Part shown: positions 1 through 64,000 of the stretch, piece after piece | Position numbering within the stretch: position 1 is the stretch's first letter | Layout: each line of letters opens with the position of its first letter | Assembly (NCBI GenBank): GCA_044356725.1 | Contig: JBIKVS010000003.1 | Coordinates: 4,735 to 68,734, forward strand | Origin: Minisyncoccia bacterium | GTDB taxonomy: Bacteria; Patescibacteriota; Minisyncoccia; SW-4-49-11 | Direction: 5' to 3' | DNA: 64,000 nt | The notes under the pieces: generated by a model | What the model was told of the DNA's origin: nothing | Seen by the model: only the letters and a program-made list of their open reading frames with translations | The model's database searches: none | Translations under genes and position numbers: made by a program

Positions 1-176
1 TTATATTGAGCAACTTTAGTATTCAATTGTGTATAAGCTTGCTTGACGTCATCCAGGGTTTTCTTTTCATTAGCTAACATATAGCTATACATCCATAGAC
101 TATTTGTTTCGGCAATATAAACAACTCCTAATAATAGTGCTATAGAGATTAAAGTGTGAATTGGTTGTATTTTCAT
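1..176 (-). CDS. Partial small bitopic membrane protein, FtsL-like candidate; the ORF runs off the left edge of the window
   Basis: ATG at 174-176 (minus strand), 4 nt after the rsmH stop. Translation MKIQPIHTLISIALLLGVVYIAE... has one TM helix followed by a charged coiled-coil-like tail. Its position right after mraZ-rsmH matches the canonical dcw order. Confidence 0.3.
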   Translation of the reverse strand, partial: MKIQPIHTLISIALLLGVVYIAETNSLWMYSYMLANEKKTLDDVKQAYTQLNTKVAQY

Positions 177-180
177 ATAG

Positions 181-1080
181 TTAGATTTTTTCAATTATAC
201 GGAGTTTGGCAGATCTAGATCTTGGATTCGCGCCCAATTCTATCTCAGATGGGGTAATAGGTTTTTTGGTTAAAATATTTACAAAGCCTTGAGCTTTCCA
301 TTCACGAAAAATATTTTTTACAATTCTATCCTCTCCAGAATGAAAGGACACGATTACTAATCTACCAGATGAATTAAGTAAATTCAAAGAAGAAGCCAAG
401 AGAGAATTCAGAGCTCCTATTTCATCATTAACTTCCATTCTTAAAGCCTGAAAAACTCTAGTGGCTGGATGAATTGATCTTTTTAAAAATTTAGAGGGCA
501 CAATAGATAAAATTAAATTTACTAATTCTGTAGTTGTAGCAATATTTTTCTTTTTACGCCCCTCTACAATTACTCTAGCAATTCTCCCAGAAAAAGGCTC
601 GTCACCCAAATCTCTAAACAAATTATATAAATCTTCCTGCGAATATGAATTCACAATATCTGCTGCAGTAATAGCATCAGAACTAGTATCGAAGCGCATA
701 TCTAGCTGAGCATTATCTTTAAAACTAAACCCCCTAGAAACATCATCTAATTCCATAGAAGATAAACCTAAATCCGCAACAATACCGTCGACAGAGTTGA
801 TTCGCAATTCTGACAATACTTGTTCAATTAATCTAAAATTGCTATGTTTTAAAATAATTTTACCCTCACTAATCTGACTAGATAATCTCTGTTCAACCAA
901 ATCTAAAGCAGACTTATCAGCATCAATTCCAATTACCTTACCAGACCCTAGCTGCCCTGCAATCAACTCAGTATATCCACCAAAACCTAAAGTAGCATCA
1001 ACATAGATCCCATTCGCACGAATAGCTAAACCTTGTATTGCTTCATCTCTTAGTACTGGAATGTGTTTTACATCAGACAT
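181..1080 (-). CDS. rsmH: 16S rRNA (cytosine1402-N4)-methyltransferase RsmH/MraW
   Basis: N-terminal HIPVL motif, SAM-binding region and FHSGEDRIVK motif, lying immediately downstream of mraZ. Confidence 0.9.
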   Translation of the reverse strand: MSDVKHIPVLRDEAIQGLAIRANGIYVDATLGFGGYTELIAGQLGSGKVIGIDADKSALDLVEQRLSSQISEGKIILKHSNFRLIEQVLSELRINSVDGIVADLGLSSMELDDVSRGFSFKDNAQLDMRFDTSSDAITAADIVNSYSQEDLYNLFRDLGDEPFSGRIARVIVEGRKKKNIATTTELVNLILSIVPSKFLKRSIHPATRVFQALRMEVNDEIGALNSLLASSLNLLNSSGRLVIVSFHSGEDRIVKNIFREWKAQGFVNILTKKPITPSEIELGANPRSRSAKLRIIEKI

Positions 1081-1082
1081 AT

Positions 1083-1514
1083 CTATACCCCTAAATCTGC
1101 TAACTGCTCTGCAATTTCTCCAGATTCTGCTTCTGTCCTTTCTTTATAAGTCTGCCACTCAGATTCATCCCAAATTTCTAATCTATCAAACAAGCCTGTA
1201 ATTACAACTTTTTTTCCTAAATTAGCATACACTCTCAGATAATCTGGTAAGACAATTCTACCCTGTTTATCCAGAGTCACATCCATAGCTCCAGCCAACA
1301 TCAACCTACTAAAGGCCCTATTATTATTACTGCTAATTGGTAATTTACTCAATTTTGTAGCTAATTCTTTCCAAGACTCATAAGTATAAACCCAGAGGCA
1401 ATTATCTAAACCTTTGGTAACAACAAGGCCAGCTCTCAAATCTTCTTGAAATTTTTTTGGAACGGCAAGCCGCCCCTTATCATCAATATTATGGCTATAT
1501 TCACCTATAAACAT
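1083..1514 (-). CDS. mraZ: Transcriptional regulator MraZ
   Basis: 143 aa, begins MFIGEYSHNIDDKGRLAVP with duplicated MraZ-type halves, upstream of rsmH. Confidence 0.85.
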   Translation of the reverse strand: MFIGEYSHNIDDKGRLAVPKKFQEDLRAGLVVTKGLDNCLWVYTYESWKELATKLSKLPISSNNNRAFSRLMLAGAMDVTLDKQGRIVLPDYLRVYANLGKKVVITGLFDRLEIWDESEWQTYKERTEAESGEIAEQLADLGV

Positions 1515-1673
1515 ATTTTATTCACCATTTATTTCCATTTACTACCACTTTTCACCATTATACACATATTTTATTCCATTGTCAAATCAATTTTAGGTAT
1601 AACTTATAAAAGTAAAAGACCCTAAGTTTGTTTTTAGGTTTTTTATTCTAAATTATAATATAAACTTATTATT

Positions 1674-2333
1674 TTATAATTTAGGCTTTAAAATATTTTT
1701 ACAAAAAGTAGTACGATGTATATCTGATAGACCATAATGTTTAATGGCCTCAATATGTTCTTGAGTGCCATAGCCTTTATGTTTTGAAAAACCATATTGA
1801 GAATATTGAATATTACATTGAGTCATTAGATTATCTCTATAAACTTTGGCATATATAGACGCAAGTGCAATACTAAGATGCTTATTATCTCCTTTAATAA
1901 CAGCTTGATGTGGATATTCTATCCCAATAGGGATAATATTGCCATCAATTAAAATTCCAACTTTAGATTCAAGTGGTAACTGTAGTAGACACTGCTCTAA
2001 AGCATCTAGCCAAGCTATTTTAGTAGCCTCTAATATATTAATAGTATCGATGGTATTGGCTGATATAGTACCTAAACCAATTGGATATTGATTTTGTATA
2101 ATATCATATATAGCTTGTCGCCTTGTTGCAGTTACTTTCTTAGAATCTTGAGTGTATTTAAGTGGAGACTGTTGCCAGATTTCAGCAAACAAATTATTTA
2201 GACTCAAGGCTATAGCTACTGCTACTACTGGACCAGCTAAAGTACCTCTACCAGCTTCATCTATTCCAATAATATAGTCTAATTGCCATTTATTTATATA
2301 TAATTTATCTCCTTCTTGTAAATTGGATATCAT
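1674..2333 (-). CDS. rnhB: Ribonuclease HII
   Basis: GIDEAGRGTLAGPVV catalytic motif typical of RNase HII; 219 aa. Confidence 0.85.
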   Translation of the reverse strand: MISNLQEGDKLYINKWQLDYIIGIDEAGRGTLAGPVVAVAIALSLNNLFAEIWQQSPLKYTQDSKKVTATRRQAIYDIIQNQYPIGLGTISANTIDTINILEATKIAWLDALEQCLLQLPLESKVGILIDGNIIPIGIEYPHQAVIKGDNKHLSIALASIYAKVYRDNLMTQCNIQYSQYGFSKHKGYGTQEHIEAIKHYGLSDIHRTTFCKNILKPKL

Positions 2334-2334
2334 A

Positions 2335-2832
2335 TTACAAAACTTTCAACTCAGTAAAAGCTTGTTTATAAATAATCATAGCCTGTTTAGCTTTATTCTC
2401 AGTCAATACAAATTCTGTGGTATGAACTAGATGATTTCTAAGTCTATGCACTTGCCACACATTATCTATGCTAGGAAGTTGTGAAACCGGAATAGCTTTG
2501 AGCCTCTCACCCATTGTAGAGCCTGGTATAGTTAATTTTTTCAAAACTGTGTCTAATAATTTATCTGCTTCTATAACCGCTAATTTATAATTAGCTTCGT
2601 CACCAGAATCTAATCTGTTGATAATCTTTTCCCACTCTTGGGTCACTTTGAGACTATGATCTAATCCTACTTCTGGAACTTTACGAAATCCAATAAATAT
2701 ATTATATATTTTTTTCTGCCAAAAATCTGTCTTGATAGCTAAATATATGATCAAGACGAACATTACCCAAGATGCTATTCCTGATATAATTTGTACCAAT
2801 AAAAAGATATTATTGATTATCGAATTTATCAT
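2335..2832 (-). CDS. Hypothetical membrane-anchored protein
   Basis: 165-aa ORF with an N-terminal TM helix, translationally coupled to neighbours; no recognisable motif. Confidence 0.4.
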   Translation of the reverse strand: MINSIINNIFLLVQIISGIASWVMFVLIIYLAIKTDFWQKKIYNIFIGFRKVPEVGLDHSLKVTQEWEKIINRLDSGDEANYKLAVIEADKLLDTVLKKLTIPGSTMGERLKAIPVSQLPSIDNVWQVHRLRNHLVHTTEFVLTENKAKQAMIIYKQAFTELKVL

Positions 2833-4264
2833 ATCTTATATTATCTATAGCTTGAGCTAAAGTTAGTAGTTTTTGTTCTTGAAAATGATTACTCATTAAT
2901 TGGAATCCTATTGGAAGTCCTGCATTAGATAAAGTAGGCACTGAAATACCTGGTATTCCTGCTAAGTTAGTAGCTACTGTGAAGATATCTTCAAGATACA
3001 TAGAAACTGGGTCATTGATTTTCTCTCCAATATTAAAGGCCGTATGTGGACTAGTTGGAGTAATAATAGCATCTACTTCTTTGAAGACATTGACAAAATC
3101 TTGTCTAATCATATTCTGAACTTGTTTAGCCTTACCATAATATGACGAGTAATATCCACTAGATAAAACATAAGTTCCCAACATAATTCTTCTTAAAGGC
3201 TCATTCCCAAATCCTTTAGCCCTACTAGCTCGATATACTTCTTGTAAATCTTGAGAATTTTGTAATTCAGATAATCCATATCTAATCCCATCAAAACGGG
3301 CTAAGTTAGTACTAACTTCAGCTGGCATAATAATATAATAGGTAGGAACTGCATATTCTGTATGAGGTAAACTCACTTCTACAAATTCTACTCCTAAAGT
3401 CTTATAAGTTTGTATAACTTCATCAATCGCTTTTCTGACATTCTCATCAATACCATCTATAAAATATTCTTTTGGAATACCAACTCTCATACCCTTAACA
3501 TTAGATTCCCTAATTTTATCAATATCCAAAAGTTGACTTGTCTCTAACTTAGCAGAGGTAGCATCCATATCATCCTTACCTTCTATTGCTTGTAGGATAT
3601 AAGCTGTATCAATGACTCTATGAGCAAAATGTCCAATTTGGTCTAAAGAAGAGGCCATTGCAATTAAACCAGATCTAGAAACTCTTCCATAAGTAGGTTT
3701 TAGACCGACTACTCCTGTAAGTGAAGCTGGCTGCCTAATTGAACCCCCTGTATCAGATCCAATTGAAATTACAGCCATATCCCCAGACACACTGGCAGCA
3801 GAACCTCCTGAGGAGCCTCCTGGAACTCTATTTGTATCAGCTGGATTACGAGTAGCTCCAAAGGCAGAGTTCTCAGTAGATGCCCCCATAGCAAATTCAT
3901 CTAAATTAGTTTTACCTATAAAGATTACACCTGCTTCTTTTAATTTAGTAATAACAGTAGCATCGTAAGTAGCTGTATAATCCTCTAACATTCTAGAGGA
4001 AGCGGTTGCTTTATATCCTTCAATTAGAATTGCATCTTTGACTGAAATTGGAATGCCTTCTAATAAACCTAATTTTTCTCCACGAGCTAATTTGGAATCA
4101 ATAGTTTCAGCCTGTTTTAAGGATTCTTCTCCAAAAACTTCAGTATAAGAATTGATTTCTTTATCTTTAGATTGAATAGTAGCCAGTATGTCTTCTACTA
4201 CTTTTGTGACGGTAGTATTGGATTCTATATAAGACTTATGGAGTTGTTCTATAGATGGTAGCAT
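2810..4264 (-). CDS. gatA: Glutamyl-tRNA(Gln) amidotransferase subunit A
   Basis: Amidase signature GGSSGGSAA...GSDTGGSIRQPA; 484 aa; lies directly downstream of gatC. Confidence 0.9.
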   Translation of the reverse strand: MLPSIEQLHKSYIESNTTVTKVVEDILATIQSKDKEINSYTEVFGEESLKQAETIDSKLARGEKLGLLEGIPISVKDAILIEGYKATASSRMLEDYTATYDATVITKLKEAGVIFIGKTNLDEFAMGASTENSAFGATRNPADTNRVPGGSSGGSAASVSGDMAVISIGSDTGGSIRQPASLTGVVGLKPTYGRVSRSGLIAMASSLDQIGHFAHRVIDTAYILQAIEGKDDMDATSAKLETSQLLDIDKIRESNVKGMRVGIPKEYFIDGIDENVRKAIDEVIQTYKTLGVEFVEVSLPHTEYAVPTYYIIMPAEVSTNLARFDGIRYGLSELQNSQDLQEVYRASRAKGFGNEPLRRIMLGTYVLSSGYYSSYYGKAKQVQNMIRQDFVNVFKEVDAIITPTSPHTAFNIGEKINDPVSMYLEDIFTVATNLAGIPGISVPTLSNAGLPIGFQLMSNHFQEQKLLTLAQAIDNIRYDKFDNQ

Positions 4265-4268
4265 ATTG

Positions 4269-4559
4269 TTATTTTTTCAAAACTGATTTAACTACTAAAT
4301 ACCCTTCTTCTACTAATGGCATTTCTTGGATAATATTTTCTTTAATATTAGAGCTAAATCTTGGATTATTATCTAAAGCAATATCTTCTCTTAGAGATTG
4401 AGTATGATAAGTGGGAATAGTTTTAGCTTCTAAATCTAGAGAAGTTAAAGTTGTGACATAGTCTAAAATATTACCAAAATCTTGAGTTAACATATTATGT
4501 CTTTCCGAAGAAAGGTTAATATGAGCTAATTTAGCAATAGTACTAACATCGTAATCCAT
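4269..4559 (-). CDS. gatC: Glutamyl-tRNA(Gln) amidotransferase subunit C
   Basis: 96 aa with a GatC-like profile (LRED...EEGYLVV) and a position 5' of gatA. Confidence 0.7.
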   Translation of the reverse strand: MDYDVSTIAKLAHINLSSERHNMLTQDFGNILDYVTTLTSLDLEAKTIPTYHTQSLREDIALDNNPRFSSNIKENIIQEMPLVEEGYLVVKSVLKK

Positions 4560-4562
4560 ATT

Positions 4563-5582
4563 TTAATCTTTCAATAATAATTTGAATTCTTCTACCATAT
4601 CTACTGGAGTAGGGTCAATCCCATAAGCTAAAGCCAGATAATAAGCAGTCCAGTCACCAATTAGAGTCATAGCGACTAAATTAGCTAATTTATTACCAAA
4701 ATCTGGGATAACTATATTGCTTACAGCCAAACCTCTACTTTCAAATAATTGTGTTAGTTTTTCAAATCTCTTAATATTGCGAGAAGTTTCTACTTCATTT
4801 TGTAAAAATATAAACTGAAATTCAGCCTGTGGATTTGTAAATCCTAACATTTCATTATGATTAAGTTCTGGTATATAATTCCAAAAACAAGGAGTTTTGG
4901 CATTCTCATTAATCTTAATTTTCCATAAATGAGCTGATAATTTATACTCACAAGTAGCATATATAACTGGAGTTTTACCTTTGATTAATGAGGCTAACAC
5001 CTCCCCTTGAGATTCAAAATCTTGTGGCTTAACTGAGCTAACTAGACTTACAACTTTTTCTCTAGCACTCTCTGATAATACTCCAAATTTAATTAACACC
5101 TCAATAATTGCTTTTAGAATATATAAAGTAGCATATCTTGGCTGAAAATCTGGACTTGGATTTGGGATTATTACATAAGGTTGATTTAGTTCTCGAGCCC
5201 TATCAATTAAAGCTCCTCCTGCAGCTATGGCAATTACTACTCTATTCTCAGCTATAGCATTTTCATAAGCTGATAGTGTTTCCTCGGTATTACCAGAATA
5301 ACTAATAGCCAATATTAAAGATGTATCTGTAATATACTTTGAGCTATTATAATCTCGATTAATATGCACAGGATACAAACTCCCATCTTCGGTATATTGA
5401 GAGAAGGTTTCGGATAATAATTCAGCTGGCAGTGCTGATCCACCCATACCATTGATAATGATATTGTTAAATTTTGATTGTATTGTTTCTGGTAAATTCT
5501 CAATACTATAGTCATAGTTAATCTGATCTACAGCCTCTAGTATTACCTGTCTTAAATTATATTTATCTAATGTATTATTCAT
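4563..5582 (-). CDS. SIS-domain bifunctional phosphoglucose/phosphomannose isomerase-like protein
   Basis: GMGGSALPAELLS motif and SIS-fold features typical of the archaeal/bacterial PGI/PMI family. Confidence 0.55.
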   Translation of the reverse strand: MNNTLDKYNLRQVILEAVDQINYDYSIENLPETIQSKFNNIIINGMGGSALPAELLSETFSQYTEDGSLYPVHINRDYNSSKYITDTSLILAISYSGNTEETLSAYENAIAENRVVIAIAAGGALIDRARELNQPYVIIPNPSPDFQPRYATLYILKAIIEVLIKFGVLSESAREKVVSLVSSVKPQDFESQGEVLASLIKGKTPVIYATCEYKLSAHLWKIKINENAKTPCFWNYIPELNHNEMLGFTNPQAEFQFIFLQNEVETSRNIKRFEKLTQLFESRGLAVSNIVIPDFGNKLANLVAMTLIGDWTAYYLALAYGIDPTPVDMVEEFKLLLKD

Positions 5583-5630
5583 ATATTGTCTATATTTTGG
5601 ATTGTACCTATTTAGTATAGCACAGAATTT

Positions 5631-7946
5631 CTAAAAAGCTACCTTGAAGACGTCATCAAAGTTTTCAGCTAGAACAAAGTTAATATCCTGTTTTACATTG
5701 GATGGGATTTCGTCCAAATCAGATTTATTTGCCTTTGGAATGATAATAGTTTTAATACCAGCTCTATGAGCTCCCAAAACTTTATTTTTAATTCCACCAA
5801 TTTTAAGAGCTTTTCCTCTAATATTAATCTCTCCAGTCATTGCTACAGTTCTCTTAACCTTTTTCTTAGTTAAGGCTGAGAGAATAGAGGTGGCTATGGC
5901 AAGCCCAGCTGATGGACCATCCTTTTGTACTGCTCCGGAAGGAAGATGAACATGCACAGTGTGAGATTTTAGAATTTTCTCATCAATATTATATTTCTTA
6001 GTATTGGCTTTGAGATATGAGAAAGCTGCTTGAACAGACTCCTGCATAACCTTAGTAGCATTACCGGTTACTTGCAAATTTTCTTCCCCTTTAAATAGAT
6101 TAGTTTCTATAAATAGAATATCTCCCCCATAAGGATGCCATCCTAGACCAGTTGAAACACCAACTTCATCTTTTTGATTAATTCTACTTTCCTCATATTT
6201 CTCACCCTTGAGATATGTCTCAAGATTTTCAGGCTTTATAGTCAGATTAAACTTTTTATCTCCTTGTAATAGATACTCTTTGGCAACTTTACGAGCAATT
6301 TTATATAATTCTCGCTCAAAACTTCTAAGTCCCGCTTCAAAAGTATATTTAGTAATAATAGTCATTATAGCAGAATCTGTGAATTTGAGATTTTTTTCCG
6401 TAATTCCACTTTTTTTCAAGACTCTAGGAATAAGATATTTTTTAGCAATATTAAGTTTTTCTAAATCAGTATAACCACTAAATTCTATTATTTCCATTCG
6501 GTCAAATAGTGGTTCTGGTATTGAACCTAAATCATTAGCTGTTGTGATGAAAATAATATCTGACAAGTCATATTCGGTGTCTAAATAATGGTCAACAAAA
6601 GCATTGTTTTGAGCTGGATCTAATACTTCTAATAATGCAGCTGATGGATCTCCTCTAAAGTCTGATCCTAATTTATCTATCTCATCCAACATAAAGACTG
6701 GATTAGTAGTTTGTATATTACGAAGACCCTGTATAATTCTACCTGGCATAGCCCCAACATAGGTACGACGATGTCCTCTAATCTCAGTTTCATCTCTGAC
6801 TCCTCCCAGAGAAACTTTCACAAATTCTCTACCTGTGGCTTTTGCTATTGACTCTCCGATTGAAGTTTTACCTGTCCCTGGAGGTCCATAAAAACACAAA
6901 ATGGTACCTTGTGGTTTTTTGGTTAATTGCTCTACAGCTAAATACTCTGTAATTCTCTCCTTAGCTTCATCTAAACCATAATGCTCTTGCTCCAAAATTG
7001 CCTCAGCTTCTATAATATTTCTCTTAACTCTAGCTTTTTTATGCCAAGGAATACTTACTAATACTTCTAGGTAATTCTGTATATATGAGCTTTCTGGTGA
7101 AAATGGAGGCATTTTTTCTAAACGAGATAGCTCATGCATAGCTTTTTTAGAGACTTTAGCAGGCATTTTAGCTAATTTAATTTTTTTCTTTAATTCAGCA
7201 TATTCTCCTTGGTCTGGACTAACTCCTAGCTCTTTTTCAATAGCTTTCATTTGCTCTCTTAACATTGCTTCTTTAGCAAATCTACCAACTTGTTTTTGAG
7301 TCTCTTTCTGTACCTTCTGACCAACCTCTAATATTTCTCTTTCCTTGGTGATATAAATATTAATATGCTTTAATCTTTCTACTAAATTAATATTCTCTAA
7401 TAAATCTTGTTTCTCTGAATTTTTGATAGATAAAATAGAAGTAATCAAGTAGGATAAAGTCACCGGATCAATATTATCATTAATAATTTCATTCATAACT
7501 GAGAGTGGTATTGATACCCCCATATTAACAATGTCTCTAAAGATATTAGTAATATTTCTAACTAAAGCCTCTACTTCTACATTAGATTCATATTGATTCT
7601 GTTTTAATACACTATAATGAGCTTTAAAACCTAAATCTGTATCATCAATTTGATGAATTAAGACAGGCTCCAAACCTTCCACCAATACTCCGGTAGGACC
7701 TTCAGGCATTCTCCAAACGCGAATAATTTTCCCAACTGTACCAACTCTATATAAATTTTTAGGAGTAATATTATGATCATCAGTTCTTTGGAATACAAAT
7801 ACTGGATTAATATCATTATCCATTGCATCATTTAATGCCAAAAGAGATTGTTCTCTCTCAAAAATCAAAGATACTACCTCATTTGGAAATAAGACTTTAT
7901 TCTTTAATGCAATGAGAGGGACTACTTTTACTAATGTATCTTTCAT
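5631..7946 (-). CDS. lon: ATP-dependent Lon protease
   Basis: LON N-terminal domain, Walker A GPPGTGKTS, and the S16 protease active-site region PKDGPSAGLAIATS. Confidence 0.9.
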   Translation of the reverse strand: MKDTLVKVVPLIALKNKVLFPNEVVSLIFEREQSLLALNDAMDNDINPVFVFQRTDDHNITPKNLYRVGTVGKIIRVWRMPEGPTGVLVEGLEPVLIHQIDDTDLGFKAHYSVLKQNQYESNVEVEALVRNITNIFRDIVNMGVSIPLSVMNEIINDNIDPVTLSYLITSILSIKNSEKQDLLENINLVERLKHINIYITKEREILEVGQKVQKETQKQVGRFAKEAMLREQMKAIEKELGVSPDQGEYAELKKKIKLAKMPAKVSKKAMHELSRLEKMPPFSPESSYIQNYLEVLVSIPWHKKARVKRNIIEAEAILEQEHYGLDEAKERITEYLAVEQLTKKPQGTILCFYGPPGTGKTSIGESIAKATGREFVKVSLGGVRDETEIRGHRRTYVGAMPGRIIQGLRNIQTTNPVFMLDEIDKLGSDFRGDPSAALLEVLDPAQNNAFVDHYLDTEYDLSDIIFITTANDLGSIPEPLFDRMEIIEFSGYTDLEKLNIAKKYLIPRVLKKSGITEKNLKFTDSAIMTIITKYTFEAGLRSFERELYKIARKVAKEYLLQGDKKFNLTIKPENLETYLKGEKYEESRINQKDEVGVSTGLGWHPYGGDILFIETNLFKGEENLQVTGNATKVMQESVQAAFSYLKANTKKYNIDEKILKSHTVHVHLPSGAVQKDGPSAGLAIATSILSALTKKKVKRTVAMTGEINIRGKALKIGGIKNKVLGAHRAGIKTIIIPKANKSDLDEIPSNVKQDINFVLAENFDDVFKVAF

Positions 7947-7955
7947 ATAATCAAT

Positions 7956-8309
7956 TTAGGAATTAACTTTAAAATAAATGGCATAATCTTGGTCTACAAA
8001 CTCACAAAACTCTGTAATATATTTATGTACTAATTCGTAATAATCACTAATTTCTAACTTTTCTTTAGCTACAACATACAGCATTTCAGGAGAATCAAAA
8101 TATTTATTGATAACTATAGGATTATGTAATATAGAAAATATTTTTTCTTTATCTATAGCCTCTAACTCAAATTCACTATCAGATTCCCAATCAAATTCTT
8201 CATCTTGCCATATAGCTGGGTCTATATCAGTCAGTCTAGTATGAGACAAAAATACATCTGTCACTCCGTTCGAAGGGTCTTCTAGAATATGAAAACTCAT
8301 TACTTTCAC
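7956..8309 (-). CDS. Hypothetical acidic protein
   Basis: 117-aa ORF tightly coupled to lon; no recognisable motif. Confidence 0.35.
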   Translation of the reverse strand: MKVMSFHILEDPSNGVTDVFLSHTRLTDIDPAIWQDEEFDWESDSEFELEAIDKEKIFSILHNPIVINKYFDSPEMLYVVAKEKLEISDYYELVHKYITEFCEFVDQDYAIYFKVNS

Positions 8310-8378
8310 TATTGTACTCTTATACTCATATGGTATACATTATATCTTATATTAAAGGATAAGACAATAGCTCTTCAA

Positions 8379-9188
8379 TTAATTTTGCTTTTGTAGCCTA
8401 TGAGATATATCTTTCACCCTACGACTGGCCAAAGTGTCATTTGGCTTTAATTTTAATACATATTGAAAGGCTTCTAAAGCATCTTTATAGTTTCTAATAT
8501 CGACATATAGATCACCTAGCTTTTTATATGCTTCTATATCTTTTGCATTAGCAACAATTCTATCAATATATCTTTTTTCCATATATTCATAATAATATGT
8601 ATCTGATATATCATCTGAGTTAACATCAGATATTGCATCTACTTCAGATAGTAATTGTTCTACAAAGTCAGTAGCTTTAGTCTCTGGATTTATAACTTCT
8701 TTTACATTTTCAGGTGTAGAATCGACTTTATTATCTGTAATATTAGCTCCACCAAGATTCTCTACTTCAAATTGAGAAGTATCTATTTCTGTTGCAATAT
8801 TCTCCTTCTTTTGATTAGCTTCCAATTCCTGCTCTTCTAAATCTCTCTTAATAGCTTCTTGTATAGCCTTTTCTTTTGCCTTAATTTTTTCAATCTGCTT
8901 TTGTTTATACTGAATACCAATTTGATTTATTTTCTGCATTTGTAGATTAAAAAATTGATATATTTTACCCATCAAAACAGCAAATTGAATTTTAGACTTA
9001 GATTCATAGCTATTATCATCTACCAACTGGTCAGCTTCTTGAGGAATAGAATTAAAGTCTGTAATAGCCCCCTCTGATTCATATATTTCGGTCTCTATAT
9101 CTGAGACATTAGATAGTTTTTTAATTAAAAAAAACAATCCTACACTTAAGAACACTATTAAAATGACAATAATTATAGCCGTTGTCAT
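8379..9188 (-). CDS. Membrane-anchored protein with coiled-coil and a C-terminal TPR-like region
   Basis: N-terminal TM helix, a KE-rich coiled-coil, and a TPR-like C-terminus (AYKKLGDLYVDIRNYKDALEAFQYVLKLKPND). Confidence 0.45.
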   Translation of the reverse strand: MTTAIIIVILIVFLSVGLFFLIKKLSNVSDIETEIYESEGAITDFNSIPQEADQLVDDNSYESKSKIQFAVLMGKIYQFFNLQMQKINQIGIQYKQKQIEKIKAKEKAIQEAIKRDLEEQELEANQKKENIATEIDTSQFEVENLGGANITDNKVDSTPENVKEVINPETKATDFVEQLLSEVDAISDVNSDDISDTYYYEYMEKRYIDRIVANAKDIEAYKKLGDLYVDIRNYKDALEAFQYVLKLKPNDTLASRRVKDISHRLQKQN

Positions 9189-9216
9189 AGCTTATTTAAT
9201 TGAAATTAATTTAAAT

Positions 9217-9669
9217 TTACAAAGATATTTTCTTGAAAGACTTAATTTGAATATTTTCACCCAATACTCCAATTTTGCTCTTTAATAATTCTGCAATTGT
9301 AAGATTAGAATCTTTAATATAGCTAGAATCTAATATATCCTGAATTGTTGCATCTTCTGCAATCATAGCTGTAATATGCAATGCTATGTTTTGAGCTAAT
9401 TCTCTAAAATCATCATTACGAGCAACAAAGTCAGTCTCACAAGCTAAGGCAACTAAAGCAGCTGTCTTTCCATTATGTACATAAGTACCAATAAATCCCT
9501 CACCTGTTTCTCTATCAGCTTTTTTCTCAGCTTTTTCAGCATATCTAGATTGTAATAATTCTTTCGCTGCTTCAAAGTCTCCAGATGATTCTTCCAAAGC
9601 TTTTTTGGCATCCATCATCCCAGCACCTGTTATTTGTCTTAACTTAGCAACGTCTTGAGCAGTAATCAT
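9217..9669 (-). CDS. tsf: Elongation factor Ts (short form)
   Basis: N-terminal UBA-like EF-Ts signature ITAQDVAKLRQITGAGMMDAKKAL; downstream of rpsB. 150 aa is short for EF-Ts. Confidence 0.8.
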   Translation of the reverse strand: MITAQDVAKLRQITGAGMMDAKKALEESSGDFEAAKELLQSRYAEKAEKKADRETGEGFIGTYVHNGKTAALVALACETDFVARNDDFRELAQNIALHITAMIAEDATIQDILDSSYIKDSNLTIAELLKSKIGVLGENIQIKSFKKISL

Positions 9670-9674
9670 AATTG

Positions 9675-10412
9675 TTATTCTTTATTATTAGATTTATTGT
9701 CTGTAGCTAGAGCGACTCTTTTAGATTTTGCTTCTGTAATCGTTTGAGCTACTAGACCATAAATATATTGGATTGAACTAATAGCATCATCATTAGCAGG
9801 AATTACATAATTGACTAGTTCAGGATTAGCATTAGTATCGGCTAAAGCAATAACTGGAATATTCAAATCTCTAGCTTCCTTGATAGCCAAAGAATCTTTC
9901 ATTATATCTTGTACAAATACCGCTCCAGGCAATCCTCTTAAGTCTTTAACCCCTGCAAAAATCTTATTCCCTTTTTCTACTTTGTCTGAGAAAACTTTTC
10001 TTTCTTTCTTAGTATAAGCTTTTAACTGATTAGCTTCTAACTTTTCTTCCAATACAACTAATTGTTTCACTCTCTTATTGATAGCTTTGAAATTGGTAAA
10101 TATTCCCCCTACCCATCTTCTAACCATATATGGCATACCTGTTTCATCGGCAATACTTCTGACAATAGGAATAGCCTGCTTTTTGGTAGATACAAATAAA
10201 ATATCTTTTCCTGAAGCTACAGTTTCAGAAATAAAGTCAAGAGCAGTTTCTAACTTCTCTTTAGTAGTATTAAGATCTATGATATGGATAGAGTTTTTAC
10301 TTCCATAAATATAGTCTTTCATTTTTGGATGCCATTTGGATGTATGATGTCCAAAATGTACACCTGCTTTTGCCATATCTTCAAGAGAAATTGTGGGGCG
10401 TGTATTTACCAT
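9675..10412 (-). CDS. rpsB: 30S ribosomal protein S2
   Basis: Begins MVNTRPTISLEDMAKAGVHFGHHTSKWHPKM, a typical S2 N-terminus; sits in the rpsB-tsf arrangement. Confidence 0.9.
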   Translation of the reverse strand: MVNTRPTISLEDMAKAGVHFGHHTSKWHPKMKDYIYGSKNSIHIIDLNTTKEKLETALDFISETVASGKDILFVSTKKQAIPIVRSIADETGMPYMVRRWVGGIFTNFKAINKRVKQLVVLEEKLEANQLKAYTKKERKVFSDKVEKGNKIFAGVKDLRGLPGAVFVQDIMKDSLAIKEARDLNIPVIALADTNANPELVNYVIPANDDAISSIQYIYGLVAQTITEAKSKRVALATDNKSNNKE

Positions 10413-10504
10413 AGCTATTGTTAATTATTACTAAGTATATAAATTAAGTATATTATATATTAATTATACTACATTTTATAATATAAATCAAGTGTATGTG
10501 TAGG

Positions 10505-10870
10505 GTAAGAAAATTGTGGATTGGGAGTTGTAAATTATAAATTGTGAATGGTGAGTTATTAATTGGGAGTTGGGCATCTGTCTCCCTTCGGAGGGAGTAC
10601 CCGTAGGGGGAGGGTGGATAATGCTTAAAATACTAAAATAAACTATTGTTTGTATTAATATTAAAATCTATCCACCACCGGCACTTCGTGCCACCTCCTC
10701 CAAAGGGGGACAAAATAGGTACAGGCGACTGGAAGGTCGCCCCTACGAATACAAAACACAATGGAGGGATAAACGTTTACCTCCCGTAGGGATGTCTCCG
10801 CTACCAATATAATGTCGGTGGGGGCGCCAACTCTACGAAATTCATAATTTATCATTCATAATTAAAATTA
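10505..10870. repeat. GC-rich hairpin-dense modular element (family copy 1) with degenerate direct repeats at its 5' end
   Basis: The rpsB-ftsW spacer is unusually long (about 450 bp). It holds direct repeats aattgtgNatNggNgagtt x3 (10512-10580), module A gtctcccttcggagggagtacccgtagggggagggtggata (10580-10620), a long-range complement tatccaccacc (10669-10679), hairpins ggcac-ttc-gtgcc and ggcgac-tggaa-ggtcgcc, and module C ggggcgccaactctacgaaatt + ttcataatttatcattcataatt (10820-10865). Confidence 0.6.
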
Positions 10871-11974
10871 TTTTCTATATTTACTAATATTAGCAATGAT
10901 CCCAAATAGGCCAAGGAATACTATCATCGAGCTACCGCCAGCACTGACCAAAGGTAACGTCACACCTGTTACTGGAGCTAATTGAATTGTAGTAGCTATA
11001 TTAAGAAAAGTTTGGAATGAAATCCATGTCGCACCACCAATAAGTATATATCGACTAAATTCATCAGCTACTTTAGTATGTAGCCATAGAATTCTCCAGA
11101 TAATAAATAAAAATAATATAACCAAAATCAGAGCTCCTATAAATCCTGATTCTTCTGCAAAAACCGCAAAAATAGAATCTGTACTAGCTTCCGGTAAATA
11201 AAAGAATTTTTGCCTACTTTCTCCTAAGCCCACTCCTGTCAAACCACCTGAGCCTACTGCGATTAGATTATTCTCAATTTGAATTTTATCATCAGGAGTG
11301 GCATTTTCTAGGTCAACAAAAGTAAAAAATCTAGCCTTACGAAAATCTGCCCCAGATATAGCTACTATACCTACTATTAAAATTACAGTCATAAATATTG
11401 CTATAAATCTAAATTTTAATTTAGATTGAAATAAAATACTAGCTGAGATAACTAATAAAATAATTCCATTACTAAGACTAGTTTGCCCAAAAATAACTAT
11501 ACCCGCTCCTATACCAATTATAGAACTGGTTAATATCAAAGCTCCAATATTATTAATTTTTTTACCTAACTGAGTTAATAGTGCTGATAAACATAGTATA
11601 ATAGCTAATTTTAATATTTCAGAGGGTTGAATTCTAAATCCAGCAATATCTAGCCATCTAGTAGCTCCTTTCACTGTCACTCCAGATCGTGACACTAAAA
11701 CCATTATATTTAAACCCATTGTTATTATCCAACCGAATATAGCAAATTTTTTAAATAAATTAAATTTAAGATTAGCAAATATAAAAAATATCACAATTCC
11801 AGGTAATACTCCTTTTATTAATTGATTTACTAGCTCATAATACACATCATCATAAAAAGTATTAGAGATGGGTCCACTAGCTGATTGTAGAATAACTAAT
11901 CCAACTAATAATAATAGTCCTGTTGACACTAATAATCCTGAATCTATACCTTTTAATTTTACTTGTTTGTTCAT
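10868..11974 (-). CDS. ftsW: SEDS-family peptidoglycan glycosyltransferase (FtsW-like)
   Basis: Polytopic FtsW/RodA/SpoVE family protein; position directly after murD in the dcw-like order. Confidence 0.75.
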   Translation of the reverse strand: MNKQVKLKGIDSGLLVSTGLLLLVGLVILQSASGPISNTFYDDVYYELVNQLIKGVLPGIVIFFIFANLKFNLFKKFAIFGWIITMGLNIMVLVSRSGVTVKGATRWLDIAGFRIQPSEILKLAIILCLSALLTQLGKKINNIGALILTSSIIGIGAGIVIFGQTSLSNGIILLVISASILFQSKLKFRFIAIFMTVILIVGIVAISGADFRKARFFTFVDLENATPDDKIQIENNLIAVGSGGLTGVGLGESRQKFFYLPEASTDSIFAVFAEESGFIGALILVILFLFIIWRILWLHTKVADEFSRYILIGGATWISFQTFLNIATTIQLAPVTGVTLPLVSAGGSSMIVFLGLFGIIANISKYRK

Positions 11975-11980
11975 TGTATA

Positions 11981-13369
11981 TTATTTATCTTGTTTAGCTT
12001 GAATAAGAGATATAAATTTATCTCCTCTATCAAATTCATTCAAAAACATTCCAAAACTGGTAGCTCCTGGAGAAAATATGATTCTTTCTCCAGTTTCGGC
12101 TAATTTAAATCCGATATTAACTGCTTCAGATAAATCTGATACTTCATATATCTTAATATTTGAAATATATTTTTTTATAAGAGTGCTGGCTGAACCAGGT
12201 ATAAGTATAATGGCCTTTAAACTTTTATATGTATGTCTTGCTAAATCTGAATAATCCAAACCTTTATCTTCACCACCACAAATCAAAACATAAGGCTTAT
12301 CCTGAAAAGTATCCATCGCTACCATCAAAGCTACTGGCATTGTACTGGTGGTGTCATTAATAATTTCTATTCCATTAATCATTCCTAATGACTGTTGCCT
12401 ACCTTCAATACCAGTAAAAGACTTTAAAGATTGAATTAGACTATTCATATCTACACCAGTAATATTAGCAACTCCTATTGCTGCCATTATATTATATTGA
12501 TTATGCTCACCAAAAAGTTTTATGTCTTTTATATTTATAATTTTATCATTTTTATAAACAATATAATTATCCTCATCTATATGAAGAGTGGCATTTTTGT
12601 ATTTTCGAGAATAAGTTATGAGCTGAGATTTGATTTGATTTGATAAATTAGCAATTCTCTCATTATCTATATTCATAACAGCAAAGTCATTTGCATTTTG
12701 AAAGGCAATAATATTTGTCTTAGACTCAAAATATTCATCAATAGAGTTATATCTATCTAAATGATCTGCAAAAAACGATGTAAAGACTCCAATATGCGGA
12801 GAATATCTAATACTATCTAATTGAAAACTAGATAGTTCTAATACGATATAGCTATCTGTTTGTATTTCTGATAAAAGATTAAGTATGGATTTTCTGATAT
12901 TTCCTCCAAGAAACACCTTCTCTGGACCGTAAAAACAACTCAATATATGATGAATTAAAGCTGTTGTAGTAGATTTACCTCTAGTTCCTGTAATTCCTAT
13001 GACTGTGGGAGGTAATTCCAAAGAATTAATATGCTCAAAAAACAACTCAACATCAGTGGTTATTGATACTCCAGCCTGACGAGCCACTGCAAGATAAGGA
13101 GAATCGTTTGGGACACCGGGATTTTTTATAATTATATCAACTTTAGTATACGGTTCAATATGTTGCTCTCCTAAAATATATTTAATAGAGATATTATTCT
13201 TAGGTAATAAATTAATCTTATTAATCGTAGGTTTTAGGATATCAGCACTTTTAAAGTCTGTAATTACTAATTCGGCAATACGATGAGATAAAACATATTT
13301 TACAGAGCCAAAACCTCCGTCATTAAGCCCCAATCCCATCACCATTACTTTTTTTCCTTCTAAATTCAT
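11981..13369 (-). CDS. murD: UDP-N-acetylmuramoylalanine--D-glutamate ligase
   Basis: Mur ligase P-loop GITGTRGKSTTT with central and C-terminal Mur ligase domains; sits between mraY and ftsW. Confidence 0.75.
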   Translation of the reverse strand: MNLEGKKVMVMGLGLNDGGFGSVKYVLSHRIAELVITDFKSADILKPTINKINLLPKNNISIKYILGEQHIEPYTKVDIIIKNPGVPNDSPYLAVARQAGVSITTDVELFFEHINSLELPPTVIGITGTRGKSTTTALIHHILSCFYGPEKVFLGGNIRKSILNLLSEIQTDSYIVLELSSFQLDSIRYSPHIGVFTSFFADHLDRYNSIDEYFESKTNIIAFQNANDFAVMNIDNERIANLSNQIKSQLITYSRKYKNATLHIDEDNYIVYKNDKIINIKDIKLFGEHNQYNIMAAIGVANITGVDMNSLIQSLKSFTGIEGRQQSLGMINGIEIINDTTSTMPVALMVAMDTFQDKPYVLICGGEDKGLDYSDLARHTYKSLKAIILIPGSASTLIKKYISNIKIYEVSDLSEAVNIGFKLAETGERIIFSPGATSFGMFLNEFDRGDKFISLIQAKQDK

Positions 13370-13373
13370 ATAT

Positions 13374-14942
13374 TTATGCTTTAATAATTTTACCTCCTAA
13401 GTTAATAACTTCTCCTTCTTTTAATGCAATTTCTCCATTAATTATAACTGTCTCAATCCCTGTAGAATATTGTATAGGTTGTTTGAAATTAGCACAAGAC
13501 ACCAAATTAGATGGATTTATAATTACAATATCTGCAATCATATTCTCTCTAATCATTCCTATATCTCCTAATCCAAAGGTTGTTGCTGGCAAAGAAGTTA
13601 TTTTAGAGATAGCTTTTTCCCATTCTAATTGACCTGTTAACACAATGTCCTGCAAAAATTTAGTAAAAGCTCCAAAGGAACGAGGATGTTCATAATTTTT
13701 ATATTTAATTAAATTATCATCATATCCTGCAGCATCCGAACCAACCATACTATTGTTAAAATTAATTAATTCTTGCATATGTCTATCTGAAATAGAATCT
13801 ACTATGACTCTAGCTCTACCTTCGGAAGCAATGACCAATTGTATAACTGCATCTTCCACACCTAAACTTTGATTTTTAGCTATCTCCACTATACTTTTAC
13901 CGATAATAGATTTATTCATTGGACTATCTGAGATAATAATACGATTATAATCATAAGAATTGGATTTCATTTCCTGAATTATTCTAGATCTAATATCAGT
14001 ATCTTGCAAATTTTCCAATAATACTTTACGTCCACCTACCGCAACCCAACTTGGCAATAATAAATATGCTACAGTATTATTAGCAGTATATGGGAAAACA
14101 TCAAAAGTCAAAGGTAGATTATCTACAACAGCCTTACTTAATATTTCATTAATTTCTTTAGCATATTTCCAATTTTTTCTACCTAGAATTTTAAGATGAT
14201 TGATATGAGTTTTTACCTTTGTATTAGATACTATGTCAATAATTTCTTGAATTGACTGTACTACTCCTTCCCCATCATTACGACTATGAACTGTTAAAAT
14301 TTTATTATGCTTTTTGATAATATTAGCTAATTGCAATAATTCTTTCTTGTCAACCGCTTGCATATGAGAAAAAGCTAACCCTAAAGAGACTCCAATAGCA
14401 CCCTCTTCTAAAGATTGATTAATCAATTTAGCCATAACTTGCAACTCAGCATCTGTCAAAGCCCTATTATCATCTCCAATTAAACCTCTTCTGACTGTAT
14501 CATATCCAATTAAACTAGCAAAATTTGGAGCAAAAGATTTATTCTCTAGTACCGTTAAATATTCCTTAAAGGTATGCCAATCTATATTAATATTAGACAT
14601 ATCAGTCCATTTTTGAATTGAAGCGATGGCTGAATTACTAATCAAAGGTGCAAGGGATGCCCCACAATTACCCCCAACCAAAGTTGTAACTCCTTGTGTA
14701 ATTAAACTTTTTTGTGTAGGAGCTGAAAATAGAGTCAGATAAGTATCTGAATGATTACTAATGTCAATAAATCCAGGGGTTATAATTTTATCACTAGCTT
14801 CAATTTCAATATTGGCTCTATATCCATTATCTTTAGAAGTGACTTTAGTAATTTTCCCATTTTTGATAACAATATTACCTTTATAAGGTTTATTACCTGT
14901 CCCATCTACTATGAGTCCATTTTTTATAATAATATCATACAT
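13374..14942 (-). CDS. Amidohydrolase-superfamily enzyme, D-aminoacylase (N-acyl-D-amino-acid deacylase)-like
   Basis: N-terminal IKNGLIVDGTG...IITPGFIDISNHSD metal-binding motif of the D-aminoacylase/amidohydrolase family; 522 aa; inserted between mraY and murD. Confidence 0.6.
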   Translation of the reverse strand: MYDIIIKNGLIVDGTGNKPYKGNIVIKNGKITKVTSKDNGYRANIEIEASDKIITPGFIDISNHSDTYLTLFSAPTQKSLITQGVTTLVGGNCGASLAPLISNSAIASIQKWTDMSNINIDWHTFKEYLTVLENKSFAPNFASLIGYDTVRRGLIGDDNRALTDAELQVMAKLINQSLEEGAIGVSLGLAFSHMQAVDKKELLQLANIIKKHNKILTVHSRNDGEGVVQSIQEIIDIVSNTKVKTHINHLKILGRKNWKYAKEINEILSKAVVDNLPLTFDVFPYTANNTVAYLLLPSWVAVGGRKVLLENLQDTDIRSRIIQEMKSNSYDYNRIIISDSPMNKSIIGKSIVEIAKNQSLGVEDAVIQLVIASEGRARVIVDSISDRHMQELINFNNSMVGSDAAGYDDNLIKYKNYEHPRSFGAFTKFLQDIVLTGQLEWEKAISKITSLPATTFGLGDIGMIRENMIADIVIINPSNLVSCANFKQPIQYSTGIETVIINGEIALKEGEVINLGGKIIKA

Positions 14943-14944
14943 AA

Positions 14945-15985
14945 TTATAAGCCTAATAAACCAATAGTAAGTCCAATCACACTCATCACTAGAGATATAA
15001 TCCAGAATCGCATTACAATTTTAGTCTCTGGCCAACCAAGAGCTTGAAAGTTATGATGAATAGGAGCTGCTAAAAATACTTTCTTTTTGAAAAACTTTTT
15101 AGATATAAGTTGAATAATAGAAGACAACCCCTCTACAAAGAATAAAAACCCAATAATAGGTAAAATTACTAAAGAATTAGTCAACATTGCTCCAACTGCC
15201 AAAACCGCTCCCAAAGCAAATGCCCCCGTACCCCCCATAAAGAATCTAGCTGGATGGATATTAAACCATAGAAAAGCCATTAAAGCCCCAATTAAAGTAC
15301 TCATAAATATAGCTAAAGATATATTACCCTGTACTAAAGCTAAAGCTGATAAAACTCCCAATGGAGGTATAATAGACCCAGCTAAAAGACCGTCAAGTCC
15401 ATCAGTAATATCCACAGCATTCATAATAAATATTACTAATATCATAAAGACCGGAATATACCAATATCCCAATTCTATATCTGTTGGCAATCCCCAAATA
15501 GCTCCCCCAGGAATATGAAAGGAAGTCCAGTCTAGTTTGAAAGTAAACCAATAAGCCCCAAATCCTGCTATTAATAACTGCAAAAACAGCTTAAGCTTCG
15601 CCCCTAAACCTTTAATCTTACCTATACCACGAATATTAGCAATATCATCAATAGCTCCCAGCAATCCAGCTGCTACCAAAAAAGTTAATGGGAGAAAAGT
15701 TTCCTCACGAGTCAAATTAAAAGCTAATGTAAGAACTGCCGTAATAATCCAAAACAATATACCAGCCATAGTAGGAGTACCTTGTTTATGCTGATGAAAT
15801 TTACTAAAAATAGGAACAGCTTTATTATCCCATGTCTCTTCTCGAATATTTTTACCTAATTTTGTACGAAATAAGAAATCTGTCAAAAATGGAGTAAATA
15901 CAATCCCTAAAATAAAAGCTAAAACCGCAAATCCAAATATTTGGATCACCGCTACAACAGTATTAATATCTTGAATATAATTCAT
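14945..15985 (-). CDS. mraY: Phospho-N-acetylmuramoyl-pentapeptide transferase
   Basis: MraY motifs KQGTPTMAGILF and NAVDITDGLDGLLAG; polytopic. Confidence 0.9.
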   Translation of the reverse strand: MNYIQDINTVVAVIQIFGFAVLAFILGIVFTPFLTDFLFRTKLGKNIREETWDNKAVPIFSKFHQHKQGTPTMAGILFWIITAVLTLAFNLTREETFLPLTFLVAAGLLGAIDDIANIRGIGKIKGLGAKLKLFLQLLIAGFGAYWFTFKLDWTSFHIPGGAIWGLPTDIELGYWYIPVFMILVIFIMNAVDITDGLDGLLAGSIIPPLGVLSALALVQGNISLAIFMSTLIGALMAFLWFNIHPARFFMGGTGAFALGAVLAVGAMLTNSLVILPIIGFLFFVEGLSSIIQLISKKFFKKKVFLAAPIHHNFQALGWPETKIVMRFWIISLVMSVIGLTIGLLGL

Positions 15986-16050
15986 ATCTATTTATATTAG
16001 GTATTGAGTATATTATATCAAATATAAAGTTTAAATACAATAATAGATTC

Positions 16051-18522
16051 TTATCGCAACTGTTCTAATTTCAGACGGGCAGGCTCAGCCTTAGGGTCAA
16101 GCTCTAATACCTTTTGATAATTTTGTTTTGCCAAATCAAACTTTTTCTCAATCTCATAAATCTCACCCAGTTTGAAGTATACATTGGTGTAATTTGGGAA
16201 AGTTTCTAATAGTTTATTATATACAGCTATAGCCTCTATATATTGATTATTATTCTGATAAGCTAAGCCCAATAAATACACTAATTCCTGATTAGCTGGT
16301 ATAGATTTTTCATTCACTATCTGCACATATTCTTCTAGAATATCAATCTGCTCTTCATAAGCTTCACTTAAAGATAATAAATCATAATAATTTTTGTAAG
16401 CTTCAGCTGAAAATTTATTTTTATCTATAGTAGTATTGAGAATAGATTTAGCTTTTTCTAATTGTTCTGAATTAATCTTTTCCCCTTTTTGAGCTTGTCT
16501 AGCATAATATTGAGCCTCATAAATATCCCAATCTTGAGATTGAGGCTTCAGGTCTCTACCTTTAGATATAAAGGCTAGGTATTCATTTTCATCTACTTCA
16601 CCATATTGATGTATTAGTGAAGATAGCTCTAATTGCCAATATATGACTCTGCTATCTAGTGTGAATTTAGTTTTATATTCATCAATTAATTCTTGAGTTT
16701 TTTGGATATTATCTTGAACAGTCTTTTGTTTTTCTGGATCTATATTAGATCTCACATTATTCTCATTATTGCTATTGAATAACTCGAATGATTGTGCATT
16801 AATTTTCTTAATCAAAGCTTGAATATACAAATTAGTATATTCAACCATATAAGGAGATTTCATTTGAGCTTGAGATAATAGTTTCACTTGCTCTTCCAAA
16901 TTATCCTGTACTTGACTAGCCCGCACAATATATGCTTGAGATTGTATAATATTATATATTTTACTAGAACCAAGAATAACCAAGGATATTGAAAAAAGAG
17001 TAATAAAAGTAAATAAAGAAGATATAGAAGCTGGAATTGTATTAATATCCAAATTTAATTTGAATATAGGTTTAAAATATTTAGTAAATATATTACTCCA
17101 TAAAACTAAAATAATAATAAATATAACTTTATTAATAATTGAAAATGGTATCAAAAACAATCCCCCTAAACTTAAGATTAAAGGCAATATTTCAACAGGC
17201 ACAGTTTTTTGGATTAGCACAACTCTCAAAATGGATAATAAAACCCATAAAGCTAATAAAATTAATAGCCCAGATACTATAACTCCATTCTTGACTATTA
17301 TATTAATAATTTCATTAAATAAAGTCTCAAAACTAAAGCCTGAGAGTTGTGGAGATATATTATCAGGAGCAAATCTATCCCAAGCATAAATAATATTACC
17401 GCTACCAAACCAAGTATCTGACTGAATACTTTGTCTCATAATATCTAAGCTAATATCTAGACCAGGTTTAGCTATTATGGGATATTCTTGTATTTGAATA
17501 TTATCCTGAAAAGGTCTTATTATCATAGCTGAGATTATCGCTATAATTATTATTCCTGATATAGCCGAAGCCCTAATAGTGATTAGTCTGGACTTAGATT
17601 GCAAAGTATGTCTTGAAGATATTTTTTTAAGATAAAATATAGTATGAACTACTAAATTAAGGATGCTCAATATATACATACTATTACCAGATAGTCGAAT
17701 TAAAACTAAAATATGAATGATAATAGCTAAATAATAAAATACATTAAACACCTTATAAATGAAAGTCTTAGAATTAATCTTGGCTAAAATAGTAAATATG
17801 AAGTTAATAGAAAGCAGGGTCAATAATCCTAATTCCTGAGGAGATTCTGTTAGCCAAGTATTGGTAGGTTGTAATCTAGTTAAGATTGAGAATCTAACTA
17901 ATACATCAGACCAATATCCAGCAATTCCTGATATCCCGGCTCCTACTAAGATTAAAATTGATACAAAAAATGACAATATACTAAGAGCTTTTTGACTTAG
18001 AAATAATTTCAAACCTATATAAAAAACAACCAAAAATCCAATCACTATCCCAGCATCAAAAATTCTAGCCGTACTCCCCCAAAAAGCTAAACGATTTGGA
18101 TTAATAAAAGTAATACCAAATACCGCAAGTCCAGATATTATAAATAAAATATCCCCTAAAGTAATAGCCACTGAATGCTTAATAAGGCCAAATATCCAGA
18201 ATATACTAGCTAAAAGCAAGAATCCAGTTACTCCAAATACAAAAACTATAGCCTTTGGTAATTGCCAAACACTAGACCAGTCTAAAACTATAACAGCTGA
18301 TATAACAGCAAAAGATATAATATTATATAGAACTAATATCCACTGAGAATTGGATAAAGTTCTTGATTTAGGATTTACTTTTGCAATTTGTGATTCACTT
18401 TTAGAACTAGATTTTTTAGAAATATTGGATTTAGTAGTAGATTGTAATTCTACCGATGCTTTTTCCCGCAGATTAATTACAGCCTTTGGCTTAGAGTTTG
18501 ATTTTATTGAATTTAAATTCAT
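16051..18522 (-). CDS. Large polytopic membrane protein with C-terminal TPR repeats (O-antigen-ligase-like/unknown)
   Basis: 823 aa with many predicted TM helices, then clear TPR repeats (LGLAYQNNNQYIEAIAVYNKLLETFPNYTNVYFKLGEIYEIEKKFDLAKQNYQKVLELDP). Confidence 0.5.
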   Translation of the reverse strand: MNLNSIKSNSKPKAVINLREKASVELQSTTKSNISKKSSSKSESQIAKVNPKSRTLSNSQWILVLYNIISFAVISAVIVLDWSSVWQLPKAIVFVFGVTGFLLLASIFWIFGLIKHSVAITLGDILFIISGLAVFGITFINPNRLAFWGSTARIFDAGIVIGFLVVFYIGLKLFLSQKALSILSFFVSILILVGAGISGIAGYWSDVLVRFSILTRLQPTNTWLTESPQELGLLTLLSINFIFTILAKINSKTFIYKVFNVFYYLAIIIHILVLIRLSGNSMYILSILNLVVHTIFYLKKISSRHTLQSKSRLITIRASAISGIIIIAIISAMIIRPFQDNIQIQEYPIIAKPGLDISLDIMRQSIQSDTWFGSGNIIYAWDRFAPDNISPQLSGFSFETLFNEIINIIVKNGVIVSGLLILLALWVLLSILRVVLIQKTVPVEILPLILSLGGLFLIPFSIINKVIFIIILVLWSNIFTKYFKPIFKLNLDINTIPASISSLFTFITLFSISLVILGSSKIYNIIQSQAYIVRASQVQDNLEEQVKLLSQAQMKSPYMVEYTNLYIQALIKKINAQSFELFNSNNENNVRSNIDPEKQKTVQDNIQKTQELIDEYKTKFTLDSRVIYWQLELSSLIHQYGEVDENEYLAFISKGRDLKPQSQDWDIYEAQYYARQAQKGEKINSEQLEKAKSILNTTIDKNKFSAEAYKNYYDLLSLSEAYEEQIDILEEYVQIVNEKSIPANQELVYLLGLAYQNNNQYIEAIAVYNKLLETFPNYTNVYFKLGEIYEIEKKFDLAKQNYQKVLELDPKAEPARLKLEQLR

Positions 18523-18620
18523 TTTATTAATATAATATATTGTATTATATTATATTCTAACATATATTCAGAATTTATCTAAGTGTTTGTATCGGATAAT
18601 TATAAATTATATAATTATCT

Positions 18621-18850
18621 GTCCTCCCTTGGGGGAGGTGTCACCGCAGGTGACGGAGGAGGACTGAGCTAAATTCCCCTCTTGAGGGGTGTCAGGCAAA
18701 AGCCTGACGGGGTGGAAAAATAAATTATGAATGATTAATTATAAATTATGAACCGTAGGGGCGCTGACTCTACGAAATTAATGATTCCTAAGCCTGGTAA
18801 AGCATCCTAAATTTCGCGCGGGTGAGTCCAGGAATTTAATCCCCTCAGCG
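18621..18850. repeat. GC-rich hairpin-dense modular element (family copy 2)
   Basis: Module B gtcctcccttgggggaggtgtcaccgcaggtgacggaggaggac (18621-18663) with outer stem gtcctcc/ggaggac and inner hairpin gtcacc-gca-ggtgac. Further hairpins cccctc-ttga-gagggg and gtcaggc-aaaa-gcctgac. Module C aattatgaatgat.../ggggcgctgactctacgaaatt (18725-18778). Confidence 0.6.
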
Positions 18851-20848
18851 AAGAACGCAACGAAAAGTAAGATCACCAGCTGTGAAACTTGGGGTGTTTA
18901 AGGTTGCAAGAGCAAATATTCCTGAATTAGAAGCTGCATTTGCATTACCACCACGTAAAAAGCCAAAGGCAGTGGTACCTGTGACTGTACCTGCCTGGTA
19001 TTGCCCCATATTCTGACTACTATTCCAACTAGTATTACTTGGTCTAGTTAAATCATAGCTTAAAGTGCCGAAATTAGTTATTGCTGTCCATTGCTGCCAA
19101 AAGGTACCAGAACTGTTATTGGGTTTATCTTGTCCTAATATAGTATCACTTGTCCATTCCCAGGAATTTCCACTTAAGTCCCATATTACTTCTCCATTAC
19201 TAAGGGTATGAGTTCTTCTCTGTCCACTTGGACTAGTATTACCTGTTCCAGAGTATCCATCATTATCATCTGTACTTGCTGACAATAAAAGAGCAGGAGA
19301 GTTATCGGTATGTCCGGACCACAAGCCTCCACTGCCTACTGTTCCTCCTGTCCAGTTTACTCCTTGCGCTTCTATGTTACGAGCTATGGTCATCCATTCT
19401 CTATTATTAATTAAACTTCCTCCTGCTAAGTTACACGCTGTTATAGCATTAGTCTGATTTAGGGAGCCTAGTGGTGGCCCTGCTGCTTGTGTGGTTGCTG
19501 CTACTGTTGATGATCCGGTCTTTGCTTCATATTTCATTACACAAAAGTCTCTAGTACCATATAAACTACTTCCAGGTACTCGGATATAGCCTGTTGGACA
19601 TTGTAGATACGACCAACCTGAAGCAGTACAAACTTGCAATCCCCCATTATTATATCTTAAAGTTCCTACATTAGAGCTAGTACAATTAGTAGTATCATTT
19701 CCAACTCTAATCCCACCATTTACATCTAATCTAGCTTGTGGGGTTGTGGTCCCGATACCTATATTCCCATTACCTAATATTCTCATCCTCTCATTAGCTC
19801 CATTTGCTCCAGTGAAGAATCTTATATCTTGAGCGGTAGCATTGGTAGTAGCTAAGACTAATGGCTGCGCACTTGTTGTACCTAACCTACTACCACTTGT
19901 CCCGTTCCAAGCATCTATAGTTGCATTCCCTGTTAAACTCCAGCCTGAACCTACGCTACTAAGACTTACCTGACTAAACTGTCCACTACTATTAGCTAAT
20001 AAAACTCTATCGAAACCACTTGGAGTTGTAGTATTAGCCACTCCTCCTAAGAGTGATGAGGTGACGGCTGTATTAGAAATTGTAAATCTATTAACACCAG
20101 ATGTACTAAATGTATATTGCTGTCCAACACTCCATAAAGTATTAAAACTTAATCCAAAATAAGTTTGAATAAATGAATTAGCAGAATTATCAGTAAATAA
20201 AGATAGTATATTAGTATTATCTGTATTTCTAATATTAAATGCACCTGCATTATTAGATGTATTTCTGATTGAAAGAACGGGATTATTACCCAAAAAGACT
20301 CCTTCTCCTCCTGAGTTTAGAGAGAAAGAATTGGTACTAGTACCACCATTTGCTACTAATCTCATAGAATTTATAGCTGACATTGCTGAGCCTATTCTCT
20401 TACGAGGGCTGAATATCTCTTCATAAGATCCATTCCCATCCGCATCTAATTGTAATTCTACCCATAAAGAATCATCATTGATAGAGCTAAGAGTTGTATT
20501 TTGACTTCCTAATAAAATTTCAAACCTACCATCAACAATAGATAATAGTGGCGATACTATTCCTGAGTAAGTTGTACTTCCATCTCTTATCTCTTCATAT
20601 ATAGATGTACCCCCAGAGACTACATTGTACAAACTAAACTTAACTCTATATCCTCCATCTGCTAACACTGTCCCATCATTTTTCACAATGGTCCCCGAAT
20701 ACGGTATCTGAGCATTAATACCAGTCCCTGCTAAGACTTTATTATAATTAGATATGATTAAAAATATTATGAATAAGAAAGCAATAACCCATCTTAGATA
20801 TGACTTATATTGTATATTAGCAAGTTTGTAAGATTTAAACACATTCAT
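18845..20848 (-). CDS. Secreted/signal-anchored protein with C-terminal FGE-sulfatase-like (C-type-lectin-fold) domain
   Basis: N-terminal signal anchor; C-terminal roughly 250 aa carry CPTGYIRVPGSSLY..DFCVMKYEAK, GNSWEWTSD, FLRGG and a terminal FRCVLR, resembling the FGE-sulfatase/SUMF1 fold. Paralogous to the C-terminus of the 36614-37978 ORF. Confidence 0.55.
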   Translation of the reverse strand: MNVFKSYKLANIQYKSYLRWVIAFLFIIFLIISNYNKVLAGTGINAQIPYSGTIVKNDGTVLADGGYRVKFSLYNVVSGGTSIYEEIRDGSTTYSGIVSPLLSIVDGRFEILLGSQNTTLSSINDDSLWVELQLDADGNGSYEEIFSPRKRIGSAMSAINSMRLVANGGTSTNSFSLNSGGEGVFLGNNPVLSIRNTSNNAGAFNIRNTDNTNILSLFTDNSANSFIQTYFGLSFNTLWSVGQQYTFSTSGVNRFTISNTAVTSSLLGGVANTTTPSGFDRVLLANSSGQFSQVSLSSVGSGWSLTGNATIDAWNGTSGSRLGTTSAQPLVLATTNATAQDIRFFTGANGANERMRILGNGNIGIGTTTPQARLDVNGGIRVGNDTTNCTSSNVGTLRYNNGGLQVCTASGWSYLQCPTGYIRVPGSSLYGTRDFCVMKYEAKTGSSTVAATTQAAGPPLGSLNQTNAITACNLAGGSLINNREWMTIARNIEAQGVNWTGGTVGSGGLWSGHTDNSPALLLSASTDDNDGYSGTGNTSPSGQRRTHTLSNGEVIWDLSGNSWEWTSDTILGQDKPNNSSGTFWQQWTAITNFGTLSYDLTRPSNTSWNSSQNMGQYQAGTVTGTTAFGFLRGGNANAASNSGIFALATLNTPSFTAGDLTFRCVLR

Positions 20849-20936
20849 TATTTATCAATGTTTATTTTATAAAATACTTTATATATGTTAATAAAACTAT
20901 TATACCATTTATCTGAAATAATTTCAATAATAAAAT

Positions 20937-20945
20937 TGTGGATAA
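20937..20945 (-). promoter_or_regulatory. Perfect DnaA-box 9-mer (TTATCCACA on the minus strand), copy 1 of the conserved motif aattgtggataactttatat
   Basis: tgtggataa is the exact complement of the DnaA-box consensus TTATCCACA; it lies in the divergent intergenic region. Confidence 0.5.
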
Positions 20946-21000
20946 CTTTATATATGTCTATTTCCAGCTTAACGGCTTAACTTAATATTAGATCTTAAAT

Positions 21001-21022
21001 TGTGGATAACTTTATATTGACA
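21001..21022 (+). promoter_or_regulatory. Conserved motif aattgtggataactttatattgaca: DnaA box immediately upstream of a -35 TTGACA, pilin gene 1 promoter
   Basis: tgtggataa at 21001-21009; TTGACA at 21017-21022; a -10-like taatct follows after a 17-nt spacer; about 60 bp upstream of the 21083 start. Confidence 0.5.
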
Positions 21023-21082
21023 AAATAATGTATTTGATTTAATCTATATTTAGAGTTATCATTAACATTACTCAAAACTCAT

Positions 21083-21613
21083 ATGAAAATTTACTCTACT
21101 TCTTCAAGCAAAGGTTTCACCTTACTTGAAATCCTATTGGTGATCGCTGCTATCGGTATCTTAGCTGCTATCGTCTTAGTTGCTATCAATCCTAACAGAC
21201 AACTTGCTCAAGCCCGCAATGCTCAGAGAAGGTCTGATGTTACTACTATTTCTAATGCTGTTTATCAAAGAATTATTGATGATGCTGCAAACAATTTAAC
21301 AACTATGAATACAGCTTTAGTTGATAATTTTGTTTATGCTATAGGTACATCAGGTACAGCAACCACAGTAGAAGCAACTTGTGCCACCCTAACTAATGTT
21401 AATGGAACAACTGCTACTAGGACAATTGATTTAGCTACTACATTAGCACCAAATTTTCTTGCATCAATTCCATTTGATCCCCGTGGTGGAAGTACAGCAT
21501 GTACTGGATATGTAATTACTCAATCCGGAACACCAGAAAATGGTAGAATAACAGTTACAGCTCCAATAGCAGGTAGTGATTTAGCAGGTAGCTCAATATC
21601 TGTAACAAGATAA
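21083..21613 (+). CDS. Type IV pilin (prepilin-type N-terminal cleavage/methylation domain)
   Basis: Leader MKIYSTSSSKG|FTLLEILLVIAAIGILAAIVLVAINPNRQ, a class III signal followed by the hydrophobic alpha1 helix; variable Cys-containing C-terminus. Confidence 0.8.
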   Translation: MKIYSTSSSKGFTLLEILLVIAAIGILAAIVLVAINPNRQLAQARNAQRRSDVTTISNAVYQRIIDDAANNLTTMNTALVDNFVYAIGTSGTATTVEATCATLTNVNGTTATRTIDLATTLAPNFLASIPFDPRGGSTACTGYVITQSGTPENGRITVTAPIAGSDLAGSSISVTR

Positions 21614-21631
21614 TTATTTATCTATAAAATT

Positions 21632-21663
21632 AAAAAGAGATGCTATGTACATCTCTTTTTAAT
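21632..21663 (+). terminator. Rho-independent terminator after pilin gene 1
   Basis: aaaaagagatg-ctatgta-catctcttttt: a 6-7 bp stem followed by a T-run. Confidence 0.5.
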
Positions 21664-21670
21664 TTTCAAT

Positions 21671-21692
21671 TGTGGATAACTTTATATTGACA
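21671..21692 (+). promoter_or_regulatory. Second copy of aattgtggataactttatattgaca (DnaA box + -35), pilin gene 2 promoter
   Basis: tgtggataa at 21671-21679; TTGACA at 21687-21692; 17-nt spacer then TAATAT as the -10. Confidence 0.5.
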
Positions 21693-21752
21693 ATTTAAGA
21701 TATATAATTTAATATATATATAGAGTTATAATTAACATTAATCAAAAATAAT

Positions 21753-22253
21753 ATGAAAACTTACTCTACTTCATCAAGCAAAGGTTTCACCTTACTTGAA
21801 ATATTATTAGTTATCGCTGCTATCGGTATCTTAGCTGCTATCGTATTAGTTGCTATTAACCCTAATAGACAACTTGCACAAGCTCGTAATGCTCAGAGAA
21901 GATCTGATATTAATACTATACTGAATGCTGTTTATCAAAAAATTATTGATGAAGGTACCTCCGGAAGTACTGTCACATTAACTGCAATTTCTACTACAGC
22001 AGGAGAAGTTAATAGAAATAACACTACAGGCTCAACCGAATGTACAGGAACTGCTGTTAATATGTCATCTGTAGCATCAGATGCTGGAGCTGATGTTGTG
22101 CCTACTTATTTAGCAGCTATTCCTCAGGATCCATCTGAACCAGGAACTTCAAATTGTAGTGGATATCTAATTTCTAAAGACGGGAATAATAGAATAACTG
22201 TCACTGCTGACAATACCGAGTTAGTAACTCCAGACTTCTTTGTAACAAGATAA
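21753..22253 (+). CDS. Type IV pilin paralog (tandem duplicate)
   Basis: The first roughly 55 codons are almost identical at the nucleotide level to the 21083 gene (MKTYSTSSSKG|FTLLEILLVIAAIGILAAIV...); the C-terminal half has diverged. Confidence 0.8.
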   Translation: MKTYSTSSSKGFTLLEILLVIAAIGILAAIVLVAINPNRQLAQARNAQRRSDINTILNAVYQKIIDEGTSGSTVTLTAISTTAGEVNRNNTTGSTECTGTAVNMSSVASDAGADVVPTYLAAIPQDPSEPGTSNCSGYLISKDGNNRITVTADNTELVTPDFFVTR

Positions 22254-22273
22254 TAACTATCTTAAATACTATA

Positions 22274-22303
22274 AAAAATTGGAGCTTAAGCTCCAATTTT
22301 TTA
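22274..22303. terminator. Bidirectional rho-independent terminator between the convergent pilin and pgm genes
   Basis: aaaaaattggagcttaagctccaatttttt: a perfect 9-bp stem flanked by an A-run and a T-run. Confidence 0.6.
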
Positions 22304-22361
22304 TTTTAATAATATAATATTTTATTTAGATTGCTATTAGATTAGAATGTCAATACAAAAC

Positions 22362-23750
22362 TTATTTATTGATTATATCGGTCAACCTAAACTTAATCTC
22401 TTCCATTATAGCTTCAGTTTTACCCTCTACAATTAATCTTAATACGGGCTCAGTATTAGATGCTCTAACTGAGAACCAAAAGTTTGGATAATCTATTCTA
22501 ACTCCATCTAATTCACTCAAGTTTCCCTGATTAAATTCTTGTTTAATCTCTGCTAATATCTCTTCTTTAGACCTCCCAATCTCAAAGTTAATCTCTCCTG
22601 AATGAGAGTAGATAAATAAATCTTTGGTAAGTTCATTAAGAGTTAATTCATTTTCTGATAATAGTTCTAATATCTTTAAAGCCACAAATAGTGGATTTTC
22701 AAAATAGGCATGTTCTGAGCCTTTCATTACATCTAGATAAAAATGTCCTGAGAATTCTCCTGCAAAGAAAGCTTTTTCTTCTCGCATCTGAGCTTTTATA
22801 AATGAGTGTCCTACTCTAGTCTGAATTGGTATACCACCTTGTCTTGTAATCTCTTCTGGAGTTATATTAGATGATCTAAGGTCATATAATATCTTGGCTC
22901 CTTCTCTACCTGTTAATAACATCTGAGTTAAGAGTGCGGTAGTTATATCTGGTCTAATGGTCTTACCTGTATTATCTACGAATGAGACTCTATCAAAGTC
23001 ACCATCTCCAGCTATTCCACAGTCAGCTCCTAATTCTATAATTTTATTTTGTAAAGCTATTAATGTTTCTTCTTTCAATGGATTAGCTTCATGATTAGGA
23101 AAATTTCCATCCAGTTCTGGGTATAGATAAGTAACTTCTAGTTGTGGGAAATTATCCAAGAAAGCCTTAATGGCAGGATATCCCATTCCATTGGCGGTAT
23201 CAACCACAACTTTCATTGGTTTTATCTCAATTTGCTTATTCTGATAGCTTAAAACATTCTGTATATAATCTTGTAGGGTATCAGGCTTAATAGTCTCTGA
23301 TATAGGTAAATTTTTGGCTTCTATGTCATTACTCATTACTATATCTCGCATCTGATATATACCCATATCTCCTGAGATTGGAATAGCATTTTTCTTGACT
23401 AATTTAAATCCATTATATTCTGATGGATTATGGGAAGCTGTGATGATAATTCCCCCATCTACCCCATATTCTAAAACAGCATAATACATCATTGGAGTTG
23501 AGGATAGTCCAATATTGATAATGTCTATACTCTCATCTGCTAGTCCTTGCTTTATTTGAGATTCTAGAGCTATGCCAGATTCTCTCATATCACGAGCAAG
23601 AATTATAGTTAAATTTTCTTGATTTGGATATTCATTTCTTAAGAACTGACCATAAGCTCTACCTAATCTGTAAGCTGTTTCATTAGTTAGGTCAGTACCA
23701 TATATACCTCTAATATCATAGGCTTTGAATATACTTGGGTTGGTATGCAT
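22362..23750 (-). CDS. Phosphoglucomutase/phosphomannomutase
   Basis: Active-site loop TASHNPSEYNGFK and the four-domain PGM/PMM layout; 462 aa. Confidence 0.85.
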   Translation of the reverse strand: MHTNPSIFKAYDIRGIYGTDLTNETAYRLGRAYGQFLRNEYPNQENLTIILARDMRESGIALESQIKQGLADESIDIINIGLSSTPMMYYAVLEYGVDGGIIITASHNPSEYNGFKLVKKNAIPISGDMGIYQMRDIVMSNDIEAKNLPISETIKPDTLQDYIQNVLSYQNKQIEIKPMKVVVDTANGMGYPAIKAFLDNFPQLEVTYLYPELDGNFPNHEANPLKEETLIALQNKIIELGADCGIAGDGDFDRVSFVDNTGKTIRPDITTALLTQMLLTGREGAKILYDLRSSNITPEEITRQGGIPIQTRVGHSFIKAQMREEKAFFAGEFSGHFYLDVMKGSEHAYFENPLFVALKILELLSENELTLNELTKDLFIYSHSGEINFEIGRSKEEILAEIKQEFNQGNLSELDGVRIDYPNFWFSVRASNTEPVLRLIVEGKTEAIMEEIKFRLTDIINK

Positions 23751-23774
23751 ATATATTAACTTTTAACTAAAATG

Positions 23775-23847
23775 TGCCCCGAGTAAGACTTGCACTTACG
23801 ACACCAGGTTCTTCAGACCTGTGCTCTACTACCTGAGCTATCGAGGC
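23775..23847 (-). tRNA. tRNA-Phe (anticodon GAA)
   Basis: Cloverleaf by eye: acceptor GCCUCGA/UCGGGGC, D arm GCUC-AGGUAGUA-GAGC, anticodon arm CAGGU-CUGAAGA-ACCUG, T arm GUAAG-UGCAAGU-CUUAC, discriminator A. CCA is not encoded. The T-loop has G at position 55, which is atypical. Confidence 0.6.
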
Positions 23848-23853
23848 TATTTA

Positions 23854-24447
23854 TTAATTATCTAATGAAACTGACGATTTGTCAATAACAATTTGTGTGT
23901 TTTTGTTCTCTAATATGTCTAATACAAATTTATCAAACATATTTTGTCTATATTCAAACTCTTTTAAAGTCAAGACTGTATAGATTATTTCTTGAGCTAA
24001 TTCTGTTTCAATATCTTGAATAAGAGTTTCAAATTTTTTCTCATTTACATCATCAGCTACCAGAAACATATCTACTCTATCTTTATCTCTTTGTAAAAAT
24101 GCCCCCATAACTATACATAAATGTATAGTTCCAATTTTGTCAAGTTTTTGGGCCAATGTCTCAAAAAATGATTGACTTAAGCGAAATATAACTGATTCCA
24201 AAGCTAATACTTCCTCAATTTGATTTAAAATATAACTGGTTTCTTTTTTAGATTTAAATTCTTGAATTATATTATACTTGATGGCTTGTCTTAATTCTAC
24301 TTTAAGTGTATTTACTGGTATATGAGTTCTTGTATGTAATTCCTCTAAAGTTAATTTTAGAGTAGCATCTTTCAAAAAAACCTTTAGAATTTTAACTTTT
24401 TCTGTTCCTAATAAATATACTAATGGACTTTTCAGATTAAGAGACAT
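23854..24447 (-). CDS. Hypothetical protein (possible winged-helix plus minimal nucleotidyltransferase-like core)
   Basis: 197-aa ORF; weak G....D.D-like segment IVMGAFLQRDKDRVDMFLVADDV; no firm assignment. Confidence 0.35.
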   Translation of the reverse strand: MSLNLKSPLVYLLGTEKVKILKVFLKDATLKLTLEELHTRTHIPVNTLKVELRQAIKYNIIQEFKSKKETSYILNQIEEVLALESVIFRLSQSFFETLAQKLDKIGTIHLCIVMGAFLQRDKDRVDMFLVADDVNEKKFETLIQDIETELAQEIIYTVLTLKEFEYRQNMFDKFVLDILENKNTQIVIDKSSVSLDN

Positions 24448-24590
24448 AGACGGAAGAAAGGTTATACTTATTTACTATATTATATTGTACCTAAAATATA
24501 GTAAATAATCAATATATTGTATGAGATGATGAAATCGTAGACATTGAGTCAAGGAATGAAAGTAATCCATAGAGTATCAGACAATTAACT

Positions 24591-24846
24591 GTCCTCCCTT
24601 CTACCTACGGCAGACAGGTGGGAGAGGTGGCCCCGTAAATGGGTCGGGAAAACTGGAGTTTTCCTGTGGAGGAAGGCAACGAGGTCAAAGACCGAGTGTT
24701 GGAAACCGTGGCTTTCCAAGGAACAAATCCCATTTGCGAAGACGGAGGAGGACTTCAGGCGGACGTAAGCTCCCACCTATGGTCTATACTTCATAATTCA
24801 ATCTCTATCCACCCTCCCCCTTCCGGTACTCCCTCCTAAGGGAGAC
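24591..24846. repeat. GC-rich hairpin-dense modular element (family copy 3, expanded)
   Basis: Module B 5' half gtcctccctt (24591) and 3' half gacggaggaggact (24741-24757) are separated by a GC-rich insert of about 140 nt. Module A is in inverse orientation: atccaccctcccccttccggtactccctcctaagggagac (24808-24846). The AT motif ttcataattca lies adjacent. The ORFs predicted here on both strands are judged spurious. Confidence 0.6.
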
Positions 24847-24901
24847 AAAATACATCTCAATATTAAAGTATTGTCTACGATGTTTCTAATCTTTTTAAAT
24901 G

Positions 24902-25396
24902 TTACAAAATTTCTTGAATTTTTTTATATACTTGTTCTAATATTAGCTTGTCCTCCAGAGATATTTTCTTTAGAACAAATGCCTGTGCTTTTTGCCCTAT
25001 AAATCTCTCTGCTCTAATCCCAACTCTCACTCTAGTTACAGCTGGAGAAATATGCTGAAATATCGAGTCTACACCATGATGGCCTCCACTACCTCGATTA
25101 GTTTGAATTTTATATTCACCTAAAATAATATCTGAGTCATCATGAATAATTATAATCTCACTATCTTGAATATTATAATATTGCTTCACTGCTAAAACAG
25201 CTTGTCCAGAGTTATTCATATAGGTATGTGGTTTGAGATAGATATGATCTCCTTGTTTATAAATTGACCCTAAAAATTGTTTTTTATAGCCAAAATCTGC
25301 TCTATTAGTAATGATATCTAAGAATTCAAATCCTATATTATGATAGGTATCTCTGTAATTATCTCCAATATTACCAAGTCCTACTATTAATTTCAT
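24902..25396 (-). CDS. pth: Peptidyl-tRNA hydrolase
   Basis: N-terminal MKLIVGLGNIGDNYRDTYHNIGF and other Pth family motifs; 164 aa. Confidence 0.85.
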   Translation of the reverse strand: MKLIVGLGNIGDNYRDTYHNIGFEFLDIITNRADFGYKKQFLGSIYKQGDHIYLKPHTYMNNSGQAVLAVKQYYNIQDSEIIIIHDDSDIILGEYKIQTNRGSGGHHGVDSIFQHISPAVTRVRVGIRAERFIGQKAQAFVLKKISLEDKLILEQVYKKIQEIL

Positions 25397-25399
25397 AGC

Positions 25400-26737
25400 T
25401 TAAAATACTAATGGATTAGCAATATATAGAATAGGAACATCTTTCGTCAATGTTAACTGATTGTCTATACTTGTTTTAAATATATCCTTAATATAATCAA
25501 TGGATATATTATTAGCTTCTATCTCACCTTGATTATAGGGATTATCTCCGAGATACAAAGTATTTATATCTGGCTTATTAGTTAAAGTACTAGAATTGAT
25601 TAGTTTAGTATTAAATCCTCTTGCTTTTAAAAATTCTTGAATATGTTCATTCTCAGACTTATTAAGATTATTAGAAATTATTAATTCTATATTAAATTTA
25701 TTTTTATTTAAATTAGCTAATTTTTCTTGATAGGCAAAAATATCATTAATGTTTGCAATTTCTTCTTGAATCTCTAAATAATTTTTTTCCCCTATTCTTG
25801 GTTCTAAAATATACCCCCTAGCTGAACCAAATTGTCTATACCCTTCCTTAATATTACCTTTTAATAAATCATTTCCTATAACTAGAGACTTAACAGTATA
25901 GTCTTTGCTATCTTGATATGTGTCATAGAGACCTTTCATATCTGCCAAAGATAAATCCGTTTTAACTGTTTCTCTTGCAATACCCAATAGAGAGACTAGT
26001 TTAGGCGCATCTAAAACTGGATTTAGACTAAAAACTCTATCTTTAATATTACTAATAATCTGTTGTTGTCTTCGTGAACGGTCTAAATCACCACCTACTG
26101 ATGTATATCTAGTTCTTGAATATTTTAGAGCAGTTTCCCCATCCAAAGTTTGAACTCCTGCTGGTAATGTGAATCTCTGATAGCTATAATTTGGTCCAGG
26201 ATAATAAGGGTCATCAATAGCTTCAGTTACATCTACTTCTACACCACCTATTTTATCTACTATTTTTACAAAGCCAGCAAAATCTACTTCGGCATAGTAG
26301 TTAAAAGTAATTCCTGTAATTTCAGTTAGTTTATTTTGTAAACTTTTTATAGACTCATCTTTGATATTACCACTATTTAATTCTCTTGCATATACACTAT
26401 TTATTTTACTATAATATCCACTATCATCAAAAACTAGAAAGTCTCTTGGGATTGATATTAATCTAATTTGTTTCTCTGGATTAAGTATCTGCACAATCAT
26501 AATAGTATCGGTTAATTGCCCACCTTCTTCTTGTGAATCACCTCCTTTACCTAATAATAAAACAGTTTCTTTATCTGGCTTACTGATAACTTTATCTGGT
26601 TTTATAGGATTTAAACCTTGAATAATAGGTATTTTTTGTGAATTTGCAGATAAAAACCAAGCAGACACCCCAACAATTCCAGCTGATAAAGTAAAGGCTA
26701 AAAAAGCTATTCCTATGTTCGACTTAAATATATTCAT
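25400..26737 (-). CDS. LytR-CpsA-Psr (LCP) family cell-envelope polymer transferase
   Basis: N-terminal TM anchor followed by the LCP core LLLGKGGD...QLTDTIMIVQ...ISIPRDFLV. Confidence 0.75.
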   Translation of the reverse strand: MNIFKSNIGIAFLAFTLSAGIVGVSAWFLSANSQKIPIIQGLNPIKPDKVISKPDKETVLLLGKGGDSQEEGGQLTDTIMIVQILNPEKQIRLISIPRDFLVFDDSGYYSKINSVYARELNSGNIKDESIKSLQNKLTEITGITFNYYAEVDFAGFVKIVDKIGGVEVDVTEAIDDPYYPGPNYSYQRFTLPAGVQTLDGETALKYSRTRYTSVGGDLDRSRRQQQIISNIKDRVFSLNPVLDAPKLVSLLGIARETVKTDLSLADMKGLYDTYQDSKDYTVKSLVIGNDLLKGNIKEGYRQFGSARGYILEPRIGEKNYLEIQEEIANINDIFAYQEKLANLNKNKFNIELIISNNLNKSENEHIQEFLKARGFNTKLINSSTLTNKPDINTLYLGDNPYNQGEIEANNISIDYIKDIFKTSIDNQLTLTKDVPILYIANPLVF

Positions 26738-27945
26738 TATTCTTGAGTTACCTTATATAGTAAACCATTTTTTTGATCTGTAATAATCATTGCTCCAGCA
26801 TTGTCAAAAGTAACTCCTTTTGGACTTCCCCAAATAGTCCCATCAGATAATAACCATCCGGTAATAAAGTTTTTCGCTGTAGAATCTTGATTAATATCTT
26901 TAATGACTACTTTATATCCTTTAGGAATAGATTTATTCTGACCTCCTTGATATATAAATACATATTTGTTAGCAAAATCACTGTAGAATTTATTTGGAAT
27001 TAAATAGAACCCTGATAATCCATGCCCTTTTGGTAATTCAGCCACTGAAGATTCTACTTTATTTTTACAAAAATCAGTTTGATCGGCATATTTAGGGTCT
27101 GTATTATCGGATCCATAGCAGTATGGCCACCCATAATCTTTTCCTTCTTCTATTTTATTTATCTCAACCATTGGTAATTGATTACTAATTCCAGTTCGTC
27201 CTATATCTGTTACAATAAAGTTATCTTCAGTTAAAACCATATCGGTAATTTGTTTTAATCCCTTTGCAAATAATTTTTCATCTTTTCCATCCATTGAGTA
27301 TGACATTATACTTCCAAATTTTTGGTCTTTAGGTTTACAAGCTTCACAATTAGCTGATATACCTATATAAATTCTATTATCATAAACAGCGATAGTATGA
27401 TATGTATTATTTTTAGGTTTTGGTAAATTATCAATGAGAGTTTTACGCTCTTTATAACTTCCATCAAATTGTATATCAATGTACTGTATAACTTTTGTAT
27501 CTGTAACTATATACACAGAACCATTATACCAATCCAATGATATTATGGCTTTTAATTTATTATCCACAACTTTAGGTTGCTGTGGATTATCATTAGGAAC
27601 TATCCAAAGAGTATTGGATTCACTATCAGTAACAAAAATATTACCTTTATCATCTGATTTTACAAATTGAGGAGATTTAAAACCCTGAGTTAAGATACTA
27701 ATTTTAAAATTTTCTGGAAGATATAAAGTCTGTTTCTTGTCTTTAATATTGATAATCTGAGGCTTTAGTCCATCAAGTACAGGCTCCTCAATTAACTCTT
27801 TGGAAATTAAATTATTTCGCTGAATTTGTTCTTGTCTAAATTGTGTTATTTGTTGTGTTTGAATAAATATAAAAATAACCAGACTTATTAGTATAGTTCC
27901 TATTAGGATACGATAAATGTATTTTGATTCTATACGTACTTTCAT
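26737..27945 (-). CDS. Secreted beta-propeller protein, soluble glucose/sorbosone dehydrogenase (GSDH)-like
   Basis: Signal anchor; DYGWPYCYG motif resembling the GSDH NYGWP motif; blade-like repeats. Confidence 0.5.
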   Translation of the reverse strand: MKVRIESKYIYRILIGTILISLVIFIFIQTQQITQFRQEQIQRNNLISKELIEEPVLDGLKPQIINIKDKKQTLYLPENFKISILTQGFKSPQFVKSDDKGNIFVTDSESNTLWIVPNDNPQQPKVVDNKLKAIISLDWYNGSVYIVTDTKVIQYIDIQFDGSYKERKTLIDNLPKPKNNTYHTIAVYDNRIYIGISANCEACKPKDQKFGSIMSYSMDGKDEKLFAKGLKQITDMVLTEDNFIVTDIGRTGISNQLPMVEINKIEEGKDYGWPYCYGSDNTDPKYADQTDFCKNKVESSVAELPKGHGLSGFYLIPNKFYSDFANKYVFIYQGGQNKSIPKGYKVVIKDINQDSTAKNFITGWLLSDGTIWGSPKGVTFDNAGAMIITDQKNGLLYKVTQE

Positions 27946-28070
27946 ATCTTTAATAACTATATTATATATTATACTATATATTCAATAAATTTTCAATTTC
28001 ACATCTAATACATACTCTTCACAAACTTATATATATATAATATACTTTATAATATATAAGTTATATTATT

Positions 28071-28529
28071 ATGAGTAAAGTTAAAAATAGTAAAAAATTA
28101 AAGAAGCAACCTATTATTGCTATCCCTGATTTAGTCCCTGATATTGATCCTAGTAAAATTAAAGAGACTGGATTTAATTTTATTAAAGAATTTAAAGCCT
28201 TTGCTTTACAGGGAAATGTTATAGATTTAGCAGTAGGTATTATTATTGGAGCTGCCTTCAATTCTCTTGTACAATCTTTAGTAAAAGATTTGGTTATGCC
28301 CATTTTTGGATGGATTATCGGAGGTACTGACTTTTCTAGCCTTTATATATCTCTTAACGGTACATTTAACTCTTTAGCTGATGCACAAGCAGCTAAAGCA
28401 CCTGTCATTATGTATGGATTATTTATAAACCAGATAATCAATTTTTTAATTGTCTCATTCTCAATCTTCATAGTACTTAAAGTATTTTTAAGAAGAAAAT
28501 CTGAAGAATTAATAGCTAAGAAAAAGTAA
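28071..28529 (+). CDS. mscL: Large-conductance mechanosensitive channel MscL (with N-terminal extension)
   Basis: [44 protein letters not shown] matches the conserved MscL TM1 region; the roughly 40-aa N-terminal extension may reflect a mis-called start. Confidence 0.8.
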
Positions 28530-28590
28530 TTATATTTTCCTTATTTTACAAGTTACCAGATTGCTTTTAGCTATCAAAAACTTTAATATT

Positions 28591-30246
28591 CTATTTCAAT
28601 TTATCAATTACCACAGCATCCTCACCATGCTGTATTATAAAACTAAACCACATTTCAAAATAGAATGGTATTTCATTATTTTTTGAGTCAGTAATTGTTA
28701 AAATATCATCTGTTCTAGTTAAATTGATATTTTTTCCATTTACATTAAAATTATAATTAGTATTTTCTTTAATATCTAAATAAGGAATACCTATAAATTT
28801 ATCTTCATCTCGTAGAACTACAAAGATTGTTTTTGATGGGAAACGTAAATCCAAGTTACTTGGTGAAAATATAAATTCTTCACTATCCTCATATCCAGAG
28901 TAAGGATTTCTAGTATAATCTCTTTGATATCCTGTGTTTTCACTTAGTACTAGAGCTTTTGGATATTGCCTTTTTACTTCAGATATTGTCATCAATTGCA
29001 TTGGGATGAGATTTAATTGAGTATCTAAAGAATCACCGGCTAAAATTTTACCTGTACTCTGCTGCCATAATGATTCATTCTCTCTATCAAACATTATCAT
29101 ATTACTCTCTAATAGGAATCCACTCACTCCAAAGGTCAATGTTTTACCTAATACATTTCTATCATAAACTATAGCACTACCACATAGTGGACAGAATGTC
29201 ACAGCTACTGGAGTTCCGTTAATAGTATCATTAACTATCTCATGCCAATTCAATATATTATAGGGATATACTTTTACCTCATCTCCATCTTTAAGTACTA
29301 TAGCTTGAATTTTATCATTATATTGTACTGTGTCTATTGATACAAATTTTGGATTATCTATTGAGGGGATTCCATCCTTCCCTGGTCCTCCAGATATCGC
29401 TCGTTTTAAATTGACATCTGAATTAGCCCATTGTGTATTTGGGAAGGATTTGCTTAAATCCTGAGGGATATTATCTAAATTAAGATTAGATTTATTAGGT
29501 TGATTATCTTCTTTAGGCGAAAACCTTTCAATTAATGATTCTTCAAATTGAATAGTTGCTCCATATCCAGAATCTAATATAGCTGACTCAATTTTTTTAT
29601 CATACCCAGTAAGTATTGCCAAACCTACAAGAATAATTAATACTCCAAATATTTTTTTTGCTCCATTAGCGGCATCCATATGATTGGTAATTTTATTTAT
29701 AAACTTACCACCAAAATATGCAATTATTAAGAGCGAACAAGCTAGCCCAAATGTAAATCCTAATAAATATATGAATCCAACAAAAAATCCTACTGGAAGA
29801 ATAGTAGCTATTATAAATAGATATGTTGGGGAACATGTAGTAAATACAGGCCCTAATGCAAGACCAATAAGTACGTCTCCAGCATAATTTTTTTTCTTAT
29901 ATCCTTTTCCTATAGCTTTATTCCCTATAATGCTAATTTTTTGGATAAATGGAATATTTGTCCAAAAAGAAGGAAATACTATACCTATTCCAACTAATAA
30001 TATAATTCCTCCTGAAAGTAAACTCCAAAAATACTGAGGGATATCGATAAGGAGGGTACTTGCTTTAAGTAGGAGTGTAAATAAAACAATTGATATAGAT
30101 AGAGATCCTATTACAACCACTGATTTTTTGGATATATGATTATGTCCGTTTTCAGAAGATCCAATTACAATTGGTAAAAGAGGTAGAATACAAGGAGCTA
30201 AAACAGTAAGCACACCCGCAAGAATTGATACTAGTAAGAAAATCAT
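28591..30246 (-). CDS. Fusion protein: DsbD/CcdA-like thiol-disulfide transporter TM domain plus C-terminal DUF3179 domain
   Basis: N-terminal LAPCILPLLP CcdA/DsbD motif with six TM helices; C-terminal KDGIPSIDNPKF...GTPVAVTFCPLCGSAIVYDR, typical of DUF3179. Confidence 0.6.
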   Translation of the reverse strand: MIFLLVSILAGVLTVLAPCILPLLPIVIGSSENGHNHISKKSVVVIGSLSISIVLFTLLLKASTLLIDIPQYFWSLLSGGIILLVGIGIVFPSFWTNIPFIQKISIIGNKAIGKGYKKKNYAGDVLIGLALGPVFTTCSPTYLFIIATILPVGFFVGFIYLLGFTFGLACSLLIIAYFGGKFINKITNHMDAANGAKKIFGVLIILVGLAILTGYDKKIESAILDSGYGATIQFEESLIERFSPKEDNQPNKSNLNLDNIPQDLSKSFPNTQWANSDVNLKRAISGGPGKDGIPSIDNPKFVSIDTVQYNDKIQAIVLKDGDEVKVYPYNILNWHEIVNDTINGTPVAVTFCPLCGSAIVYDRNVLGKTLTFGVSGFLLESNMIMFDRENESLWQQSTGKILAGDSLDTQLNLIPMQLMTISEVKRQYPKALVLSENTGYQRDYTRNPYSGYEDSEEFIFSPSNLDLRFPSKTIFVVLRDEDKFIGIPYLDIKENTNYNFNVNGKNINLTRTDDILTITDSKNNEIPFYFEMWFSFIIQHGEDAVVIDKLK

Positions 30247-30251
30247 ATAAT

Positions 30252-30740
30252 TTAGTTTATTTTTGAAAGTATACTTTCAAGATTTGAGCCTCCACTCCAT
30301 TTTTGAATTAGATTCCCATCTTTATCTACCTGCACAAGTGTGTGTTGACTTGTAACCCCATACTTCTTCTTTAATTCTGTCTCTTTATCATAATCAGCTT
30401 TCAGAATAGTGACATCTGATGGGATAGAATCAATATTTTTTTCTATATCATTATTAAGCGCTCTACATGAAGGACACCAAGATGCTTGAAAGAAGATTAC
30501 AGCTTTTCCATTCTCTGCCAAAGAAATCTTGTCTTCACTATATATCTGATATGATGATTGTTCGTCCCCAGATTTAATATCTGCATTCTTATTTAAAGAC
30601 TGTGATTCATTTAAATCATTAGTAATATTGTTTTTAACTTCATTCGAATTATCTGGTTCAACTTTATTATCTCTACTAAGTACAAAATACGATGCTAATA
30701 CTATAATAATTAATACAATAATCCATAGATTCTTCTTCAT
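30252..30740 (-). CDS. Membrane-anchored thioredoxin-like thiol-disulfide oxidoreductase (TlpA/ResA-like)
   Basis: WCPSC active site in a thioredoxin fold with an N-terminal signal anchor. Confidence 0.7.
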   Translation of the reverse strand: MKKNLWIIVLIIIVLASYFVLSRDNKVEPDNSNEVKNNITNDLNESQSLNKNADIKSGDEQSSYQIYSEDKISLAENGKAVIFFQASWCPSCRALNNDIEKNIDSIPSDVTILKADYDKETELKKKYGVTSQHTLVQVDKDGNLIQKWSGGSNLESILSKIN

Positions 30741-30750
30741 ATGTTTTTAG

Positions 30751-31032
30751 TTATTCTGCTAATATATTTAATACTTTTAATAATTTTTCTGATAAGGCAT
30801 TATTTTCTTTGAGGTAGCAAATAATCTGCCCCATTCTATGAGCTTTTACAAGTCCCTTGGAAGTAAGATAAGCTAGTTGATGTGATGCCAGTGATTGAGA
30901 AATTTGTACAGTTTGAGATATTTCATTAACACATAGATCTCTATTAGAACTATATATCAGCTTCAAAATCTTATATCTATTTAAATTAGACAATACTCTC
31001 ATCAATACTATTTTATTACTTTCTTCGATCAT
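30751..31032 (-). CDS. ArsR/SmtB-family transcriptional regulator
   Basis: 93 aa with a winged-HTH region LCVNEISQTVQISQSLASHQLAYLTSKGLV; first gene of the redox operon. Confidence 0.7.
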   Translation of the reverse strand: MIEESNKIVLMRVLSNLNRYKILKLIYSSNRDLCVNEISQTVQISQSLASHQLAYLTSKGLVKAHRMGQIICYLKENNALSEKLLKVLNILAE

Positions 31033-31122
31033 ATTAAATTTAAATTTAAACTTATAATTATATTACTTTACAAGACTTGGAAAAACTATTGGAATTATAA
31101 AAATAACGATAAATGTACTTAT

Positions 31123-31150
31123 ATATTAATATATGCGCATATATTAATAT
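31123..31150. promoter_or_regulatory. 28-bp perfect palindrome centred on GCGC, candidate ArsR-family operator
   Basis: atatattaatatatgcgcatatattaatat is perfectly self-complementary and lies about 90-120 bp upstream of the arsR start on the minus strand. Confidence 0.35.
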
Positions 31151-31374
31151 TATATACCGAAGTTTAAATATATGCAATAGCTTATAATATAAAATACTAA
31201 AGGACATTTCTTAAAATAGGAAAGCATGATTTACGTAATTTATTTTTGCTTTTTATATATTGTCTAATTAATCAATCATTCTTAGAGCATACTTAATTGC
31301 AAAATAGCTACCTTCCTCAAAATAAGCTCCCTAAAGAAATTCTTTCAATTTAGGAAACTATAATCTTATTATTA

Positions 31375-31550
31375 CACTATTTCCTCCTTTCATTTTTTAT
31401 ACTACTTTTTCCTATTCCTAATTCTATCCCTATCTCTCTATAATTATATCCCATCCCTATATATGTCTCTATCTGTATCCTATCTTTATACTTTAGTCTC
31501 TTATACTTCCTCATATCCTTATTATTTACTTATTCCTTTCTTATTATATA
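31375..31550. repeat. G-depleted polypyrimidine/CT-rich low-complexity tract
   Basis: Roughly 175 nt on the plus strand with only about 4 G, built from tatcYY/tctc-like units; purine-rich on the minus strand. Confidence 0.6.
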
Positions 31551-31748
31551 CTGTTGCATTAGATCTCTGAAGAAAAGAAATATATAAATTAAAATAAAGA
31601 CTAATGGGCCATATATACCAAATGATTGAATAAAGTTTTGTGTTTTTTGAATATCTAATAATTTGGAATTTTGAGTATATATAGTTATACCTATTAATAT
31701 AATTATACTTAAAGGAATAATACTCTTTTTAAATGAGATATGTTTCAT
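31530..31748 (-). CDS. Small hypothetical membrane protein (doubtful)
   Basis: 72-aa ORF with two hydrophobic segments; no other support. Confidence 0.2.
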   Translation of the reverse strand: MKHISFKKSIIPLSIIILIGITIYTQNSKLLDIQKTQNFIQSFGIYGPLVFILIYIFLFFRDLMQQYIIRKE

Positions 31749-31845
31749 ATATAATAAGTATCTATAACAGAATATATAAATAATTTAGAGTATAAATTTT
31801 CTAATATGAGATAATAATAATAACATATCATGTAAAAAACCAATA

Positions 31846-32439
31846 TTAATCTAAAATACCATCTAAATTAACATCATATAGTATTCTTTCATTGGCTAAG
31901 TTATATTTGATAATTTCTGATTCATTAAACCAAAGAGAAATTTCTCTTTCTGCTTCTGAGACTTTATCTGAGCAATGCACTAAATTTCTAACAGCTCTTG
32001 ATGATGAGTTAGCTAGAGAATAGGTATCTACTGTATAATCTCCTCTTATCGTACCTACATCTGAAGTTAATGGTTCTGTACCTCCTACTAGTTTTTTTAC
32101 AACCCCTACAGATTGATTACCTTGTACTATAAATGCTATCACTGGACCAGATGTCATAAAATCAATATTTCCTCTTAAAATATCTTTTCCATATTCTATA
32201 GCCTCTTTTTCAACATCTAAGCCTTGAGATTTTCTAGACTGAATAGCAATAGTTCCCTTTTCTACAAACCAAGCATCATCTTTATTATAATGCTTCCATA
32301 ATACATCTTCACTAGCTACTATCATTTTTAGAGCTATAATTTTAAGACCGGTTCTCTCAATTCGAGATATAATATCTCCCACCAAACTTCTTTGTACTCC
32401 GTCTGGTTTAATAATTACTAAGGTTCTCTCTTTAATCAT
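31846..32439 (-). CDS. ndk: Nucleoside diphosphate kinase (with C-terminal extension)
   Basis: LVIIKPDGVQRSLVGDIISRIERTGLKI and an NDK fold; 197 aa against a typical roughly 140. Confidence 0.85.
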   Translation of the reverse strand: MIKERTLVIIKPDGVQRSLVGDIISRIERTGLKIIALKMIVASEDVLWKHYNKDDAWFVEKGTIAIQSRKSQGLDVEKEAIEYGKDILRGNIDFMTSGPVIAFIVQGNQSVGVVKKLVGGTEPLTSDVGTIRGDYTVDTYSLANSSSRAVRNLVHCSDKVSEAEREISLWFNESEIIKYNLANERILYDVNLDGILD

Positions 32440-32503
32440 AAAAATATCTTATTATTTATATACCAATATTATATACTTTATTTAACTTTTTTACAATATA
32501 AAA

Positions 32504-32526
32504 ATTAGGAGGTCTCCCCCCTAATC
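32504..32526 (-). terminator. Candidate rho-independent terminator downstream of groEL
   Basis: Read on the minus strand: stem attagg/cctaat with a G/C-rich loop, followed by a T-run. Confidence 0.35.
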
Positions 32527-32544
32527 TTTATATGCTCAAAATCA

Positions 32545-34206
<1,662 letters not shown>

Positions 34207-34222
34207 TTATAATTGATAAATT

Positions 34223-34483
34223 TTATAAGGTGGCAAGAATATCCTCTTCTTTTATGATTAAATAATCCTCCGATTCTAAGCTTATTTCTGTTGGTCCGTA
34301 TTTGGCAAATACTACATTTTGTCCTACTTGTACAACTTTTACATCTTTACCAACTGAGACAACTTCTCCAATTTGAGGTTTATCCTGCTTAGCAGTATCA
34401 GGGATATAAATTCCACTTGCAGTTTTTTCTTCTGCTTTTTGAGGTTTAATTAAAACTTTATCGAATAATGGCTGTATATTCAT
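34223..34483 (-). CDS. groS: Co-chaperonin GroES
   Basis: 86 aa; the mobile-loop and roof-hairpin pattern (IKP...TASGIYIPD...GEVVSVG) is typical of GroES. Confidence 0.9.
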   Translation of the reverse strand: MNIQPLFDKVLIKPQKAEEKTASGIYIPDTAKQDKPQIGEVVSVGKDVKVVQVGQNVVFAKYGPTEISLESEDYLIIKEEDILATL

Positions 34484-34522
34484 ATATTATATCTATTAAA
34501 TTATTCTAATATTTGATTGATT

Positions 34523-34549
34523 TTAGCAGTTATAACTCTAGACTGCTAA
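34523..34549. promoter_or_regulatory. CIRCE-like inverted repeat (HrcA operator variant) upstream of groES
   Basis: ttagcagtt-N9-gactgctaa compared with the CIRCE consensus TTAGCACTC-N9-GAGTGCTAA: same 9-N9-9 architecture with a swapped inner triplet; about 40 bp upstream of the groES start; hrcA is present in the window. Confidence 0.55.
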
Positions 34550-34650
34550 TAAATTTATTATACTGTAAGTATATTATTTTGTCAACAAAATAAATAGAGT
34601 GATGCAGTAGAACTATATCACTCTATTTTAATACTAAATACAAGTATATA

Positions 34651-36552
34651 TTAATCCAGAGTACCGTTGGAGTTATATTTAGCTATAAAGGAATCTGTTC
34701 CTCCTATACTAGTTAGCTCTTGAATAATGCCACCTTGTCCAAAATTAGATAAACCTTGGAAATAACCTACTACTAAAACATTACCATCTATATCCACATC
34801 AACGCCTCTACCAGAGTCTGCACCTGATCCACCAGCTCTCCTAGCCCAGGCTAATGTTCCATTGGCATTATATTTTGCTATAAAGGCATCTTGTGCTCCT
34901 GCACTAACTAATGATGTCTGATTAGATTCACCTTGACCAAAAGTTGCCGTACCCTCAAAGTATCCAGTTATTATGGAACTTCCATCTGTATTTATGGCAA
35001 TATCAATAGCTAAATCTCCTCCATTTCCTCCAGCTTTCTTAGCCCAAGCTAATGTTCCGTCTGAATTATATTTAGCTACATATATGTCTGCTTGTACTCC
35101 TGTACTGACTAATGTTGTTTCATTTGACTCACCCTGTCCAAAGACTGCTGTCCCCCAGAAAAATCCAGTTACTATACTACTCCCATCACTATGCATACCT
35201 ATATCTCTAGCCCAGTTTATATCTGCTCCTATTGACAAGACTTTTTTTGCCCATATAATACTTCCATCTGAATTGTATTTAGCTATATAGCTATTATAAG
35301 TTCCTGAGGCAGTTAAAATTGTCTGATTAGGGTCACCCTCACCGAAAATAACAGAATTAGTGCTAGCAAACTGTCCTGCAACAACAAATGTTCCATCTAT
35401 ATTATTACTAATTCCATATCCCCATTCCCAAGAATTACCACCTATTCTTTTAGACCAGGCTAATGTACCATTAGAATTATATTTAGCTATAAAGGTATCT
35501 GTAGCACCTCCACTAACAAGAGTAGTAGCATTGGCTTCTCCCTGTCCAAAGACTGCTGTCCCCTCAAAGTATCCAGTTACCAAAGCACTGCCATCAGAAT
35601 TAGCAGCTAATCCGAAGCCATATTCTCTTTCACCAGTACCACCTGCTCTCTTAGCCCAAACTAAATTACCATCCGTAGCATATTTTGCAACAAATATATC
35701 TCTACTTCCTGCACTGACTAGAGTTGTGGCATTAGGTTCTCCTTGTCCAAAGACTGCCGTACCTGTAAATGAACCTGTTACAATACTTGTCCCATCTGCA
35801 TATCCTATAATATAGTTACCCCCATAATCTTCACTAGTACCACCTGCTCTTTTGGCCCATGCCAAAGTTCCACTGGGATTATATTTAGCTATAAATATAT
35901 CTCTACTCCCTGCACTGACTAAAGTTGTAGCATTAGGTTCTCCTTGTCCAAGGATAGTAGTACCTTCAAATGAACCTGTAACTAAAACACTACCATCACT
36001 TAACTTAGAGACCCCTCCACTTTTATCCAAACCACCAGATCCCCCAGCTTGGACTAGAAAAGTTTGAGTTGGAGTTATAGTATTGATAACCAAATCTTGC
36101 TCTAATTCTGCTTTATTAGCTCTGAGACTAATCTGATTATTCGAGTCTTTAGCAATTTCATAACCTGTTTCTCCAACTATTGTATCGGTATCTTTGGGAA
36201 TTTCACTTAAGTATGTAGGGACCAACACTCTTAAATCTATCTTACCATCACAGTATCCTGTACTCGGTAGTGTATCTTCTATAGTAAGATTGCCTGTATC
36301 ACATATCTCTATATATGTATTAGTAGGTATGTTTAAATCTACAAATCCCCTATTAACTGCATTATATTGCTGTAATGCATTATAGATATCATTAATTGAG
36401 ACTTGTCTCTCAAGATTTCTAGATTGTGAGATTTGTCTACTAGGATTTATAGCTACTAGAACAATACTAGATAATATACCTATTACAACTATGGTCAAAA
36501 GTATCTCTAATAATGTAAATCCTTTATTACTTATCTTATTATATTTATTCAT
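34651..36552 (-). CDS. Prepilin-type N-terminal domain fused to SBBP-like beta-propeller repeats (large pilin-like adhesin candidate)
   Basis: Leader MNKYNKISNKG|FTLLEILLTIVVIGILSSIV; the C-terminus has about ten repeats of ...GTAVFGQGE.N.TTLVS.G..D.FIAKYN..G.L.WAK.AGG..., matching the SBBP beta-propeller repeat pattern. Confidence 0.65.
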   Translation of the reverse strand: MNKYNKISNKGFTLLEILLTIVVIGILSSIVLVAINPSRQISQSRNLERQVSINDIYNALQQYNAVNRGFVDLNIPTNTYIEICDTGNLTIEDTLPSTGYCDGKIDLRVLVPTYLSEIPKDTDTIVGETGYEIAKDSNNQISLRANKAELEQDLVINTITPTQTFLVQAGGSGGLDKSGGVSKLSDGSVLVTGSFEGTTILGQGEPNATTLVSAGSRDIFIAKYNPSGTLAWAKRAGGTSEDYGGNYIIGYADGTSIVTGSFTGTAVFGQGEPNATTLVSAGSRDIFVAKYATDGNLVWAKRAGGTGEREYGFGLAANSDGSALVTGYFEGTAVFGQGEANATTLVSGGATDTFIAKYNSNGTLAWSKRIGGNSWEWGYGISNNIDGTFVVAGQFASTNSVIFGEGDPNQTILTASGTYNSYIAKYNSDGSIIWAKKVLSIGADINWARDIGMHSDGSSIVTGFFWGTAVFGQGESNETTLVSTGVQADIYVAKYNSDGTLAWAKKAGGNGGDLAIDIAINTDGSSIITGYFEGTATFGQGESNQTSLVSAGAQDAFIAKYNANGTLAWARRAGGSGADSGRGVDVDIDGNVLVVGYFQGLSNFGQGGIIQELTSIGGTDSFIAKYNSNGTLD

Positions 36553-36613
36553 ATTATTTTATTATTAATATATTTTGTAGTATATAATTCTTTTTTATAA
36601 AATACAATAGATA

Positions 36614-37894
36614 CTATCTAATTACACATCTAAAGCCATGTGTAGGTAAAGAGCATGTAGTATTACAAGGGCCAATTGAGAAAACTCCAGCTCCTTCTTG
36701 AGTCGAATCCCAACCTCCTGACCATGAACCACCTCTCATCCAATTAGAGATCTGAGTTGAGCTACTAGGAGAATGACTTATTAATTGTCCTATATTATTA
36801 GAGCTGTTCCAAGCTATATTGCTAGGTCGATAATAATCATAGTATAATATTCCATTACTGATAATATTATTAAATTCTACTCCAGCCCAACTAATTTGAT
36901 TGTTTGAATAAGGCATATCTTTTTGTTGAATAGTATCTGTAGTCCACTCCCATAGATTACCACTAATATCCCAAATAGTTTCCCCATTACTTAATATATG
37001 TGTTCTTTTTTGCTGCCATCCATTATTAATACTATTCCCTGTATCTTTATATCCCAAATTATCATCTGTGCTAGCTTCTAGAGCTGTATTCGGATTATTA
37101 TCACTATGTCCTCTCCAAATCCCTCCATTACCAATTTCGTTTACTGGAGTTGGGATTGGATTATACCAGTTATTAGATACCGATTCTATATTTCTAGATA
37201 TAGTCATACCTTCTACATTAGTCATTAAACTAGCTCCTGCATTAACACAATAACTTGCAGCCGTTGCTTGATCTATATTAGCTATTGGATACCCAGTAGC
37301 TACACTGGCTATAGTTCTACCATTAGCTGCTGTAGTGGGGGTGGTATTATTTGCTATAGTATTGAAACCAGTATTTGGAGTTGTTAAACCTACAGTTGGA
37401 CTATTGATAGCTACTGCTTTAGCTTCGTATTTCATCACACAAAAGTCTTTGGTTTGATATAGGCTGTTTCCGGGTACTTTTATATAACCTGTTGGACAGC
37501 TGAAGTTTCCTGCTGTATCTGTTGTATTGACATAGACTCTACCATCATTCCCTCTTGCTACCGTATATGTGGTACTACTTGGTATTGCGGATACATATTC
37601 TGGTATTAAACTACTTAGGTTTATACAGTCTGGTGTATTTACTGTATTACTACATACTTTCCTTTGTACTCCATCTAGTCCTGCTGGGTAATTACCTGTA
37701 TCTATCAATCTCTGTTGTAATGCTTTCTCTATTGTATTCTTATCGCTATTTATTGCTGCTTGTCTTGCTTGGTTTATTTGTCTATTTGGATTTATGGCTA
37801 CCAGTACTATTGCCGCTAATATTCCTATTGCTGCTATTACTAATAATATCTCTAGGAGGGTGAAGCCTTTGTTGGCTTTTATATTTCTATTCAT
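36614..37894 (-). CDS. Prepilin-type N-terminal domain fused to an FGE-sulfatase-like (C-type-lectin-fold) domain
   Basis: The ORF track extends to 37978 (TTG start). The likely true start is the ATG at 37892-37894, giving the leader MNRNIKANKG|FTLLEILLVIAAIGILAAIV. C-terminal CPTGYIKVPGNSLYQTKDFCVMKYEAK, GNLWEWTTD, MRGGSW and a terminal HGFRCVIR; paralogous to the C-terminus of 18845-20848. Confidence 0.6.
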   Translation of the reverse strand: MNRNIKANKGFTLLEILLVIAAIGILAAIVLVAINPNRQINQARQAAINSDKNTIEKALQQRLIDTGNYPAGLDGVQRKVCSNTVNTPDCINLSSLIPEYVSAIPSSTTYTVARGNDGRVYVNTTDTAGNFSCPTGYIKVPGNSLYQTKDFCVMKYEAKAVAINSPTVGLTTPNTGFNTIANNTTPTTAANGRTIASVATGYPIANIDQATAASYCVNAGASLMTNVEGMTISRNIESVSNNWYNPIPTPVNEIGNGGIWRGHSDNNPNTALEASTDDNLGYKDTGNSINNGWQQKRTHILSNGETIWDISGNLWEWTTDTIQQKDMPYSNNQISWAGVEFNNIISNGILYYDYYRPSNIAWNSSNNIGQLISHSPSSSTQISNWMRGGSWSGGWDSTQEGAGVFSIGPCNTTCSLPTHGFRCVIR

Positions 37895-38019
37895 ATGTAT
37901 GAGTTTATTATTTATAATTTTATTACAGTCTTTTCTATATCTATTTAACATTATACCTCCCCCCCAGATTTTTGTCAAATTTGGAGTGTGCTGATGTATG
38001 TATAGTTAATATAATAATT

Positions 38020-38616
38020 TTATAAAAAAGCATATTGTGATTTATGAGTGTTTTCCTTTATAAATTGGTCTATATCATAATTCATATCTACTTTCAAGCG
38101 CAACCAACCATCTTTAGAAGGATATATTAAATGGTTTTTTGTAATACAATATTCAAAAATGTCTTTTGTTAATTTAACATCATTTATACAATAATCTGCT
38201 AAATCCTCTAATTTACCTTCTTGATATAAGCTCATTGCATTAGAGCCAGTTCCAGATTTATTTGTTCCCAGAGTCATACTAGCTATAGCGTCTAGACCCA
38301 ATCTTTTACCTGTATTAGCTCTGAACTCTCTTAGTATATCAAAAGAAGCTATACTAAAAAGGTCAAATTGATAATATTTATTCAAGATAGGAGTGTCAAA
38401 GTGATCATTATTGAATCCTACCAATAAATTCGCTTGCTTTAAATCTGCCTCTAAATCTGACAATTCTTCTAAAAAGTAAGTCTTATATTCATCTTTTGCA
38501 TAATTATATACTCCCACTACGGTTATCTGCATTTCATCTACAAAATTAGGTGATGAAATATTACCAATAGTTTCAATATCAAATACTAATATATTAGGGA
38601 ACTTATTGCTTATCAT
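38020..38616 (-). CDS. DEDD-family 3'-5' exonuclease (RNase H-like fold, YprB/PolB-exo-like)
   Basis: ILVFDIETIG (Exo I), GFNNDHFDTPIL (Exo II) and YCINDVKLT (Exo III, YxxxD) motifs. Confidence 0.55.
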   Translation of the reverse strand: MISNKFPNILVFDIETIGNISSPNFVDEMQITVVGVYNYAKDEYKTYFLEELSDLEADLKQANLLVGFNNDHFDTPILNKYYQFDLFSIASFDILREFRANTGKRLGLDAIASMTLGTNKSGTGSNAMSLYQEGKLEDLADYCINDVKLTKDIFEYCITKNHLIYPSKDGWLRLKVDMNYDIDQFIKENTHKSQYAFL

Positions 38617-39616
38617 AGTTAAAAATATCTCTATATATTATACGAGAAAGAGAAACTACTGGCATTGCTATTATAACCCCTAAGGGACCTGATAAAACTC
38701 CTCCTATCATTAAAGCGAATACTACCAGTAGTGCATTGGTATGACTAAATGACTTGAATATAATAGGTAGAAGTAAAAACTGTTTAATTAATTGTACACA
38801 TATAATTAATGCTATAGTTATGATGCCTAATATTGGAGATTGTACAAATGCAATGAGTATAATAATTAAGTATATAAGTACTGGCCCAAGAATTGGTATA
38901 AGTTGGAATATACCCGCCATAATTCCTAATATTGCAGCATATTGAAACTCTAGAATAGAAAGCACAGTATATATGAATATCCCCATAGTAAGAGCAATAC
39001 TAGCTTCCACAAATGCCCATTTTCCTATATGATATTGTAATTTGTGAATTATATTAGGTATATTCTCTTTTATTTCAGCTGGAACAAATAACTTTATCAA
39101 TGCATTTAACCCAGAGTCATTAACCGAAATATAAAATGCTAATATAAAAATTAGCAGAGTATAGGTTAAGACCTCTCCTAAACCAGATAAAATACTTATT
39201 GTTAATTGACCTAAATTCGGTATAAAATTTGTGAACTGACTGAATTGAAAGTTATCTATTGGTAATCCTGTAATGATTATTCCTGATTCTAGTTGCTTCA
39301 ATAGAGTATTAATCAGCTCAATAAACCCATAGCTTTCCTTAATTAATAATGGTAATAAAAGACCAATACTAGCAATAGTTAAAATTAATATTAATACAAA
39401 AATAGATATCAATCCATATTTATAACCAAATTTATACTTATCTTGTAATAAATTCGCGAAATATTTAGCAAATGAGGCTAATATAAATGATATTATAATA
39501 GTTAATACTAAATATCTAATATATATCAAAAATAAAAATATCAGTATAAATAAGGTTAATATTAATAGTGATTTTCTTGATATAGATATTGTGTTTTTAT
39601 TGTCTTGTTTTGGCAT
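38603..39616 (-). CDS. AI-2E family transporter (PerM/UPF0118)
   Basis: Polytopic, with the family-typical C-terminal region LIPILGPVLIYLIIILIAFVQSP. Confidence 0.7.
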   Translation of the reverse strand: MPKQDNKNTISISRKSLLILTLFILIFLFLIYIRYLVLTIIISFILASFAKYFANLLQDKYKFGYKYGLISIFVLILILTIASIGLLLPLLIKESYGFIELINTLLKQLESGIIITGLPIDNFQFSQFTNFIPNLGQLTISILSGLGEVLTYTLLIFILAFYISVNDSGLNALIKLFVPAEIKENIPNIIHKLQYHIGKWAFVEASIALTMGIFIYTVLSILEFQYAAILGIMAGIFQLIPILGPVLIYLIIILIAFVQSPILGIITIALIICVQLIKQFLLLPIIFKSFSHTNALLVVFALMIGGVLSGPLGVIIAMPVVSLSRIIYRDIFNYDKQ

Positions 39617-39619
39617 ATA

Positions 39620-40795
39620 TTATTCTGGTCTCTCTTCCAAAGTTAAGGATAACTTTTCTTCTTTTCCGTCTCTAATAACTAAAAGTTCAATTTTATCTCC
39701 TATTTTATATTGCGAGACTACATCGGCCAATTGTTGTTTTATAGATAAATTTTTATCGTTAATTTTGGTTATAATATCTCCAGTTTTAAGCCCTGATTTA
39801 GCAGCAGGTGAATTAGGAACTATTGCTGGAGATTGAGCATCTCCAATAATCAAAGCTCCATTTTCTACCCCATACTGTTTGGATTGATCTGATCCAGGAA
39901 CAATCATATTATAGCGAACTCCAATAAATGGCACTTTCACTTTACCAAATTTCTTATAATCCTCAATCATTCTCACTACTACATTGGAAGGGATTGCAAA
40001 GCCTATACTTTGAGCACCCTCTGCTGTAGCTACATTAACTCCAATTACTTTAGCATTAATATCTAATAAAGGACCTCCTGAATTACCTTGATTGATAGCA
40101 GCATCAGTTTGAATAACTTGAGATAATTGTTCTGAATTACCCATTTTATCCGAAGCTACAATAGATCTTCTTAATCCAGATATGACCCCTCTACTAACAG
40201 TATTATCAAATTCATTTAAGGCATTACCTATTGCTACTGCAGTTTGTCCAACTTTAAGCTGCTCAGAATCTGCAAATTCTACTGGTTTTAAATTATCTTT
40301 ATCTACTTTAATAATAGCCAAATCTTGAGTAGGGTGTAAAGCTTTTACCTCAGCTTTAGATTCTGAACCATCATTAAATAGAACTTTATAGGTAGCACTA
40401 GAGTCTGAGACCACATGTTTATTAGTTATAATTAATCCATCTGATGATACAACAAAGCCAGTTCCGCCACCTATAGTTCTGTTCACATCTTCATTTTGTG
40501 GTAAATTCTCTTGTGTTGGGACTCCAAAAAAATAATCAAACGGAGTAGACCTTCTGAGTGGTATCTGTTTTGAAATAGATATACTCACTACTGATTGATT
40601 AGACTTCTCAACCAAATCAATGATAGCCGATTGTTCTTCTGAGACACTAAGATTGCTAGTTTGAATAGTTGTATTTTGGACTTTATCTATATAAGAGAAT
40701 GCTATTCCTCCACCTAAAAAACCGGTAAGAGACGAAGCTAAAACACTAATTAGAACTATATTCGCTATCTTTTGTTGATTTAATTCTGTAGACAT
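39620..40795 (-). CDS. HtrA/DegP-family serine protease with PDZ domain
   Basis: Catalytic GNSGGPLLD in a trypsin-like domain, a C-terminal PDZ and an N-terminal TM anchor. Confidence 0.85.
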   Translation of the reverse strand: MSTELNQQKIANIVLISVLASSLTGFLGGGIAFSYIDKVQNTTIQTSNLSVSEEQSAIIDLVEKSNQSVVSISISKQIPLRRSTPFDYFFGVPTQENLPQNEDVNRTIGGGTGFVVSSDGLIITNKHVVSDSSATYKVLFNDGSESKAEVKALHPTQDLAIIKVDKDNLKPVEFADSEQLKVGQTAVAIGNALNEFDNTVSRGVISGLRRSIVASDKMGNSEQLSQVIQTDAAINQGNSGGPLLDINAKVIGVNVATAEGAQSIGFAIPSNVVVRMIEDYKKFGKVKVPFIGVRYNMIVPGSDQSKQYGVENGALIIGDAQSPAIVPNSPAAKSGLKTGDIITKINDKNLSIKQQLADVVSQYKIGDKIELLVIRDGKEEKLSLTLEERPE

Positions 40796-40874
40796 ATTAT
40801 TAAATATATTATCTAGTAATGTATAATTTTATTATATCATATTTATATATATTTTAAAACAAATATGTAAAGTT

Positions 40875-43800
40875 CTATTTTAATCTTAACAAATAAGTTC
40901 CACTCTGGTTATTATAAACCTGAAACCTCCCTCCAACTACTATCTTTCCATCTGATTGGATAGCGATAGTATTGACAGTCTCATTAAATCCTGTACCTAT
41001 CTCAAAACTATTATCTCTACTTCCATTACTATTGAGTCTTATTATTCTATTAGCTGATGCTCCTCCTTGATCTATAATTTCTGTATAATCATATTCTTCA
41101 TTATACTCTAACTCTCCCTGATATAACTCAAACCCTCCTCCTACTACTATCTTTCCATCTGATTGGATAGCGATAGTATTGACAGTCTCATTAAATCCTG
41201 TACCTATCTCAAAACTATCATCTCTACTTCCATCATTATTTAAACGAATTATTCCATTAGCTGAGGATCCTCCTTGATCTATAATTTCTGTATAATCATA
41301 TTCTTCATTATACTCTAACTCTCCCTGATATAGGTTAAAATATCCTCCAACTACTATCTTACCATCTGATTGGATAGCGATAGTATTGACAGTACCATCA
41401 AATCCTGTGCCTATCTCAAAACTATTATCTCTACTTCCATTACTATTGAGTCGGATTATGCTATTAGCTGATGCTCCTTTATAATTGCTAAAGTCTCCTC
41501 CTACTATTATCTTTCCATCACTTTGGATAGCGATAGTATTGACAGTCTCATTAAATCCTGTACCTATCTCAAAACTATCATCTCTACTTCCATCACTATT
41601 TAAACGAATTATTCCATTAGCTGAGGATCCTCCTTGATCTATCATTTCTGTATAATCATATTCTTCATTATACTCTAACTCTCCCTGATATAGGTTAAAA
41701 TATCCTCCAACTACTATCTTACCATCTGATTGGATAGCGATAGTATTGACAGTACCATCAAATCCTGTGCCTATCTCAAAACTATTATCTCTACTTCCAT
41801 TACTATTGAGTCGGATTATGCTATTAGCTGATGCTCCTTTATAATTGCTAAAGTCTCCTCCTACTACTATCTTTCCATCTGATTGGATAGCGATAGTATT
41901 GACAGTACCATCAAATCCTGTGCCTATCTCAAAACTATTATCTCTACTTCCATCACTATTTAAACGAATTATTCCATTAGCTGATTCTCCTTTATAATTG
42001 CTAAAACCTCCTCCTACTATTATCTTTCCATCACTTTGAGTTTTAACTATATCGACATCTGAGTCAAAAGAAATTTTATTGGTGTATTTAATTCTAAGTG
42101 ACAATCCACTATCAAAGTCAGTAGATCTACTACCGTCCAAATTAAATTTTAGAATACTTCCGATAGTAACGTCAATTGCTCCTCCATCAGTATTAAAGTT
42201 AGAAATCCATTCCTCATTTTCAAAATCTATCGTCTGCATATCAATTAATTCTCCATCTGCATTATATACATTATTAACTGTTGTAAACAAAGCTCCTCCT
42301 AGAAAAATAGTGTTATTAACTAATAACATTCTATCCGCGATATTAGGTGTTAATAAACTATTCATATCTAAACTAAAACTTGTATCTCTACTTCCATCAC
42401 TATTTAGTTTTAAAATATTTCCTCCAAAATCTTCAATTTCCCCAGAAAAATTTCTAAATAAGATAAATATAGTACCATCGCTTTGTTCATAAATATCTTG
42501 TATATAAAAGTATGTGTTTATACTTGGTAAAGATATATCTGAATTAAATGATAAATCTTTTTCACCATTGCTTGTTAACCTAATTAATCTATTTACTGAA
42601 TTGTTTTGATATGTTCTAAAATCTCCTCCTACCAATATCTTGCCATCAGTTTGTAACAATATACTGTTGACTACACCTCCACCAAACCAATCACCAAACC
42701 CTGACCCCATATCAAAGCTGCTATCTCTACTACCATCACTATTTAATCGAATTATTTTATTTGCTCCCAAGCCATTATAACTAGTAAAATTTCCTCCTAT
42801 CAATATCTTGCCATCTGACTGAACAACCAATTTATACACAGACCTATCTATACCTGAAAAACCCGTGCCTATATTAAAGCTTGTATCTCTACTTCCATCA
42901 CTATTTAATCGGATTATTCTATTTGCTCCTACACCATTATAACTAGTAAAATTTCCTCCTACTATTATCTTGCCATCTTCCTGTATGGCTAAAGTATTGA
43001 CAGAATCATCCCCGGCCGTTGTTCCATCCAGACTCCCCCTAAATCCTGTCCCTATATTAAAGCTTGTATCTCTACTTCCATCACTATTAAGTCTAACTAT
43101 TCCATTAGTTGATTCTCCTAGATACTCATTAAAATCTCCTCCTACCAATATCTTTCCATCTGACTGTTCCTTTATATCAAATACACAGCAACTTATGTCA
43201 CCTGAATTAAAACTTTCATCTATATCTCCATTTTGATTAATTCTAAATATATTATTGATATAATCACTATTAATTGTATTTACTAGTATATTACCATCAC
43301 TTTGTAATTCGAAAACAGTAGATTGTATGAGTTCAGATTCTAAAAAATTGTCAATATCAATAATGTACCTATTGGAATCAGAAATTAATTCAAACCCAAA
43401 ATTTCCTGTGTAAAAATCTTTATCTATTATTCCTGTGGCTGTGTTTAAAGGAGGATTTATACCATCATCTACATCATCTGTATCTGGAGGGATAACTGAT
43501 GGATTTGGAGTAGTTGGGATATTAGGTGTAATTGGATTTATAGGTAAATTAGGTACACTAGGAATACTTGGGACATTCGGTATACTTGGTTTATTAGTTA
43601 TACTTGGTAATTCTATTGGCTTATTATTTGTAATAGGTGGTTTATAAACTTCTATTGGAGAATATCTCAAAGGCTGACTTCTTATACCCCTATATTCTCC
43701 CCTTATATTATTAACTATTGTTGCTATACGTTGTTCTCGTTTTTCCTCATTCTCTCTTGTTACTACTGTGCTATTTCTATCATCTACATCTTGATCTCTG

Positions 43801-43958
43801 TTATTCTCTACTTTACTATTTTCTATCTTATTAACTGATTCTATATTTAATTCATCAATATCTGTATTTATATTATATATAATATATACTCCTAATACTA
43901 ATCCTATACTGATTCCTATTGTTAATAGGATATTTTTTAAATTTACTTTTCTCTGCAT
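40875..43958 (-). CDS. Giant surface protein with delta-60-type beta-propeller repeats and a Pro-rich stalk
   Basis: N-terminal TM; Pro-rich linker (PSIPNVPSIPSVPNLPINPITPNIPTTPNPSVIPP); then more than 10 repeats of IIRLNSDGSRD.SF.IGTGF.GTVNTIAIQSDGKI.VGG.F, matching the delta-60 repeat pattern. Confidence 0.6.
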   Translation of the reverse strand: MQRKVNLKNILLTIGISIGLVLGVYIIYNINTDIDELNIESVNKIENSKVENNRDQDVDDRNSTVVTRENEEKREQRIATIVNNIRGEYRGIRSQPLRYSPIEVYKPPITNNKPIELPSITNKPSIPNVPSIPSVPNLPINPITPNIPTTPNPSVIPPDTDDVDDGINPPLNTATGIIDKDFYTGNFGFELISDSNRYIIDIDNFLESELIQSTVFELQSDGNILVNTINSDYINNIFRINQNGDIDESFNSGDISCCVFDIKEQSDGKILVGGDFNEYLGESTNGIVRLNSDGSRDTSFNIGTGFRGSLDGTTAGDDSVNTLAIQEDGKIIVGGNFTSYNGVGANRIIRLNSDGSRDTSFNIGTGFSGIDRSVYKLVVQSDGKILIGGNFTSYNGLGANKIIRLNSDGSRDSSFDMGSGFGDWFGGGVVNSILLQTDGKILVGGDFRTYQNNSVNRLIRLTSNGEKDLSFNSDISLPSINTYFYIQDIYEQSDGTIFILFRNFSGEIEDFGGNILKLNSDGSRDTSFSLDMNSLLTPNIADRMLLVNNTIFLGGALFTTVNNVYNADGELIDMQTIDFENEEWISNFNTDGGAIDVTIGSILKFNLDGSRSTDFDSGLSLRIKYTNKISFDSDVDIVKTQSDGKIIVGGGFSNYKGESANGIIRLNSDGSRDNSFEIGTGFDGTVNTIAIQSDGKIVVGGDFSNYKGASANSIIRLNSNGSRDNSFEIGTGFDGTVNTIAIQSDGKIVVGGYFNLYQGELEYNEEYDYTEMIDQGGSSANGIIRLNSDGSRDDSFEIGTGFNETVNTIAIQSDGKIIVGGDFSNYKGASANSIIRLNSNGSRDNSFEIGTGFDGTVNTIAIQSDGKIVVGGYFNLYQGELEYNEEYDYTEIIDQGGSSANGIIRLNNDGSRDDSFEIGTGFNETVNTIAIQSDGKIVVGGGFELYQGELEYNEEYDYTEIIDQGGASANRIIRLNSNGSRDNSFEIGTGFNETVNTIAIQSDGKIVVGGRFQVYNNQSGTYLLRLK
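40930..42060. repeat. Near-identical intragenic tandem DNA repeats (360-bp super-unit made of 207-bp plus 153-bp sub-units)
   Basis: The 22-mer ggatagcgatagtattgacagt recurs at 40958, 41165, 41372, 41525, 41732 and 41885 (spacings 207/207/153/207/153). Long stretches are identical, e.g. about 41281-41510 against 41641-41870. Confidence 0.8.
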
Positions 43959-44043
43959 ATATTTTATTTATAAATTATAACTTATCTTTATTTTATCATA
44001 TTTATATATATGCTTTAATATAACTTATCAACAATTCACACAA

Positions 44044-45159
44044 TCAACCAAATATATCCTGGGAGTCCTTCATAAATATTGTACCTTGAGATAGTTTATA
44101 CTTTTGTACAGATAAAACTAAACCTATCAACATCCAATATACTAACATCGAACTACCTCCATAACTCATAAATGGTAGTGGCACTCCTGTAATTGGTAGA
44201 GCTCCTATATTCATTCCAATATTAATCATTAATTGAATTATAATAGATAAAACCACCCCTAATATGATTAATCTAGGAAAGCTATCTTGAGACTTAAAAC
44301 CTATATATAATATTCTTCCTATGATTAATAATATAATCATAAAGTAAATAGAGACACCTATAAATCCCCATTGTTGTGCAAAACCTGAAAAAATAAAATC
44401 AGTATGTACCTCTGGAACAAATACAATCTGCTCTTTTACCCCCATTAAACCTCCCGAACTTACAGACTTCATAGATTGTAATATATTATATCCACTTCCC
44501 AAAGGATCAGAGGTTGGATCAAGAAAAGTCAAAATTCTTTGCTTTTGATAGTCTTTAAAAACCCAAATCCAAAGACTACTTGTACTAACTAAACCCATAA
44601 TAAATAAGATAAAAATATGCTGCAATTTAATGCCTCCAAAAATAACCATACCAAGCCAAATAGATATTAGAATCGCAGCCGTCCCAAAGTCAGGTTGCAG
44701 TAAAACTAATGATACTATGATAAAAACTGGTAGTAATGATAGAATTATAGATAAAAAGCTATTAATCTTATGATGATATCTAGTAAAATAATGAGAAACT
44801 ATTAGAATCACTACTATCTTAGCAAATTCTGCTGGTTGTAAATTAAATATCCCAATTGAAAACCAGCTTTTAGCTCCATTGATTCTATCGCCAAATATTA
44901 AAACCAGTATTAATAAGCTGCTTATCCCAAAAAATAAGGGTTGAATTAAAGTAGAAAAGACTCGATAATCAATTTGTGAAATTATAATAGCCATAGTAAG
45001 ACCGATTATAATAGATATTATATGTTTTATAATCAAACTTTGACTTACTATAGATATCCCATTCATATTGAGCCCAATAAGTACAATTAATCCCATAGAG
45101 GAAAGAGCCAATACTAGCAAAATAGTTAACCAATCTATTGAAAACACTAATTTTCTCAT
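44044..45159 (-). CDS. SEDS-family protein, second copy (RodA-like)
   Basis: FtsW/RodA family features (NLQPAEFAKIVVILIVSHYF...PITGVPLPFMSYGGSSM); not embedded in the dcw block. Confidence 0.7.
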   Translation of the reverse strand: MRKLVFSIDWLTILLVLALSSMGLIVLIGLNMNGISIVSQSLIIKHIISIIIGLTMAIIISQIDYRVFSTLIQPLFFGISSLLILVLIFGDRINGAKSWFSIGIFNLQPAEFAKIVVILIVSHYFTRYHHKINSFLSIILSLLPVFIIVSLVLLQPDFGTAAILISIWLGMVIFGGIKLQHIFILFIMGLVSTSSLWIWVFKDYQKQRILTFLDPTSDPLGSGYNILQSMKSVSSGGLMGVKEQIVFVPEVHTDFIFSGFAQQWGFIGVSIYFMIILLIIGRILYIGFKSQDSFPRLIILGVVLSIIIQLMINIGMNIGALPITGVPLPFMSYGGSSMLVYWMLIGLVLSVQKYKLSQGTIFMKDSQDIFG

Positions 45160-45165
45160 ACACTT

Positions 45166-45930
45166 TTATCTCTCAAAGATAGGTTTCTGTTGTAATTCAA
45201 TTAATAATTCTCTATCTCTTAACACATTACTTTGAGCATATATTTTGGTATTATCTTTAATTGCTCCTGGCAACTCTTCTTTCCAGATCATTTCAAAGTC
45301 TCTTGACTCTAGAGTTAGCACATCTCTAATTAAAGTTTGATTTACTCCTATTATATTTGAATTATCATCTGTTATAATCGCTATAACTTGTATATTTTTC
45401 AGGTTCACCGGACTAGCATTGGTAAGTATTCCAAAAACTGTAAAAGCATTGCCAGCTTTATTTGAAATACCTAAACTTACATTTCTAGTTACTAATTCTG
45501 GTAAGCTAGATTTTGATAATTGAGCCCATTCTGGTTCCTGATTTATCTTAAAGTCTTGTAATTCATATTCTGATGACACATCCAATAAAAGAACATATCT
45601 TTTCTTATCCCCTGGCAATATAAATGTATCTCCTCTTCTTATAGATTCTGTACCATTAGAATTATTCAAAATGAAACTATATTCTAGTTTTGCCACCCCA
45701 TAATCATCATTGGGATTACTTAGTTCAACCCAAAAGTCTGCTTTACCATTGCCTAAATCTATTTTACCAGATTTTATAATTTGGATTGGCTGTATGAAAG
45801 GCTTATCTTCAACAATAACTGGAGTAGATGGAAATAAAGTTATAACAATTAAAAATATAATAGTGGAAAAAACCATCAAATATACTGATGCAATAATAGT
45901 TTGTTTTATTCTTCTTTGAGAGGCTGTCAT
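45166..45930 (-). CDS. Hypothetical membrane-anchored protein
   Basis: 254 aa with an N-terminal TM helix; tightly coupled upstream of the rodA-like gene. Confidence 0.4.
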   Translation of the reverse strand: MTASQRRIKQTIIASVYLMVFSTIIFLIVITLFPSTPVIVEDKPFIQPIQIIKSGKIDLGNGKADFWVELSNPNDDYGVAKLEYSFILNNSNGTESIRRGDTFILPGDKKRYVLLLDVSSEYELQDFKINQEPEWAQLSKSSLPELVTRNVSLGISNKAGNAFTVFGILTNASPVNLKNIQVIAIITDDNSNIIGVNQTLIRDVLTLESRDFEMIWKEELPGAIKDNTKIYAQSNVLRDRELLIELQQKPIFER

Positions 45931-46024
45931 ATTAATTTATAAAATATTATTTAATTTTAGTATATCAGAAATTTGCTTTTTATGATATAATATATTATAT
46001 CCTTAATAAATACGAAAATACTAT

Positions 46025-47098
46025 ATGTATAAACCTGGTTATAGTGTACTATTATTAACAATAATTATATCAACTATAGGAGTAGCTTTAGCTGTAAGTG
46101 CCCTTAGTAATAGTACTCAAATTGCAAGAACTAATATTAATATTACTGATGTTGTCCTAAATAAATCTAAAGCCTCAAGTTGTGTGGAAAAGGTCTTTAC
46201 TAAGTTAAAATCATATAGATTTTATGGCGGAGATGAGACCTTTGAAGATGGATGTAGAGTCTATACTATCTCAGGTATTGGGAATAGTGAAAGAGTTATC
46301 TACACCAAAGTAGAATCTTCTATCCTAGAGACTAAAATTAAACAAATTAATCCTAACATAATTATAGACTATCAAAAACAAATTACAAATGATCAATTAA
46401 TTCAAGCACAAGAGAATAACCCCTATGTGATTGACCCTAAAGCTATAAGATTATGGCTAAAGGCAGATAGAGCTGAGGCTAACAATAATAATCCCGTATT
46501 TAGTGTTAAAAACTCTACTGATGATTTAATCGACTTTGCTCAGCTTACTAATGCTCCAAATCTAGCTCCAACATTAATTACTAATGCTATTAACAATAGA
46601 CCTGCATTAAGATTTGATGGTATAGATGATTTTCTTACCAGTACCACTACTTCTATACATACTAATAATGGATTAAGTATAATTGTAGTAGGAAAAACTA
46701 GTAATACTGCCAATAATAATCAGACTTATATTGGGAAATTTGATACTACTAATAATGAAAGAGAATGGAGATTGCAAAATGATGAATTTAATATCACAGA
46801 TAGTAACTTGTCCTTTGCAAATAATAATACTAACTTTAATATATTGACTGCACTATGGTCACCAACTTCTCCTCAAATGAGCTTATCTATAAATAATAAT
46901 CCAGCAACTACTGCTACTGGTTCAACTAGTATAACCAATACCACCGAGCCAATTATTGTTGGAGCTAATCTACAAGGAAGTACTGGATTCTTGAATGGGG
47001 ATATTGCTGAAATTTTGGTTTATAATAAAAAATTAAGCACAGATGAGTTAAATAAAGTCAAAACTTATATGAACTCTAAATATAGTCTTTACCCATAA
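46025..47098 (+). CDS. Secreted/pilin-like protein with C-terminal LamG-like (concanavalin A-like) domain
   Basis: N-terminal hydrophobic segment KPGYSVLLLTIIISTIGVALAV is pilin-like but lacks Glu at +5. The C-terminal end LNGDIAEILVYNKKLSTDELNKVKTYMN is typical of a LamG domain. Confidence 0.5.
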   Translation: MYKPGYSVLLLTIIISTIGVALAVSALSNSTQIARTNINITDVVLNKSKASSCVEKVFTKLKSYRFYGGDETFEDGCRVYTISGIGNSERVIYTKVESSILETKIKQINPNIIIDYQKQITNDQLIQAQENNPYVIDPKAIRLWLKADRAEANNNNPVFSVKNSTDDLIDFAQLTNAPNLAPTLITNAINNRPALRFDGIDDFLTSTTTSIHTNNGLSIIVVGKTSNTANNNQTYIGKFDTTNNEREWRLQNDEFNITDSNLSFANNNTNFNILTALWSPTSPQMSLSINNNPATTATGSTSITNTTEPIIVGANLQGSTGFLNGDIAEILVYNKKLSTDELNKVKTYMNSKYSLYP

Positions 47099-47101
47099 AA
47101 T

Positions 47102-48970
47102 ATGAAAAAATATTCAGGATTTACATTATTAGAAATACTATTATATGTAGTTATTGGTGGAGTCACTTTAGCTGTAGCTGTATTTTCATTTGCTCAATTG
47201 AATAGACTCTCTACTTCTTTTAGAGTTAATAATGAATTAAATCAAACTGGCAGCTCAATTATTAGTCAAATTCAAAATATAATCAATGAAGCTGATACTA
47301 TTATAAGTCCCAAATTAGGTAATAATCCTGATAACACTCTAGTCTTGAGAAAAGGGAATGTCGACACTACTATAACCCAATCAGATAATAATATAGTTGT
47401 ATCTTATAGTGATAGTACCCCATCCTTCAATCTGAATCCAGCTGGGATACTAGCTGTAAACACTCCATCACCCACTCTATCATTCGAACAAATTGATACT
47501 CAAGAGAATAAAGATCCAAACAATATATCTCAAACTCTAAAGCTAAAATTTACTCTTAGGTATAACAAACCTGCCTTTAGTAGTTATGAATATGAGGCTG
47601 AGAAGGCTTTTGAAACTACTTTACAATTATCTAAAAAAGCCACTGCCTTTGAGCCTATTCTTAACACATATTCAACAGGAGCCAATGGAGTCGCTTATGG
47701 GTTAAGAAAATTAGTTGGATTTAATACTAATACCAATCTATTATCCTCAGCCTATAATGGACCTGCAATTAGAGTTAGAAGAGATACTGGATTAGATCAA
47801 AGTGAAATGGATATAGGCTTTAATTCTAGAGGAGAATTAGACACAGTAGCTTTACAAAATTTTGTTGGTTATCAAAACTTTTTTAATTATTCTGAAGATA
47901 TAACTAGTCCTAATGGTGGTTGGAGTTTGAATAATATAACAACCATATCAGATAATACAATAGCACCTGATGGGACTAATACTGCTGAGAAAGTTAATCT
48001 GAATACTGGTAATACTCAAAGATTTATATTAAAGGATACAAATATAGTCAGTGGGGCTACTTATACCGACTCCTATTATGTAAAAGCTAATAATAATTAT
48101 AATTTTGTTCAGATAGCAACTAGTACTGGTTTTTCAACCACAGCTTATCAGAACTATAATCTAAGCAATGGCACACTGGTAAGTTCATCTGGAGTTACTG
48201 CTGGGCAAGCTAATATTCAATCTGTAGGAAATGGTTGGTATCGTATTTCTCTCTCAGCCACAGCTACTGCATCTGGTGCTGGAAGAATGGTTTTAGCTAT
48301 TGTAAATTCAGCTACTTCTGCCAGATTAGAGAATGTCAATGTAGCTAATACTACAGACTCAATATTTGTATGGGGTGGCATGAGACATCTTGGGAACACC
48401 CTGAAGACTTATCAAAAAACAACTATCAATGCTAATACTGGGGACGGGTATATCTCTACTTGGTATGACCAATCTGGCAATAAGAATAATGCTATTCAAA
48501 CTAATACATCAGCTCAACCTAAAATTGTAGATGGAGTTACAGGAATAGTATTACAAAATAATAAACCAGCCATTAGATTTGATGGTTCTGATGACCAATT
48601 AGTAAATACATCTTTTAATAATGCTACCAACTCTACAGCATTCTTTATAGCTAGTAGACTCACTAACAATCAATCCTTTATGGCAAGATCTAACAATTAT
48701 GCTACCTTAGGAGCTACAGATTTATTCAATCCATATTATCTGAATAAATCTAGCACATCTGCAACACCTGGATCAGATACTAAAAATAGTCTAAATCTAT
48801 ATACAGCTATTAGAACTTCAGCTATTAATAGCACTCTTAATATAGGAGCTGGAAGTACTGGAAATTTCTTAAATGGTCATATATCTGAGCTAATTATATA
48901 TGATGGTAATAAATTAGCTAATAAATTAGATATTGAGAATAATCTTAGAGATTATTACGGAACTCCATAA
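47102..48970 (+). CDS. Prepilin-type N-terminus fused to a large LamG-like domain protein
   Basis: Leader MKKYSG|FTLLEILLYVVIGGVTLAV; C-terminal GNFLNGHISELIIYDGNKLANKLDIENNL, a LamG-type end; 622 aa. Confidence 0.6.
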   Translation: MKKYSGFTLLEILLYVVIGGVTLAVAVFSFAQLNRLSTSFRVNNELNQTGSSIISQIQNIINEADTIISPKLGNNPDNTLVLRKGNVDTTITQSDNNIVVSYSDSTPSFNLNPAGILAVNTPSPTLSFEQIDTQENKDPNNISQTLKLKFTLRYNKPAFSSYEYEAEKAFETTLQLSKKATAFEPILNTYSTGANGVAYGLRKLVGFNTNTNLLSSAYNGPAIRVRRDTGLDQSEMDIGFNSRGELDTVALQNFVGYQNFFNYSEDITSPNGGWSLNNITTISDNTIAPDGTNTAEKVNLNTGNTQRFILKDTNIVSGATYTDSYYVKANNNYNFVQIATSTGFSTTAYQNYNLSNGTLVSSSGVTAGQANIQSVGNGWYRISLSATATASGAGRMVLAIVNSATSARLENVNVANTTDSIFVWGGMRHLGNTLKTYQKTTINANTGDGYISTWYDQSGNKNNAIQTNTSAQPKIVDGVTGIVLQNNKPAIRFDGSDDQLVNTSFNNATNSTAFFIASRLTNNQSFMARSNNYATLGATDLFNPYYLNKSSTSATPGSDTKNSLNLYTAIRTSAINSTLNIGAGSTGNFLNGHISELIIYDGNKLANKLDIENNLRDYYGTP

Positions 48971-49233
48971 GTTTAGTTAATATTTTTTAAAGTAAGTTTA
49001 TGTTCTCTGAAATATAATACGGTAAATCTCAGTATTTTTTAAATCCAAAAGGACTGAGCTCTGCCTTCTAAAAATCACTACCTACTTTTTACCTCTTAAC
49101 CCATGTTTTCATAGATAAGCCTCGGCTTTTGTCATTGATGATCTGAGCTTATTTTCTACGGCCTTGAGATGTTTATTATATTTATTGTTTTCTCTCATCT
49201 ATTTTGGTGTTTAGATAAAGTTGGAAGATCTTA

Positions 49234-49331
49234 GTCCTCCTCCGTCACCTACGGTGACACCTCCCCCAAGGGAGGACAGTTCTTATCTTGTCTCCATTTG
49301 GAGGGAGTACCCGCAGGGGGAGGGAGGACAG
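49234..49331. repeat. GC-rich hairpin-dense modular element (family copy 4)
   Basis: Module B in reverse orientation, gtcctcctccgtcacctacggtgacacctcccccaagggaggacagtt (49234-49281), is the reverse complement of the 18621-18663 copy with one mismatch. Module A gtctccatttggagggagtacccgcagggggagggaggaca (49290-49330). It sits between convergent genes. Confidence 0.65.
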
Positions 49332-49334
49332 AGC

Positions 49335-50525
49335 CTACAGCCCAAATCTACCTTTGGTAGCATTGAAGTTTTGTTGAATTTCTTCTGGGGTAAGTGCTCT
49401 ACTATAAAATTTTGCAGAATATATTCTACCATTAAAAAATCCATAACTTGGGTAAGCGCCTATCAAATCTGTAGTGATTTTTACATTTGTTCTTGTACTA
49501 GCTAGACCATTTTTTATAAATGTTCCATTTATATAAAGAGAAGGAACTTTATTTGTATAATTTACTACTATATGAATTGGGGCATTTATAGTAACTGAGT
49601 GCGATAATAATGGAGGCATATAAGCAGCTGAATGCTCATAAACACTTATACCATTAGTTCCAACTGATATTCCAGAACCGGCATCAGGAGATGCAACAAA
49701 TTGAGGGCCAATTACATATTTTTGTCCTGATGTACCCCCAAAACCAGAATTAGTTTGTGATTCTATTTCGTGAGTTGTTTGTGGTAGGCACCAAATATCG
49801 TATGAAAAATTATTAAAAACATTAGAAGTACTTGAGGATACTCTATCATCGCCCCCATCAAAGACTAAAGCACCTCCATTAGCAGAGTTGTAGGTAGGAG
49901 TAGAAGGAGCTGGAGCAAGTGTCCCATTATTATTGTTCCCACTTAAATCAAACCAGGTATTTTGGGCTGTATTTAAACCTGGATAACTATTTATATTACC
50001 TGCATCTAGATGTAATACTAGTCCATTAGTGACTATAGATGGAGTGATTGTATTAGATTGTAGTTCAGTAGTAGCTTCTTTATTAATTACTCCTGACTTA
50101 TTAATTATAATAGACTTACTTACTCCCCCACCAGTTAAATCTATTTTAATAGAATCATTACTCAAGTCTAGTTCACCATTGATAAGCTTGAATGGTATGT
50201 CTAATGTCTGTTCTGAACTGACTGTGATGCCAGAATTGATTGTGATAATTTCAGGATATTGAGTAGATGTACAGGTTACTGCTGTTATAGTGTATGTTTT
50301 AGCAGTATTATCTATACATACTCTCCATTGAGAATCTTTATACTGATTTTTAGATAATTGTTGGGCTCTTAGCAATGCATTGTAGAGAGATTCATGGGCT
50401 GCACTTAAATCATTGCGGATTACTATACTAGATACTAAAGGTGTCGTAATAGCTATAAGAATAGCTATCAAAACTATTACTAAAGTAATTTCTATTAATG
50501 TAAAACCTTTATATTTACCCTTCAT
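49335..50525 (-). CDS. Pseudopilin/type IV pilin-like protein with C-terminal LamG-like domain
   Basis: Leader MKGKYKG|FTLIEITLVIVLIAILIAI; C-terminal GFFNGRIYSAKFYSRALTPEEIQQNF, a LamG-type end; last gene of the pilus block. Confidence 0.65.
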   Translation of the reverse strand: MKGKYKGFTLIEITLVIVLIAILIAITTPLVSSIVIRNDLSAAHESLYNALLRAQQLSKNQYKDSQWRVCIDNTAKTYTITAVTCTSTQYPEIITINSGITVSSEQTLDIPFKLINGELDLSNDSIKIDLTGGGVSKSIIINKSGVINKEATTELQSNTITPSIVTNGLVLHLDAGNINSYPGLNTAQNTWFDLSGNNNNGTLAPAPSTPTYNSANGGALVFDGGDDRVSSSTSNVFNNFSYDIWCLPQTTHEIESQTNSGFGGTSGQKYVIGPQFVASPDAGSGISVGTNGISVYEHSAAYMPPLLSHSVTINAPIHIVVNYTNKVPSLYINGTFIKNGLASTRTNVKITTDLIGAYPSYGFFNGRIYSAKFYSRALTPEEIQQNFNATKGRFGL

Positions 50526-50533
50526 ACTTTGAT

Positions 50534-51805
50534 TTAAGCTTGAAAATTACCAACTAAGCTATAAATTGGGAGTAAAATAGCAACTGCCAAAAATACAACA
50601 CCTACCCAAACTATTATCAATAAAGCCGGTTCTAATAGAACAGCAATGTTCTTAGCAATCTGCTCTGATTCCTGCTCATATCTCTCCCCCAATTGCTCCA
50701 ATACTTCTGGTAACTTTCCTGACTCTTCCCCAGCTGTTATAATTTCTTGAGCTGCGAATGGAAGTATTGAATTAGTTCTTTTCTTATTCACCTCAAATAT
50801 ATTATGAAAACTTTTACCACTTTGAATATAATTGGCTAAAAATTGGGTGTAGTTTTTGTACATATAATAATCGTGAATTTTAGATAAAGACAATAAAGCC
50901 TTCGTGATAGGAATACCTGAATTTAATAACATTGCAAGGTTATAAGCAAACCTAGAGACCTCAGTTTTAACGATTAAATCATTGAATACTGGTAAATGAA
51001 ATAATAGCCACTGACCAGACTTTCTTGTTGCTGGAAAGACGAAAAGCACTAAAATTGATAGAACCAATGTTCCTACAATTAAAGGTATAATAATATACCA
51101 ATACTTAGACATAAATTCTCCAATTTGGATTAAAATTCTAGTCATTACTGGTAATTTTACATTCATATTCGAGAATACCTGTCCAATTCTAGGCAAAATG
51201 AAAGTTGAAACTCCTATACCCAAAACTAAAACCAGTGTAAGAACAAATATAGGATAGAATAAGGCCGATCTTAATTGTGCTCTACGCCTTTGATCCTTGT
51301 CTAGTGATATAACTGTTCTTTTAATTTTATCTGCTAAATTTCCTGATTCTTCACCAATTTGAATTAAAGAAATTAAGAAATCTGGTAAGAAATTATGGTC
51401 TTGCATTGTTTGAGACAAACTACTACCACTTTCCACACTGCTTAACATTGAGTTGAGTGTTTTTTTCAAAGTTTTATCTTGAGTATTTTTATATAATATC
51501 CTTAAAGAAGTATTTACACCCATACCAGAACCTACTAATAATGCTAGGTTATCTAAAAAGGTTTTTTTTGCTTTAGTAACTTTACTGCTACCTCTTTTCA
51601 CTTTAGTACGAGTTGGAGTTTGATTCTGAAATGATTGCTTTGCATACAGTTGCTCAATTTCAGTAAAAACTGACTGATTAGCATTATCTATATTAACATC
51701 AGGATTTTGAGTTTCAATTGTATAATTAGGACTAACAACTTGATCTGTAGTTGTATTTAGATTATTAATCACGTCTTTTGATGTATCTTTTTTCTTAAAA
51801 AACAT
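50534..51805 (-). CDS. pilC: Type IV pilus/type II secretion inner-membrane platform protein (PilC/GspF family)
   Basis: Two T2SSF-like repeats with three TM segments; FLDNLALLVGSGMGVNTSL; adjacent to pilB. Confidence 0.8.
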   Translation of the reverse strand: MFFKKKDTSKDVINNLNTTTDQVVSPNYTIETQNPDVNIDNANQSVFTEIEQLYAKQSFQNQTPTRTKVKRGSSKVTKAKKTFLDNLALLVGSGMGVNTSLRILYKNTQDKTLKKTLNSMLSSVESGSSLSQTMQDHNFLPDFLISLIQIGEESGNLADKIKRTVISLDKDQRRRAQLRSALFYPIFVLTLVLVLGIGVSTFILPRIGQVFSNMNVKLPVMTRILIQIGEFMSKYWYIIIPLIVGTLVLSILVLFVFPATRKSGQWLLFHLPVFNDLIVKTEVSRFAYNLAMLLNSGIPITKALLSLSKIHDYYMYKNYTQFLANYIQSGKSFHNIFEVNKKRTNSILPFAAQEIITAGEESGKLPEVLEQLGERYEQESEQIAKNIAVLLEPALLIIVWVGVVFLAVAILLPIYSLVGNFQA

Positions 51806-51810
51806 ATATT

Positions 51811-53544
51811 TTAACTATATTCTTCTGGTATTTGTGCAACTCTCATAACTTCATCTAATGTAGTAACTCCTATTTTTACTTTTTCTATACCGTCCTCAAA
51901 TAAGGACATAGCTCCCTGTTTACGAGCTACTTTAGCTATGATATCAGAGGTAGGTTTATGTAAGACTAGTTCTCTTAATTCTTCTGACATTTCTATCAAC
52001 TGATAAATTCCACTTCTACCTTTATATCCTGTAAATCCACAGTTAGAGCATCCTTTACCTCTATACAATGTTATACTCTCTTCTGAGAAAAATCTTTCAA
52101 GTGACTCACCTACTGTTTCTTCTAACTCTGTTCTATTTACTGTATAGGTATATACACAAGCTGAACATATTTTACGGACTAATCTTTGAGCTACAATAAG
52201 TTGTAATGTTGTAGAAAGTAAAAATGGGTCAATATCCATATTCAATAGTCTTGGCAAGGTACTTTCCCCATCATTAGCATGAACGGTTGAAAACAACAAA
52301 TGTCCAGTTAAAGCTGCATTAATTGCAATTTGAGCTGTTTCATCATCTCTAATCTCTCCTACTAGAATTATATTAGGATCTTGACGCAAAATTGATCGTA
52401 ACCCACGAGCAAATGATAGGTCTGTTTCTTTATTAACTTGTATGTGATTAACTCCTTCAATTTTATACTCTACAGGATCTTCAATAGTAGTTATATTTCT
52501 ACCTTCATCATTAACTGTTTTCAATATAGAATAAAGGGTTGTAGATTTCCCTGAACCAGTAGGACCTGTGACCAATACCATTCCAAATGGTTTTTGAGAT
52601 GCCTTTCTTAATGTCTTTATATTTCTCTCATTAAGACCTAATGTGTCTAATGTAATGTTAGATAGTGTATTGGTTAAAACTCTAAGTGCAATTTTTTCTC
52701 CATATACAGTTGGTAAAATTGAAACTCGAACATCTGTAACTTGATTGTTTTTTTGGAAGCGAATGGCACCATCCTGAGGAATAAAATGCTCATCAGTTCT
52801 TAATTGTGCATTAACTTTAATTAAATTAAGAATATTTTCATAATATGAAAATGGTATTGTTCCAACTTCTTGCAACATACCATCTACCCTAAATCGAATT
52901 CTGACACTTTTATTATATTGTGGCTCAAAATGTATATCTGATACTCTCTCCTCTAAGGCTTCTTCTATAATTTCCTCTACAATCTCTGGAGCAACTGTGT
53001 CAAATTTATCCATTATGGATATAAATCTAGAAGATAAGGGGGCCTTATAGTTCAATAGAGATCTGTCTATATCCTGTGTTAAAGAGTATCCAAATTCTAT
53101 AGGTTTTTGGAATAACTTGATAAGCTCTTGACTTAAATCTTTCTCTTCTATAATTTCTTTTTTCCCCCCAATAAATCCAGTTTTCTCTTCTCTTTTTATA
53201 ATCAACTTAGCATTACCCTGCAATACAACCGGATTATCTGATGCAACTTGTATTTTATCAGCTAAGTCTTTGAAATACACTAATCTTAACTCACGAGCTA
53301 CAGACTCGGGAATTTTCATAACATCATCTTTAGCTGGAATAAAAGTATTTAAATCAAAGTAAGAAACTCCCCAGCTCTCTGCTAAAGCTTGCCCTATAAT
53401 ATCATACGTAATAATATTATTCTGAACTAAATAATCTATAGCAATAGCTGGGTCATTGTTAGTACTAGAAAGGGCTAACTTACAGTCATCTAAAGCTATA
53501 TATTGCGTATTTACTAATAGATCTAATATTTCTTTTGGTTCCAT
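51811..53544 (-). CDS. pilB: Type IV pilus assembly ATPase (PilB/GspE family)
   Basis: Walker A VLVTGPTGSGKSTTLYS, Asp/His boxes, and a C-terminal tetracysteine CSAC...CSNCGFTGYKGR. Confidence 0.9.
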   Translation of the reverse strand: MEPKEILDLLVNTQYIALDDCKLALSSTNNDPAIAIDYLVQNNIITYDIIGQALAESWGVSYFDLNTFIPAKDDVMKIPESVARELRLVYFKDLADKIQVASDNPVVLQGNAKLIIKREEKTGFIGGKKEIIEEKDLSQELIKLFQKPIEFGYSLTQDIDRSLLNYKAPLSSRFISIMDKFDTVAPEIVEEIIEEALEERVSDIHFEPQYNKSVRIRFRVDGMLQEVGTIPFSYYENILNLIKVNAQLRTDEHFIPQDGAIRFQKNNQVTDVRVSILPTVYGEKIALRVLTNTLSNITLDTLGLNERNIKTLRKASQKPFGMVLVTGPTGSGKSTTLYSILKTVNDEGRNITTIEDPVEYKIEGVNHIQVNKETDLSFARGLRSILRQDPNIILVGEIRDDETAQIAINAALTGHLLFSTVHANDGESTLPRLLNMDIDPFLLSTTLQLIVAQRLVRKICSACVYTYTVNRTELEETVGESLERFFSEESITLYRGKGCSNCGFTGYKGRSGIYQLIEMSEELRELVLHKPTSDIIAKVARKQGAMSLFEDGIEKVKIGVTTLDEVMRVAQIPEEYS

Positions 53545-53592
53545 AATATATTTTTTAATTTTAATATTTTAATTATATCATAAAATATAACT

Positions 53593-53958
53593 TTATGTAA
53601 TCAGAACTTGTTTCACGGATTCAGCTAACTGACTAATTGAAACTTCTGATTTTACATAATAAGCAGTTATACCTAGCTTCTCAACACGAGTCCTATCTTC
53701 AGGTTGTCCTAAATTAGTCATAATAATTACCTTAGTAGATTTACTTTTTTTCCTAATAGATTCTAATATTGTAAATCCATCAGCGCCTGGCAATATTAAG
53801 TCTAGCAGAATACAGTCAAAATCTTGTTTATCTATAATACCAAGAGCAATAGTACCATCGTTGGCCACAGTGGTATCAAGTCCAATTTGCTTAAGCTTTA
53901 AATCTAAAACTCGTGCTATAGCTGGCTCATCTTCTATAATTAAAACTTTATATGACAT
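53593..53958 (-). CDS. Single-domain response regulator (CheY-like receiver)
   Basis: VLIIEDEP...ILLDLILPGADG carries the receiver-domain phospho-acceptor Asp; 121 aa with no output domain. Confidence 0.8.
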   Translation of the reverse strand: MSYKVLIIEDEPAIARVLDLKLKQIGLDTTVANDGTIALGIIDKQDFDCILLDLILPGADGFTILESIRKKSKSTKVIIMTNLGQPEDRTRVEKLGITAYYVKSEVSISQLAESVKQVLIT

Positions 53959-53986
53959 AATCTTTGATATATTTAAATTTATTATA

Positions 53987-55585
53987 TCACAGTTGACTTT
54001 TTATAACAATCGGTAATTCTAAAAAGAAAGTAGTTCCTTGATTTTCTTTTGATTCAAACCATACCGAACCATTCATAAGTTCAATTAATTTTTTAACTAT
54101 ATAAAGTCCTAGTCCATTACCATCTGGCTGACAGTTTTTAGCATTGTCTGCTCTAAATAATCTACCGAAAATTTGTGATTGTTGTGATTCTGGGATACCA
54201 ATTCCTGTGTCTGAAATTGTTATCATTAATCTATTTTTATCTACTGCCTTATCAACTGTTAATCTAATTTTACCATTTTGATTGCTATATTTAATAGCAT
54301 TATGTAATATGTTCAAAAATATTATATCTAAATATATTGGGTCGTTTTCTATTGATTGAGTAAAAGGTATATCTTTTTCAAATGTTAAATTTTTTAAATC
54401 TATTTCTGATTGTAAGGTCTTTGACAATGACTCTATATATGTGCTTAAATCAATTTCTTGAGTACTAAATTGAATTTTACCTAAATCAATTCTAGATAAA
54501 TTTAATAATGAATTGACTAACTTCTCCATTCGATTACCTTCTTTATATATATCATTAGCTGCAATACGAACCTCATCATCAATAGAATTATTGGACAAAA
54601 TAATTTCTGAATTCCATTTAATGGAGGTAATGGGAGTCCGCAACTGATGTGAGGCAAGTGATACAAACTCTTTTTGAGCCCTCTCCGTTGTACGTTCTTG
54701 AGTAGTATCACGAAGGATATATACAGAACCTAATATATCCTTATCCAATATAATAGGATTGGATGTATTCTCTAAAATTATATTTTTTTTCTTATTATTA
54801 GAGATGTAATTAAAAATACTTGTATATCTGTTTTTAGGGTTAATATTAAATTCTTCCTTACCATCAGAAATAGATTTATCTTCATTTAATTGTATATCTG
54901 GTAAGACATTGTAGATAAATTTACCAAGTATATCATTAACTCTTAAATCTAAAATATTTTCTAACTCTTTATTTACTAAAAATATATTCCCATCTTTACT
55001 TGTTACTAGAAGTCCATTTGGAAGGGAATCAATAATAGCATTTGTCTTTGCCTTTTCCAATTCTAATAATTTTTGTTGGCTTTCTAACTGCTTTACTAAA
55101 TTAGCCAACTCCTGTTTAGAGTCAGCTAATTCCTGATTTTGCTGCATTAACTCACTTAGTTTGTTCAAATAGCTCTCAGTACTTAAAGATAAATTAATTT
55201 TATTAGTCAGTGATGATCTATTCAACTGATATAGTGAGTTATTAACAAATTCATTTAAATATATCACCTGTGCTTTGTCTATTGAATCTTTATTAACTAA
55301 ATTAGATACTGTTTCAGAAATAATATTCAATGTTTCATAAACTGGTTTAATGATACCTATGTATAATGTATAAGAGAAAAACCAACCTATGACAAATAAT
55401 AATATAACTACCCCTATTAACAAGTGAGTGACTGAATCTGAATATATTATATCGATACCACCAGTATACCGCAAATAAGCTAACCCTATAATAATAATAT
55501 AGAGTATACTTGTAAATAATAATACTAATGCTGTAAATACACGAAACATTACTGACTTAATTAATGGATTAGATTTTGTATTCAT
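53987..55585 (-). CDS. Sensor histidine kinase
   Basis: Two N-terminal TM helices, a coiled-coil, a PAS-like region, HisKA H-box SLASHQLRTPITSI, and HATPase_c G-boxes DTGIGIP...GNGLGLYIV. Confidence 0.8.
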   Translation of the reverse strand: MNTKSNPLIKSVMFRVFTALVLLFTSILYIIIIGLAYLRYTGGIDIIYSDSVTHLLIGVVILLFVIGWFFSYTLYIGIIKPVYETLNIISETVSNLVNKDSIDKAQVIYLNEFVNNSLYQLNRSSLTNKINLSLSTESYLNKLSELMQQNQELADSKQELANLVKQLESQQKLLELEKAKTNAIIDSLPNGLLVTSKDGNIFLVNKELENILDLRVNDILGKFIYNVLPDIQLNEDKSISDGKEEFNINPKNRYTSIFNYISNNKKKNIILENTSNPIILDKDILGSVYILRDTTQERTTERAQKEFVSLASHQLRTPITSIKWNSEIILSNNSIDDEVRIAANDIYKEGNRMEKLVNSLLNLSRIDLGKIQFSTQEIDLSTYIESLSKTLQSEIDLKNLTFEKDIPFTQSIENDPIYLDIIFLNILHNAIKYSNQNGKIRLTVDKAVDKNRLMITISDTGIGIPESQQSQIFGRLFRADNAKNCQPDGNGLGLYIVKKLIELMNGSVWFESKENQGTTFFLELPIVIKSQL

Positions 55586-55589
55586 ATTT

Positions 55590-56024
55590 TTATTCTATAG
55601 TGTTAATAATAACTCCATTTTCGGCTAAAGGAGCTGAGACTATTACCCTCCCCTGATTATTTACATACACAGCATAGCCAGTAATATCTTCTCCCTGTTG
55701 CTGAGGGTCTATAGGAATGTTCCCAAAAGGAATATAAGCTTCTAAATCTGAACTGATATCTATTTTACTATTATCTAGAGTACAGCCTGGCTGACAAATA
55801 CTCTTAATATCATTTGTAACACCAGTAGGTAAATTTCCAGAATTAATATCTCTATATTGATTTATTGCTGTATAGATAGTCATTACATCCGCTTGTCTTT
55901 GAGCATTATTAATGTCTGCAATTTGTTGTCCTGGATTAATCAATCTAAACAGAATAACCATCAATATACTAACTAAAGTCATAACTAATAATATTTCTAA
56001 TAATGTAAATGCTTTTTTATTCAT
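55590..56024 (-). CDS. Pseudopilin/type IV pilin-like protein
   Basis: Leader MNKKA|FTLLEILLVMTLVSILMVIL; 144 aa. Confidence 0.7.
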   Translation of the reverse strand: MNKKAFTLLEILLVMTLVSILMVILFRLINPGQQIADINNAQRQADVMTIYTAINQYRDINSGNLPTGVTNDIKSICQPGCTLDNSKIDISSDLEAYIPFGNIPIDPQQQGEDITGYAVYVNNQGRVIVSAPLAENGVIINTIE

Positions 56025-56584
56025 TATGGTGTATTGTCATTGAATACATTATTTATATCACCTAAATTATCGTCAACTAGTCTATAATTAGCACTCTCAG
56101 CACTTACCCCTGTTGGTTTCTTAGTCATATTAATGAGTGTCTCTTTAAGTTCTATATCTTCCGTATCTCCCTCTGGATTGATTTGATAAGTTACTTTCAC
56201 TGTTACTAACTTAGCATCTGGAGTTACATCATTTTCAATTCTAACTCTACGAGTACGCACTGGATTATCTAATTTATCTTGTGAAGAAATTGGCGCTAAA
56301 ATAAGATTCCACTCACCATTTTCAAATGACAGCCCAAACTCTGCTCCACTAGGATTATTATCAAGATCATCTGTATTAATTAATAAAGAATAATCTTTAT
56401 CTCTAATTGACTTTAAAGCTATAATACCTTCCTTAGCCATAGCTAAAGCCTGACTTTGAGAGATACTAGACTGATTGTTCCTCTGAGCTATAAGCATAGA
56501 GGCAACTATACCAGCTATGGCTAAAGCTAAAATTGAACCTGCCAACAAAACTTCTATAATACTATAACCTTTTTTATATAACAT
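56024..56584 (-). CDS. Pseudopilin/type IV pilin-like protein
   Basis: Leader MLYKKG|YSIIEVLLAGSILALAIAGI with Glu at +5; 186 aa. Confidence 0.6.
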   Translation of the reverse strand: MLYKKGYSIIEVLLAGSILALAIAGIVASMLIAQRNNQSSISQSQALAMAKEGIIALKSIRDKDYSLLINTDDLDNNPSGAEFGLSFENGEWNLILAPISSQDKLDNPVRTRRVRIENDVTPDAKLVTVKVTYQINPEGDTEDIELKETLINMTKKPTGVSAESANYRLVDDNLGDINNVFNDNTP

Positions 56585-56618
56585 ATTTATTTTATAACTT
56601 GTTTATAATCTTATATTA

Positions 56619-57677
56619 TCATATTTTAGTATTTTTGACAATGAATTTGGTTATAGAAAAAGAAATTATAATGAGAGTTCCCATTCCAACAACAAATATA
56701 ATTAATTTACCTCTGGTTTCTAAGGTTAAGGCTGATATTCCAAATATTATACTAATTGTATACATAATTGCTACAGATATTCTTTGACTTAGTCCAGCTT
56801 GTAATAATTTGTGATGAAAATGCCTATTATCTGCCTCAAATATAGATTTTTGGTTCCATATTCTTTGAGAAATGACTACAATAGCATCTATAATTGGAAA
56901 AGCCAAAACTAAAGCAGAAGTAGCTATTTTTCCTCCACTAATTAAAGATAAAACAGCCAACATATAGCCTAGAAACATACTACCATAAGTCCCTAAGAAT
57001 ATTTTTGATGGATGCCAGTTAAATTTTAAAAAACCCAAATAAATACCTGTTAATATAATTGTAATAAGAGCAATATGAGGCTGATTTACAAATAACGTTA
57101 ACGATAATATAAACAAAGTTATAAATCCAATTATACCAACCCCTCCAGCTAATCCGTCTATTCCATCTAGCCAATTTACTACATTCATAAGTCCTACAAT
57201 CCAAAGTGCTGTTATGATATCTTGAGGAAAGACAATTCCAAAAAATTTATAGCTATCTATAAACCACAAATCTCCATTTGGCAAATTAATAGCTTGGATA
57301 CCGACCCCAGACCAAATCACAATACCAGCTATACCGAATTGCCAAATAAATTGACTACTCCAATGTAGATCTAATTTTTCATCTATATATCCATATATCA
57401 ATATTCCAATAGCTCCTAATATCATTCCCAGAAATTCATTTTGCCAAGGTAATAATCCTGTACTTAAAAGAGTAAGCGTTGTTAGTATAAATATAGGTAT
57501 AATTACTAAACCACCAATCTTAGGTTTAATGCCACTGTGAATGTCTCTTTTACGGACTTTACTGTCAAAAATTTTTTCTGTCCATTTTTTAGATAATATG
57601 AATCTAAAGCTAAAAAATGTTATAAAATAAACTACATTAAGAACTCCAATATATATCCATATATTATCCCACTCCAT
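56619..57677 (-). CDS. Polyprenol-phosphate:N-acetylhexosamine-1-phosphate transferase (MraY/WecA family)
   Basis: NVVNWLDGIDGLAGG (family motif NxxNxxDGIDGL) and a polytopic topology; distinct from the mraY at 14945-15985. Confidence 0.7.
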   Translation of the reverse strand: MEWDNIWIYIGVLNVVYFITFFSFRFILSKKWTEKIFDSKVRKRDIHSGIKPKIGGLVIIPIFILTTLTLLSTGLLPWQNEFLGMILGAIGILIYGYIDEKLDLHWSSQFIWQFGIAGIVIWSGVGIQAINLPNGDLWFIDSYKFFGIVFPQDIITALWIVGLMNVVNWLDGIDGLAGGVGIIGFITLFILSLTLFVNQPHIALITIILTGIYLGFLKFNWHPSKIFLGTYGSMFLGYMLAVLSLISGGKIATSALVLAFPIIDAIVVISQRIWNQKSIFEADNRHFHHKLLQAGLSQRISVAIMYTISIIFGISALTLETRGKLIIFVVGMGTLIIISFSITKFIVKNTKI

Positions 57678-57679
57678 AC

Positions 57680-58201
57680 TTAAGCAGCTACTTTAACTCG
57701 AGCGGAACGGATTAAACTTCCATTTAATTTATACCCTACTTGTAAAACCTCTATAATAGTATTTTGTTTAGAACTATCTTCTAGCTCAATGCTATCAACA
57801 GCCTCATATATATTAGGATTAAATATCTCTCCAACAGGATCAATGATTTCAACACCCTCATCAATTAAAATATCTTGCAGTTGTTTATGAATATATACTA
57901 TACCTTGAACCCAATTATTATCTTGTAATTCTACTGGTAGATGCTTGGTAGCTAATGCAAAGTTATCAAATACTGGGATTAGATTTTCGATTAAACCTTT
58001 ATTAGCTAATTTAATACTATCTAATCTAGCTTTTTCTGATTCTTTCTTTAGATTCTGATAATCTGCTTGTGCTCTTTGCCAACCAGCTAGATTATAAGCT
58101 GACTCCTCTTTGATTGTTTCAAGTAATTGCTCCAAATCTAAATTTTCTTGAGGTTGATTCTTATTATTAATTTCTTCCGTTTGATTATCTTTCTTCTTCA
58201 T
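57680..58201 (-). CDS. grpE: Nucleotide exchange factor GrpE
   Basis: 173 aa; coiled-coil N-terminus and a conserved C-terminal GrpE region (LIPVFDNFALA...IVEVLQVGYKLNGSLIRSARVKVA). Confidence 0.85.
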   Translation of the reverse strand: MKKKDNQTEEINNKNQPQENLDLEQLLETIKEESAYNLAGWQRAQADYQNLKKESEKARLDSIKLANKGLIENLIPVFDNFALATKHLPVELQDNNWVQGIVYIHKQLQDILIDEGVEIIDPVGEIFNPNIYEAVDSIELEDSSKQNTIIEVLQVGYKLNGSLIRSARVKVAA

Positions 58202-58907
58202 AATTATTACTATTAAGCATATATTCTACCATGGCTATATTCTTTGCATATTGCATACCTTTTGGTCCAACTACAACTATTGTACCATCATCTGAGTCAA
58301 TTGAAAACTTTCCTACTATAACAGAATATTTGTGCATGGAAGTGTGTGGACTTTCCTCCCCAATATATAGTTTATAGCTACCATGACCAACATCTTTACT
58401 AATTTCATCAATATGAGATTTAATTTCCTCTAAATCATCAAGCGCATCTCTAATGAACTCTACTGATGAAAACCCTGGTTGTGTTAAAAAATTAGACATA
58501 CCTTCTTCAAAGATCAAATCTGATGATAATTTACCCATCGCTACATTTCCTGATTCATGTGCAAAAGATAATAATAGTTTTTTTAGCTTAAGATGAATTT
58601 CACTCATCTTATTCATATCATTCAGTAGTTTATGAGTGACTGACGCATATTGACGCAGAATTTCTTGTCTCCCTAAAAGTCTGTTTACATAATATCTATA
58701 GCCTTGGTCTGTTGGGATTCTACCCGATGATGTATGAACTTGTTTTAAATAACCTTCTTCTTCTAATTCAGCCAATTCATTTCTAATAGTAGCACTAGAG
58801 TATGGTAGTTGATATTTTTTCTGAATTGTAAAGGATGACACAGGCTGAGCTGTATCGATATAATCAAGGATTACATATTCTAAAAATTGTTCTTTTCTAC
58901 TGTCCAT
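58185..58907 (-). CDS. hrcA: Heat-inducible transcription repressor HrcA (short form)
   Basis: N-terminal winged helix YIDTAQPVSSFTIQKKYQLPYSSATIRNELAELEEEGYLKQVHTSSGRIPTDQGYRYYV, typical of HrcA; overlaps the grpE start. Confidence 0.75.
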   Translation of the reverse strand: MDSRKEQFLEYVILDYIDTAQPVSSFTIQKKYQLPYSSATIRNELAELEEEGYLKQVHTSSGRIPTDQGYRYYVNRLLGRQEILRQYASVTHKLLNDMNKMSEIHLKLKKLLLSFAHESGNVAMGKLSSDLIFEEGMSNFLTQPGFSSVEFIRDALDDLEEIKSHIDEISKDVGHGSYKLYIGEESPHTSMHKYSVIVGKFSIDSDDGTIVVVGPKGMQYAKNIAMVEYMLNSNNYEEER

Positions 58908-58956
58908 ATGTACACATTATAGCATATAATTAACATTTTTTCAATGTTTGAGTTTG

Positions 58957-61404
58957 TTATTTATCTATAATATCATTTAATTGTACTTTGATTATGTCTC
59001 CTCTTTTTATTGAATGTATTAAAAGATAATTAGCTAAATATGTCTCTAAGATTGATGATATAGTACGCTCTAATTCACGAGCACCAAAGTCGGGATTGTA
59101 GCCTTTTTCTGCTAAATATCTAATAACCTCATTATCCACCTCAAGCCTAACACCCCTTTCCTCATCAAAGCTTTGAATCATACCTTCTATTATTTTACTA
59201 GCTATTTCACTTACAGTGTCTATATCTAATGGATAGTACACTATTACATCTGTAAATCTGTTAATAAATTCTGGAGCAAATTCTTTCCCTTTTATAATAG
59301 TATCTATTAATTCTTGTTTAAATATTGTTTTATCAAATTCAGGATGACTTTTTATAAATTCTCTTAGGAATAAAGAACCTGCATTCGATGTAGCAATAAT
59401 AATTGAGTTCCTAAAATCAGTTCTAATACCTCTATTATCCGTCAAAAATCCTTCGTCTAAAATTTGTAAAAATATATTCAAAACTTGTCTGTGAGCCTTT
59501 TCTATTTCATCTAACAATATAAGTGAGAAAGGCTTGTCTTGCACTTTCTTAGTAAGGAAACCTTCTTGAAAAAGGTTATCTTCCCCTGCCGGAGCTCCTA
59601 GAATGCCATAAACCGATTCCTCGCTTCCAAATTCATTCATATCTAATCTAATCATTCTGTCACTCGATCCAAAATAATGCTTAGCCAAAGCTTTGGCGGT
59701 TTCAGTTTTACCGACTCCAGTGGGACCTAAGAAAAGAAATGTGCCTATAGGTTTATCTCTTGCCTTTACATCTAATTGAGCTCTTTTCAATGAGTTCACT
59801 AAGGCAAGTATACCTTCTGGTTGCCCTTTAATCTCAGATTGCAATTTGGTTTCTAGAGATATTAAAATATCTTTTTCATCATTTTGTAAAGTATTAACAT
59901 TAATATTAACCCTTTCTGAAACAACTGTTCTAATATGACTTTCGAGTACAAAAGGATTGCCCTCGATATTAGCTTGATTCACCGCATCTGATAGTATTTC
60001 TACGGCTTTACCAGGAAAACCACCCTTACTAACATATCTTTCTGAAAAACTCATCACCGCCCTTAGAGATTGATATGTAATATATTTATTATACATTCTA
60101 GACAAATCAAAAGATGTCATCATTAATACATACATAGTGTCTTCTTTGGAAGCATCCTCCACCGTAATATCTTCAAACAAACTATCAATCACTGGAAAAC
60201 TTTTCACACCACTATGATATCCCTCTGGATTATCAAGCCCAATCACATTAATAATATTGGAATTTAAAAACTTAATAATAATATTCCTAATTTCATCGTT
60301 GGCTGATAAAAATAACTCTGATATATTTTCAATGACTAGAATTATATTACCTGACTTCTCTGCATAATTTAAAGCTTTGAGTAAATATTGTGGGGCTTCT
60401 GGAGTACCTGAAATTAAATCAGTTGTATTCAATTTCAAGACTCGACTTAGATTTTTGTTTTTCTCTATTTGATATTGCCTAATTGTAAAGGCCAAATTAC
60501 TAATAAGGGATCTTTTCCCAACACCTATATTTCCTAAAATAAGGATATTATGCCGATTAGAATTAGATAAATTAGTTAAGACTCGCCTTAAGATATCTTG
60601 ATGGATAATAACTCTATGAGGGTCTCTATGTACTATAGATTCTGTAATATCATCAGTAATTCTATCTAAGTCATTAGTATAACCAATGGTCCAAGAACGC
60701 CCCAATGAACCAAAACTTTTATATACTCCCTCTGGACTCCACGTGGGTATTACCTTACTATTACTATAATATAAAGCCTCCCAAGCTATAATTTGCAAAA
60801 AATCTTCTTTAGATAAATCTAATTGATCTAATAATGTTTTGAATATTCCTCCTTGTTCAAACAATAAATATAATAAAATATGAGAACCTATACGTGGCTC
60901 TTCCCAAGATATACTGAGATTATTAGCCTGATCTAAAAACTCATCCACTGAGATTAAATTTCTACTATTCTCTAACCCTAAATCTTTTAGCTTAGCATAA
61001 AATTCATTTGGGACTAAACCCATATACGTTAGTATAGTCTTTCCACGACTACTTTTAGTAATTGCCCTGATTAATTGTAAATAGGTAAGTTTTTTAGGGA
61101 AATACTTTACTAAATATTGAGCTGTATCATAATCTAATATTTCAGCATAATTATTAGCCAAAATAAACTCATCTTGATTAGATCGTAATTTTAGCACTAC
61201 GAACAAATAAGCTACAATATACAGATAAATGCTTGTGAATGCTAATATAGCTGCAAGAAGATAGTTACCTGTTGTATAACCAATTACTGATGCTAATATA
61301 ATAAATATAATCCATAATAAATAACTTACAAAATTGAAAATAAATTTGTCTATTATATTACTCAGAAAAGTTCTAGTGTGGTATATAGAATAAAAATATT
61401 TCAT
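58957..61404 (-). CDS. Clp-family AAA+ ATPase (ClpB/ClpC-like) with N-terminal transmembrane anchor
   Basis: Two N-terminal TM helices, then Clp_N-like repeats, a degenerate NBD1 (GNIGVGKRS) and a canonical NBD2 (LFLGPTGVGKTETAKALA...LLDEIEKAH...ATSNAGS). Confidence 0.7.
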   Translation of the reverse strand: MKYFYSIYHTRTFLSNIIDKFIFNFVSYLLWIIFIILASVIGYTTGNYLLAAILAFTSIYLYIVAYLFVVLKLRSNQDEFILANNYAEILDYDTAQYLVKYFPKKLTYLQLIRAITKSSRGKTILTYMGLVPNEFYAKLKDLGLENSRNLISVDEFLDQANNLSISWEEPRIGSHILLYLLFEQGGIFKTLLDQLDLSKEDFLQIIAWEALYYSNSKVIPTWSPEGVYKSFGSLGRSWTIGYTNDLDRITDDITESIVHRDPHRVIIHQDILRRVLTNLSNSNRHNILILGNIGVGKRSLISNLAFTIRQYQIEKNKNLSRVLKLNTTDLISGTPEAPQYLLKALNYAEKSGNIILVIENISELFLSANDEIRNIIIKFLNSNIINVIGLDNPEGYHSGVKSFPVIDSLFEDITVEDASKEDTMYVLMMTSFDLSRMYNKYITYQSLRAVMSFSERYVSKGGFPGKAVEILSDAVNQANIEGNPFVLESHIRTVVSERVNINVNTLQNDEKDILISLETKLQSEIKGQPEGILALVNSLKRAQLDVKARDKPIGTFLFLGPTGVGKTETAKALAKHYFGSSDRMIRLDMNEFGSEESVYGILGAPAGEDNLFQEGFLTKKVQDKPFSLILLDEIEKAHRQVLNIFLQILDEGFLTDNRGIRTDFRNSIIIATSNAGSLFLREFIKSHPEFDKTIFKQELIDTIIKGKEFAPEFINRFTDVIVYYPLDIDTVSEIASKIIEGMIQSFDEERGVRLEVDNEVIRYLAEKGYNPDFGARELERTISSILETYLANYLLIHSIKRGDIIKVQLNDIIDK

Positions 61405-61802
61405 AGTATAAAGCTCCTAATAATTAATACAAAGAATAAAACTGGATATGTCACCCATACTAATAATACTATCGTACCTATTATACTTGTTATACTCAAA
61501 ACGATTATTCCTGTTATAATAGTGAATAATCGAACAAAAGCTCCTACTACTCTAGCTACCATATTAGATGTCCAAATCTCTAGTATGCGATTTATATCAA
61601 ACCCTTTATCTGGATAAGCATAAGATTGGTTCTTCCAAGGAGAAAAAAAGGTTTTTAACAAAAAGACAAATGAATATATTTTACTAATAACTGTAATATA
61701 TTTATATAATAATTTTATAATTTTCAGAGGCATTTCCAAAAAATACCATTGTAGGAAAATAGTCACTAATTTTATATTATATGATGCAGTTTCAATAATC
61801 AT
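61401..61802 (-). CDS. Hypothetical small membrane protein
   Basis: 133 aa with three or four hydrophobic helices; coupled to its neighbours. Confidence 0.35.
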   Translation of the reverse strand: MIIETASYNIKLVTIFLQWYFLEMPLKIIKLLYKYITVISKIYSFVFLLKTFFSPWKNQSYAYPDKGFDINRILEIWTSNMVARVVGAFVRLFTIITGIIVLSITSIIGTIVLLVWVTYPVLFFVLIIRSFIL

Positions 61803-61803
61803 A

Positions 61804-62805
61804 TTATTTTTGTGATACTTTAACTTGAGATAGAGTAGATTTAAGATTAATAACTAATTTTTTCATTTCTTCAGGTTTTTCTTCTAATGTATCATTCATA
61901 TCTGCATTTTGATTTTGTAGATTCTCTTGATTTATAGTTTGATAAATATTAGAACCTCTATTAGAATTCTCCAGACCTGAAAACTCAATCTGACTTAAAC
62001 TAGATGAGCTAGATACAATAATCGGGATATCCTTGGAAATAATCATATTAATTATACTGAAATTAGAATTTATGTCTAATATAACTTCTTCCTCTAAATT
62101 AATATCTTTAATAACCATATTTATATTTGAAGTATTGGCTTTAATATAACCTGATTTTAATCTTAAGTTAGATAGATCTACTCCAATATATGATAAATTA
62201 GAGTTAATATTAAATGAAATTGAGGTATTTGTTGGGAATACTATATCTAAATTCTTGTTATAAGATCCAATCCCAGGAGGTAATAATTTCTGTTCTAACT
62301 TAATATTTTCTATGTTATTTTCATCTCTATAACTACTAGATATAAGTTCATCATAATTCGACATAGCTTCACCTTTGAAAATATTAACATCTTCTGATTT
62401 GATATTAGCTTTAGTTGCTAATAATTCTATATTTGAAGATATACCACTAGCGTCCATAATAGGTATTATACTATTAGATATATTATTTTCTACATTAGAA
62501 GAATATACAAAAAATGATGCTATAGTTATCCCTACGGATAATGTAGTTATAAAAAACCCTATACTGAAAGATGCTGTATTTTTAGCTCTCAAAATAGATA
62601 TCCCTATAAATATAATAGAAATAGGCCATAAAATTCGATATGGTATGAAAATCGACAAATAGTTACTCTGATAAACTGAATAAAAATAGATAAGAGAAAC
62701 ACTAAAGATTAATAAAAATAGATAAATTTTACCAAAATTAATTTTTATACTGCGTTTTTTGGATGATTCTTCTTCTAAATTATTATCTATAATGACACTA
62801 TACAT
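61804..62805 (-). CDS. Hypothetical membrane protein (possibly LiaF/DUF4097-like partner of the PspC-domain protein)
   Basis: N-terminal TM helices plus a repetitive Asn/Ile-rich C-terminal domain; lies directly downstream of the PspC-domain gene. Confidence 0.35.
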   Translation of the reverse strand: MYSVIIDNNLEEESSKKRSIKINFGKIYLFLLIFSVSLIYFYSVYQSNYLSIFIPYRILWPISIIFIGISILRAKNTASFSIGFFITTLSVGITIASFFVYSSNVENNISNSIIPIMDASGISSNIELLATKANIKSEDVNIFKGEAMSNYDELISSSYRDENNIENIKLEQKLLPPGIGSYNKNLDIVFPTNTSISFNINSNLSYIGVDLSNLRLKSGYIKANTSNINMVIKDINLEEEVILDINSNFSIINMIISKDIPIIVSSSSSLSQIEFSGLENSNRGSNIYQTINQENLQNQNADMNDTLEEKPEEMKKLVINLKSTLSQVKVSQK

Positions 62806-62816
62806 AAATATTTTTA

Positions 62817-63290
62817 TTATTTTTTTTGAGTTATACTTCTAAGAAGGAATCCCAAACCAATTGTAATAACAAGAGCTGGATACCTCCATACTCCTGGTAT
62901 TAATTTCCATGGTACAAGATTAAATTGTAACACAAACATACCAATAAATATAATTATTAATGCTACAATATTTTGTTTAGATGCTAATTTATCTATCATA
63001 TCAGAGTATTGATCTGATAATATTAAATCCTCTTCTTTTAAAACACCATGTGTAACATTATAATAAAACTCTCTATCTTCTTGTTCTATCACCTCATCTT
63101 CTGTAGGTAATAGTATAGATAAAGTTATATAAAAAACCAAACCGACTCCACTAGCTAATGTCAGCAATATAAATAAAAATCTAATTAAAGTATGACTAGT
63201 ATTAATATAATCTGCAATACCTGCAGCAACTCCTGTGAATATTCTATATTCTGTTGATTTGTACAGACTTCTTTTGACAGTTGTAGCCAT
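62817..63290 (-). CDS. PspC-domain envelope-stress protein
   Basis: YRIFTGVAAGIADYINTSHTLIRFLFILLTLASGVGLVFYITLSILLP is a canonical PspC domain. Confidence 0.7.
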   Translation of the reverse strand: MATTVKRSLYKSTEYRIFTGVAAGIADYINTSHTLIRFLFILLTLASGVGLVFYITLSILLPTEDEVIEQEDREFYYNVTHGVLKEEDLILSDQYSDMIDKLASKQNIVALIIIFIGMFVLQFNLVPWKLIPGVWRYPALVITIGLGFLLRSITQKK

Positions 63291-63384
63291 ATTAATTTAT
63301 TTGATATATATATTCATATTAGTATATGATATTATTATAACATATAATTATAATTTTTATAAATAATTTGATAACTTTTGAAAT

Positions 63385-64000
63385 ATGGATATTAATTTAT
63401 CTGCAATAATTAAAGATATACCGTCAATCTCTGGGGTTTATATTTTCTCTAATAAAGAGAAGAAGATTATTTATATTGGGAAAGCCATCAATCTAAAAAA
63501 TCGTGTAAGTAGTTATTTTAGAGGCAGTAACTCACTTAACTCAGCCAAAAGAGCAATGGTAAGAGAAGTATATAATATAGAAATCAAACCTTGCGATGGT
63601 GAAATTGAAGCTTTAATATTAGAATCTAATCTAATCAAAAAATATAATCCTAAATATAATGTACTCCTTAAAGATGATAAAAGCTATGCTTATTTAGTTT
63701 GGACAAAGGAAGATTTTCCTAGAATTTTTGTGGCACATAAAACTTATCTTGATAATAATTTACATAAACTAAATTATCTAGGACCTTTTGTAAGTGGAGA
63801 TGCCTTGAGAAAAACCTTAAAAATATTAAGAAAACATTTTCCCTACCGTTCTTGTAAAACTATGCCAAAAGTACCTTGTATTTATTATAAATTAGGTAAA
63901 TGTGACGCTCCTTGTATCCAAAATATAGATAAAATTACCTATAAAGACAACCTCAATACCATAATTGAGATTATGAAGGGTAAATCTAAAACTATTCTCA
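63385..64000 (+). CDS. uvrC: Excinuclease ABC subunit C (UvrC), 5' part; runs off the window end
   Basis: ATG at 63385; GIY-YIG domain GVYIFSNKEKKIIYIGKAINLKNRVSSYF...; the Cys-rich UvrC region follows. No stop codon before position 64000. Confidence 0.85.
   Translation, partial: MDINLSAIIKDIPSISGVYIFSNKEKKIIYIGKAINLKNRVSSYFRGSNSLNSAKRAMVREVYNIEIKPCDGEIEALILESNLIKKYNPKYNVLLKDDKSYAYLVWTKEDFPRIFVAHKTYLDNNLHKLNYLGPFVSGDALRKTLKILRKHFPYRSCKTMPKVPCIYYKLGKCDAPCIQNIDKITYKDNLNTIIEIMKGKSKTIL

Follow-up and report, generated by a model that had tools for sequence, protein, structure and literature searches.

A GC-rich hairpin island between ftsW and rpsB in a Paceibacteria genome: probable member of a lineage-specific family of selfish repeats

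REPs are short extragenic palindromes, one end of which bears a GTAG (or CGTC) tag that remains unpaired, and roles in transcription termination and mRNA stabilization have been hypothesized for them (PMC3733652). Yeast mitochondrial GC clusters are GC-rich palindromes in AT-rich intergenic DNA, which are gained and lost fast between close strains, are shared across species, and are merged and shuffled into composites (Wu and Hao 2015, PMC4478555). Also among the closest known systems to the repeats reported here is the whalefall-1 motif, described as a noncoding RNA known solely from a marine whale-fall metagenome and rated "certainly RNA" (Weinberg et al. 2010, PMC2864571).

In the 64-kb stretch of DNA analyzed here (the window; 31.2% GC overall), the spacer between ftsW and rpsB occupies 455 bp (10413-10867). 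The part of it at 10500-10867, termed S10, is a whole repeat island in which short palindromic repeat modules form a mosaic. The original prediction of a GC-rich, hairpin-dense spacer in an AT-rich genome (31% GC) was borne out by a GC content of at least 60% in 40-nt windows at 10563-10625, 10667-10744, and 10789-10828. The hairpins it named (ctccc/gggag, ggcac-ttc-gtgcc, and ggcgac-tggaa-ggtcgcc) and the long-range complementarity ggagggtggata...tatccaccacc can be read directly in the sequence. The S10 region folds better than shuffled sequence on both the plus strand (-130 kcal/mol, z -6.3) and the minus strand (-110 kcal/mol, z -5.7). The bounds of the island were set by alignment with the empty alleles L050 and L052 and the filled alleles L051 and L053, and its coordinates may take in up to ~15 nt of original spacer. 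All aligned ftsW-rpsB alleles have in common the flank ...ACACTTGATTT, which corresponds to 10489-10499 of the window. The features of S10, the adjacent promoter, and the sister islands in the window are as follows.

10463-10491, minus strand: rpsB promoter, TTGATT and TATAAT 17 nt apart, outside the island (promoter scan, 10 of 12 matches).
10500-10867, unstranded: whole S10 island, with the ftsW stop codon (10868-10870, minus strand) on one side and the rpsB promoter on the other.
10540-10573, plus strand: 5' closing arm, AT/G-rich, of the AATTGTGAAT type, paired with 10827-10863 in the minimum-free-energy fold.
10579-10619, plus strand: two-hairpin unit, subtype A (covariance model R1, 49.7 bits, E 1e-13).
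10620-10669, unstranded: AT-rich 50-nt spacer separating the two inverted units (from the sequence).
10670-10712, minus strand: inverted two-hairpin unit, X/M4-like (covariance model R1, 57.2 bits, E 3.5e-16).
10725-10748, minus strand: module M5, a GTAG-tagged, REP-like GC palindrome (nhmmer M5 profile, E 1.5e-6).
10764-10797, minus strand: M7-like hairpin, GGAGGGA-TAAACGTTTA-CCTCCC, then GTAGGG (from the sequence).
10814-10836, minus strand: GTAG-tagged hairpin GTAGAG-TTGGCG-CCCCCA-CCGAC, adjoining the 3' arm (GTAG-plus-hairpin scan).
10827-10863, plus strand: 3' closing arm of the AATTCATAATTTATCATTCATAATT type, paired with 10540-10573 and recurring at 18723-18762.
18523-18844, unstranded: sister island S18, with unit X at 18620-18664 (plus), module M3 at 18671-18716 (plus), and arm and GTAG modules at 18712-18790.
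24517-24901, unstranded: sister island S24, a 385-bp insertion exactly behind the Pth stop codon, with empty sites in relatives.
49234-49329, unstranded: sister island S49, with unit X at 49234-49278 (minus) and unit A at 49289-49329 (plus), scoring 66.6 and 51.2 bits with R1.

S10 combines two inverted two-hairpin units with three or more GC hairpins that carry, or lie beside, a GTAG, and AT-rich inverted arms close the whole. In the minimum-free-energy fold, the arms form 32 bp with 5 G-U pairs and no A-C pairs. The 5' arm region holds a 42-nt duplication relative to L051, and the motif ATT[AGT]TGAAT is enriched 3.4-fold near islands. Unit A consists, in order, of TGTCTCCC-TTCG-GAGGGAG, TA, CCC-GTAG-GGG, and then GAGGGTGGAT; together with the spacer and the inverted unit, it is also found in L051, L030, and L074. 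The inverted unit, which the X and M4 profiles match as well (nhmmer), has a tail that forms pairs with that of unit A (GGGTGGATA/TATCCACC). Module M5, of the sequence TCGTAG-GGGCGACC-TTCCA-GTCGCC, was picked up by the GTAG-plus-hairpin scan too; the first locus set contains 26 copies of it, and the second contains 9. Modules resembling the one at 10764-10797 occur in L043, L040, and L053 as CGTAGC(A/G)GAGGGTTTA(C/T)CCCTC, and the hairpin at 10814-10836 has relatives at 18755-18786 (84% identity over 32 nt) and in L133.

We consider S10 to be, probably, one island of a lineage-specific family of noncoding GC-rich hairpin repeats that would be spreading as selfish DNA in a narrow clade of AT-rich freshwater Paceibacteria (CPR), to which the genomes JBIKWJ, CALMJI, CALRBF, JAULZW, and JBEDBC belong. 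The core module of 41-45 nt comprises two hairpins and a purine-rich tail, which reads GGAGGAGGAC or GAGGGTGGAT. Scanning 812 kb of DNA from related Paceibacteria with covariance model R1 gave 147 of these units; nhmmer delimits 84 islands over 326 kb, with 197 modules belonging to 7 types, and module order, orientation, and nesting vary between islands. The pattern TGTCCTCCCTT-N15-45-GGAGGAGGAC has 39 matches in the genomes of ~11 Parcubacteria/Paceibacteria species and just 4 other matches, which fall in high-GC genomes and are chance-like. One 45-mer is unchanged between the window and four different species-representative genomes, and CGTAG is enriched 11-fold within islands. Neither unit pattern had a match in viral contigs, and a phage origin is therefore unsupported. 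A metagenome scan with a neighboring 667-aa protein gave paralogues of its FGE-sulfatase-like C-terminal domain and no orthologous loci; these paralogue loci served solely as extra sequence in the module census, and orthologous sites were reached via RpsB and phosphomannomutase homologues.

Covariation among the aligned copies, a check suggested in the original prediction, is strong, and the hairpins are kept by compensatory changes. RNAalifold on nhmmer alignments gave no hairpins because the variable hairpin was misaligned, and it was replaced by a hand-specified structure and a covariance model. In the units, 90.9% of cells are paired, 267 cells are compensatory, and 10 of 11 pairs have changed on both sides, values that none of 500 shuffles reached; when the pairing partner is slid by 1-3 columns, only 40-58% of cells are paired. 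Hairpin 1 and the tail are nearly invariant across species. Hairpin 2 is variable in sequence with its pairing kept, can hold inserts of 15-150 nt, and is capped by GUA/CGUAG, GAA, GUCA, GCA, UAUA, or long AT-rich inserts. The units contain 34 G-U pairs vs 15 A-C pairs, and this surplus, together with that in the S10 arms, hints at strand-specific hairpins.

Sequence matches confirmed that S10 modules recur at 18.6, 24.6, and 49.2 kb, as had been predicted. Module A has homologues at 24807-24847 (minus) and 49289-49329 (plus), and module C with the arms recurs at 18723-18786. All six strong units that R1 detects in the window lie inside the four GC-rich spacers. S24 holds a unit X with a nested insert of ~150 nt (24586-24766, plus) as well as a unit A (24807-24847, minus); the folding of the unit with its nested insert (24580-24770, ~180 nt) is insignificant (z -0.8). 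The two units of S49 stand head to head, 10 nt apart. All four islands of the window flank housekeeping or pilin-like genes.

The mobility of the modules is inferred from whole islands and individual modules that are present or absent at orthologous sites of close relatives. The ftsW-rpsB spacer, which the original prediction rightly called oversized, is only 98 bp long in L050 (RpsB 96% identical) and 101 bp in L052 (93%); in L051 (94%) it extends to 547 bp and its modules differ in part, and in L053 it spans 360 bp and contains other modules. At the S24 site, where the window has the 385-bp insertion, the empty sites of L133, L134, and L135 measure 69-83 bp. The junctions of the insertion are clean (...attttgtaa| and |tatattgatt), and apart from a possible AA no target-site duplication is seen. 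In the spacer orthologous to S18, L134 and L135 have 95-96 bp, and L133 has 622 bp, which include additional nested modules. Over the ~22 kb orthologous to 8.8-30.8 kb, there are 6 units in the window vs 0-1 in L133-L136. Among the contigs listed with identical RpsB, 2 of 7 begin inside the ftsW-rpsB spacer, one of them within the island, as expected for a repeat. Contigs coding for the identical RpsB occur in the JGI lake samples 3300035664, 3300034021, 3300042289, and 3300059473, and at least four such contigs have one and the same spacer. S10 is dispensable. The lineage of L052 (contigs Ga0207935) appears to be free of the repeats. The pattern at the rpsB site requires both gains and losses, so that some of the "empty" sites may be deletions.

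Like REP/BIME (PMC3733652; PMC2817692), the modules are short GC-rich extragenic palindromes of high copy number, with close units in opposite orientation, larger combined folds, and mosaic clusters. The alternating orientation of BIME mosaics is seen in S10 (A on plus, 50 nt, X on minus) and in S49 (X on minus, 10 nt, A on plus). A GTAG tag is unpaired beside the stem, as in REPs, in M5 and at 10814-10836; the generic GTAG-plus-hairpin scan was noisy, with 28 found vs 14 in shuffles. Many modules lie just downstream of coding regions, which is also REP-like. Islands are often found right next to the upstream stop codon (16 of 45 at a distance of 31 nt or less), and none comes nearer than 44 nt to the next start codon. 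No unit lies inside a long ORF. Unlike in a REP, however, the main unit has two hairpins and a tail without a terminal tag, and any GTAG is in a loop. Classic REPs prefer tandem or convergent spacers, whereas the islands do not avoid spacers of divergent genes; their flanks (45 tandem, 12 divergent, 8 convergent) match the background of all spacers (197, 35, and 33, respectively). Units show no preferred orientation with respect to the genes beside them (14 same/same vs 11 opposite/opposite). Further differences from REP/BIME are the CPR host with its 31% GC genome and the long AT-rich inverted arms that close some islands.

The islands resemble MITEs in being small, noncoding, polymorphic for insertion, and coincident with assembly breaks. 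S10 has a 32-bp terminal inverted pairing. S24 has just a subterminal inverted ATCGTAGACA, ~20 nt from each end. Unlike in MITEs, the ends differ from island to island, the clean S24 junction has no target-site duplication, and the interior is modular rather than derived by deletion from a single IS. No parent IS was found. An imperfect 9-nt repeat in L051 (ataaacact / acatacact) is ambiguous as a target-site duplication. Searches of 1.28 Mb of genome fragments by tblastn with two query sequences, IS200 TnpA and Escherichia coli RAYT, gave a best E of 0.11, and Pfam scans of 20 strain-specific and island-flanking ORFs revealed no transposase. With neither a duplication at the cleanest junction nor a transposase found, the islands do not look like classic MITEs derived from a known IS. 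The likeness to yeast mitochondrial GC clusters extends to composition, setting, fast gain and loss, cross-species sharing, and composite formation, but the sequences are unrelated and an organelle differs from a free-standing bacterial genome; this is an analogy only. Other candidates were rejected by anatomy alone: CRISPR or TIGR arrays because tandem spacing is not regular, attC sites because orientation varies and core sites were not seen, and retron, omega-RNA, or bridge-RNA genes because no partner gene lies in the vicinity. Small ORFs within S10 were rejected as well; they are not conserved because S10 is absent in relatives.

Of the options named in the original prediction, a miniature mobile repeat is supported by the multicopy, polymorphic nature of the modules. 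The modules would spread and vanish as selfish, nonautonomous DNA elements, much as REP/BIME or mitochondrial GC clusters do. A trans-acting nuclease or transposase of the HUH/RAYT kind might recognize the hairpins in single-stranded DNA, and insertion may be favored beside or into the loops of existing hairpins, which would build nested mosaics. Once inserted, S10 is probably transcribed as a 3' tail of ftsW. As a side effect, its hairpins could block exonucleases or read-through transcription ahead of the rpsB promoter.

At the gathering cutoff, Rfam yielded no family in S10 and only tRNA-Phe in the whole window, and permissive scans of S10 and of a tRNA-linked module in L016 gave nothing credible. 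Below the cutoff, the top match of two independent units was whalefall-1 (RF01762), with 21.4 bits (E 0.0037) for 24811-24848 and 18.7 bits (E 0.013) for 18619-18664. The whalefall-1 cutoff of 37 bits was reached by no unit in the window or in 129 kb of module-rich loci. An nhmmer profile of 16 whalefall-1 seeds found nothing in 1.28 Mb (best E 0.15), and the X, A, M3, and M4 profiles found no seed among those of whalefall-1. In anatomy, the 147 aligned copies have the two hairpins and purine tail of the whalefall-1 description. Both have a hairpin 1 with a UNGG-type loop and a stem that is C/U-rich on one side and G/A-rich on the other, as well as a hairpin 2 that varies; in both, the purine-rich tail is Shine-Dalgarno-like and ends in GAGGAC. 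Their 5' ends agree too (GUGUCC/GUAUCU vs UGUCC/UGUCU). Both come in two subtypes, have AT-rich flanks and no conserved downstream gene, and form inverted pairs tens of nucleotides apart; whalefall-1 seed contigs share the layout of S49. By contrast, the units lack the CUUG loop that often caps hairpin 2 of whalefall-1, and its AGAG linker is UG or UA in the units. The units are polymorphic modular genomic repeats of freshwater Paceibacteria, unlike whalefall-1 as described.

An alternative is a functional structured RNA of the whalefall-1 class, of which the units would be genes or domains. Their two hairpins would present a Shine-Dalgarno-like purine tail, a possible binding site for a protein, the ribosome, or the 3' end of 16S rRNA, and the many copies would be functional RNA modules instead of selfish DNA. 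The whalefall-1 matches of two independent units and the conservation of hairpin 1 and tail across species favor such an RNA, as do the 20 kcal/mol by which the plus strand of S10 folds better than the minus strand and the G-U pairs of units and arms. Functional constraint, and not recent spread, could be the reason why units are nearly identical across species, and strong covariation, the G-U surplus, and the "certainly RNA" rating of whalefall-1 fit an RNA-level function equally well. Nevertheless, we regard a functional RNA as unlikely. Units occur in both orientations relative to their neighbors, even within one island, islands are missing in close relatives, no promoter-like site was found on the plus strand upstream of S10, and the scores are far under the Rfam cutoff. 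The G-U surplus is modest and comes from an alignment fitted to a G-U-tolerant model, and a strand-specific mechanism acting on single-stranded DNA would yield an equal bias.

More speculatively, and in our estimate with little likelihood, the units and whalefall-1 could together form a new element class rather than a REP variant. They might be recognition modules of an undescribed CPR-specific mobilization or RNA system, copying and nesting modules into hairpin loops and beside tRNA 3' ends without a RAYT-type enzyme, or else abundant decoy RNAs that pair Shine-Dalgarno-like with anti-Shine-Dalgarno-like sequence.

It is decidedly unlikely that the host keeps the islands as cis-acting punctuation of transcripts, that is, as terminators, insulators, or 3'-end stabilizers, here separating the mur/ftsW from the rpsB-tsf operon. 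Such a role would agree with the position of islands right behind stop codons with at least 44 nt left before the next gene, with the location of S10 between the ftsW stop codon and the rpsB promoter, with hairpins that are stable on either strand, with a weak terminator-like site at 10831-10814 on the minus strand, and with the termination and mRNA stabilization roles hypothesized for REPs (PMC3733652). However, close relatives are without any element at the same three junctions, no U-tracts follow the hairpins, and, compared with the background, spacers between convergent or tandem genes hold no excess of islands. Module content also differs between strains at one site, which is unexpected for a selected terminator.

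We see very little chance that the modules are RNA antitoxins of type III toxin-antitoxin systems or attC-like cassette sites, with the rpsB copy a stray. In L020 and L030, arrays of MazF/PemK, Zeta, and Fic toxin genes do have an island in every spacer, 37-140 nt upstream of each toxin gene. Yet most islands have housekeeping or pilin-like genes as neighbors, and the modules differ from type III antitoxins, which are tandem direct repeats. Module orientation is variable, no R'/R'' core sites are visible by eye, and no integrase was found.

The original prediction had placed the element in the rpsB 5' region, which has to be corrected: S10 sits upstream of the rpsB promoter and outside the rpsB 5' untranslated region. 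The -35 box of this promoter and its spacing are kept in all five alleles, filled and empty, and the -10 box is TATAAT in three of them and TAGTAT or TATTAT in the other two. Because the conserved promoter stands between S10 and rpsB, S10 is not an rpsB 5' leader. An autoregulatory rpsB-tsf leader bound by protein S2, to which a long, structured S10 upstream of rpsB might point, is thus scarcely credible, given that the sigma-70-type promoter leaves a leader of only ~50 nt common to filled and empty alleles, that S10 is missing where RpsB is still 93-96% identical, that S10 modules also adjoin unrelated genes, and that no Rfam leader family matched.

In conclusion, we report here a family of hairpin-repeat islands that we think is probably made of selfish DNA. 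Genomes of CPR/Patescibacteria are regarded as small and streamlined. The window carries four repeat islands in 64 kb, and relatives have a two-hairpin unit every ~5-6 kb of sampled DNA. Such islands inflate intergenic spacers beside core genes and break metagenome assemblies, and screens for GC content or covariation could misread them as riboswitches or leaders. Should the connection to whalefall-1 be true, a motif orphaned since 2010 would gain a plausible host group, the genomic behavior of a polymorphic modular repeat, and also a testable alternative to being labeled certainly a noncoding RNA. The islands provide strain-level markers for populations of freshwater Paceibacteria.

The ftsW-rpsB spacer that holds the repeat island S10 is 455 bp long (10413-10867) and lies in a window of 31.2% GC whose minus strand carries almost all genes. 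The genes next to it are:

9217-9669, minus strand, tsf
9675-10412, minus strand, rpsB
10868-11974, minus strand, FtsW/RodA-family gene

Besides this spacer, only three in the window are long and GC-rich (18523-18844, 24448-24901 and 48971-49334; islands S18, S24 and S49), and S10 modules are found again in all three. The GC-rich blocks, hairpins, long-range pairing and recurrence described in the original prediction are thus present: GC content in 40-nt windows is at least 60% at 10563-10625, 10667-10744 and 10789-10828, and on both strands the predicted fold is much more stable than that of shuffled sequence (plus strand, -130 kcal/mol, z -6.3; minus strand, -110 kcal/mol, z -5.7).

A unit of 41-45 nt forms the recurrent core. 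Its commonest form, unit X, consists of TGTCCTCCC-TTGG-GGGAGG, TG, a variable hairpin (for example, GTCACC-GTA-GGTGAC) and GGAGGAGGAC; subtype A, originally termed module A, consists of TGTCTCCC-TTCG-GAGGGAG, TA, CCC-GTAG-GGG and GAGGGTGGAT. In the window, R1 (a covariance model derived from 25 units) identifies six strong copies in all, every one inside the four GC-rich spacers:

10579-10619, plus strand, unit
10670-10712, minus strand, unit
18620-18664, plus strand, unit
24807-24847, minus strand, unit
49234-49278, minus strand, unit
49289-49329, plus strand, unit

The two S10 units are inverted and flank a 50-nt AT-rich spacer, with complementary facing tails (GGGTGGATA/TATCCACC). The island also contains:

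10725-10748, minus strand, module M5, a GTAG-tagged GC palindrome
10764-10797, GGAGGGA...CCTCCC hairpin with GTAG adjacent
10814-10836, minus strand, further GTAG-tagged hairpin

AT-rich arms enclose the entire island, 10540-10573 pairing with 10827-10863 over 32 bp (five G-U, zero A-C). By comparison to the related locus L051, the 5' arm (10517-10575) carries a 42-nt tandem duplication, read from ftsW to rpsB as caactcccaa + ttaataactcaccattcacaatttataattta + caactcccaa, so slippage or duplication also remodels islands.

An R1 census yielded 147 units in 812 kb. Aligned, these units show pairing in 90.9% of cells, two-sided changes at 10 of 11 pairs, and 267 compensatory cells. None of 500 shuffles reaches the observed pairing and covariation values, and sliding the register by 1-3 columns leaves only 40-58% paired. 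The unit structure is under selection. Hairpin 1 and the tail are near-invariant in sequence, between species too, and hairpin 2 varies in sequence and length with its pairing kept. Among non-Watson-Crick pairs, G-U outnumber A-C (34 versus 15). This bias, modest and measured in an alignment that had been fitted to the covariance model, suggests that the hairpin is read on a single strand, as RNA or single-stranded DNA.

An identical RpsB protein is encoded on 12 metagenome contigs (JGI, ENA, Logan). The four contigs spanning the whole ftsW-rpsB spacer are 100% identical in it, and two of the seven identical-RpsB contigs listed start within it, as expected for a repeat. A pattern with only the ends of unit X fixed matched 43 loci in a species-representative genome collection, about 39 of them in 11 Parcubacteria/Paceibacteria/Minisyncoccia MAGs, mostly freshwater; the remaining four come from high-GC genomes and appear to be chance matches. 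Viral contigs gave zero matches to the unit patterns. Further recurrent modules in the flanks of unit X matches were labeled M3 to M7, and in 326 kb nhmmer profiles located 84 islands holding 197 modules, whose order and orientation vary, with some favored adjacencies (M4-7 nt-X; X directly followed by M6; M5-2 nt-M4). Across 830 kb of loci not selected for units, modules were present only in AT-rich close relatives, some of which had none. Four contigs of sample Ga0207935 (L052, L063, L067 and L070; ~58 kb) contain zero repeat modules; they may represent one close relative (RpsB 93% identical), in which case a sister lineage almost devoid of repeats would be indicated.

Orthologous sites, retrieved via RpsB and phosphomannomutase (PMM) homologues, differ widely in length, and the ftsW-rpsB spacer is indeed oversized by comparison to L050 and L052.

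Spacer lengths in the window and at orthologous related loci
ftsW-rpsB (S10): window 455 bp; L050 (RpsB 96% identical) 98 bp; L052 (RpsB 93%) 101 bp; L051 (RpsB 94%) 547 bp; L053 (RpsB 89%, different upstream gene) 360 bp
Pth-197aa (S24): window 454 bp; L133 (PMM 93%) 69 bp; L134 (PMM 90%) 69 bp; L135 (PMM 87%) 83 bp
FGE-like-TPR (S18): window 322 bp; L134 96 bp; L135 95 bp; L133 622 bp

L051 has the rpsB-proximal half in common with the window and differs in its ftsW-side modules, and L053 has another module set again; this allele pattern requires both gains and losses. At S24, the window has 385 bp inserted (24517-24901) at the precise junction of ...attttgtaa with tatattgatt..., and the target site is not duplicated. 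The S18 site of L133 contains the window's island plus extra nested pieces: hairpin 2 of its unit X is interrupted by ~150 nt, as in the window copy at 24586-24766, and a second module is also split by an insert. Over ~22 kb orthologous to 8.8-30.8 kb, there are six units in the window versus 0-1 in four relatives. Of the options originally raised, the miniature mobile repeat agrees with this multicopy family and its filled and empty sites among close relatives: S10 is a dispensable member of a repeat family whose many copies conserve structure, lie between genes, are polymorphic and are built from modules.

A separate three-hairpin module of ~100-150 nt (GGGGTCGGGGAACGGGAGTTCCCC...GAAGGAAGGCAGCGAGG...TTGGAAACCGTGGGTTTCCAA), with no Rfam match, is found either nested within hairpin 2 of unit X or directly 3' of tRNA-Arg(tct) or tRNA-Ala(tgc). 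In the tRNA setting it is followed by a ~18-nt copy of the tRNA 3' end, beginning in the T-loop, which would resemble the att duplication of a tiny integrated element. Copies are:

Window, 24597-24755
L133, 11847-12009, minus strand
L016, 1093-1196, minus strand
L007, 4459-4550, minus strand
L021, ~3770-3850, plus strand

In permissive Rfam scans, two independent units had whalefall-1 (RF01762) as their best match (21.4 bits, E 0.0037; 18.7 bits, E 0.013), but both scores are below the cutoff of 37. Its seed alignment comprises two subtypes, GUAUCUCCCC...AGAGGGAGGAC and GUGUCCCUCC...AGGGUGAGGAC, and six seed contigs contain inverted pairs 33-57 nt apart, a layout as in S49 and S10. No unit in 129 kb of module-rich DNA attains the cutoff, and sequence-only profiles of whalefall-1 and of these units do not detect each other; we therefore do not call the units members, and whalefall-1 is probably a distant relative or an architectural twin. 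GTAG-tagged palindromes, inverted unit pairing and mosaic clusters are shared with REP/BIME elements as defined previously (PMC3733652), and CGTAG is enriched 11-fold in islands. Unlike REP/BIME, the main unit here has two hairpins, and the islands do not avoid spacers between divergent genes. Using approximate query sequences, tblastn found no REP-associated Y1 HUH transposase (RAYT) in 1.28 Mb of genome fragments. By behavior, the closest analogy is to yeast mitochondrial GC clusters: these palindromes, GC-rich within AT-rich spacers, turn over fast, are shared between species, merge and shuffle (PMC4478555).

We infer that the modules are non-autonomous selfish elements. Clean junctions, loop nesting, strand-biased wobble pairs and GTAG tags suggest that the hairpins would be recognized in single-stranded form and that insertion would favor pre-existing hairpins or hairpin loops. 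As the mechanism we tentatively prefer, as a guess, peel-and-paste of the HUH/RAYT kind; alternatively, the modules may spread by recombination or gene conversion, which has been proposed for mitochondrial GC clusters. That the units function primarily as RNA, one of the two forms to which the G-U excess points, is improbable.

The original proposal of a cis-regulatory rpsB-tsf leader is rejected, because a promoter-like site common to all five ftsW-rpsB alleles lies between the island and rpsB and no Rfam leader family matches. This site comprises ...ACACTTGATTT, 17 nt, a -10 box (TATAAT in three of five alleles, TAGTAT or TATTAT in the remaining pair) and ~60 nt to the ATG; the window's copy (minus strand, 10491..10463) scores 10 of 12 matches, and S10 lies upstream of it, immediately past the ftsW stop codon. 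As a secondary consequence, the island may plausibly influence ftsW 3' ends or insulate the rpsB promoter. Family-wide, there is no orientation bias relative to flanking genes, and flank types match background. Islands frequently adjoin the stop codon of the upstream gene, and the next start codon is always at least 44 nt away, the pattern expected if selection removes promoter-damaging insertions.

Elsewhere, L020 1-8000 and L030 1-8000 contain MazF/PemK-like toxin genes in arrays (6 of 10 ORFs scanned) alongside genes for Zeta and Fic/DOC toxins; a repeat island occupies each intergenic spacer there, 37-140 nt 5' of every toxin gene, and no antitoxin ORF of at least 70 aa lies between toxin genes. 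Block 28591-31845 (DsbD/DUF3179, thioredoxin, ArsR) is missing between MscL and NDK in L133-L136; a 45-aa ORF in its AT-rich 813-bp gap (31033-31845), MRKYKRLKYKDRIQIETYIGMGYNYREIGIELGIGKSSIKNERRK (31377-31514, minus strand), resembles by eye the N-terminal helix-turn-helix of an IS30-type transposase and may be a decayed IS remnant. Between groES and an RNase_H_2 gene, two genes with N-terminal pilin-type methylation motifs (34651-37978), encoding 633 aa with beta-propeller repeats and a 454-aa FGE-sulfatase-like protein, are not at the corresponding position in L134-L136. The window is rich in such N_methyl (type IV pilin-like) signal proteins, some with an FGE-sulfatase or Laminin_G_3 domain:

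18845-20848, N_methyl-signal protein
36614-37978, N_methyl-signal protein
46025-47098, N_methyl-signal protein
47102-48970, N_methyl-signal protein
49335-50525, N_methyl-signal protein

The C-terminal domain of a 667-aa protein has hundreds of paralogue-like metagenome matches. The string GTAGTTGGAGG(A/G)... recurs at 40940, 41354 and 41714 (minus strand; spacings 414 and 360 nt) in a very large 1027-aa ORF (40875-43958), which suggests internal protein repeats.

In conclusion, the feature is real, and it is a new form of a known type, that of REP/BIME elements and GC clusters, in CPR bacteria and with whalefall-1-like core units, interesting yet not exotic.

Follow-up and report, generated by a model that had tools for sequence, protein, structure and literature searches.

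A probable surface fibre adhesin of Patescibacteria that joins a Bdellovibrio MAT-like stalk to a DGR-type lectin tip

Introduction

To our knowledge, the way in which CPR bacteria find and attach to their hosts is largely obscure, and type IV pili alone are well supported as a device for it. Host binding in Saccharibacteria is mediated by minor pilins that carry large lectin-like domains at the C-terminus, a role that has been demonstrated for PilX2 (PMC11623550, which makes no mention of DGR diversification). Bdellovibrio bacteriovorus, a Gram-negative predator, carries MAT fibres (Bd1334, Bd2133, Bd2439 and Bd2740) in which a signal sequence is followed by a beta-rich N-domain and a repeat-containing stalk, and in which a constant N-terminus is combined with diverse, exchangeable C-terminal tips; the tip of Bd2740 also has a C-type-lectin fold and was likened to phage Mtd (Caulton et al. 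2024, PMC10769870). Bordetella phage Mtd (1yu0-4), TaqVP (5vf4) and TvpA (2y3c) are DGR variable proteins with an FGE-subtype C-type-lectin fold; their variable block is found at the very C-terminus and ends in GFRC/V.

Here we analyse a 64-kb stretch of DNA (64,000 nucleotides, the whole of which we call the window) from a member of the Patescibacteria (CPR; Paceibacteria/Minisyncoccia-like), in which two genes, A and B, end in the same module (Table 1). Gene A has a MAT-like layout, with a probable signal sequence, a conserved N-domain predicted to be beta-rich (~140 aa), a stalk repeat of the form ERMRI…GNxGIGTxxP…LxVxG and diverse tips on a constant N-terminus, and its bearer, like Bdellovibrio, has a lifestyle that requires recognition of the surfaces of other bacteria. 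We conclude that gene A probably encodes a secreted surface fibre adhesin, akin to phage tail fibres and Bdellovibrio MAT proteins, with a DGR-type lectin tip. Both kinds of element were already known; it is their combination that is new here.

Results

Genes A and B share a C-terminal module with a predicted lectin fold

Both open reading frames were confirmed with the boundaries first proposed for them in a preliminary description of this DNA, which had also read their C-termini as homologous. BLASTP of the two proteins, which aligns residues 398-667 of A with residues 142-454 of B, bears out this homology (42% identity, 57% positives, E = 2e-65), and every motif quoted in its favour occurs in both proteins, namely CPTGYI[RK]VPG.SLY.T.DFCVMKYEAK, STDDN.GY..TGN, RTH.LSNGE.IWD.SGN.WEWT.DT and a terminal FRCV[IL]R. 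The shared module comprises 251 aa and starts at Cys417 in A and Cys161 in B, the similarity further upstream being spurious. Compositional coincidence is ruled out by the E value of this pairwise alignment and by the 44 columns that are invariant across 83 members of the tip family. Within the window, tblastn detected two copies of the module only, those of A and B.

The tip is predicted by AF2 (pLDDT 89.7, pTM 0.89) to adopt an FGE-subtype C-type-lectin fold. When this model was searched against the PDB with Foldseek, TaqVP came first (E 6e-8, TM 0.51-0.53), followed by FGEs (E 4e-5, TM 0.37-0.42), Mtd (3e-4) and TvpA (1e-3), with a probability of 1.0, and a search of a viral library returned phage tail fibre proteins. 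DGR variable proteins are the best structural matches, at a sequence identity of only 13-18% to the solved ones. With FGE/SUMF1 (PF03781) the tip shares the overall fold, the …SGNxWEWTxD… motifs and the terminal GFRC. The name FGE-like, under which the module had been introduced, holds for the fold but not for the PF03781 profile search, in which both proteins stay below the cut-off of 23.3 bits (A: 17.4 bits, E 0.0036, profile positions 85-194 of 255; B: 21.7 bits, positions 83-209). Precomputed PF03781 matches are found in many relatives, and in seven members of the stalk family at E 1e-10.

In human FGE the triad Ser333/Cys336/Cys341 lies in the corresponding C-terminal segment (PMC6328139), an equivalence drawn from motif alignment and the cited work, not from superposition. 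Residues 632-663 of A (RGGNANAASNSGIFALATLNTPSFTAGDLTF) contain no cysteine, and in the family this active-site segment is the hypervariable one. The module had been proposed to be a binding or an enzymatic one; the choice can be narrowed towards binding, since the triad segment is devoid of cysteine and the sub-threshold Pfam match misses it. Cys472 in the first helix and Cys664 in the C-terminal strand of A probably form a structural disulfide, which we take to be equivalent to one in human FGE.

Sequence searches of the PDB with the tip were uninformative, so that the FGE/DGR link rests on the sub-threshold Pfam match and the fold search. The tip profile matched pilins only, because most rows of its alignment carry a pilin N-terminus. 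The sole matches of the single sequence were antibody heavy chains (E >= 0.006), which we judged to be due to chance.

The tip of gene A is carried by an N-domain and a MAT-homologous stalk

Upstream of the tip, a signal anchor and a Ser/Thr/Asn/Gly-rich region had been reported; in their place we find a likely cleaved signal peptide, a beta-rich domain and a MAT-homologous stalk. Full-length homologs (P0001-P0009) are 56-97% identical to gene A, and orthologs L002 and L204 occupy the syntenic position. Residues 1-40 resemble a signal peptide: in the family alignment a variable hydrophobic segment leads to V-x-A and, immediately after it, to an invariant (N/G)TGIN.QIPYSG, and the AF2 model is helical from residue 16 to residue 33. 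The N-domain recurs at 55-85% identity in ~35 relatives that bear unrelated tips, and is predicted to be beta-rich (pLDDT 77-88 at residues 45-135). Against NCBIfam NF053851 (Bdello_MAT_N), gene A scores 16.4 bits only, for a cut-off of 60, and weak matches occur in 27 of 49 members of its family (best E 2.7e-5), suggesting a kinship to the MAT N-domains that is remote at best.

In phmmer searches of the PDB, the fibre repeat of the stalk matches 8oml (E 6e-10), 8on4 (7e-6) and 8ol4 (2.6e-5), and the stalk family profile matches 8ond (E 1e-11) and 8oml (2e-9); 8oml, 8ol4 and 8ond are Bd1334, Bd2439 and Bd2133, respectively (PMC10769870). Judged by these sequence matches, the stalk is homologous to solved Bdellovibrio MAT fibres. 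The AF2 model of the stalk monomer is poor (pLDDT 62.8), and Foldseek of this model against the PDB gave nothing at E < 0.1. Orthologs, which are 595-667 aa long, differ in stalk length through indels. Mounted on this N-domain and stalk are an FGE-like tip in nine relatives and at least seven other C-termini in ~35 (including Gly_rich_2); at least eight C-terminal classes are found on one N-domain among 49 relatives.

Gene A also differs from MAT proteins: its bearer is a monoderm-like CPR bacterium and not a Gram-negative predator, it is much shorter (667 versus about 1000 aa), S74 chaperone-protease variants were not seen among its relatives, and it ends in an FGE-subtype tip, which comes from a family of DGR targets and also occurs on type IV pilins. 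Trimerisation, for its part, is something that we infer for gene A.

The module is mounted on fibres and on pilins

Gene A had been described as a non-pilin, and rightly so: the prepilin cleavage/N-methylation motif G/FTLxE (the slash marking the cleavage point) is absent from its N-terminus in Pfam and TIGRFAM-type profile checks and is present in gene B (KG/FTLLE; Pfam N_methyl 24.3 bits, cut-off 21.2; TIGR02532 27.9, cut-off 16.3). The true start of gene B is probably the ATG at 37894 (MNRNIKANKG/FTLLE). Compared with its relatives, B is 80-91% identical in the pilin module and only 54-64% in the tip. Like PilX1 and PilX2 of the Saccharibacterium TM7x, gene B and ~75 relatives combine a pilin N-terminus with a large C-terminal binding domain; unlike them, gene A has no pilin module, and in place of the CLec fold the PilX domains adopt a jelly-roll and a beta-propeller. 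The window also encodes pilus machinery (a PilB/PilC pair), a pilin with a beta-propeller and a pilin with Laminin_G_3.

The claim that one module is deployed on two delivery scaffolds, of which one is a type IV pilin, proved to be general: among the best 120 database relatives of the tip, ~75 are fusions of a pilin and the tip and nine are fusions of a fibre and the tip. A and B had also been called paralogs. Their homology stands but a simple duplication within the genome does not, as the tip of A is 72-76% identical to pilin-borne tips of other genomes versus 42% to that of B. Fibre-borne tips are polyphyletic (monophyly in 0 of 100 bootstraps). On this comparison of sequences, A and B are not each other's nearest relatives, and tips have repeatedly moved between fibres and pilins.

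Genomic context and selection

Gene A is flanked by PGM, MraY-like, MurD, FtsW, S2 and EF-Ts genes, with no phage genes among them, and relatives that are 67% and 97% identical keep the same gene order around it. The DnaA-box/pilin region and the GC-rich element (18.6 kb) that were said to flank it are real. The latter is an array of hairpins (RNA fold z-score -2.7), with further copies at 49230-49279 (96% complementary), 10579-10632, 24794-24852 and 49284-49337; no T-tail terminator was found at the array, and Rfam gave one tRNA only on the whole window, so that the element belongs to no known RNA family. In the A/pilin intergenic region there are perfect matches to the DnaA box. Promoter-like sites near gene A do not exceed the shuffled expectation in number, and the one in Table 1 is therefore a candidate only.

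A dN/dS value between A and B, suggested as a check in the preliminary description, would be meaningless at 42% amino-acid identity: alignable DNA is limited to one 80-nt block, so that synonymous sites are saturated, and we used the 97% identical ortholog P0001 instead. Against it, dN/dS is 0.41 for gene A as a whole, omega is 0.27 for the tip and the N-domain shows 0 nonsynonymous changes, values that indicate purifying selection on tip and N-domain. The stalk has nine nonsynonymous changes, one synonymous change and an indel of 2 aa, concentrated in residues 209-241.

The tip family has a hypervariable block with a DGR signature

A DGR link of the tip fold or family was absent from the preliminary description. 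The entropy profile of 83 tips contains a sole hypervariable block, at about residues 635-659 of A, in which pairs of tips with 80-90% core identity are only 45% identical. In the family, 89% of the codons at hypervariable columns are NNY, compared with 46% at control columns of equal variability (p 2e-33), and K, E, Q, M or W occupy 3.9% versus 20.5% (p 2e-11). This AAY-to-NNY signature agrees with that of verified DGR targets (NNY 91% vs 61%). Six relatives (L033, L037, L056, L068, L074 and L083) have a template repeat with RVT_1 and bAvd genes, and the mismatches to the repeat fall on adenines in 9/9, 15/16, 15/16, 19/21, 19/21 and 12/14 cases; pilin fusions make up four of these six verified targets. 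The tip belongs to a fold and family diversified by DGRs.

In A itself, 9 of the 11 hypervariable codons are NNY, four of these being Asn AAY, and none encodes K, E, Q, M or W, as read on a single sequence; B, with 6 of 11, is not distinctive. The Arg codons of the A block are adenine-free in 3/3 cases versus 3/25 elsewhere (p 0.006), a depletion that is partial and confounded by amino-acid composition. These traces are suggestive of a past DGR history of the A copy. No template repeat for A or B was found in the window (repeat search, blastn-short), nor a reverse transcriptase or Avd when six verified RTs and two Avds served as tblastn queries. Metagenomes were scanned for a template in which each non-A base is either itself or A, a pattern that also fits poly-A, and 120 of the 120 stretches returned were poly-A, which makes the scan uninformative. 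Compared with P0001 (L204), 0 of 108 nt differ in the block and 25 differences lie in the tip core. Differences from P0002 in the block include Glu, which is outside NNY coding, and scaffold residues kept in the family are lost in A (RGGxW has become RGGNA, and xGFRCV has become LTFRCV). Given a window with neither template repeat nor RT and a block identical in the 97% ortholog, current diversification of gene A is unproven and rather unlikely.

Table 1. Features of genes A and B and of their surroundings, in positions of the window
Feature	Position	Strand	Basis and remarks
Gene A, MAT-like fibre with FGE-subtype C-type-lectin tip (putative)	18845..20848	-	ORF, ATG start, 667 aa
Candidate promoter-like site, TTGAAA-17-TATAAT, TG-extended	20899..20927	-	~50 nt upstream of gene A ATG; consensus scan 11/12
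Probable N-terminal signal sequence, residues 1-40	20729..20848	-	n-region, h-region WVIAFLFIIFLIIS, then VLA/GTG
Conserved beta-rich N-domain, residues 41-185	20294..20728	-	presumed cell-surface attachment module
Putative fibre stalk, residues 186-416	19601..20293	-	length varies between relatives
MAT-type fibre repeat, residues 292-392	19673..19975	-	…DIRFFTGANGANERMRILGNGNIGIGTTTPQARLDVNGG…; phmmer vs PDB
Tip domain, residues 417-667, predicted FGE-subtype C-type-lectin fold	18848..19600	-	AF2 and Foldseek; module common to pilin B
DGR variable region equivalent, RGG…FRC, residues 632-664	18857..18955	-	presumed ligand-binding surface
Gene B, type IV pilin and tip fusion	36614..37978	-	ORF, 454 aa as listed from TTG
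Gene B, pilin module	37499-37894	-	
Gene B, tip	36617-37498	-	
Array of four short GC-rich hairpins	18619..18708	.	~140-230 nt downstream of gene A stop; dispersed repeat family, outside gene

Discussion

We propose that the signal sequence, probably cleaved, exports the protein of gene A, that the N-domain would anchor it at the cell surface and that the variable-length stalk, probably trimeric, would extend the tip outward. The tip would thus cap a trimeric fibre as Mtd does, unlike TaqVP and TvpA, which are single-domain monomers and not fibre tips. Its ligand would most plausibly be a surface molecule on the cells of the episymbiont's host, bound through the last ~30 residues of the tip, which would form the variable binding surface of a DGR scaffold. 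The tip would be an exchangeable cassette, repeatedly mounted on fibres and on type IV pilins like B (probably minor pilins located at the pilus tip), and its variable-region equivalent in gene A appears to bear traces of retroelement writing that are apparently fixed now.

A more dynamic picture, in which gene A is an active DGR target and a template repeat and RT elsewhere in the genome serve it in trans, seems to us unlikely, though several observations favour it. The family holds verified targets, and close Parcubacterial relatives with the full codon signature lack any template repeat within 10 kb, suggesting that remote targets are common. In a genome with seven copies, the scaffold DNA of the variable region is homogenised (84% versus 74% in the core), as expected if one template serves many, and the block of A itself has the NNY, AAY and adenine-free Arg codons described above. 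Set against this, the block is unchanged relative to the 97% ortholog where ~4 differences are expected at the tip-core rate, the Glu of P0002 cannot be encoded by NNY, conserved scaffold residues are lost in A, and template repeat and RT are missing from the window; in its invariance and its missing cassette gene A is unlike the described DGR variable proteins. Just as doubtful is the wider scheme of a cell-encoded, phage-like toolkit for host recognition, in which one retroelement-programmable tip cassette sits interchangeably on trimeric MAT-like fibres and pilus tips, A is a remote in-trans target, and a single template could retune both types of adhesin to new hosts.

The invariance of the block in gene A would also suit a structural fibre of the envelope, possibly associated with an S-layer, whose module is merely a stable cap that recognises no specific ligand. 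We consider this improbable, because the hypervariability of the family concentrates in a single surface block that bears a DGR signature, the same module is found on pilins and DGR targets, and the exchange of tips on a constant stalk is a hallmark of receptor-binding proteins. Very improbable is the reading of gene A as a tail-fibre gene from a prophage or a phage, in place of a cellular adhesin: the stalk repeat and the tip fold do resemble phage tail fibres, and MAT proteins have been described as phage-tail-fibre-like, but the flanks are housekeeping genes and contain no phage genes, the relatives at both identities share the gene order, and virion fibres do not feature a secretion signal at the N-terminus. 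Least likely of all is a surface-tethered enzyme, FGE or another oxidase of the FGE/EgtB/PvdO superfamily, for although there is the weak FGE-sulfatase match in Pfam and Foldseek gives probabilities of 0.8-1.0 to solved FGEs, EgtB and PvdO, that match is sub-threshold and partial, the cysteine-free and hypervariable triad segment cannot be reconciled with a conserved active site, the top structural match, TaqVP, is a non-enzymatic DGR variable protein, and display on fibres and pilins is the architecture of an adhesin, unlike that of the soluble maturation enzyme FGE.

As a probable fibre adhesin, gene A adds to type IV pili a second, fibre-type candidate device for host attachment in the CPR, one that is related to the prey-recognition fibres of Bdellovibrio and whose binding head is the same cassette that is found on pilins and that, in relatives, is rewritten by DGRs. 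Tip proteins of this family are mislabelled 'formylglycine-generating enzyme' in public databases, an annotation that is corrected here. The tip is a strong candidate for a host-cell recognition module of episymbionts, and the binding surface at residues 632-664, the swappable tip and the N-domain as the anchor unit are candidate determinants of host range.

A common tip on a fibre protein and on a pilin

Both open reading frames of the preliminary description are present, gene A (a fibre protein, 667 aa) and gene B (454 aa from its first TTG). The proposed homology of their C-termini was upheld by pairwise alignment (BLASTP, A 398-667 vs B 142-454, 42% identity, E 2e-65), all motifs quoted for it occur in both proteins, and real homology starts at Cys417 in A and Cys161 in B. 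A prepilin motif scored over curated cut-offs in B and was absent from A, in agreement with A as the non-pilin and B as the pilin, and this C-terminal module (hereafter the tip) is indeed carried on two delivery scaffolds, fibre and pilin. No third tip copy was found in the window by tblastn. Altogether, the earlier observation is confirmed and its interpretation is partly supported. Those relatives of A that have names are MAGs of Minisyncoccia, Paceibacteria or Parcubacteria (Patescibacteria/CPR).

Coordinates of the features discussed (window GC, 31%)
Feature	Position	Strand	Remarks
Gene A	18845..20848	-	N-domain, stalk and tip
Gene B	36614..37978	-	type IV pilin and tip
Part of A with residues 453-530 and 530-542	18848-19600	-
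Polytopic membrane protein	16051-18522		823 aa, C-terminal TPR repeats
Spacer in place of the extra pilin gene	10413-10867		~455 bp, with GC-rich repeat
Stretches with two further lectin-like pilins	34651-36552, 49335-50525, 50534-53544		large C-terminal domains
Two-component system	53593-55585
GC-rich hairpin repeats	18619-18668, 49230-49279, 10579-10632, 24794-24852, 49284-49337		dispersed family
Perfect DnaA-box matches	20937, 21001, 21671		TGTGGATAA
Small pilin duplication	20992-21282, 21662-21952		291-nt repeat, 88% identical
1027-aa ORF	40875-43958		~11 tandem diverged repeats, ~153-207 nt, families D1-D6

The stalk resembles mosaic adhesive trimer fibres

The N-terminal 416 residues of A had been read as a signal anchor plus a Ser/Thr/Asn/Gly-rich region. 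They form a fibre rather than a linker, with a stalk homologous to solved fibre structures: residues 292-392 match PDB chains 8oml, 8on4 (Bd1334) and 8ol4 (Bd2439) (phmmer, E 6e-10 to 2.6e-5), and a profile from 49 relatives also matches 8ond (Bd2133, E 1e-11). All of these are Bdellovibrio mosaic adhesive trimer (MAT) fibres (PMC10769870), whose layout gene A shares. In ~35 of the best 120 database matches, residues 41-185 (the N-domain) are kept at 55-85% identity and the C-termini are unrelated, with at least seven classes represented, Pfam Gly_rich_2 among them. The N-domain is predicted to be beta-rich (AF2, pLDDT 77-88) and has no amino-acid change relative to the 97% ortholog. Because NCBIfam Bdello_MAT_N matches are weak (27/49 family members, every score far under cut-off), we regard A as MAT-like in the way it works and as no more than remotely related to MATs. 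In the family alignment, a variable hydrophobic N-terminus ends in V-x-A, directly followed by an invariant (N/G)TGIN.QIPYSG; V-x-A may be a signal-peptidase-I site, which would make a cleaved signal peptide more likely than the signal anchor proposed earlier.

The tip has the fold of retroelement variable proteins

The structure of A 414-667, modelled with AF2 from an 83-sequence alignment, was confidently predicted (pLDDT 89.7, pTM 0.89) and has the FGE-like (formylglycine-generating enzyme) fold expected of it. Its top PDB match by Foldseek is TaqVP, the variable protein of a Thermus aquaticus diversity-generating retroelement (DGR; E 6e-8, TM 0.51-0.53), followed by bacterial and human FGEs and then by phage Mtd, TvpA, PvdO and EgtB; among predicted viral structures, phage tail-fibre or tail-collar proteins and crAss-like phage proteins match best. 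A PF03781 (FGE-sulfatase) match was found in both A and B, but it is sub-threshold and covers mid-profile only. The TaqVP paper (PMC6328139) places the human FGE triad Ser333/Cys336/Cys341 in the RGG-to-FRC segment, a segment that in A is devoid of cysteine. Weak matches of residues 453-530 to antibody heavy-chain variable domains (phmmer, E 0.006-1, vs QAAGPPLGSLNQTNAITACNLAGGSL) were judged to be chance, given that the model does not show an Ig fold.

Retroelements write the end of the tip in some relatives

Column entropy over the 83 tips is low except in a C-terminal block (RGG-x-W-xxxxx-AGVF-x-L-x-L-xx-TPS-xxxxxx-GFRCV), which is only 45% identical in pairs with 80-90% core identity and never has Lys at its hypervariable positions. 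The 455 relatives found among GTDB species representatives belong to Parcubacteria and Saccharibacteria, also to Oligoflexia/Bacteriovoracaceae and DPANN archaea, commonly with many copies per genome and at contig ends. Fetched loci carrying the tip include predatory Bdellovibrio-like bacteria (L040, L045, L050, L067, L068, L078; Oligoflexia/Bacteriovoracaceae), DPANN archaea (L043, L057) and a patescibacterial locus (L054) whose tip is joined to a different, GNVGIGTASPTAYLHL-type fibre.

In 6/80 fetched loci, a copy of the gene's last ~130 nt lies ~2 kb off (83-93% identity), with mismatches confined almost entirely to the adenines of that copy (9/9, 15/16, 15/16, 19/21, 19/21 and 12/14). ORFs adjoining these template copies encode RVT_1 reverse transcriptases (E 1e-19 to 1e-23) and bAvd proteins. 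In four of the verified targets the tip is fused to a type IV pilin; in others (L033, L074) Laminin_G_3 is its N-terminal partner. Codons of class NNY, which DGR writing would leave at AAY template codons, were counted in 11 hypervariable and 11 equally variable control columns: they make up 91% vs 61% in 5 verified targets and 89% vs 46% in 31 close Parcubacterial genes (Fisher p 2e-33), where K/E/Q/M/W reach 3.9% vs 20.5% (p 2e-11). Among seven copies of one Paceibacteria genome, invariant block codons are 84% alike between paralogs vs 74% for the rest of the tip, as would be the expected product of a shared template acting in trans.

A single genome can hold 7-8 tip genes or even more, many of them cut off where a contig ends, as seen in one Paceibacteria MAG (L010, L017, L018, L025, L028, L029, L031) and one Minisyncoccia MAG (L008-L032). 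The Paceibacteria copies have nearly all hypervariable codons NNT and homogenised variable-region scaffold DNA, implying a single template repeat with many remote targets; their fetched flanks contain no template repeat.

Genes A and B as possible retroelement targets

In A, 9/11 hypervariable codons are NNY (four being Asn AAY), and Arg codons are adenine-free in 3/3 cases in the block vs 3/25 elsewhere (p 0.006). Adenine is only partly depleted in the block (ratio to core 0.62, vs 0.43-0.47 for the verified targets and for close relatives), and A is off the conserved scaffold (RGGNA for RGGxW, LTFRCV for xGFRCV). Relative to the 97% ortholog, its 108-nt block shows no difference and 25 nt differ in the tip core. 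In B, NNY codons (6/11) show no excess and Arg is encoded by AGA. The window contains no template-like repeat of either 3' end, no reverse transcriptase and no Avd. Our reading is that A probably derives from genes once written by a DGR; it is probably not undergoing diversification now, and ongoing writing by a DGR is unlikely.

The tip as an exchangeable cassette

The tip of A is 72-76% identical to pilin-borne tips of other genomes vs only 42% to that of B, and B resembles its relatives at 80-91% in the pilin module vs only 54-64% in the tip. In a neighbour-joining tree of tip cores (100 bootstraps, ten fibre-borne tips included), fibre-borne tips were monophyletic in 0/100 bootstraps (median six groups), several having a pilin-borne nearest neighbour. 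Located between FtsW and ribosomal protein S2 on the contig of the 97% relative (L204) is a pilin gene that the window lacks; it has the B scaffold (91% identity in the pilin module) and a further, different tip. Judged from these mosaic identities, the polyphyly of fibre tips and the extra gene, the tip is a cassette, passed from one scaffold or locus to another.

The extra gene (L204:19973-21450) encodes a 415-aa pilin with a C-type-lectin tip, and its flanks are 98-99% identical, a presence/absence polymorphism between 97%-identical strains. In A, a single loop (residues 530-542) differs from the 97% ortholog by 7 substitutions and an indel (DDNDGYSGTGNTSPSG vs DDNP-YFGTNDISPSA); the variant loop is like the one in other paralogs (…DNDPYFGTG…), suggesting that tip copies have exchanged patches by gene conversion.

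Chromosomal context

Housekeeping genes (PGM, MraY-like, amidohydrolase, MurD, FtsW, S2, EF-Ts) surround gene A, and the 67% and 97% relatives have them in the same order; a prophage origin was therefore rejected. Omega vs the 97% ortholog is 0.41 for the whole gene, 0.27 for the tip core and 0 for the N-domain, and stalk residues 209-241 hold a cluster of nine nonsynonymous changes plus an indel. The 823-aa membrane protein directly downstream, whose membrane part has no Pfam match, is also next to A in the 67% and 97% relatives; since the whole region is collinear, this adjacency is not proof of a link to the fibre.

Other products of the window are PilB- and PilC-type proteins and three pilins whose C-terminal domains are lectin-like, matching Saccharibacteria, where minor pilins bind the host (PMC11623550). 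The C-terminal domains of the two further pilins are a beta-propeller (SBBP/DUF5122 repeats) and Laminin_G_3, and PilC-like, PilB-like and two-component genes lie nearby. The GC-rich repeats are all intergenic and downstream of minus-strand genes. They have neither an Rfam match nor a T-tail and may be either REP-like elements or terminators of an unusual kind. The DnaA boxes, the only perfect ones among the matches listed (12 of 26), sit in the promoter regions of a pair of small pilin genes that arose by tandem duplication. The 1027-aa ORF is probably another surface repeat protein.

Implications

Earlier work has described both DGRs of CPR bacteria and MAT fibres of predators, and gene A combines kinds already known. 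The searchable literature, one key 2017 paper excepted, holds no description of a MAT-like fibre with a DGR-type tip, nor of one tip alternating between fibres and pilins. We consider it rather probable that A encodes a fibre adhesin of the cell surface, in which a MAT-like stalk bears a DGR-type lectin tip, the tip being a cassette that type IV pilins also carry. The tip module seems to be associated with lifestyles that depend on attachment to other cells.

Follow-up and report, generated by a model that had tools for sequence, protein, structure and literature searches.

A cluster of short two-hairpin repeat modules in an intergenic spacer of a Paceibacteria-type CPR genome

Location and modular layout of the repeat block

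The stretch of DNA analysed here, 64 kb in length and referred to throughout as the window, is AT-rich (about 31 % GC), and almost every gene in it lies on the minus strand. The S2 ribosomal protein encoded in the window shares 91 % identity with an S2 labelled Candidatus Paceibacterota. A 322 nt spacer at 18523–18844 separates two minus-strand genes: downstream lies a TPR gene of 823 aa (16051–18522), in which TPR domains were detected, and upstream an FGE-sulfatase-like gene of 667 aa (18845–20848), whose homologues contain PF03781. A first-pass annotation of the same DNA had likewise named a membrane-TPR and an FGE-like gene on the minus strand as the flanks. The repeat part of the spacer, here called copy 2, is about 185 nt long and contains no ORF. 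GC-rich islands occur in four spacers of the window, at 10.5–10.9, 18.6–18.8, 24.5–24.9 and 49.2–49.3 kb.

Between 18621 and 18779, copy 2 is made up of two modules of about 42 nt with two hairpins each (B and D), AT-rich AAATTATGAAY repeats and a GTAG-containing module, all given here as read on the plus strand. Module B occupies 18621–18664, where the 44 nt sequence quoted in the first-pass annotation is present. Its first hairpin pairs 18623–18628 with 18633–18638 around a TTGG loop (CCTCCC-TTGG-GGGAGG, 18623–18638) and its second pairs 18640–18645 with 18649–18654 around a GCA loop (GTCACC-GCA-GGTGAC, 18640–18654), while the purine tail GGAGGAGGAC (18655–18664) is single-stranded in the predicted fold. 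An outer stem, gtcctcc/ggaggac, had been drawn as enclosing both hairpins; it shares CTCC (18624–18627) with hairpin 1 and is sterically impossible as drawn. Since the outer stem and hairpin 1 use the same bases, they are alternative pairings and not nested ones.

A linker, TGAGCTAAATT (18665–18675), is found again downstream of B modules in other genomes and leads here into module D (18676–18716), composed of the hairpins CCCCTC-TT-GAGGGG (18676–18689) and GTCAGGC-AAAA-GCCTGAC (18691–18708) and the tail GGGGTGGA. These are the 'two more perfect hairpins' reported earlier; jointly they form a second B-type module, which had been missed. Module D has matches at 85–100 % identity in nine related loci (L008, L010, L015, L022, L033, L040, L041, L044 and L051). 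The AT-rich segment that follows (18717–18753) carries two AAATTATGAAY repeats, at 18722 and 18743; the motif has eight matches in the window against 1.3 expected, five of them inside blocks, and the segment adjoins D and GTAG modules also in L006, L014, L021, L044, L051 and L068. The GTAG-containing module CGTAGGGGCGCTGACTCTACGAAATT (18754–18779) is a variant of a REP-like module, F, with the pattern GTAG-GGGCGACC-TTTCA-GTCGCC. The AAATTATGAAY repeats and CGTAGGGGCGCTGACTCTACGAAATT had previously been joined as a module C shared with the 10.8 kb copy in rearranged orientation, and in that copy they do stand in the opposite arrangement. Every module of copy 2 is found elsewhere in different combinations.

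At the promoter-side edge of the block lies an AT-rich, near-perfect palindrome, GATAATTATAAATTATATAATTATC (18595–18619), which is kept in loci L050 and L051. The edge is about 12 nt upstream of a promoter-like site of the TPR gene (TTAGAT, 17 nt, TAGAAT with TG; 18554–18582, minus strand), recognized by consensus match only. At the other end, the roughly 65 nt from 18780 to 18844 make up the 3′ region of the FGE-like gene and are not matched in any other copy. The extent of 18621–18850 given earlier is therefore retained as far as 18779; the remainder, 18780–18850, is not repeat sequence and reaches the stop codon of that gene. Blocks of the copy 2 type are edged by AATTTCGTAGAG and by the AT palindrome. 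Five further metagenome contigs covering the locus are 100 % identical to it and hence carry no variant information.

Structure and covariation of the X-module

A single plan, termed the X-module, underlies D as well as modules A and B of the first-pass annotation, and also a third module once that is reverse-complemented. From the 5′ end it consists of GTC, a first hairpin whose 6 nt pyrimidine strand and matching purine strand are joined by a TTGG or TTNGG loop, then T or TG, a second, variable GC hairpin and a tail of the form GGNGG(N)GGA(C/T), with a total length of about 40–45 nt. An alignment of 48 distinct X-module copies (A1) served as the source of a covariance model (R1), which scores module B at 59.6 bits (E 1.9e-15).

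Both hairpins, including the ctccc-ttgg-gggag and gtcacc-gca-ggtgac hairpins that had been proposed for B, covary across the 48 copies. Paired cells make up 92.7 % of the alignment's stem positions, and 7 of the 12 pairs have been altered on both sides (103 cells with compensated changes). No shuffled control out of 500 reached the observed values, and sliding the 3′ partners by 1–3 columns lowers pairing to 51–58 %. The minimum-free-energy fold of B, computed as DNA, gives the same two hairpins and a free tail, and the 322 nt FGE–TPR spacer as a whole folds strongly (z = −4.8). Hairpin 2 is the more variable: it differs among the 41 exact-frame copies of B, its compensated variants include GTCACC/GGTGAC, GGCC/GGCC, GCCC/GGGC and GGCAC/GTGCC, its size ranges from 4 bp GGCC stems up to 30 nt hairpins, and its loops are mostly GTA, GCA, GAA or GTCA. 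Extra hairpins are often inserted in the hairpin-1 loop and in hairpin 2. In several subtypes the tail is complementary to the 5′ strand, in a register that differs between subtypes.

Non-Watson–Crick stem positions are G.T in 21 cases and A.C in 3, counts that are inflated by related copies and come from a model slightly favouring G.U. This excess points to folding of one particular strand, either RNA or single-stranded DNA, and strand-specific folding would seem to be something that simple junk has no need of. The sequence CGTAG recurs at block edges and in hairpin-2 loops. X-modules, B and D included, have no GTAG at their 5′ foot; GTAG at the foot of a palindrome is present in the F/GTAG modules (18754–18779 and 10719–10749).

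Sibling blocks and distribution of the family

Model R1 has six strong matches in the window (starting at 10580, 18621 and 49290 on the plus strand and at 10670, 24807 and 49234 on the minus strand) and a weak one over module D (18676–18712, 11.5 bits). In the ftsW–rpsB spacer, an A-type X-module (10580–10619, plus strand, 54.5 bits) faces an inverted partner (10670–10711, minus strand, 54.8 bits) across an AT-rich spacer of 50 nt, followed by an F module, TTCGTAGGGGCGACCTTCCAGTCGCCTGTAC (10719–10749, minus strand), which is REP-like in having GTAG and then a palindrome. The block at 24518–24898 (minus strand) contains an X-module (24807–24846, minus strand) and a B frame (24589–24753, plus strand) in which the interior is replaced by an insert of about 150 nt, termed Y. 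At 49.2 kb, a B-type X-module (49234–49277, minus strand), 97.9 % identical to module B of copy 2 over 47 nt, is arranged head-to-head with an A-type X-module (49290–49329, plus strand) 12 nt away.

An exact-pattern scan for the B frame, TGTCCTCCCTT..CGGAGGAGGAC, through one genome per species of 185 579 species returned 37 loci, all of them in CPR MAGs labelled Parcubacteria, Paceibacteria or Minisyncoccia and a few in Saccharibacteria; shuffles gave an expectation of 0 matches by chance. R1 gave 88 matches above 30 bits over the genome loci (246 kb) and 74 matches over the metagenome loci (302 kb). The first-pass annotation had proposed a dispersed, modular, GC-rich repeat family, to be given up if no further copies existed; with four blocks in the window, many more in related genomes and a total of about 160 X-modules in some 550 kb of related DNA, the family is real. 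The F module (GTAG and a GC palindrome) was found in 20 copies in 485 kb.

X-modules are extragenic and neutral in orientation. In the genome loci, 87 of 88 are located outside long ORFs. Where the flanking genes are co-directional, 23 have the same orientation as the genes and 21 the opposite one; divergent gene pairs enclose a further 10 and convergent pairs 8. Neighbouring X-modules are arranged tail-to-tail in 11 pairs, head-to-head in 4 and directly in 11. No conserved promoter upstream of the X-modules and no terminator downstream of them was found.

Filled and empty orthologous sites

Syntenic loci were gathered by means of S2 and FGE homologues. The FGE–TPR spacer is filled in the window and in L050 (322 nt in both, with one base differing) and in L051 (622 nt); in L052 it is empty, with 96 nt carrying only an ordinary AT-rich hairpin. 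Likewise, the ftsW–rpsB spacer is filled in the window (455 nt) and in L044 (547 nt) and empty in L043 (98 nt) and L045 (101 nt), the pth–197aa spacer is filled in the window (454 nt) and empty in L051 (69 nt), and the rnhB–mraZ spacer is filled in L043 and L044 and empty in the window. Syntenic 20 kb regions of more distant relatives contained no X-modules.

Filled sites may be shared in part. L051 has D, the AT repeats and the B frame in common with copy 2; it differs by an insert of about 150 nt that replaces hairpin 2 and by additional modules on the FGE side. In the ftsW–rpsB spacer the window and L044 agree in the right half and have different modules in the left one. Such filled, empty and part-shared orthologous spacers show that blocks are gained, lost and rebuilt within intergenic spacers.

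Where a block is shared, it is well conserved. For the shared part of copy 2, identity between the window and L051 is 94 %, compared with 82–94 % for the neighbouring genes and 68–90 % for their third codon positions; the shared part of the ftsW–rpsB block is 95 % identical between the window and L044, compared with 79 % at rpsB third positions. Four of the six differences in the copy 2 comparison are accounted for by the hairpin-2 loop of D, which is flipped (TTTT/AAAA) in L051, a DNA-level event. Identity above the level of synonymous sites points to constraint or to homogenisation among copies, and judging from these comparisons the block is not in free decay.

A MITE and an IS481-like element as carriers of X-modules

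The block at 24518–24898 is a complete MITE with inverted ends of about 28 nt, of the form GATGAG-N-T-NN-ATCGTAGACAA. It is flanked by a target duplication, AACAT (24899–24903) and AATAT (24513–24517), in which 4 of 5 bases match, and lies 5 bp upstream of a −35 box, TTGATT (24507–24512). L051 has the matching empty site, TTTTGTAATATATTGATT. A metagenome scan for the end motif yielded about 45 low-GC loci, in which unrelated flanks meet the identical end TGAATAAGATGAGATGCATCGTAGACAA. Inward-facing pairs of ends define 18 elements, namely 17 MITEs of 251–491 nt and one IS of 1143 nt (L069). The interior of the MITEs runs in the order AT-rich leader, X-module, AT spacer, inverted X-module and optional further modules. 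The IS encodes a 342 aa protein that carries an HTH and an rve domain (Pfam rve, E 9.6e-16). Among NCBIfam models it is matched best by the IS481 family, with 179 bits against a curated cut-off of 224; the IS3 family scores 111. The 5 bp target duplication is perfect in 12 of the 18 elements and has 4 of 5 matching bases in two more, and a TTGACA-like hexamer directly follows the duplication in 14. A transposase gene is not found in the 64 kb window. A locus that was considered as a MITE inserted into an IS (L082) turned out to be a truncated IS abutting a MITE and offers no clean proof of insertion.

The MITE is proven as a vehicle for X-modules. How far this accounts for the family as a whole was gauged with 62 X-module blocks, chosen regardless of the end motif. 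No IS-type end is present in 56 of them, a single one in 5 and the full pair in 1, so that about 90 % are without such ends. In light of these 56 blocks, the MITE may be one carrier only, or a landing pad for modules. Both MITE-arm profiles give no match at 18500–18900, the region of copy 2, and match only the 24.5 kb block in the window. Because the arms are absent from copy 2 and 56 of 62 blocks have no ends, the MITE is at most a possible origin of copy 2. Ends and a duplication were sought by comparing copy 2 with L051 and L052, which left the boundaries ambiguous; as copy 2 is without definable ends, no target duplication is readable. Blocks without inverted ends abut −35 boxes as well. 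Inserts are also found inside hairpin loops, e.g. after GTA in hairpin 2.

Comparison with known systems

The Whalefall-1 RNA motif (Rfam RF01762) was described by Weinberg et al. (2010; PMC2864571) and is filed as a stand-alone sRNA known solely from a whale-fall metagenome; its second hairpin often closes with a CUUG tetraloop (PMC2864571). In Rfam gathering mode, the window and 18 element-rich loci returned tRNAs only. In E-value mode, the four blocks returned sub-threshold Whalefall-1 matches, with scores of 18.7 bits (18619–18664), 21.4 bits (24811–24848) and 19.0 and 13.8 bits (the 49.2 kb pair) against a gathering score of 37, along with chance miRNA and snoRNA matches only. The two share a first hairpin with a pyrimidine run, a 4 nt loop and a purine run (e.g. 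GUCCCUCC-UUGG-GGAGGGAC), a variable second hairpin and AT-rich flanks, and by fold and covariation the architecture is the same. Additionally, the 16 Whalefall-1 seeds occur on their contigs as head-to-head pairs of two subtypes 35–50 nt apart, comparable to 49234–49329 in the window. However, the second hairpin of the X-module is shorter and usually has a GNA triloop rather than a CUUG tetraloop, similarity in primary sequence is weak (the X-module profile scores the seeds at 1–3 bits), and the X-module is a multi-copy extragenic repeat and MITE cargo in freshwater CPR genomes. Given the same architecture and seeds at only 1–3 bits, Whalefall-1 is the closest described relative, and copy 2 is not placed in that family.

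REP elements and BIMEs of enterobacteria and Pseudomonas, where REPINs are mobilised by RAYTs, resemble the blocks in being short, GC-rich, imperfect palindromes that are extragenic and present in many copies, that form direct and inverted clusters with conserved linkers, and whose presence varies between relatives; the GTAG-plus-palindrome F module is itself part of the clusters. They differ in that a REP is one palindrome with a 5′ GTAG whereas an X-module is two hairpins and a tail, and in that the carrier here is a MITE of a DDE transposase in AT-rich CPR hosts of about 1 Mb.

The element at 24518–24898 and the 17 metagenome MITEs are like IS-derived MITEs, such as Correia elements and RUP, in having ends in common with an autonomous IS, a 5 bp duplication, a length of 250–490 nt, no coding capacity and empty orthologous sites. 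Their interior, however, is a variable set of hairpin modules and not a deletion derivative of an IS, and their insertion sites lie directly upstream of −35-like hexamers. Copy 2 shares with MITEs a small size, a non-coding nature and the empty orthologous site in L052, but shows no inverted ends and no readable duplication. The BOX elements of Streptococcus pneumoniae, with modular sub-units (boxA, boxB and boxC), are intergenic and fold strongly, as do the blocks described here; no sequence relation to copy 2 is known, the module logic is different and the hosts belong to different phyla.

Nature and origin of copy 2

Copy 2 is probably a cluster of short non-coding repeat modules that resembles a REP/BIME cluster or MITE cargo and belongs to a family specific to Paceibacteria-type CPR; a probability of about 0.65 is assigned to this reading. 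The basic unit is the X-module, with copy 2 consisting of two X-modules, the AT-rich repeat and the GTAG module. Blocks would typically settle in the gap that separates one transcription unit's end from the following −35 box, and there they may do little harm. One route of spread is demonstrated: X-module pairs are carried in MITEs of 250–490 nt, whose inverted ends of about 28 nt are identical to those of an IS481-like insertion sequence with a DDE transposase and which insert with a 5 bp duplication directly upstream of TTGACA-like hexamers. Since copy 2 has no IS-type ends, its own route is one that we infer: it may have arisen as a MITE that then lost its ends, or by another process of insertion or recombination at the level of modules. 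Blocks without ends at −35 boxes, the abundance of the F module and the inserts in loops are compatible with a REP/RAYT-like process as well, or with recombination among copies. The blocks are most likely selfish or near-neutral repeat DNA, and copy 2 presumably has no dedicated cellular function. This reading accounts for neither the strand bias nor the conservation.

Alternatively, the modules could be REP elements in the strict sense, i.e. GTAG-marked single-stranded hairpins cut and spread by a RAYT (a Y1 HUH transposase), with the IS481-type MITE as an incidental host. Several observations would fit: the 20 F modules are GTAG followed by a GC palindrome, CGTAG stands in hairpin-2 loops and at block edges, clustering is BIME-like in both orientations, inserts enter hairpin loops (such as after GTA), the G.T bias suits a single-stranded DNA substrate and 90 % of blocks have no IS-type ends. 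However, X-modules have no 5′ GTAG, and there is no bias relative to gene direction, taken as a proxy for the direction of replication. RAYTs are usually single-copy, and in 393 kb around the elements no RAYT or IS200-like ORF was found by phmmer with approximate queries, which is a weak test. This origin is regarded as unlikely.

A second alternative, quite unlikely in our estimate, is that X-modules represent structured small RNAs, or domains of RNAs, akin to Whalefall-1; they would be transcribed and might, for instance, bind a protein, or the ribosome by way of the Shine–Dalgarno-like tail, and the blocks would be arrays of RNA genes. Whalefall-1 is the sole Rfam family that matches the modules (18.7–21.4 bits, E 0.004–0.02), and covariation in both stems, the 21 to 3 ratio of G.T to A.C, hairpins of variable length inserted at constant sites in the manner of expansion segments in functional RNAs, and conservation above synonymous sites would all be in keeping with a transcribed RNA. 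Yet every Whalefall-1 score is below the gathering score and a sequence-only profile barely registers the seeds; moreover, the modules are neutral in orientation with respect to transcription, have no conserved promoter or terminator, are absent at the same sites in close relatives and travel as cargo of transposable MITEs with target duplications.

A broader proposal would unite X-modules and Whalefall-1 as a selected, strand-specific device upstream of promoters, delivered in part by a −35-homing MITE of the IS481 type and acting as insulators, or as decoys that bind proteins or ribosomes, through their anti-Shine–Dalgarno-like and Shine–Dalgarno-like strands. This is considered distinctly improbable. 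Very improbable is the related view that the blocks are selected DNA or RNA 'insulators' upstream of promoters, serving as roadblocks or platforms for protein binding that keep transcription units apart or modulate the −35/UP region. It would draw on the finding that in 14 of 18 cases a MITE insertion sits exactly 5 bp ahead of a TTGACA-like hexamer, on the blocks without inverted ends that abut −35 boxes too and on conservation exceeding that of synonymous sites, but a target preference of the transposase together with tolerated insertions can explain the position, and orthologous promoters in close relatives work with no block. The suggestion of the first-pass annotation that copy 2 is an intrinsic terminator or attenuator, i.e. 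of the FGE-like gene, in whose 3′ region this strongly folding spacer lies, can hardly be upheld, as a scan of 18300–19000 gave 0 sites with a stem and T-run on either strand, these modules are also found between divergent genes and face either way (23 versus 21), and relatives use ordinary AT-rich hairpin terminators here (L052, which has no block) and, with T-runs, elsewhere (e.g. after rnhB).

Significance and further observations

Genomes of CPR/Patescibacteria are small and streamlined and are thought to be poor in repetitive DNA. A rich, layered repeat system nevertheless fills up to several hundred bases of single spacers in CPR genomes, with two-hairpin modules, GTAG palindromes, an insert of about 150 nt that lands in loops, MITEs and an IS481-like parent as its parts. 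Copy 2 is newly described, and mobile DNA of the REP, BIME or MITE kind is in itself ordinary; a literature search on CPR with REP, MITE or REPIN found nothing relevant. The orphan motif Whalefall-1 gains a probable context among the extragenic repeat modules of AT-rich uncultivated bacteria, instead of standing as an sRNA gene by itself. Filled and empty sites could serve as strain-level insertion markers for freshwater Paceibacteria, and a transposable element that inserts 5 bp upstream of −35 hexamers could rewire promoters. In annotation, the blocks are best masked as repeats, and calls of sRNA genes or terminators should be avoided.

Seven MazF/PemK-like genes flanked by blocks in L015 and L024 led to a type III toxin–antitoxin reading being considered; it was dropped because such genes occur in three loci only and not in the window, and module orientation is mixed. 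Tails of the form GGTGGATAA resemble a DnaA box, and perfect boxes are present at 20937, 21001 and 21671.

Probable parent element and insertion sites of the MITEs

In the metagenome locus L069, positions 153–1295 are occupied by an IS481-like insertion sequence, 1143 nt long, which encodes a 342-aa transposase with HTH and rve domains, has inverted ends of ~28 nt and is flanked by a 5-bp duplication, TTAAT. The MITEs that carry X-modules, the repeat units of two hairpins and a purine-rich tail, probably have this element as their parent. A truncated copy is found at L082:559–1291; its truncation falls at residue 201, and it adjoins the left end of a MITE with rpsL downstream.

The 5-bp duplications of the IS481-type MITEs, as well as that of the IS itself, lie immediately beside a TTGACA-like hexamer (L036, L064, L068, L086, L093, L106, L110, L114 and others; positions 24507–24517 in the window). 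This placement suggests that the position immediately 5' of −35 boxes is either chosen as a target or selected for. Within the inverted end, the inner portion (TAGACAA/TCGACAA) is similar to the target, TTGACAA.

A promoter-proximal motif, ATACAAACACTT(G/A)AT, is common to unrelated genes and overlaps their −35 box, being located at 10470–10500 (rpsB) and 18575–18590 (the TPR gene) in the window and in the rpsB upstream regions of L043, L045 and L046. It occurs both at filled and at empty sites, that is, in orthologous spacers with and without a module block. The motif may represent either an extended promoter element or what is left of an element end.

Variation within modules

A conserved GC-rich sequence of ~100–150 nt, here termed ‘Y’, has the core ...GGAAACCNACGGTTTCCAACACTCGGAG..CTCCTCGTTGCCTTCC..GGGAAAAC..GTTTTCCCGACCCC... 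and is inserted in hairpin 2 of A-type and B-type modules alike. Copies are located at 24600–24745 in the window, at L051:6186–6299 and L024:2405–2496, and within MITEs of L094, L110 and L093. Differences in the stems among copies are compensated, and ‘Y’ has no match in Rfam. Further, solitary copies lie beside a tRNA gene at L006:4464–4547 and L011:1116–1196, within what looks like a tandem repeat.

In module D, the second module of copy 2 (the block between the TPR and FGE-like genes), the loop of the second hairpin reads AAAA in the window (18698–18701) versus TTTT in L051, the stems being identical. This inversion between two lineages is a small flip, of the type made by recombination within a palindrome.

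Genes adjoining module blocks

Arrays of MazF/PemK-like toxin genes are found at L015:182–6577 (five genes in 8 kb), L024:2733–3936 and L011:4442–4732, with GC-rich module blocks separating each gene; no obvious protein antitoxin gene lies upstream of the arrayed genes. Many module blocks adjoin tRNA genes (L006, L009, L011, L012, L016 and L033), with 15 tRNAs across 18 element-rich loci.

DnaA boxes and other repeats

Three perfect DnaA-box 9-mers (TGTGGATAA) are located at 20937–20945, 21001–21009 and 21671–21679 in the window, two of which fall within a 22-mer repeat, AAAATTGTGGATAACTTTATAT, located in the divergent spacer on the upstream side of the FGE-like gene. X-module tails, GGTGGATAA, differ from the DnaA box by one base.

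Two large ORFs on the minus strand, one of 633 aa and one of 1027 aa, contain long in-frame tandem repeats with periods of about 153–207 nt (34650–36550 and 40875–43958 in the window) and probably encode repetitive surface proteins. Finally, two neighbouring genes share an 88 % identical duplication (20992–21282 and 21662–21952 in the window) that takes in the beginning of each gene together with the sequence upstream of it; the duplicated segment of these genes encodes a prepilin-like N-terminus, KGFTLLEILLV.

Follow-up and report, generated by a model that had tools for sequence, protein, structure and literature searches.

A conserved DnaA-box 9-mer at predicted type IV pilin promoters of an ultrasmall freshwater bacterium is very probably a regulatory site and may couple pilus production to replication

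A perfect DnaA-box 9-mer lies next to the predicted promoters of two tandem type IV pilin genes and of a divergent adhesin-like gene in an ultrasmall bacterium from fresh water, where it very probably has a genuine regulatory role. On a modest balance of probability, the box is a promoter-proximal operator at all three promoters with DnaA as its most likely binder, and through it the making of pili may be linked to the replication machinery. The relevant part of the window (the whole 64-kb stretch of DNA that was analysed) is organised as follows:

18845 to 20848, minus strand: divergent gene for a 667-aa secreted adhesin-like protein with an N-terminal signal/anchor and a weak FGE-sulfatase-like C-terminal domain
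20899 to 20927, minus strand: predicted sigma-70-type promoter of the divergent 667-aa gene; -35 TTGAAA (20927-20922), 17-nt spacer
20934 to 20953, plus strand: box copy 1 (distal); 9-mer at 20937-20945, reading TTATCCACA on the minus strand and assigned to the divergent promoter
20998 to 21017, plus strand: box copy 2 (proximal to pilA1); 9-mer at 21001-21009, 7-nt gap CTTTATA to the -35
21017 to 21045, plus strand: predicted pilA1 promoter; TTGACA (21017-21022), 17-nt spacer, -10 TAATCT (21040-21045)
21051 to 21082, plus strand: conserved 5' UTR block (TAGAGTTATCATTAAC...CTCAT), immediately 5' of the pilA1 ATG
21083 to 21613, plus strand: pilA1, type IV pilin of 176 aa; leader MKIYSTSSSKG/FTLLE, PF07963, TIGR02532
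21626 to 21666, plus strand: pilA1 intrinsic terminator hairpin followed by a T-run; -16.9 kcal/mol, z = -7.6
21668 to 21687, plus strand: box copy 3 (proximal to pilA2); 9-mer at 21671-21679, 7-nt gap to the -35
21687 to 21715, plus strand: predicted pilA2 promoter; TTGACA (21687-21692), 17-nt spacer, -10 TAATAT (21710-21715)
21753 to 22253, plus strand: pilA2, type IV pilin of 166 aa; C-terminal domain divergent from that of pilA1
22271 to 22304, plus strand: pilA2 intrinsic terminator hairpin followed by a T-run; -17.6 kcal/mol, z = -6.3

The 20-mer AATTGTGGATAACTTTATAT occurs three times in the 64-kb window, always on the plus strand (20934-20953, 20998-21017 and 21668-21687). The first-pass annotation had located the same three copies, with the first coordinate off by one. 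No further copy is present in the window with up to 3 mismatches allowed (0.10 expected from shuffles). Each copy contains the perfect DnaA-box 9-mer TGTGGATAA, starting at 20937, 21001 and 21671; this is the DnaA box on the other strand and matches the universal DnaA-box consensus at 9/9 positions. With a coding-region copy at 27560 on the minus strand, the 9-mer is found 4 times in the window against 0.74 expected, in line with the earlier view that chance is an unlikely source; however, the three copies are duplicates and not independent, and the within-window calculation overstates the case. Statistical support comes instead from cross-species conservation and from the excess of boxes in front of CPR pilin genes that are unrelated to these.

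At both pilin promoters the perfect box stands beside a consensus -35, as first described (TGTGGATAA, then TTGACA). All the predicted promoters have the layout of the sigma-70 type, with -35 and -10 elements, a spacer of 16-18 nt and a conserved position. Consensus matches number 10/12 for the pilA2 promoter and 11/12 for the divergent promoter, which has an extended -10 (TGgTATAAT, hexamer 20904-20899, with TG before the -10). Box copy 1 had been described as lacking a -35; this overlooked the minus strand, where TTGAAA-N17-TGgTATAAT lies 9 nt away, an arrangement kept in 9/11 relatives. With three boxes and three predicted promoters, box copy 1 is no orphan. Transcription of pilA1 probably starts near 21052, which would place box copy 2 at about -51 to -43; measured from the predicted starts, the putative operator is a selected element centred at about -47 to -49.

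The description of pilA1 and pilA2 as tandem pilin paralogues with a promoter each holds: both carry the prepilin N-terminal methylation motif and a TTGACA promoter, and each also has a terminator. They have the attributes of type IV pilins, namely a class III signal peptide (G/FTLLE), a hydrophobic alpha-1 helix and a small globular domain; 1539 homologues of pilA1 were found. Genes for the assembly machinery (PilB with T2SSE, PilC with T2SSF, and minor pilins) are present in the window at 47-56 kb. Size, together with a strong promoter and a terminator of their own, suggests that PilA1 and PilA2 are major pilins. None of 200 shuffles folded as well as the pilA1 terminator. The 5' UTR block at 21051-21082 contains no Shine-Dalgarno motif; only 3/55 genes have one, which points to a general lack in this genome. 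Within the close clade this block is kept, in contrast to the promoter spacer. The divergent 667-aa gene is syntenic in relatives, with products of 461-856 aa; its own PF03781 match is below Pfam's cut-off (E = 0.0036), and the orthologue in L202 matches the same family at E <= 1e-5.

The 26-mer spanning box and -35 is 100% identical between pilA1 and pilA2, whereas their first 55 codons, previously called nearly identical, are only 88.5% identical. Orthologues in other species reach up to 92% over the same codons, and in the family alignment the pilin N-terminus is nearly invariant at the protein level over the whole family. The two paralogues are no closer to each other than to these orthologues, and the duplication or gene conversion once proposed behind the common 5' coding sequence is not borne out. 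On these comparisons, the 5' similarity in this genome reflects purifying selection.

Among 12 syntenic relatives, the exact 9-mer is found at 20/21 pilin promoters, at a distance from the -35 of 7 nt in 16, 6 nt in 2 and 9-18 nt in 2; the TTGACA-N17-TAMTMT arrangement is present there as well. Column conservation is 90-100% in the box, 50-88% in its flanks and 30-60% in the promoter spacer. Pilin gene copy number varies from 1 to 4 across relatives, as do flanks and promoter spacers. The divergent promoters have the form TTATCCACA-N9/10-TTGAAn-N17-TAnnnT in 9/11 loci; the box-to-(-35) part of this geometry is seen in L146, L198, L200, L202, L204, L206, L207 and L209. Distal and proximal boxes of L204, L206 and L209 agree in the 9-mer but differ in their flanks. 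A distant relative with a complete 1.17-Mb genome (L208) carries TGTGGATAT-N6-TTGACA/TTGACC at both pilin promoters, in which the box is an 8/9 variant.

The number of boxes is 1 or 2 in single-pilin relatives (1 in L200 and L202) and 3 in the four-pilin relative L198. In the latter, the pil4 promoter is without the TGTGG half while its -35, -10 and ORF are intact; the predicted box is thus dispensable in at least one natural case, a point against the operator reading. In two related MAGs, the exact 18-mer is confined to the pilin locus. This cross-species conservation greatly strengthens the initial suggestion of a regulatory site, whether for DnaA or for some other regulator.

The box also recurs well outside the clade. 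A perfect copy is present in 7/104 non-redundant upstream regions of more distant CPR pilins against 0.24 expected (about 30-fold), and the maximum in 2000 shuffles is 3; the remainder of these loci (302.6 kb) contains only 2 perfect boxes. An eighth, independent case is found in L083, which joins L181, L135 and L164 as distant CPR lineages with a perfect box upstream of pilins. The distance from box to -10 in the distant lineages is 27-41 nt. Across 395 kb of CPR DNA, 13/17 perfect boxes are intergenic, and 12 of these 13 are upstream of pilin genes. The same box is present in the own promoters of four CPR dnaA genes, those of L016 (Woesebacteria), L019, L046 and L074, whose DnaA proteins keep the base-contacting RDH(T/S)TV(M/I)HA motif. 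Three of these four promoters contain the identical 20-mer AATTGTGGATAACTTTATAT; since the dnaA loci were retrieved by an exact 18-mer search, the common flanks are an ascertainment effect.

DnaA is the most economical choice of binder, given that the match is exact, that the site is asymmetric and that it recurs in several distant CPR lineages as well as in the promoters of four CPR dnaA genes. The conserved element is short, asymmetric and non-palindromic, as expected of monomeric domain IV recognition, and these properties suggest that DnaA binds the pilin box. In E. coli, DnaA binding in vivo normally needs a second box 2-3 bp away, and single consensus boxes are often unbound in ChIP-seq (13/32 bound; PMC11317965). 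Such a second box is absent from the promoters of the window and its relatives, where adjacent 9-mers match the consensus at 1-3/9 positions. No dnaA gene is present among the window ORFs scanned against Pfam.

In the proposed mechanism, TGTGGATAA would be the selected core, with pilA1, pilA2 and, in opposite orientation, the divergent adhesin-like gene as targets. A pilin unit would consist of box, -35, -10, a leader without Shine-Dalgarno motif, a conserved N-terminal helix, a variable C-terminal domain and a terminator; the box appears as a repeat because this self-contained unit is duplicated 1-4 times in different species. Where divergent promoters stand back to back, a single box could serve both. 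Where extra DNA separates them, as in the window, the box would be duplicated, each promoter keeping the right distance.

DnaA would work here as a transcription factor that contacts the site with its monomeric domain IV; if it binds, how strongly the major pilins and the co-located surface protein are expressed would hinge on the amount of this replication initiator or on its nucleotide state. Modulation or repression is favoured, as three near-consensus core promoters should be active unaided; obligatory activation of these promoters is less likely. Two routes can be envisaged: interference with the contacts of the RNA polymerase alpha-CTD or sigma region 4, and spreading of DnaA-ATP onto the neighbouring -35. 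The box occurs in both orientations relative to the adjoining promoter; this, along with the 27-41 nt range to the -10, speaks against rigid contact between the bound protein and RNA polymerase.

More broadly, it is possible, though somewhat less likely than not, that DnaA has been recruited in host-dependent Patescibacteria as a direct regulator of the attachment apparatus, coupling the replication decision and pili across CPR lineages. A single high-affinity box at about -47 would then mark major type IV pilin and adhesin-like promoters, and the link to DnaA would have arisen or been kept in several CPR lineages.

A different transcription factor might recognise the conserved 9-11-mer, with the identity to the DnaA box being a coincidence. 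The best candidate for such a factor is a clade-specific protein encoded two genes downstream:

23854 to 24447, minus strand: 197-aa protein with a winged-helix (MarR/ArsR-like) N-terminal domain, candidate box binder

All 54 homologues of this protein belong to the clade (59-94% identity). It has a weak match to a DNA-binding family, and its AlphaFold2 model (pLDDT 73) resembles MarR/ArsR regulators in the top Foldseek matches (E about 1e-3). This clade restriction combined with a predicted MarR/ArsR-like winged-helix fold, the synteny of the gene with the pilin locus in all close relatives and the lack of a paired DnaA box all speak for another factor. However, the whole region is syntenic and proximity to the pilins is therefore not specific evidence. 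Proteins of the MarR/ArsR type form dimers that recognise palindromic or repeated sites, but 18 distinct promoter sequences contain no conserved inverted or direct partner half-site. In addition, no homologue is evident in the lineages with pilin boxes (L181, L135, L164, L083 and, with its 8/9 variant, L208), and agreement of an unrelated factor's site with the DnaA consensus at 9/9 positions would be a coincidence of about 1 in 260,000. A binder other than DnaA is consequently considered unlikely.

It is less probable again that the boxes bind DnaA for replication control, by titration or inactivation as at datA or the B. subtilis clusters, and have no part in pilin transcription. Chromosomal DnaA titration sites are presented as an established concept in one source (PMC12371093), and three perfect boxes within 750 bp would suit such a role. 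Yet box number tracks promoter number, the distance from box to -35 is set, and the box is re-duplicated where divergent promoters separate; instead of a dense datA-like cluster with adjoining weak boxes, there is one box per promoter.

Slightly more remote than titration is a repeat with no protein-specific function, either an AT-rich UP-like element or a passenger of tandem duplication or gene conversion. UP elements, to which the alpha-CTD binds, are tracts of A and T between -40 and -60 that have no invariant G/C core. The box does lie in this territory (-40 to -60), but its core TGTGGATAA has three G residues and the neighbouring AT-rich positions vary. For a passenger, it can be said that the pilA1/pilA2 similarity has its 5' boundary at the start of the 20-mer and that paralogues are homogenised in several relatives (92-98% identity in the 5' coding region). 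Against this, the 9-mer is constant over 13 loci (the window and 12 relatives) while AT-rich flanks and spacers diverge, distal copies in L204, L206 and L209 keep it amid unrelated flanks, unrelated pilin promoters in CPR have gained it too, and pilA1 and pilA2 are without sign of recent conversion. An operator bound by DnaA is preferred over these readings.

A number of other candidate explanations for sequences in the window were rejected. A sigma-54 pilin promoter (TGGCAC-N5-TTGC) has a GG-to-TTG spacing 3 nt too long and no GC at -12. A CRP-like site (TGTGA-N6-TCACA) has a right half that is not conserved in relatives, while its 'spacer' is. A replication origin does not fit a window with monotonic GC skew, no box cluster, no AT-rich unwinding region and no dnaA among the scanned ORFs. 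No recombinase is encoded near a supposed site-specific recombination or cassette site; the duplicated units of L198 and L118 include long homologous stretches of 3' UTR and terminator, which indicates ordinary tandem duplication.

The 1-mismatch box upstream of mraZ (1558) is explained by TGTG plus TATAAT, an extended -10. The sequence GGTGGATAA at 10613 is part of a dispersed GC-rich repeat and was not retained as a DnaA box; it is also found, again with the dispersed GC-rich repeat, upstream of long pilin-like genes in L160, L190 and L194. The 9-mer aattgtgga at 10512, formerly taken as related, matches the DnaA box at 7/9 positions and belongs to an unrelated 28-nt direct repeat, which flanks a dispersed family of GC-rich intergenic repeats. 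An Rfam search over the window returns only tRNA-Phe; the GC-rich intergenic regions give no match.

That DnaA, the replication initiator, doubles as a regulator of transcription is documented for E. coli and Caulobacter (PMC11317965, PMC3193534). As in DnaA-regulated promoters (E. coli dnaA, nrdAB, polA, rpoH and purH; the Caulobacter regulon), TTATCCACA is located in or just upstream of a sigma-70-type promoter. In contrast to known DnaA regulons, the targets are surface-structure genes in Patescibacteria and not nucleotide, replication or repair genes. Unlike the E. coli DnaA promoters, the present ones have a single box that lacks a partner at 2-3 bp; such a box may also serve two back-to-back promoters, which distinguishes them from known DnaA promoters. 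The CPR dnaA promoters have the same 9-mer in a promoter context. In L016, L046 and L074 it is between the -35 (TTGACT) and the -10, the occluding position typical of autorepression, whereas the pilin boxes are upstream of the -35.

In Pseudomonas and Myxococcus, pilA has sigma-54/PilR-dependent promoters. These resemble the present system in having a dedicated upstream regulator site for major-pilin transcription, but there is no -24/-12 promoter here. The sole response regulator in the type IV pilus cluster (53593-53958) is without a DNA-binding domain. Perfect boxes outside oriC are also found at datA, DARS and the B. subtilis DnaA-box clusters; those are clusters controlling DnaA availability, while the boxes described here are tied to promoters and follow gene copies in number. 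Pilin variation in Neisseria (pilE/pilS) likewise involves several gene copies that are conserved at the 5' end and vary towards the 3' end; in the present bacterium, every copy has a promoter, start codon and terminator, so that there are no silent cassettes. In Caulobacter, the PilA protein signals through kinases to cell-cycle initiation (PMC7196804). A type IV pilin is thereby linked to replication or cell-cycle initiation there too, in the opposite direction and with no DnaA box at the pilin promoter involved.

Patescibacteria are ultrasmall, host-dependent bacteria with very few transcription factors; to our knowledge, almost nothing is known of gene regulation in this group (CPR). Literature searches turned up no account of a pilin promoter with DnaA boxes, nor of a DnaA regulon in CPR. 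Type IV pili hold a key place in the way of life of Patescibacteria. In cultivated Saccharibacteria, type IV pili are described in one report as driving host attachment and twitching motility (PMC11623550). A conserved, sharply defined cis-element at major-pilin and adhesin promoters would offer a concrete handle on the control of pilus expression. If another factor is the binder, the site still identifies the operator of that factor; with either binder, CPR genetics would gain a compact native promoter-operator module. Should the binder be DnaA, its regulon would extend to surface structures, which suggests how a minimal genome may link replication status to host attachment.

The window has exactly three copies of the 20-mer AATTGTGGATAACTTTATAT, at 20934, 20998 and 21668 (copies 1 to 3), and no additional one is found even when three mismatches are allowed. 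All three contain the 9-mer TGTGGATAA, which reads as the DnaA box TTATCCACA on the opposite strand; the remaining copy of this 9-mer in the window lies inside a gene. The genes concerned are:

18845-20848 (-), divergent gene, 667-aa secreted adhesin-like protein
21083-21613 (+), pilA1, 176 aa
21753-22253 (+), pilA2, 166 aa
23854-24447 (-), 197-aa protein

Copies 2 and 3 share one base with TTGACA, and TAATCT or TAATAT comes after a further 17 nt; the first-pass annotation correctly placed the 9-mer next to the -35 at both pilins. It was also right about two tandem pilin genes, as both downstream ORFs encode type IV pilins. Each ORF is closed by a strong terminator hairpin; pilA1 and pilA2 are consequently separate transcription units. 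Copy 1 had been described as lacking a -35, but this element is found on the minus strand: 9 nt after the box comes TTGAAA-N17-TGgTATAAT, which matches a promoter better than any other sequence in the region (11/12 positions) and lies about 44 nt before the divergent gene's start codon. Copy 1 serves this promoter, and there are therefore three boxes and three promoters. All three promoters look strong and are of the sigma-70 type; the conserved operator is placed at about -47 in those of the pilins and at about -49 in that of the divergent gene.

The similarity between pilA1 and pilA2 has its 5' boundary exactly at the 20-mer. Their 5' coding sequences, earlier called nearly identical for about 55 codons and attributed to duplication or gene conversion, are 88.5% identical over 55 codons, which does not exceed the identity to orthologues in other species. 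The N-terminal 60 pilin residues are nearly invariant across the family. Judged from these identities, the similarity in this genome reflects purifying selection and not recent conversion; homogenised pilin paralogues are present in several relatives. Across species, the pilin 5' UTR TAGAGTTAYCATTAACATTAATCAAAACTCAT (21051-21082 and 21721-21752) varies less than the promoter spacer, as compared at homologous positions in loci L030, L105, L118, L146, L198, L204, L206 and L207 from other genomes or metagenomes. In this genome, which lacks Shine-Dalgarno motifs, the UTR may act in translation or mRNA stability; alternatively, it may be a second operator.

Twelve syntenic loci from related species were compared; they came from scanning a genome collection with the 18-mer TTGTGGATAACTTTATAT, from scanning metagenomes with an alignment of pilins, and from looking up homologues one at a time. 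All share the order TPR membrane protein, secreted protein, one to four pilins, phosphomannomutase, 197-aa protein, Pth. The perfect 9-mer is present in 20 of their 21 pilin promoters; box and -35 are 7 nt apart in 16 promoters, 6 nt in two and 9-18 nt in the other two. Among 18 distinct promoter sequences, conservation is 90-100% in the box columns, 50-88% in the seven bases linking box to -35 and only 30-60% in the promoter spacer. The divergent gene has TTATCCACA-N9/10-TTGAAn-N17-TAnnnT in 9/11 loci. Five loci have a single box between -35 elements arranged back to back; five more, the window among them, have the box twice, with 60-200 bp between the promoters. This pattern is as expected if every promoter requires a box at a set distance. 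The 9-mer is identical in both box copies of loci L204, L206 and L209, while their flanks differ. Both pilins of L208, a more distant relative whose genome is complete at 1.17 Mb, retain TGTGGATAT-N6-TTGACA/TTGACC. One natural exception is pil4, the fourth tandem pilin of L198 (L198 4420-4500), whose promoter has another sequence in place of the TGTGG half-box (tttatATAACTTTATATTGACA); this box-less promoter is a useful natural control. In L146 (1713-1920), a decayed pilin promoter and leader copy (…TAGAGTTATTAATTT) and a GC-rich insertion come after the distal box, and this suggests that a pilin cassette has been lost at that position.

The association extends to more distant CPR bacteria. 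A perfect box is found in 7/104 non-redundant regions upstream of their pilin genes (shuffle expectation for the 104 regions, 0.24; maximum 3 in 2000 shuffles); the remaining 302.6 kb of the same loci contains only two matches, which are a single sequence present twice. L083 is an independent case: its TTATCCACA precedes a TGcTATAAT pilin promoter by 31 nt. Over 395 kb of CPR DNA, 13/17 perfect boxes are intergenic, 12 of these upstream of pilins. The exact 18-mer is confined to the pilin locus in the two related GTDB genomes; a dispersed repeat is thereby ruled out. Elsewhere, it occurs 56-142 nt upstream of mraZ in two other CPR genomes, L066 and L087 (Saccharimonadales; Patescibacteria SAG), and, in L080, between an ATPase gene and a CIRCE/hrcA promoter. 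Promoters of CPR bacteria may commonly contain DnaA-box-like sites. From its conservation, the element is a real cis-regulatory element.

On sequence grounds, the conserved operator would be occupied by DnaA. The element matches the universal DnaA consensus exactly, and its shortness and asymmetry agree with recognition by a DnaA domain IV monomer. Of the 114 genome matches to the 18-mer, most can be recognised as box clusters of oriC or of dnaA promoters. The box is present in the promoters of four CPR dnaA genes, and the DnaA proteins of those genomes keep the base-contacting motif RDH(T/S)TV(M/I)HA. DnaA is also the only factor known to be common to all lineages with the box-pilin association. 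Against DnaA, the box functions in both orientations, and there is no partner box 2-3 bp away at this site; in E. coli such a partner is normally required, and ChIP-seq detects in vivo binding at only 13/32 consensus single boxes (PMC11317965).

An alternative candidate binder is the 197-aa protein, whose gene lies near the pilin locus and which is restricted to the clade, where its sequence identity is high (79-94%). Pfam gives no match for it; the predicted fold combines an N-terminal MarR/ArsR-like winged helix with a C-terminal alpha/beta domain, and it is probably a transcription regulator. However, the box contains no palindrome, contrary to recognition by this protein, and boxes also occur in lineages in which no homologue of it is evident.

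Speculatively, modulation or repression is likelier than obligatory activation, since the core promoters are near consensus and should hardly need an activator. A second DnaA protomer, placed as in the double boxes of E. coli, would cover the pilin -35.

Other elements in the window are:

10579-10620, 18619-18668, 24806-24847 and 49284-49333, GC-rich intergenic repeat family (also in loci L148, L151, L156, L160 and L194)
1555-1583 (-), mraZ promoter, TTGACA-N17-TGTGTATAAT
34651-37978 (-), 46025-50525 and 55590-56584, large pilin-like proteins with beta-propeller (DUF5122), Laminin_G_3 or FGE-sulfatase-like domains

The GC-rich repeats (40-130 nt, 86-96% identical) are dispersed in this AT-rich genome and in those of its relatives, and frequently precede long pilin-like genes; they contain GGTGGATAAT, have hairpin-forming potential and give no Rfam match. 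The sequence aattgtgga at 10512, previously related to the box, belongs instead to a 28-nt direct repeat beside this family: two tandem copies, AAATTGTGGATTGGGAGTTGTAAATTAT and AAATTGTGAATGGTGAGTTATTAATTGG (10511-10566, 75% identical), flank a GC-rich element and are rejected as DnaA boxes. TGG-containing repeats downstream of the mraZ promoter, to 1515, resemble MraZ operator boxes. The large pilin-like genes adjoin PilB, PilC, a PAS histidine kinase and a receiver-only response regulator; no DnaA box is found upstream of them.

The window is AT-rich (GC about 31%), and its gene content (dcw cluster, type IV pilus machinery, starts without Shine-Dalgarno) fits an ultrasmall Patescibacteria/CPR genome. 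Only 3/55 genes have a Shine-Dalgarno-like motif upstream; translation initiation appears to proceed without one. Lake Mendota metagenomes contain identical or near-identical copies of the locus, and relatives carry the labels Paceibacteria, Parcubacteria or Ca. Elulimicrobium. The minus strand carries nearly all genes, with a GC skew that is negative throughout; the pilin genes (21083-22253) are on the opposite strand and are probably transcribed head-on to replication. Being among the few genes against the presumed replication direction offers a conjectural rationale for their tie to the initiator. The element is a new candidate in the class of DnaA-box-containing promoters. Unlike in known members, the targets here are pilus and adhesin genes; this would place a DnaA-box promoter in an unexpected functional context and in an unexplored phylum.
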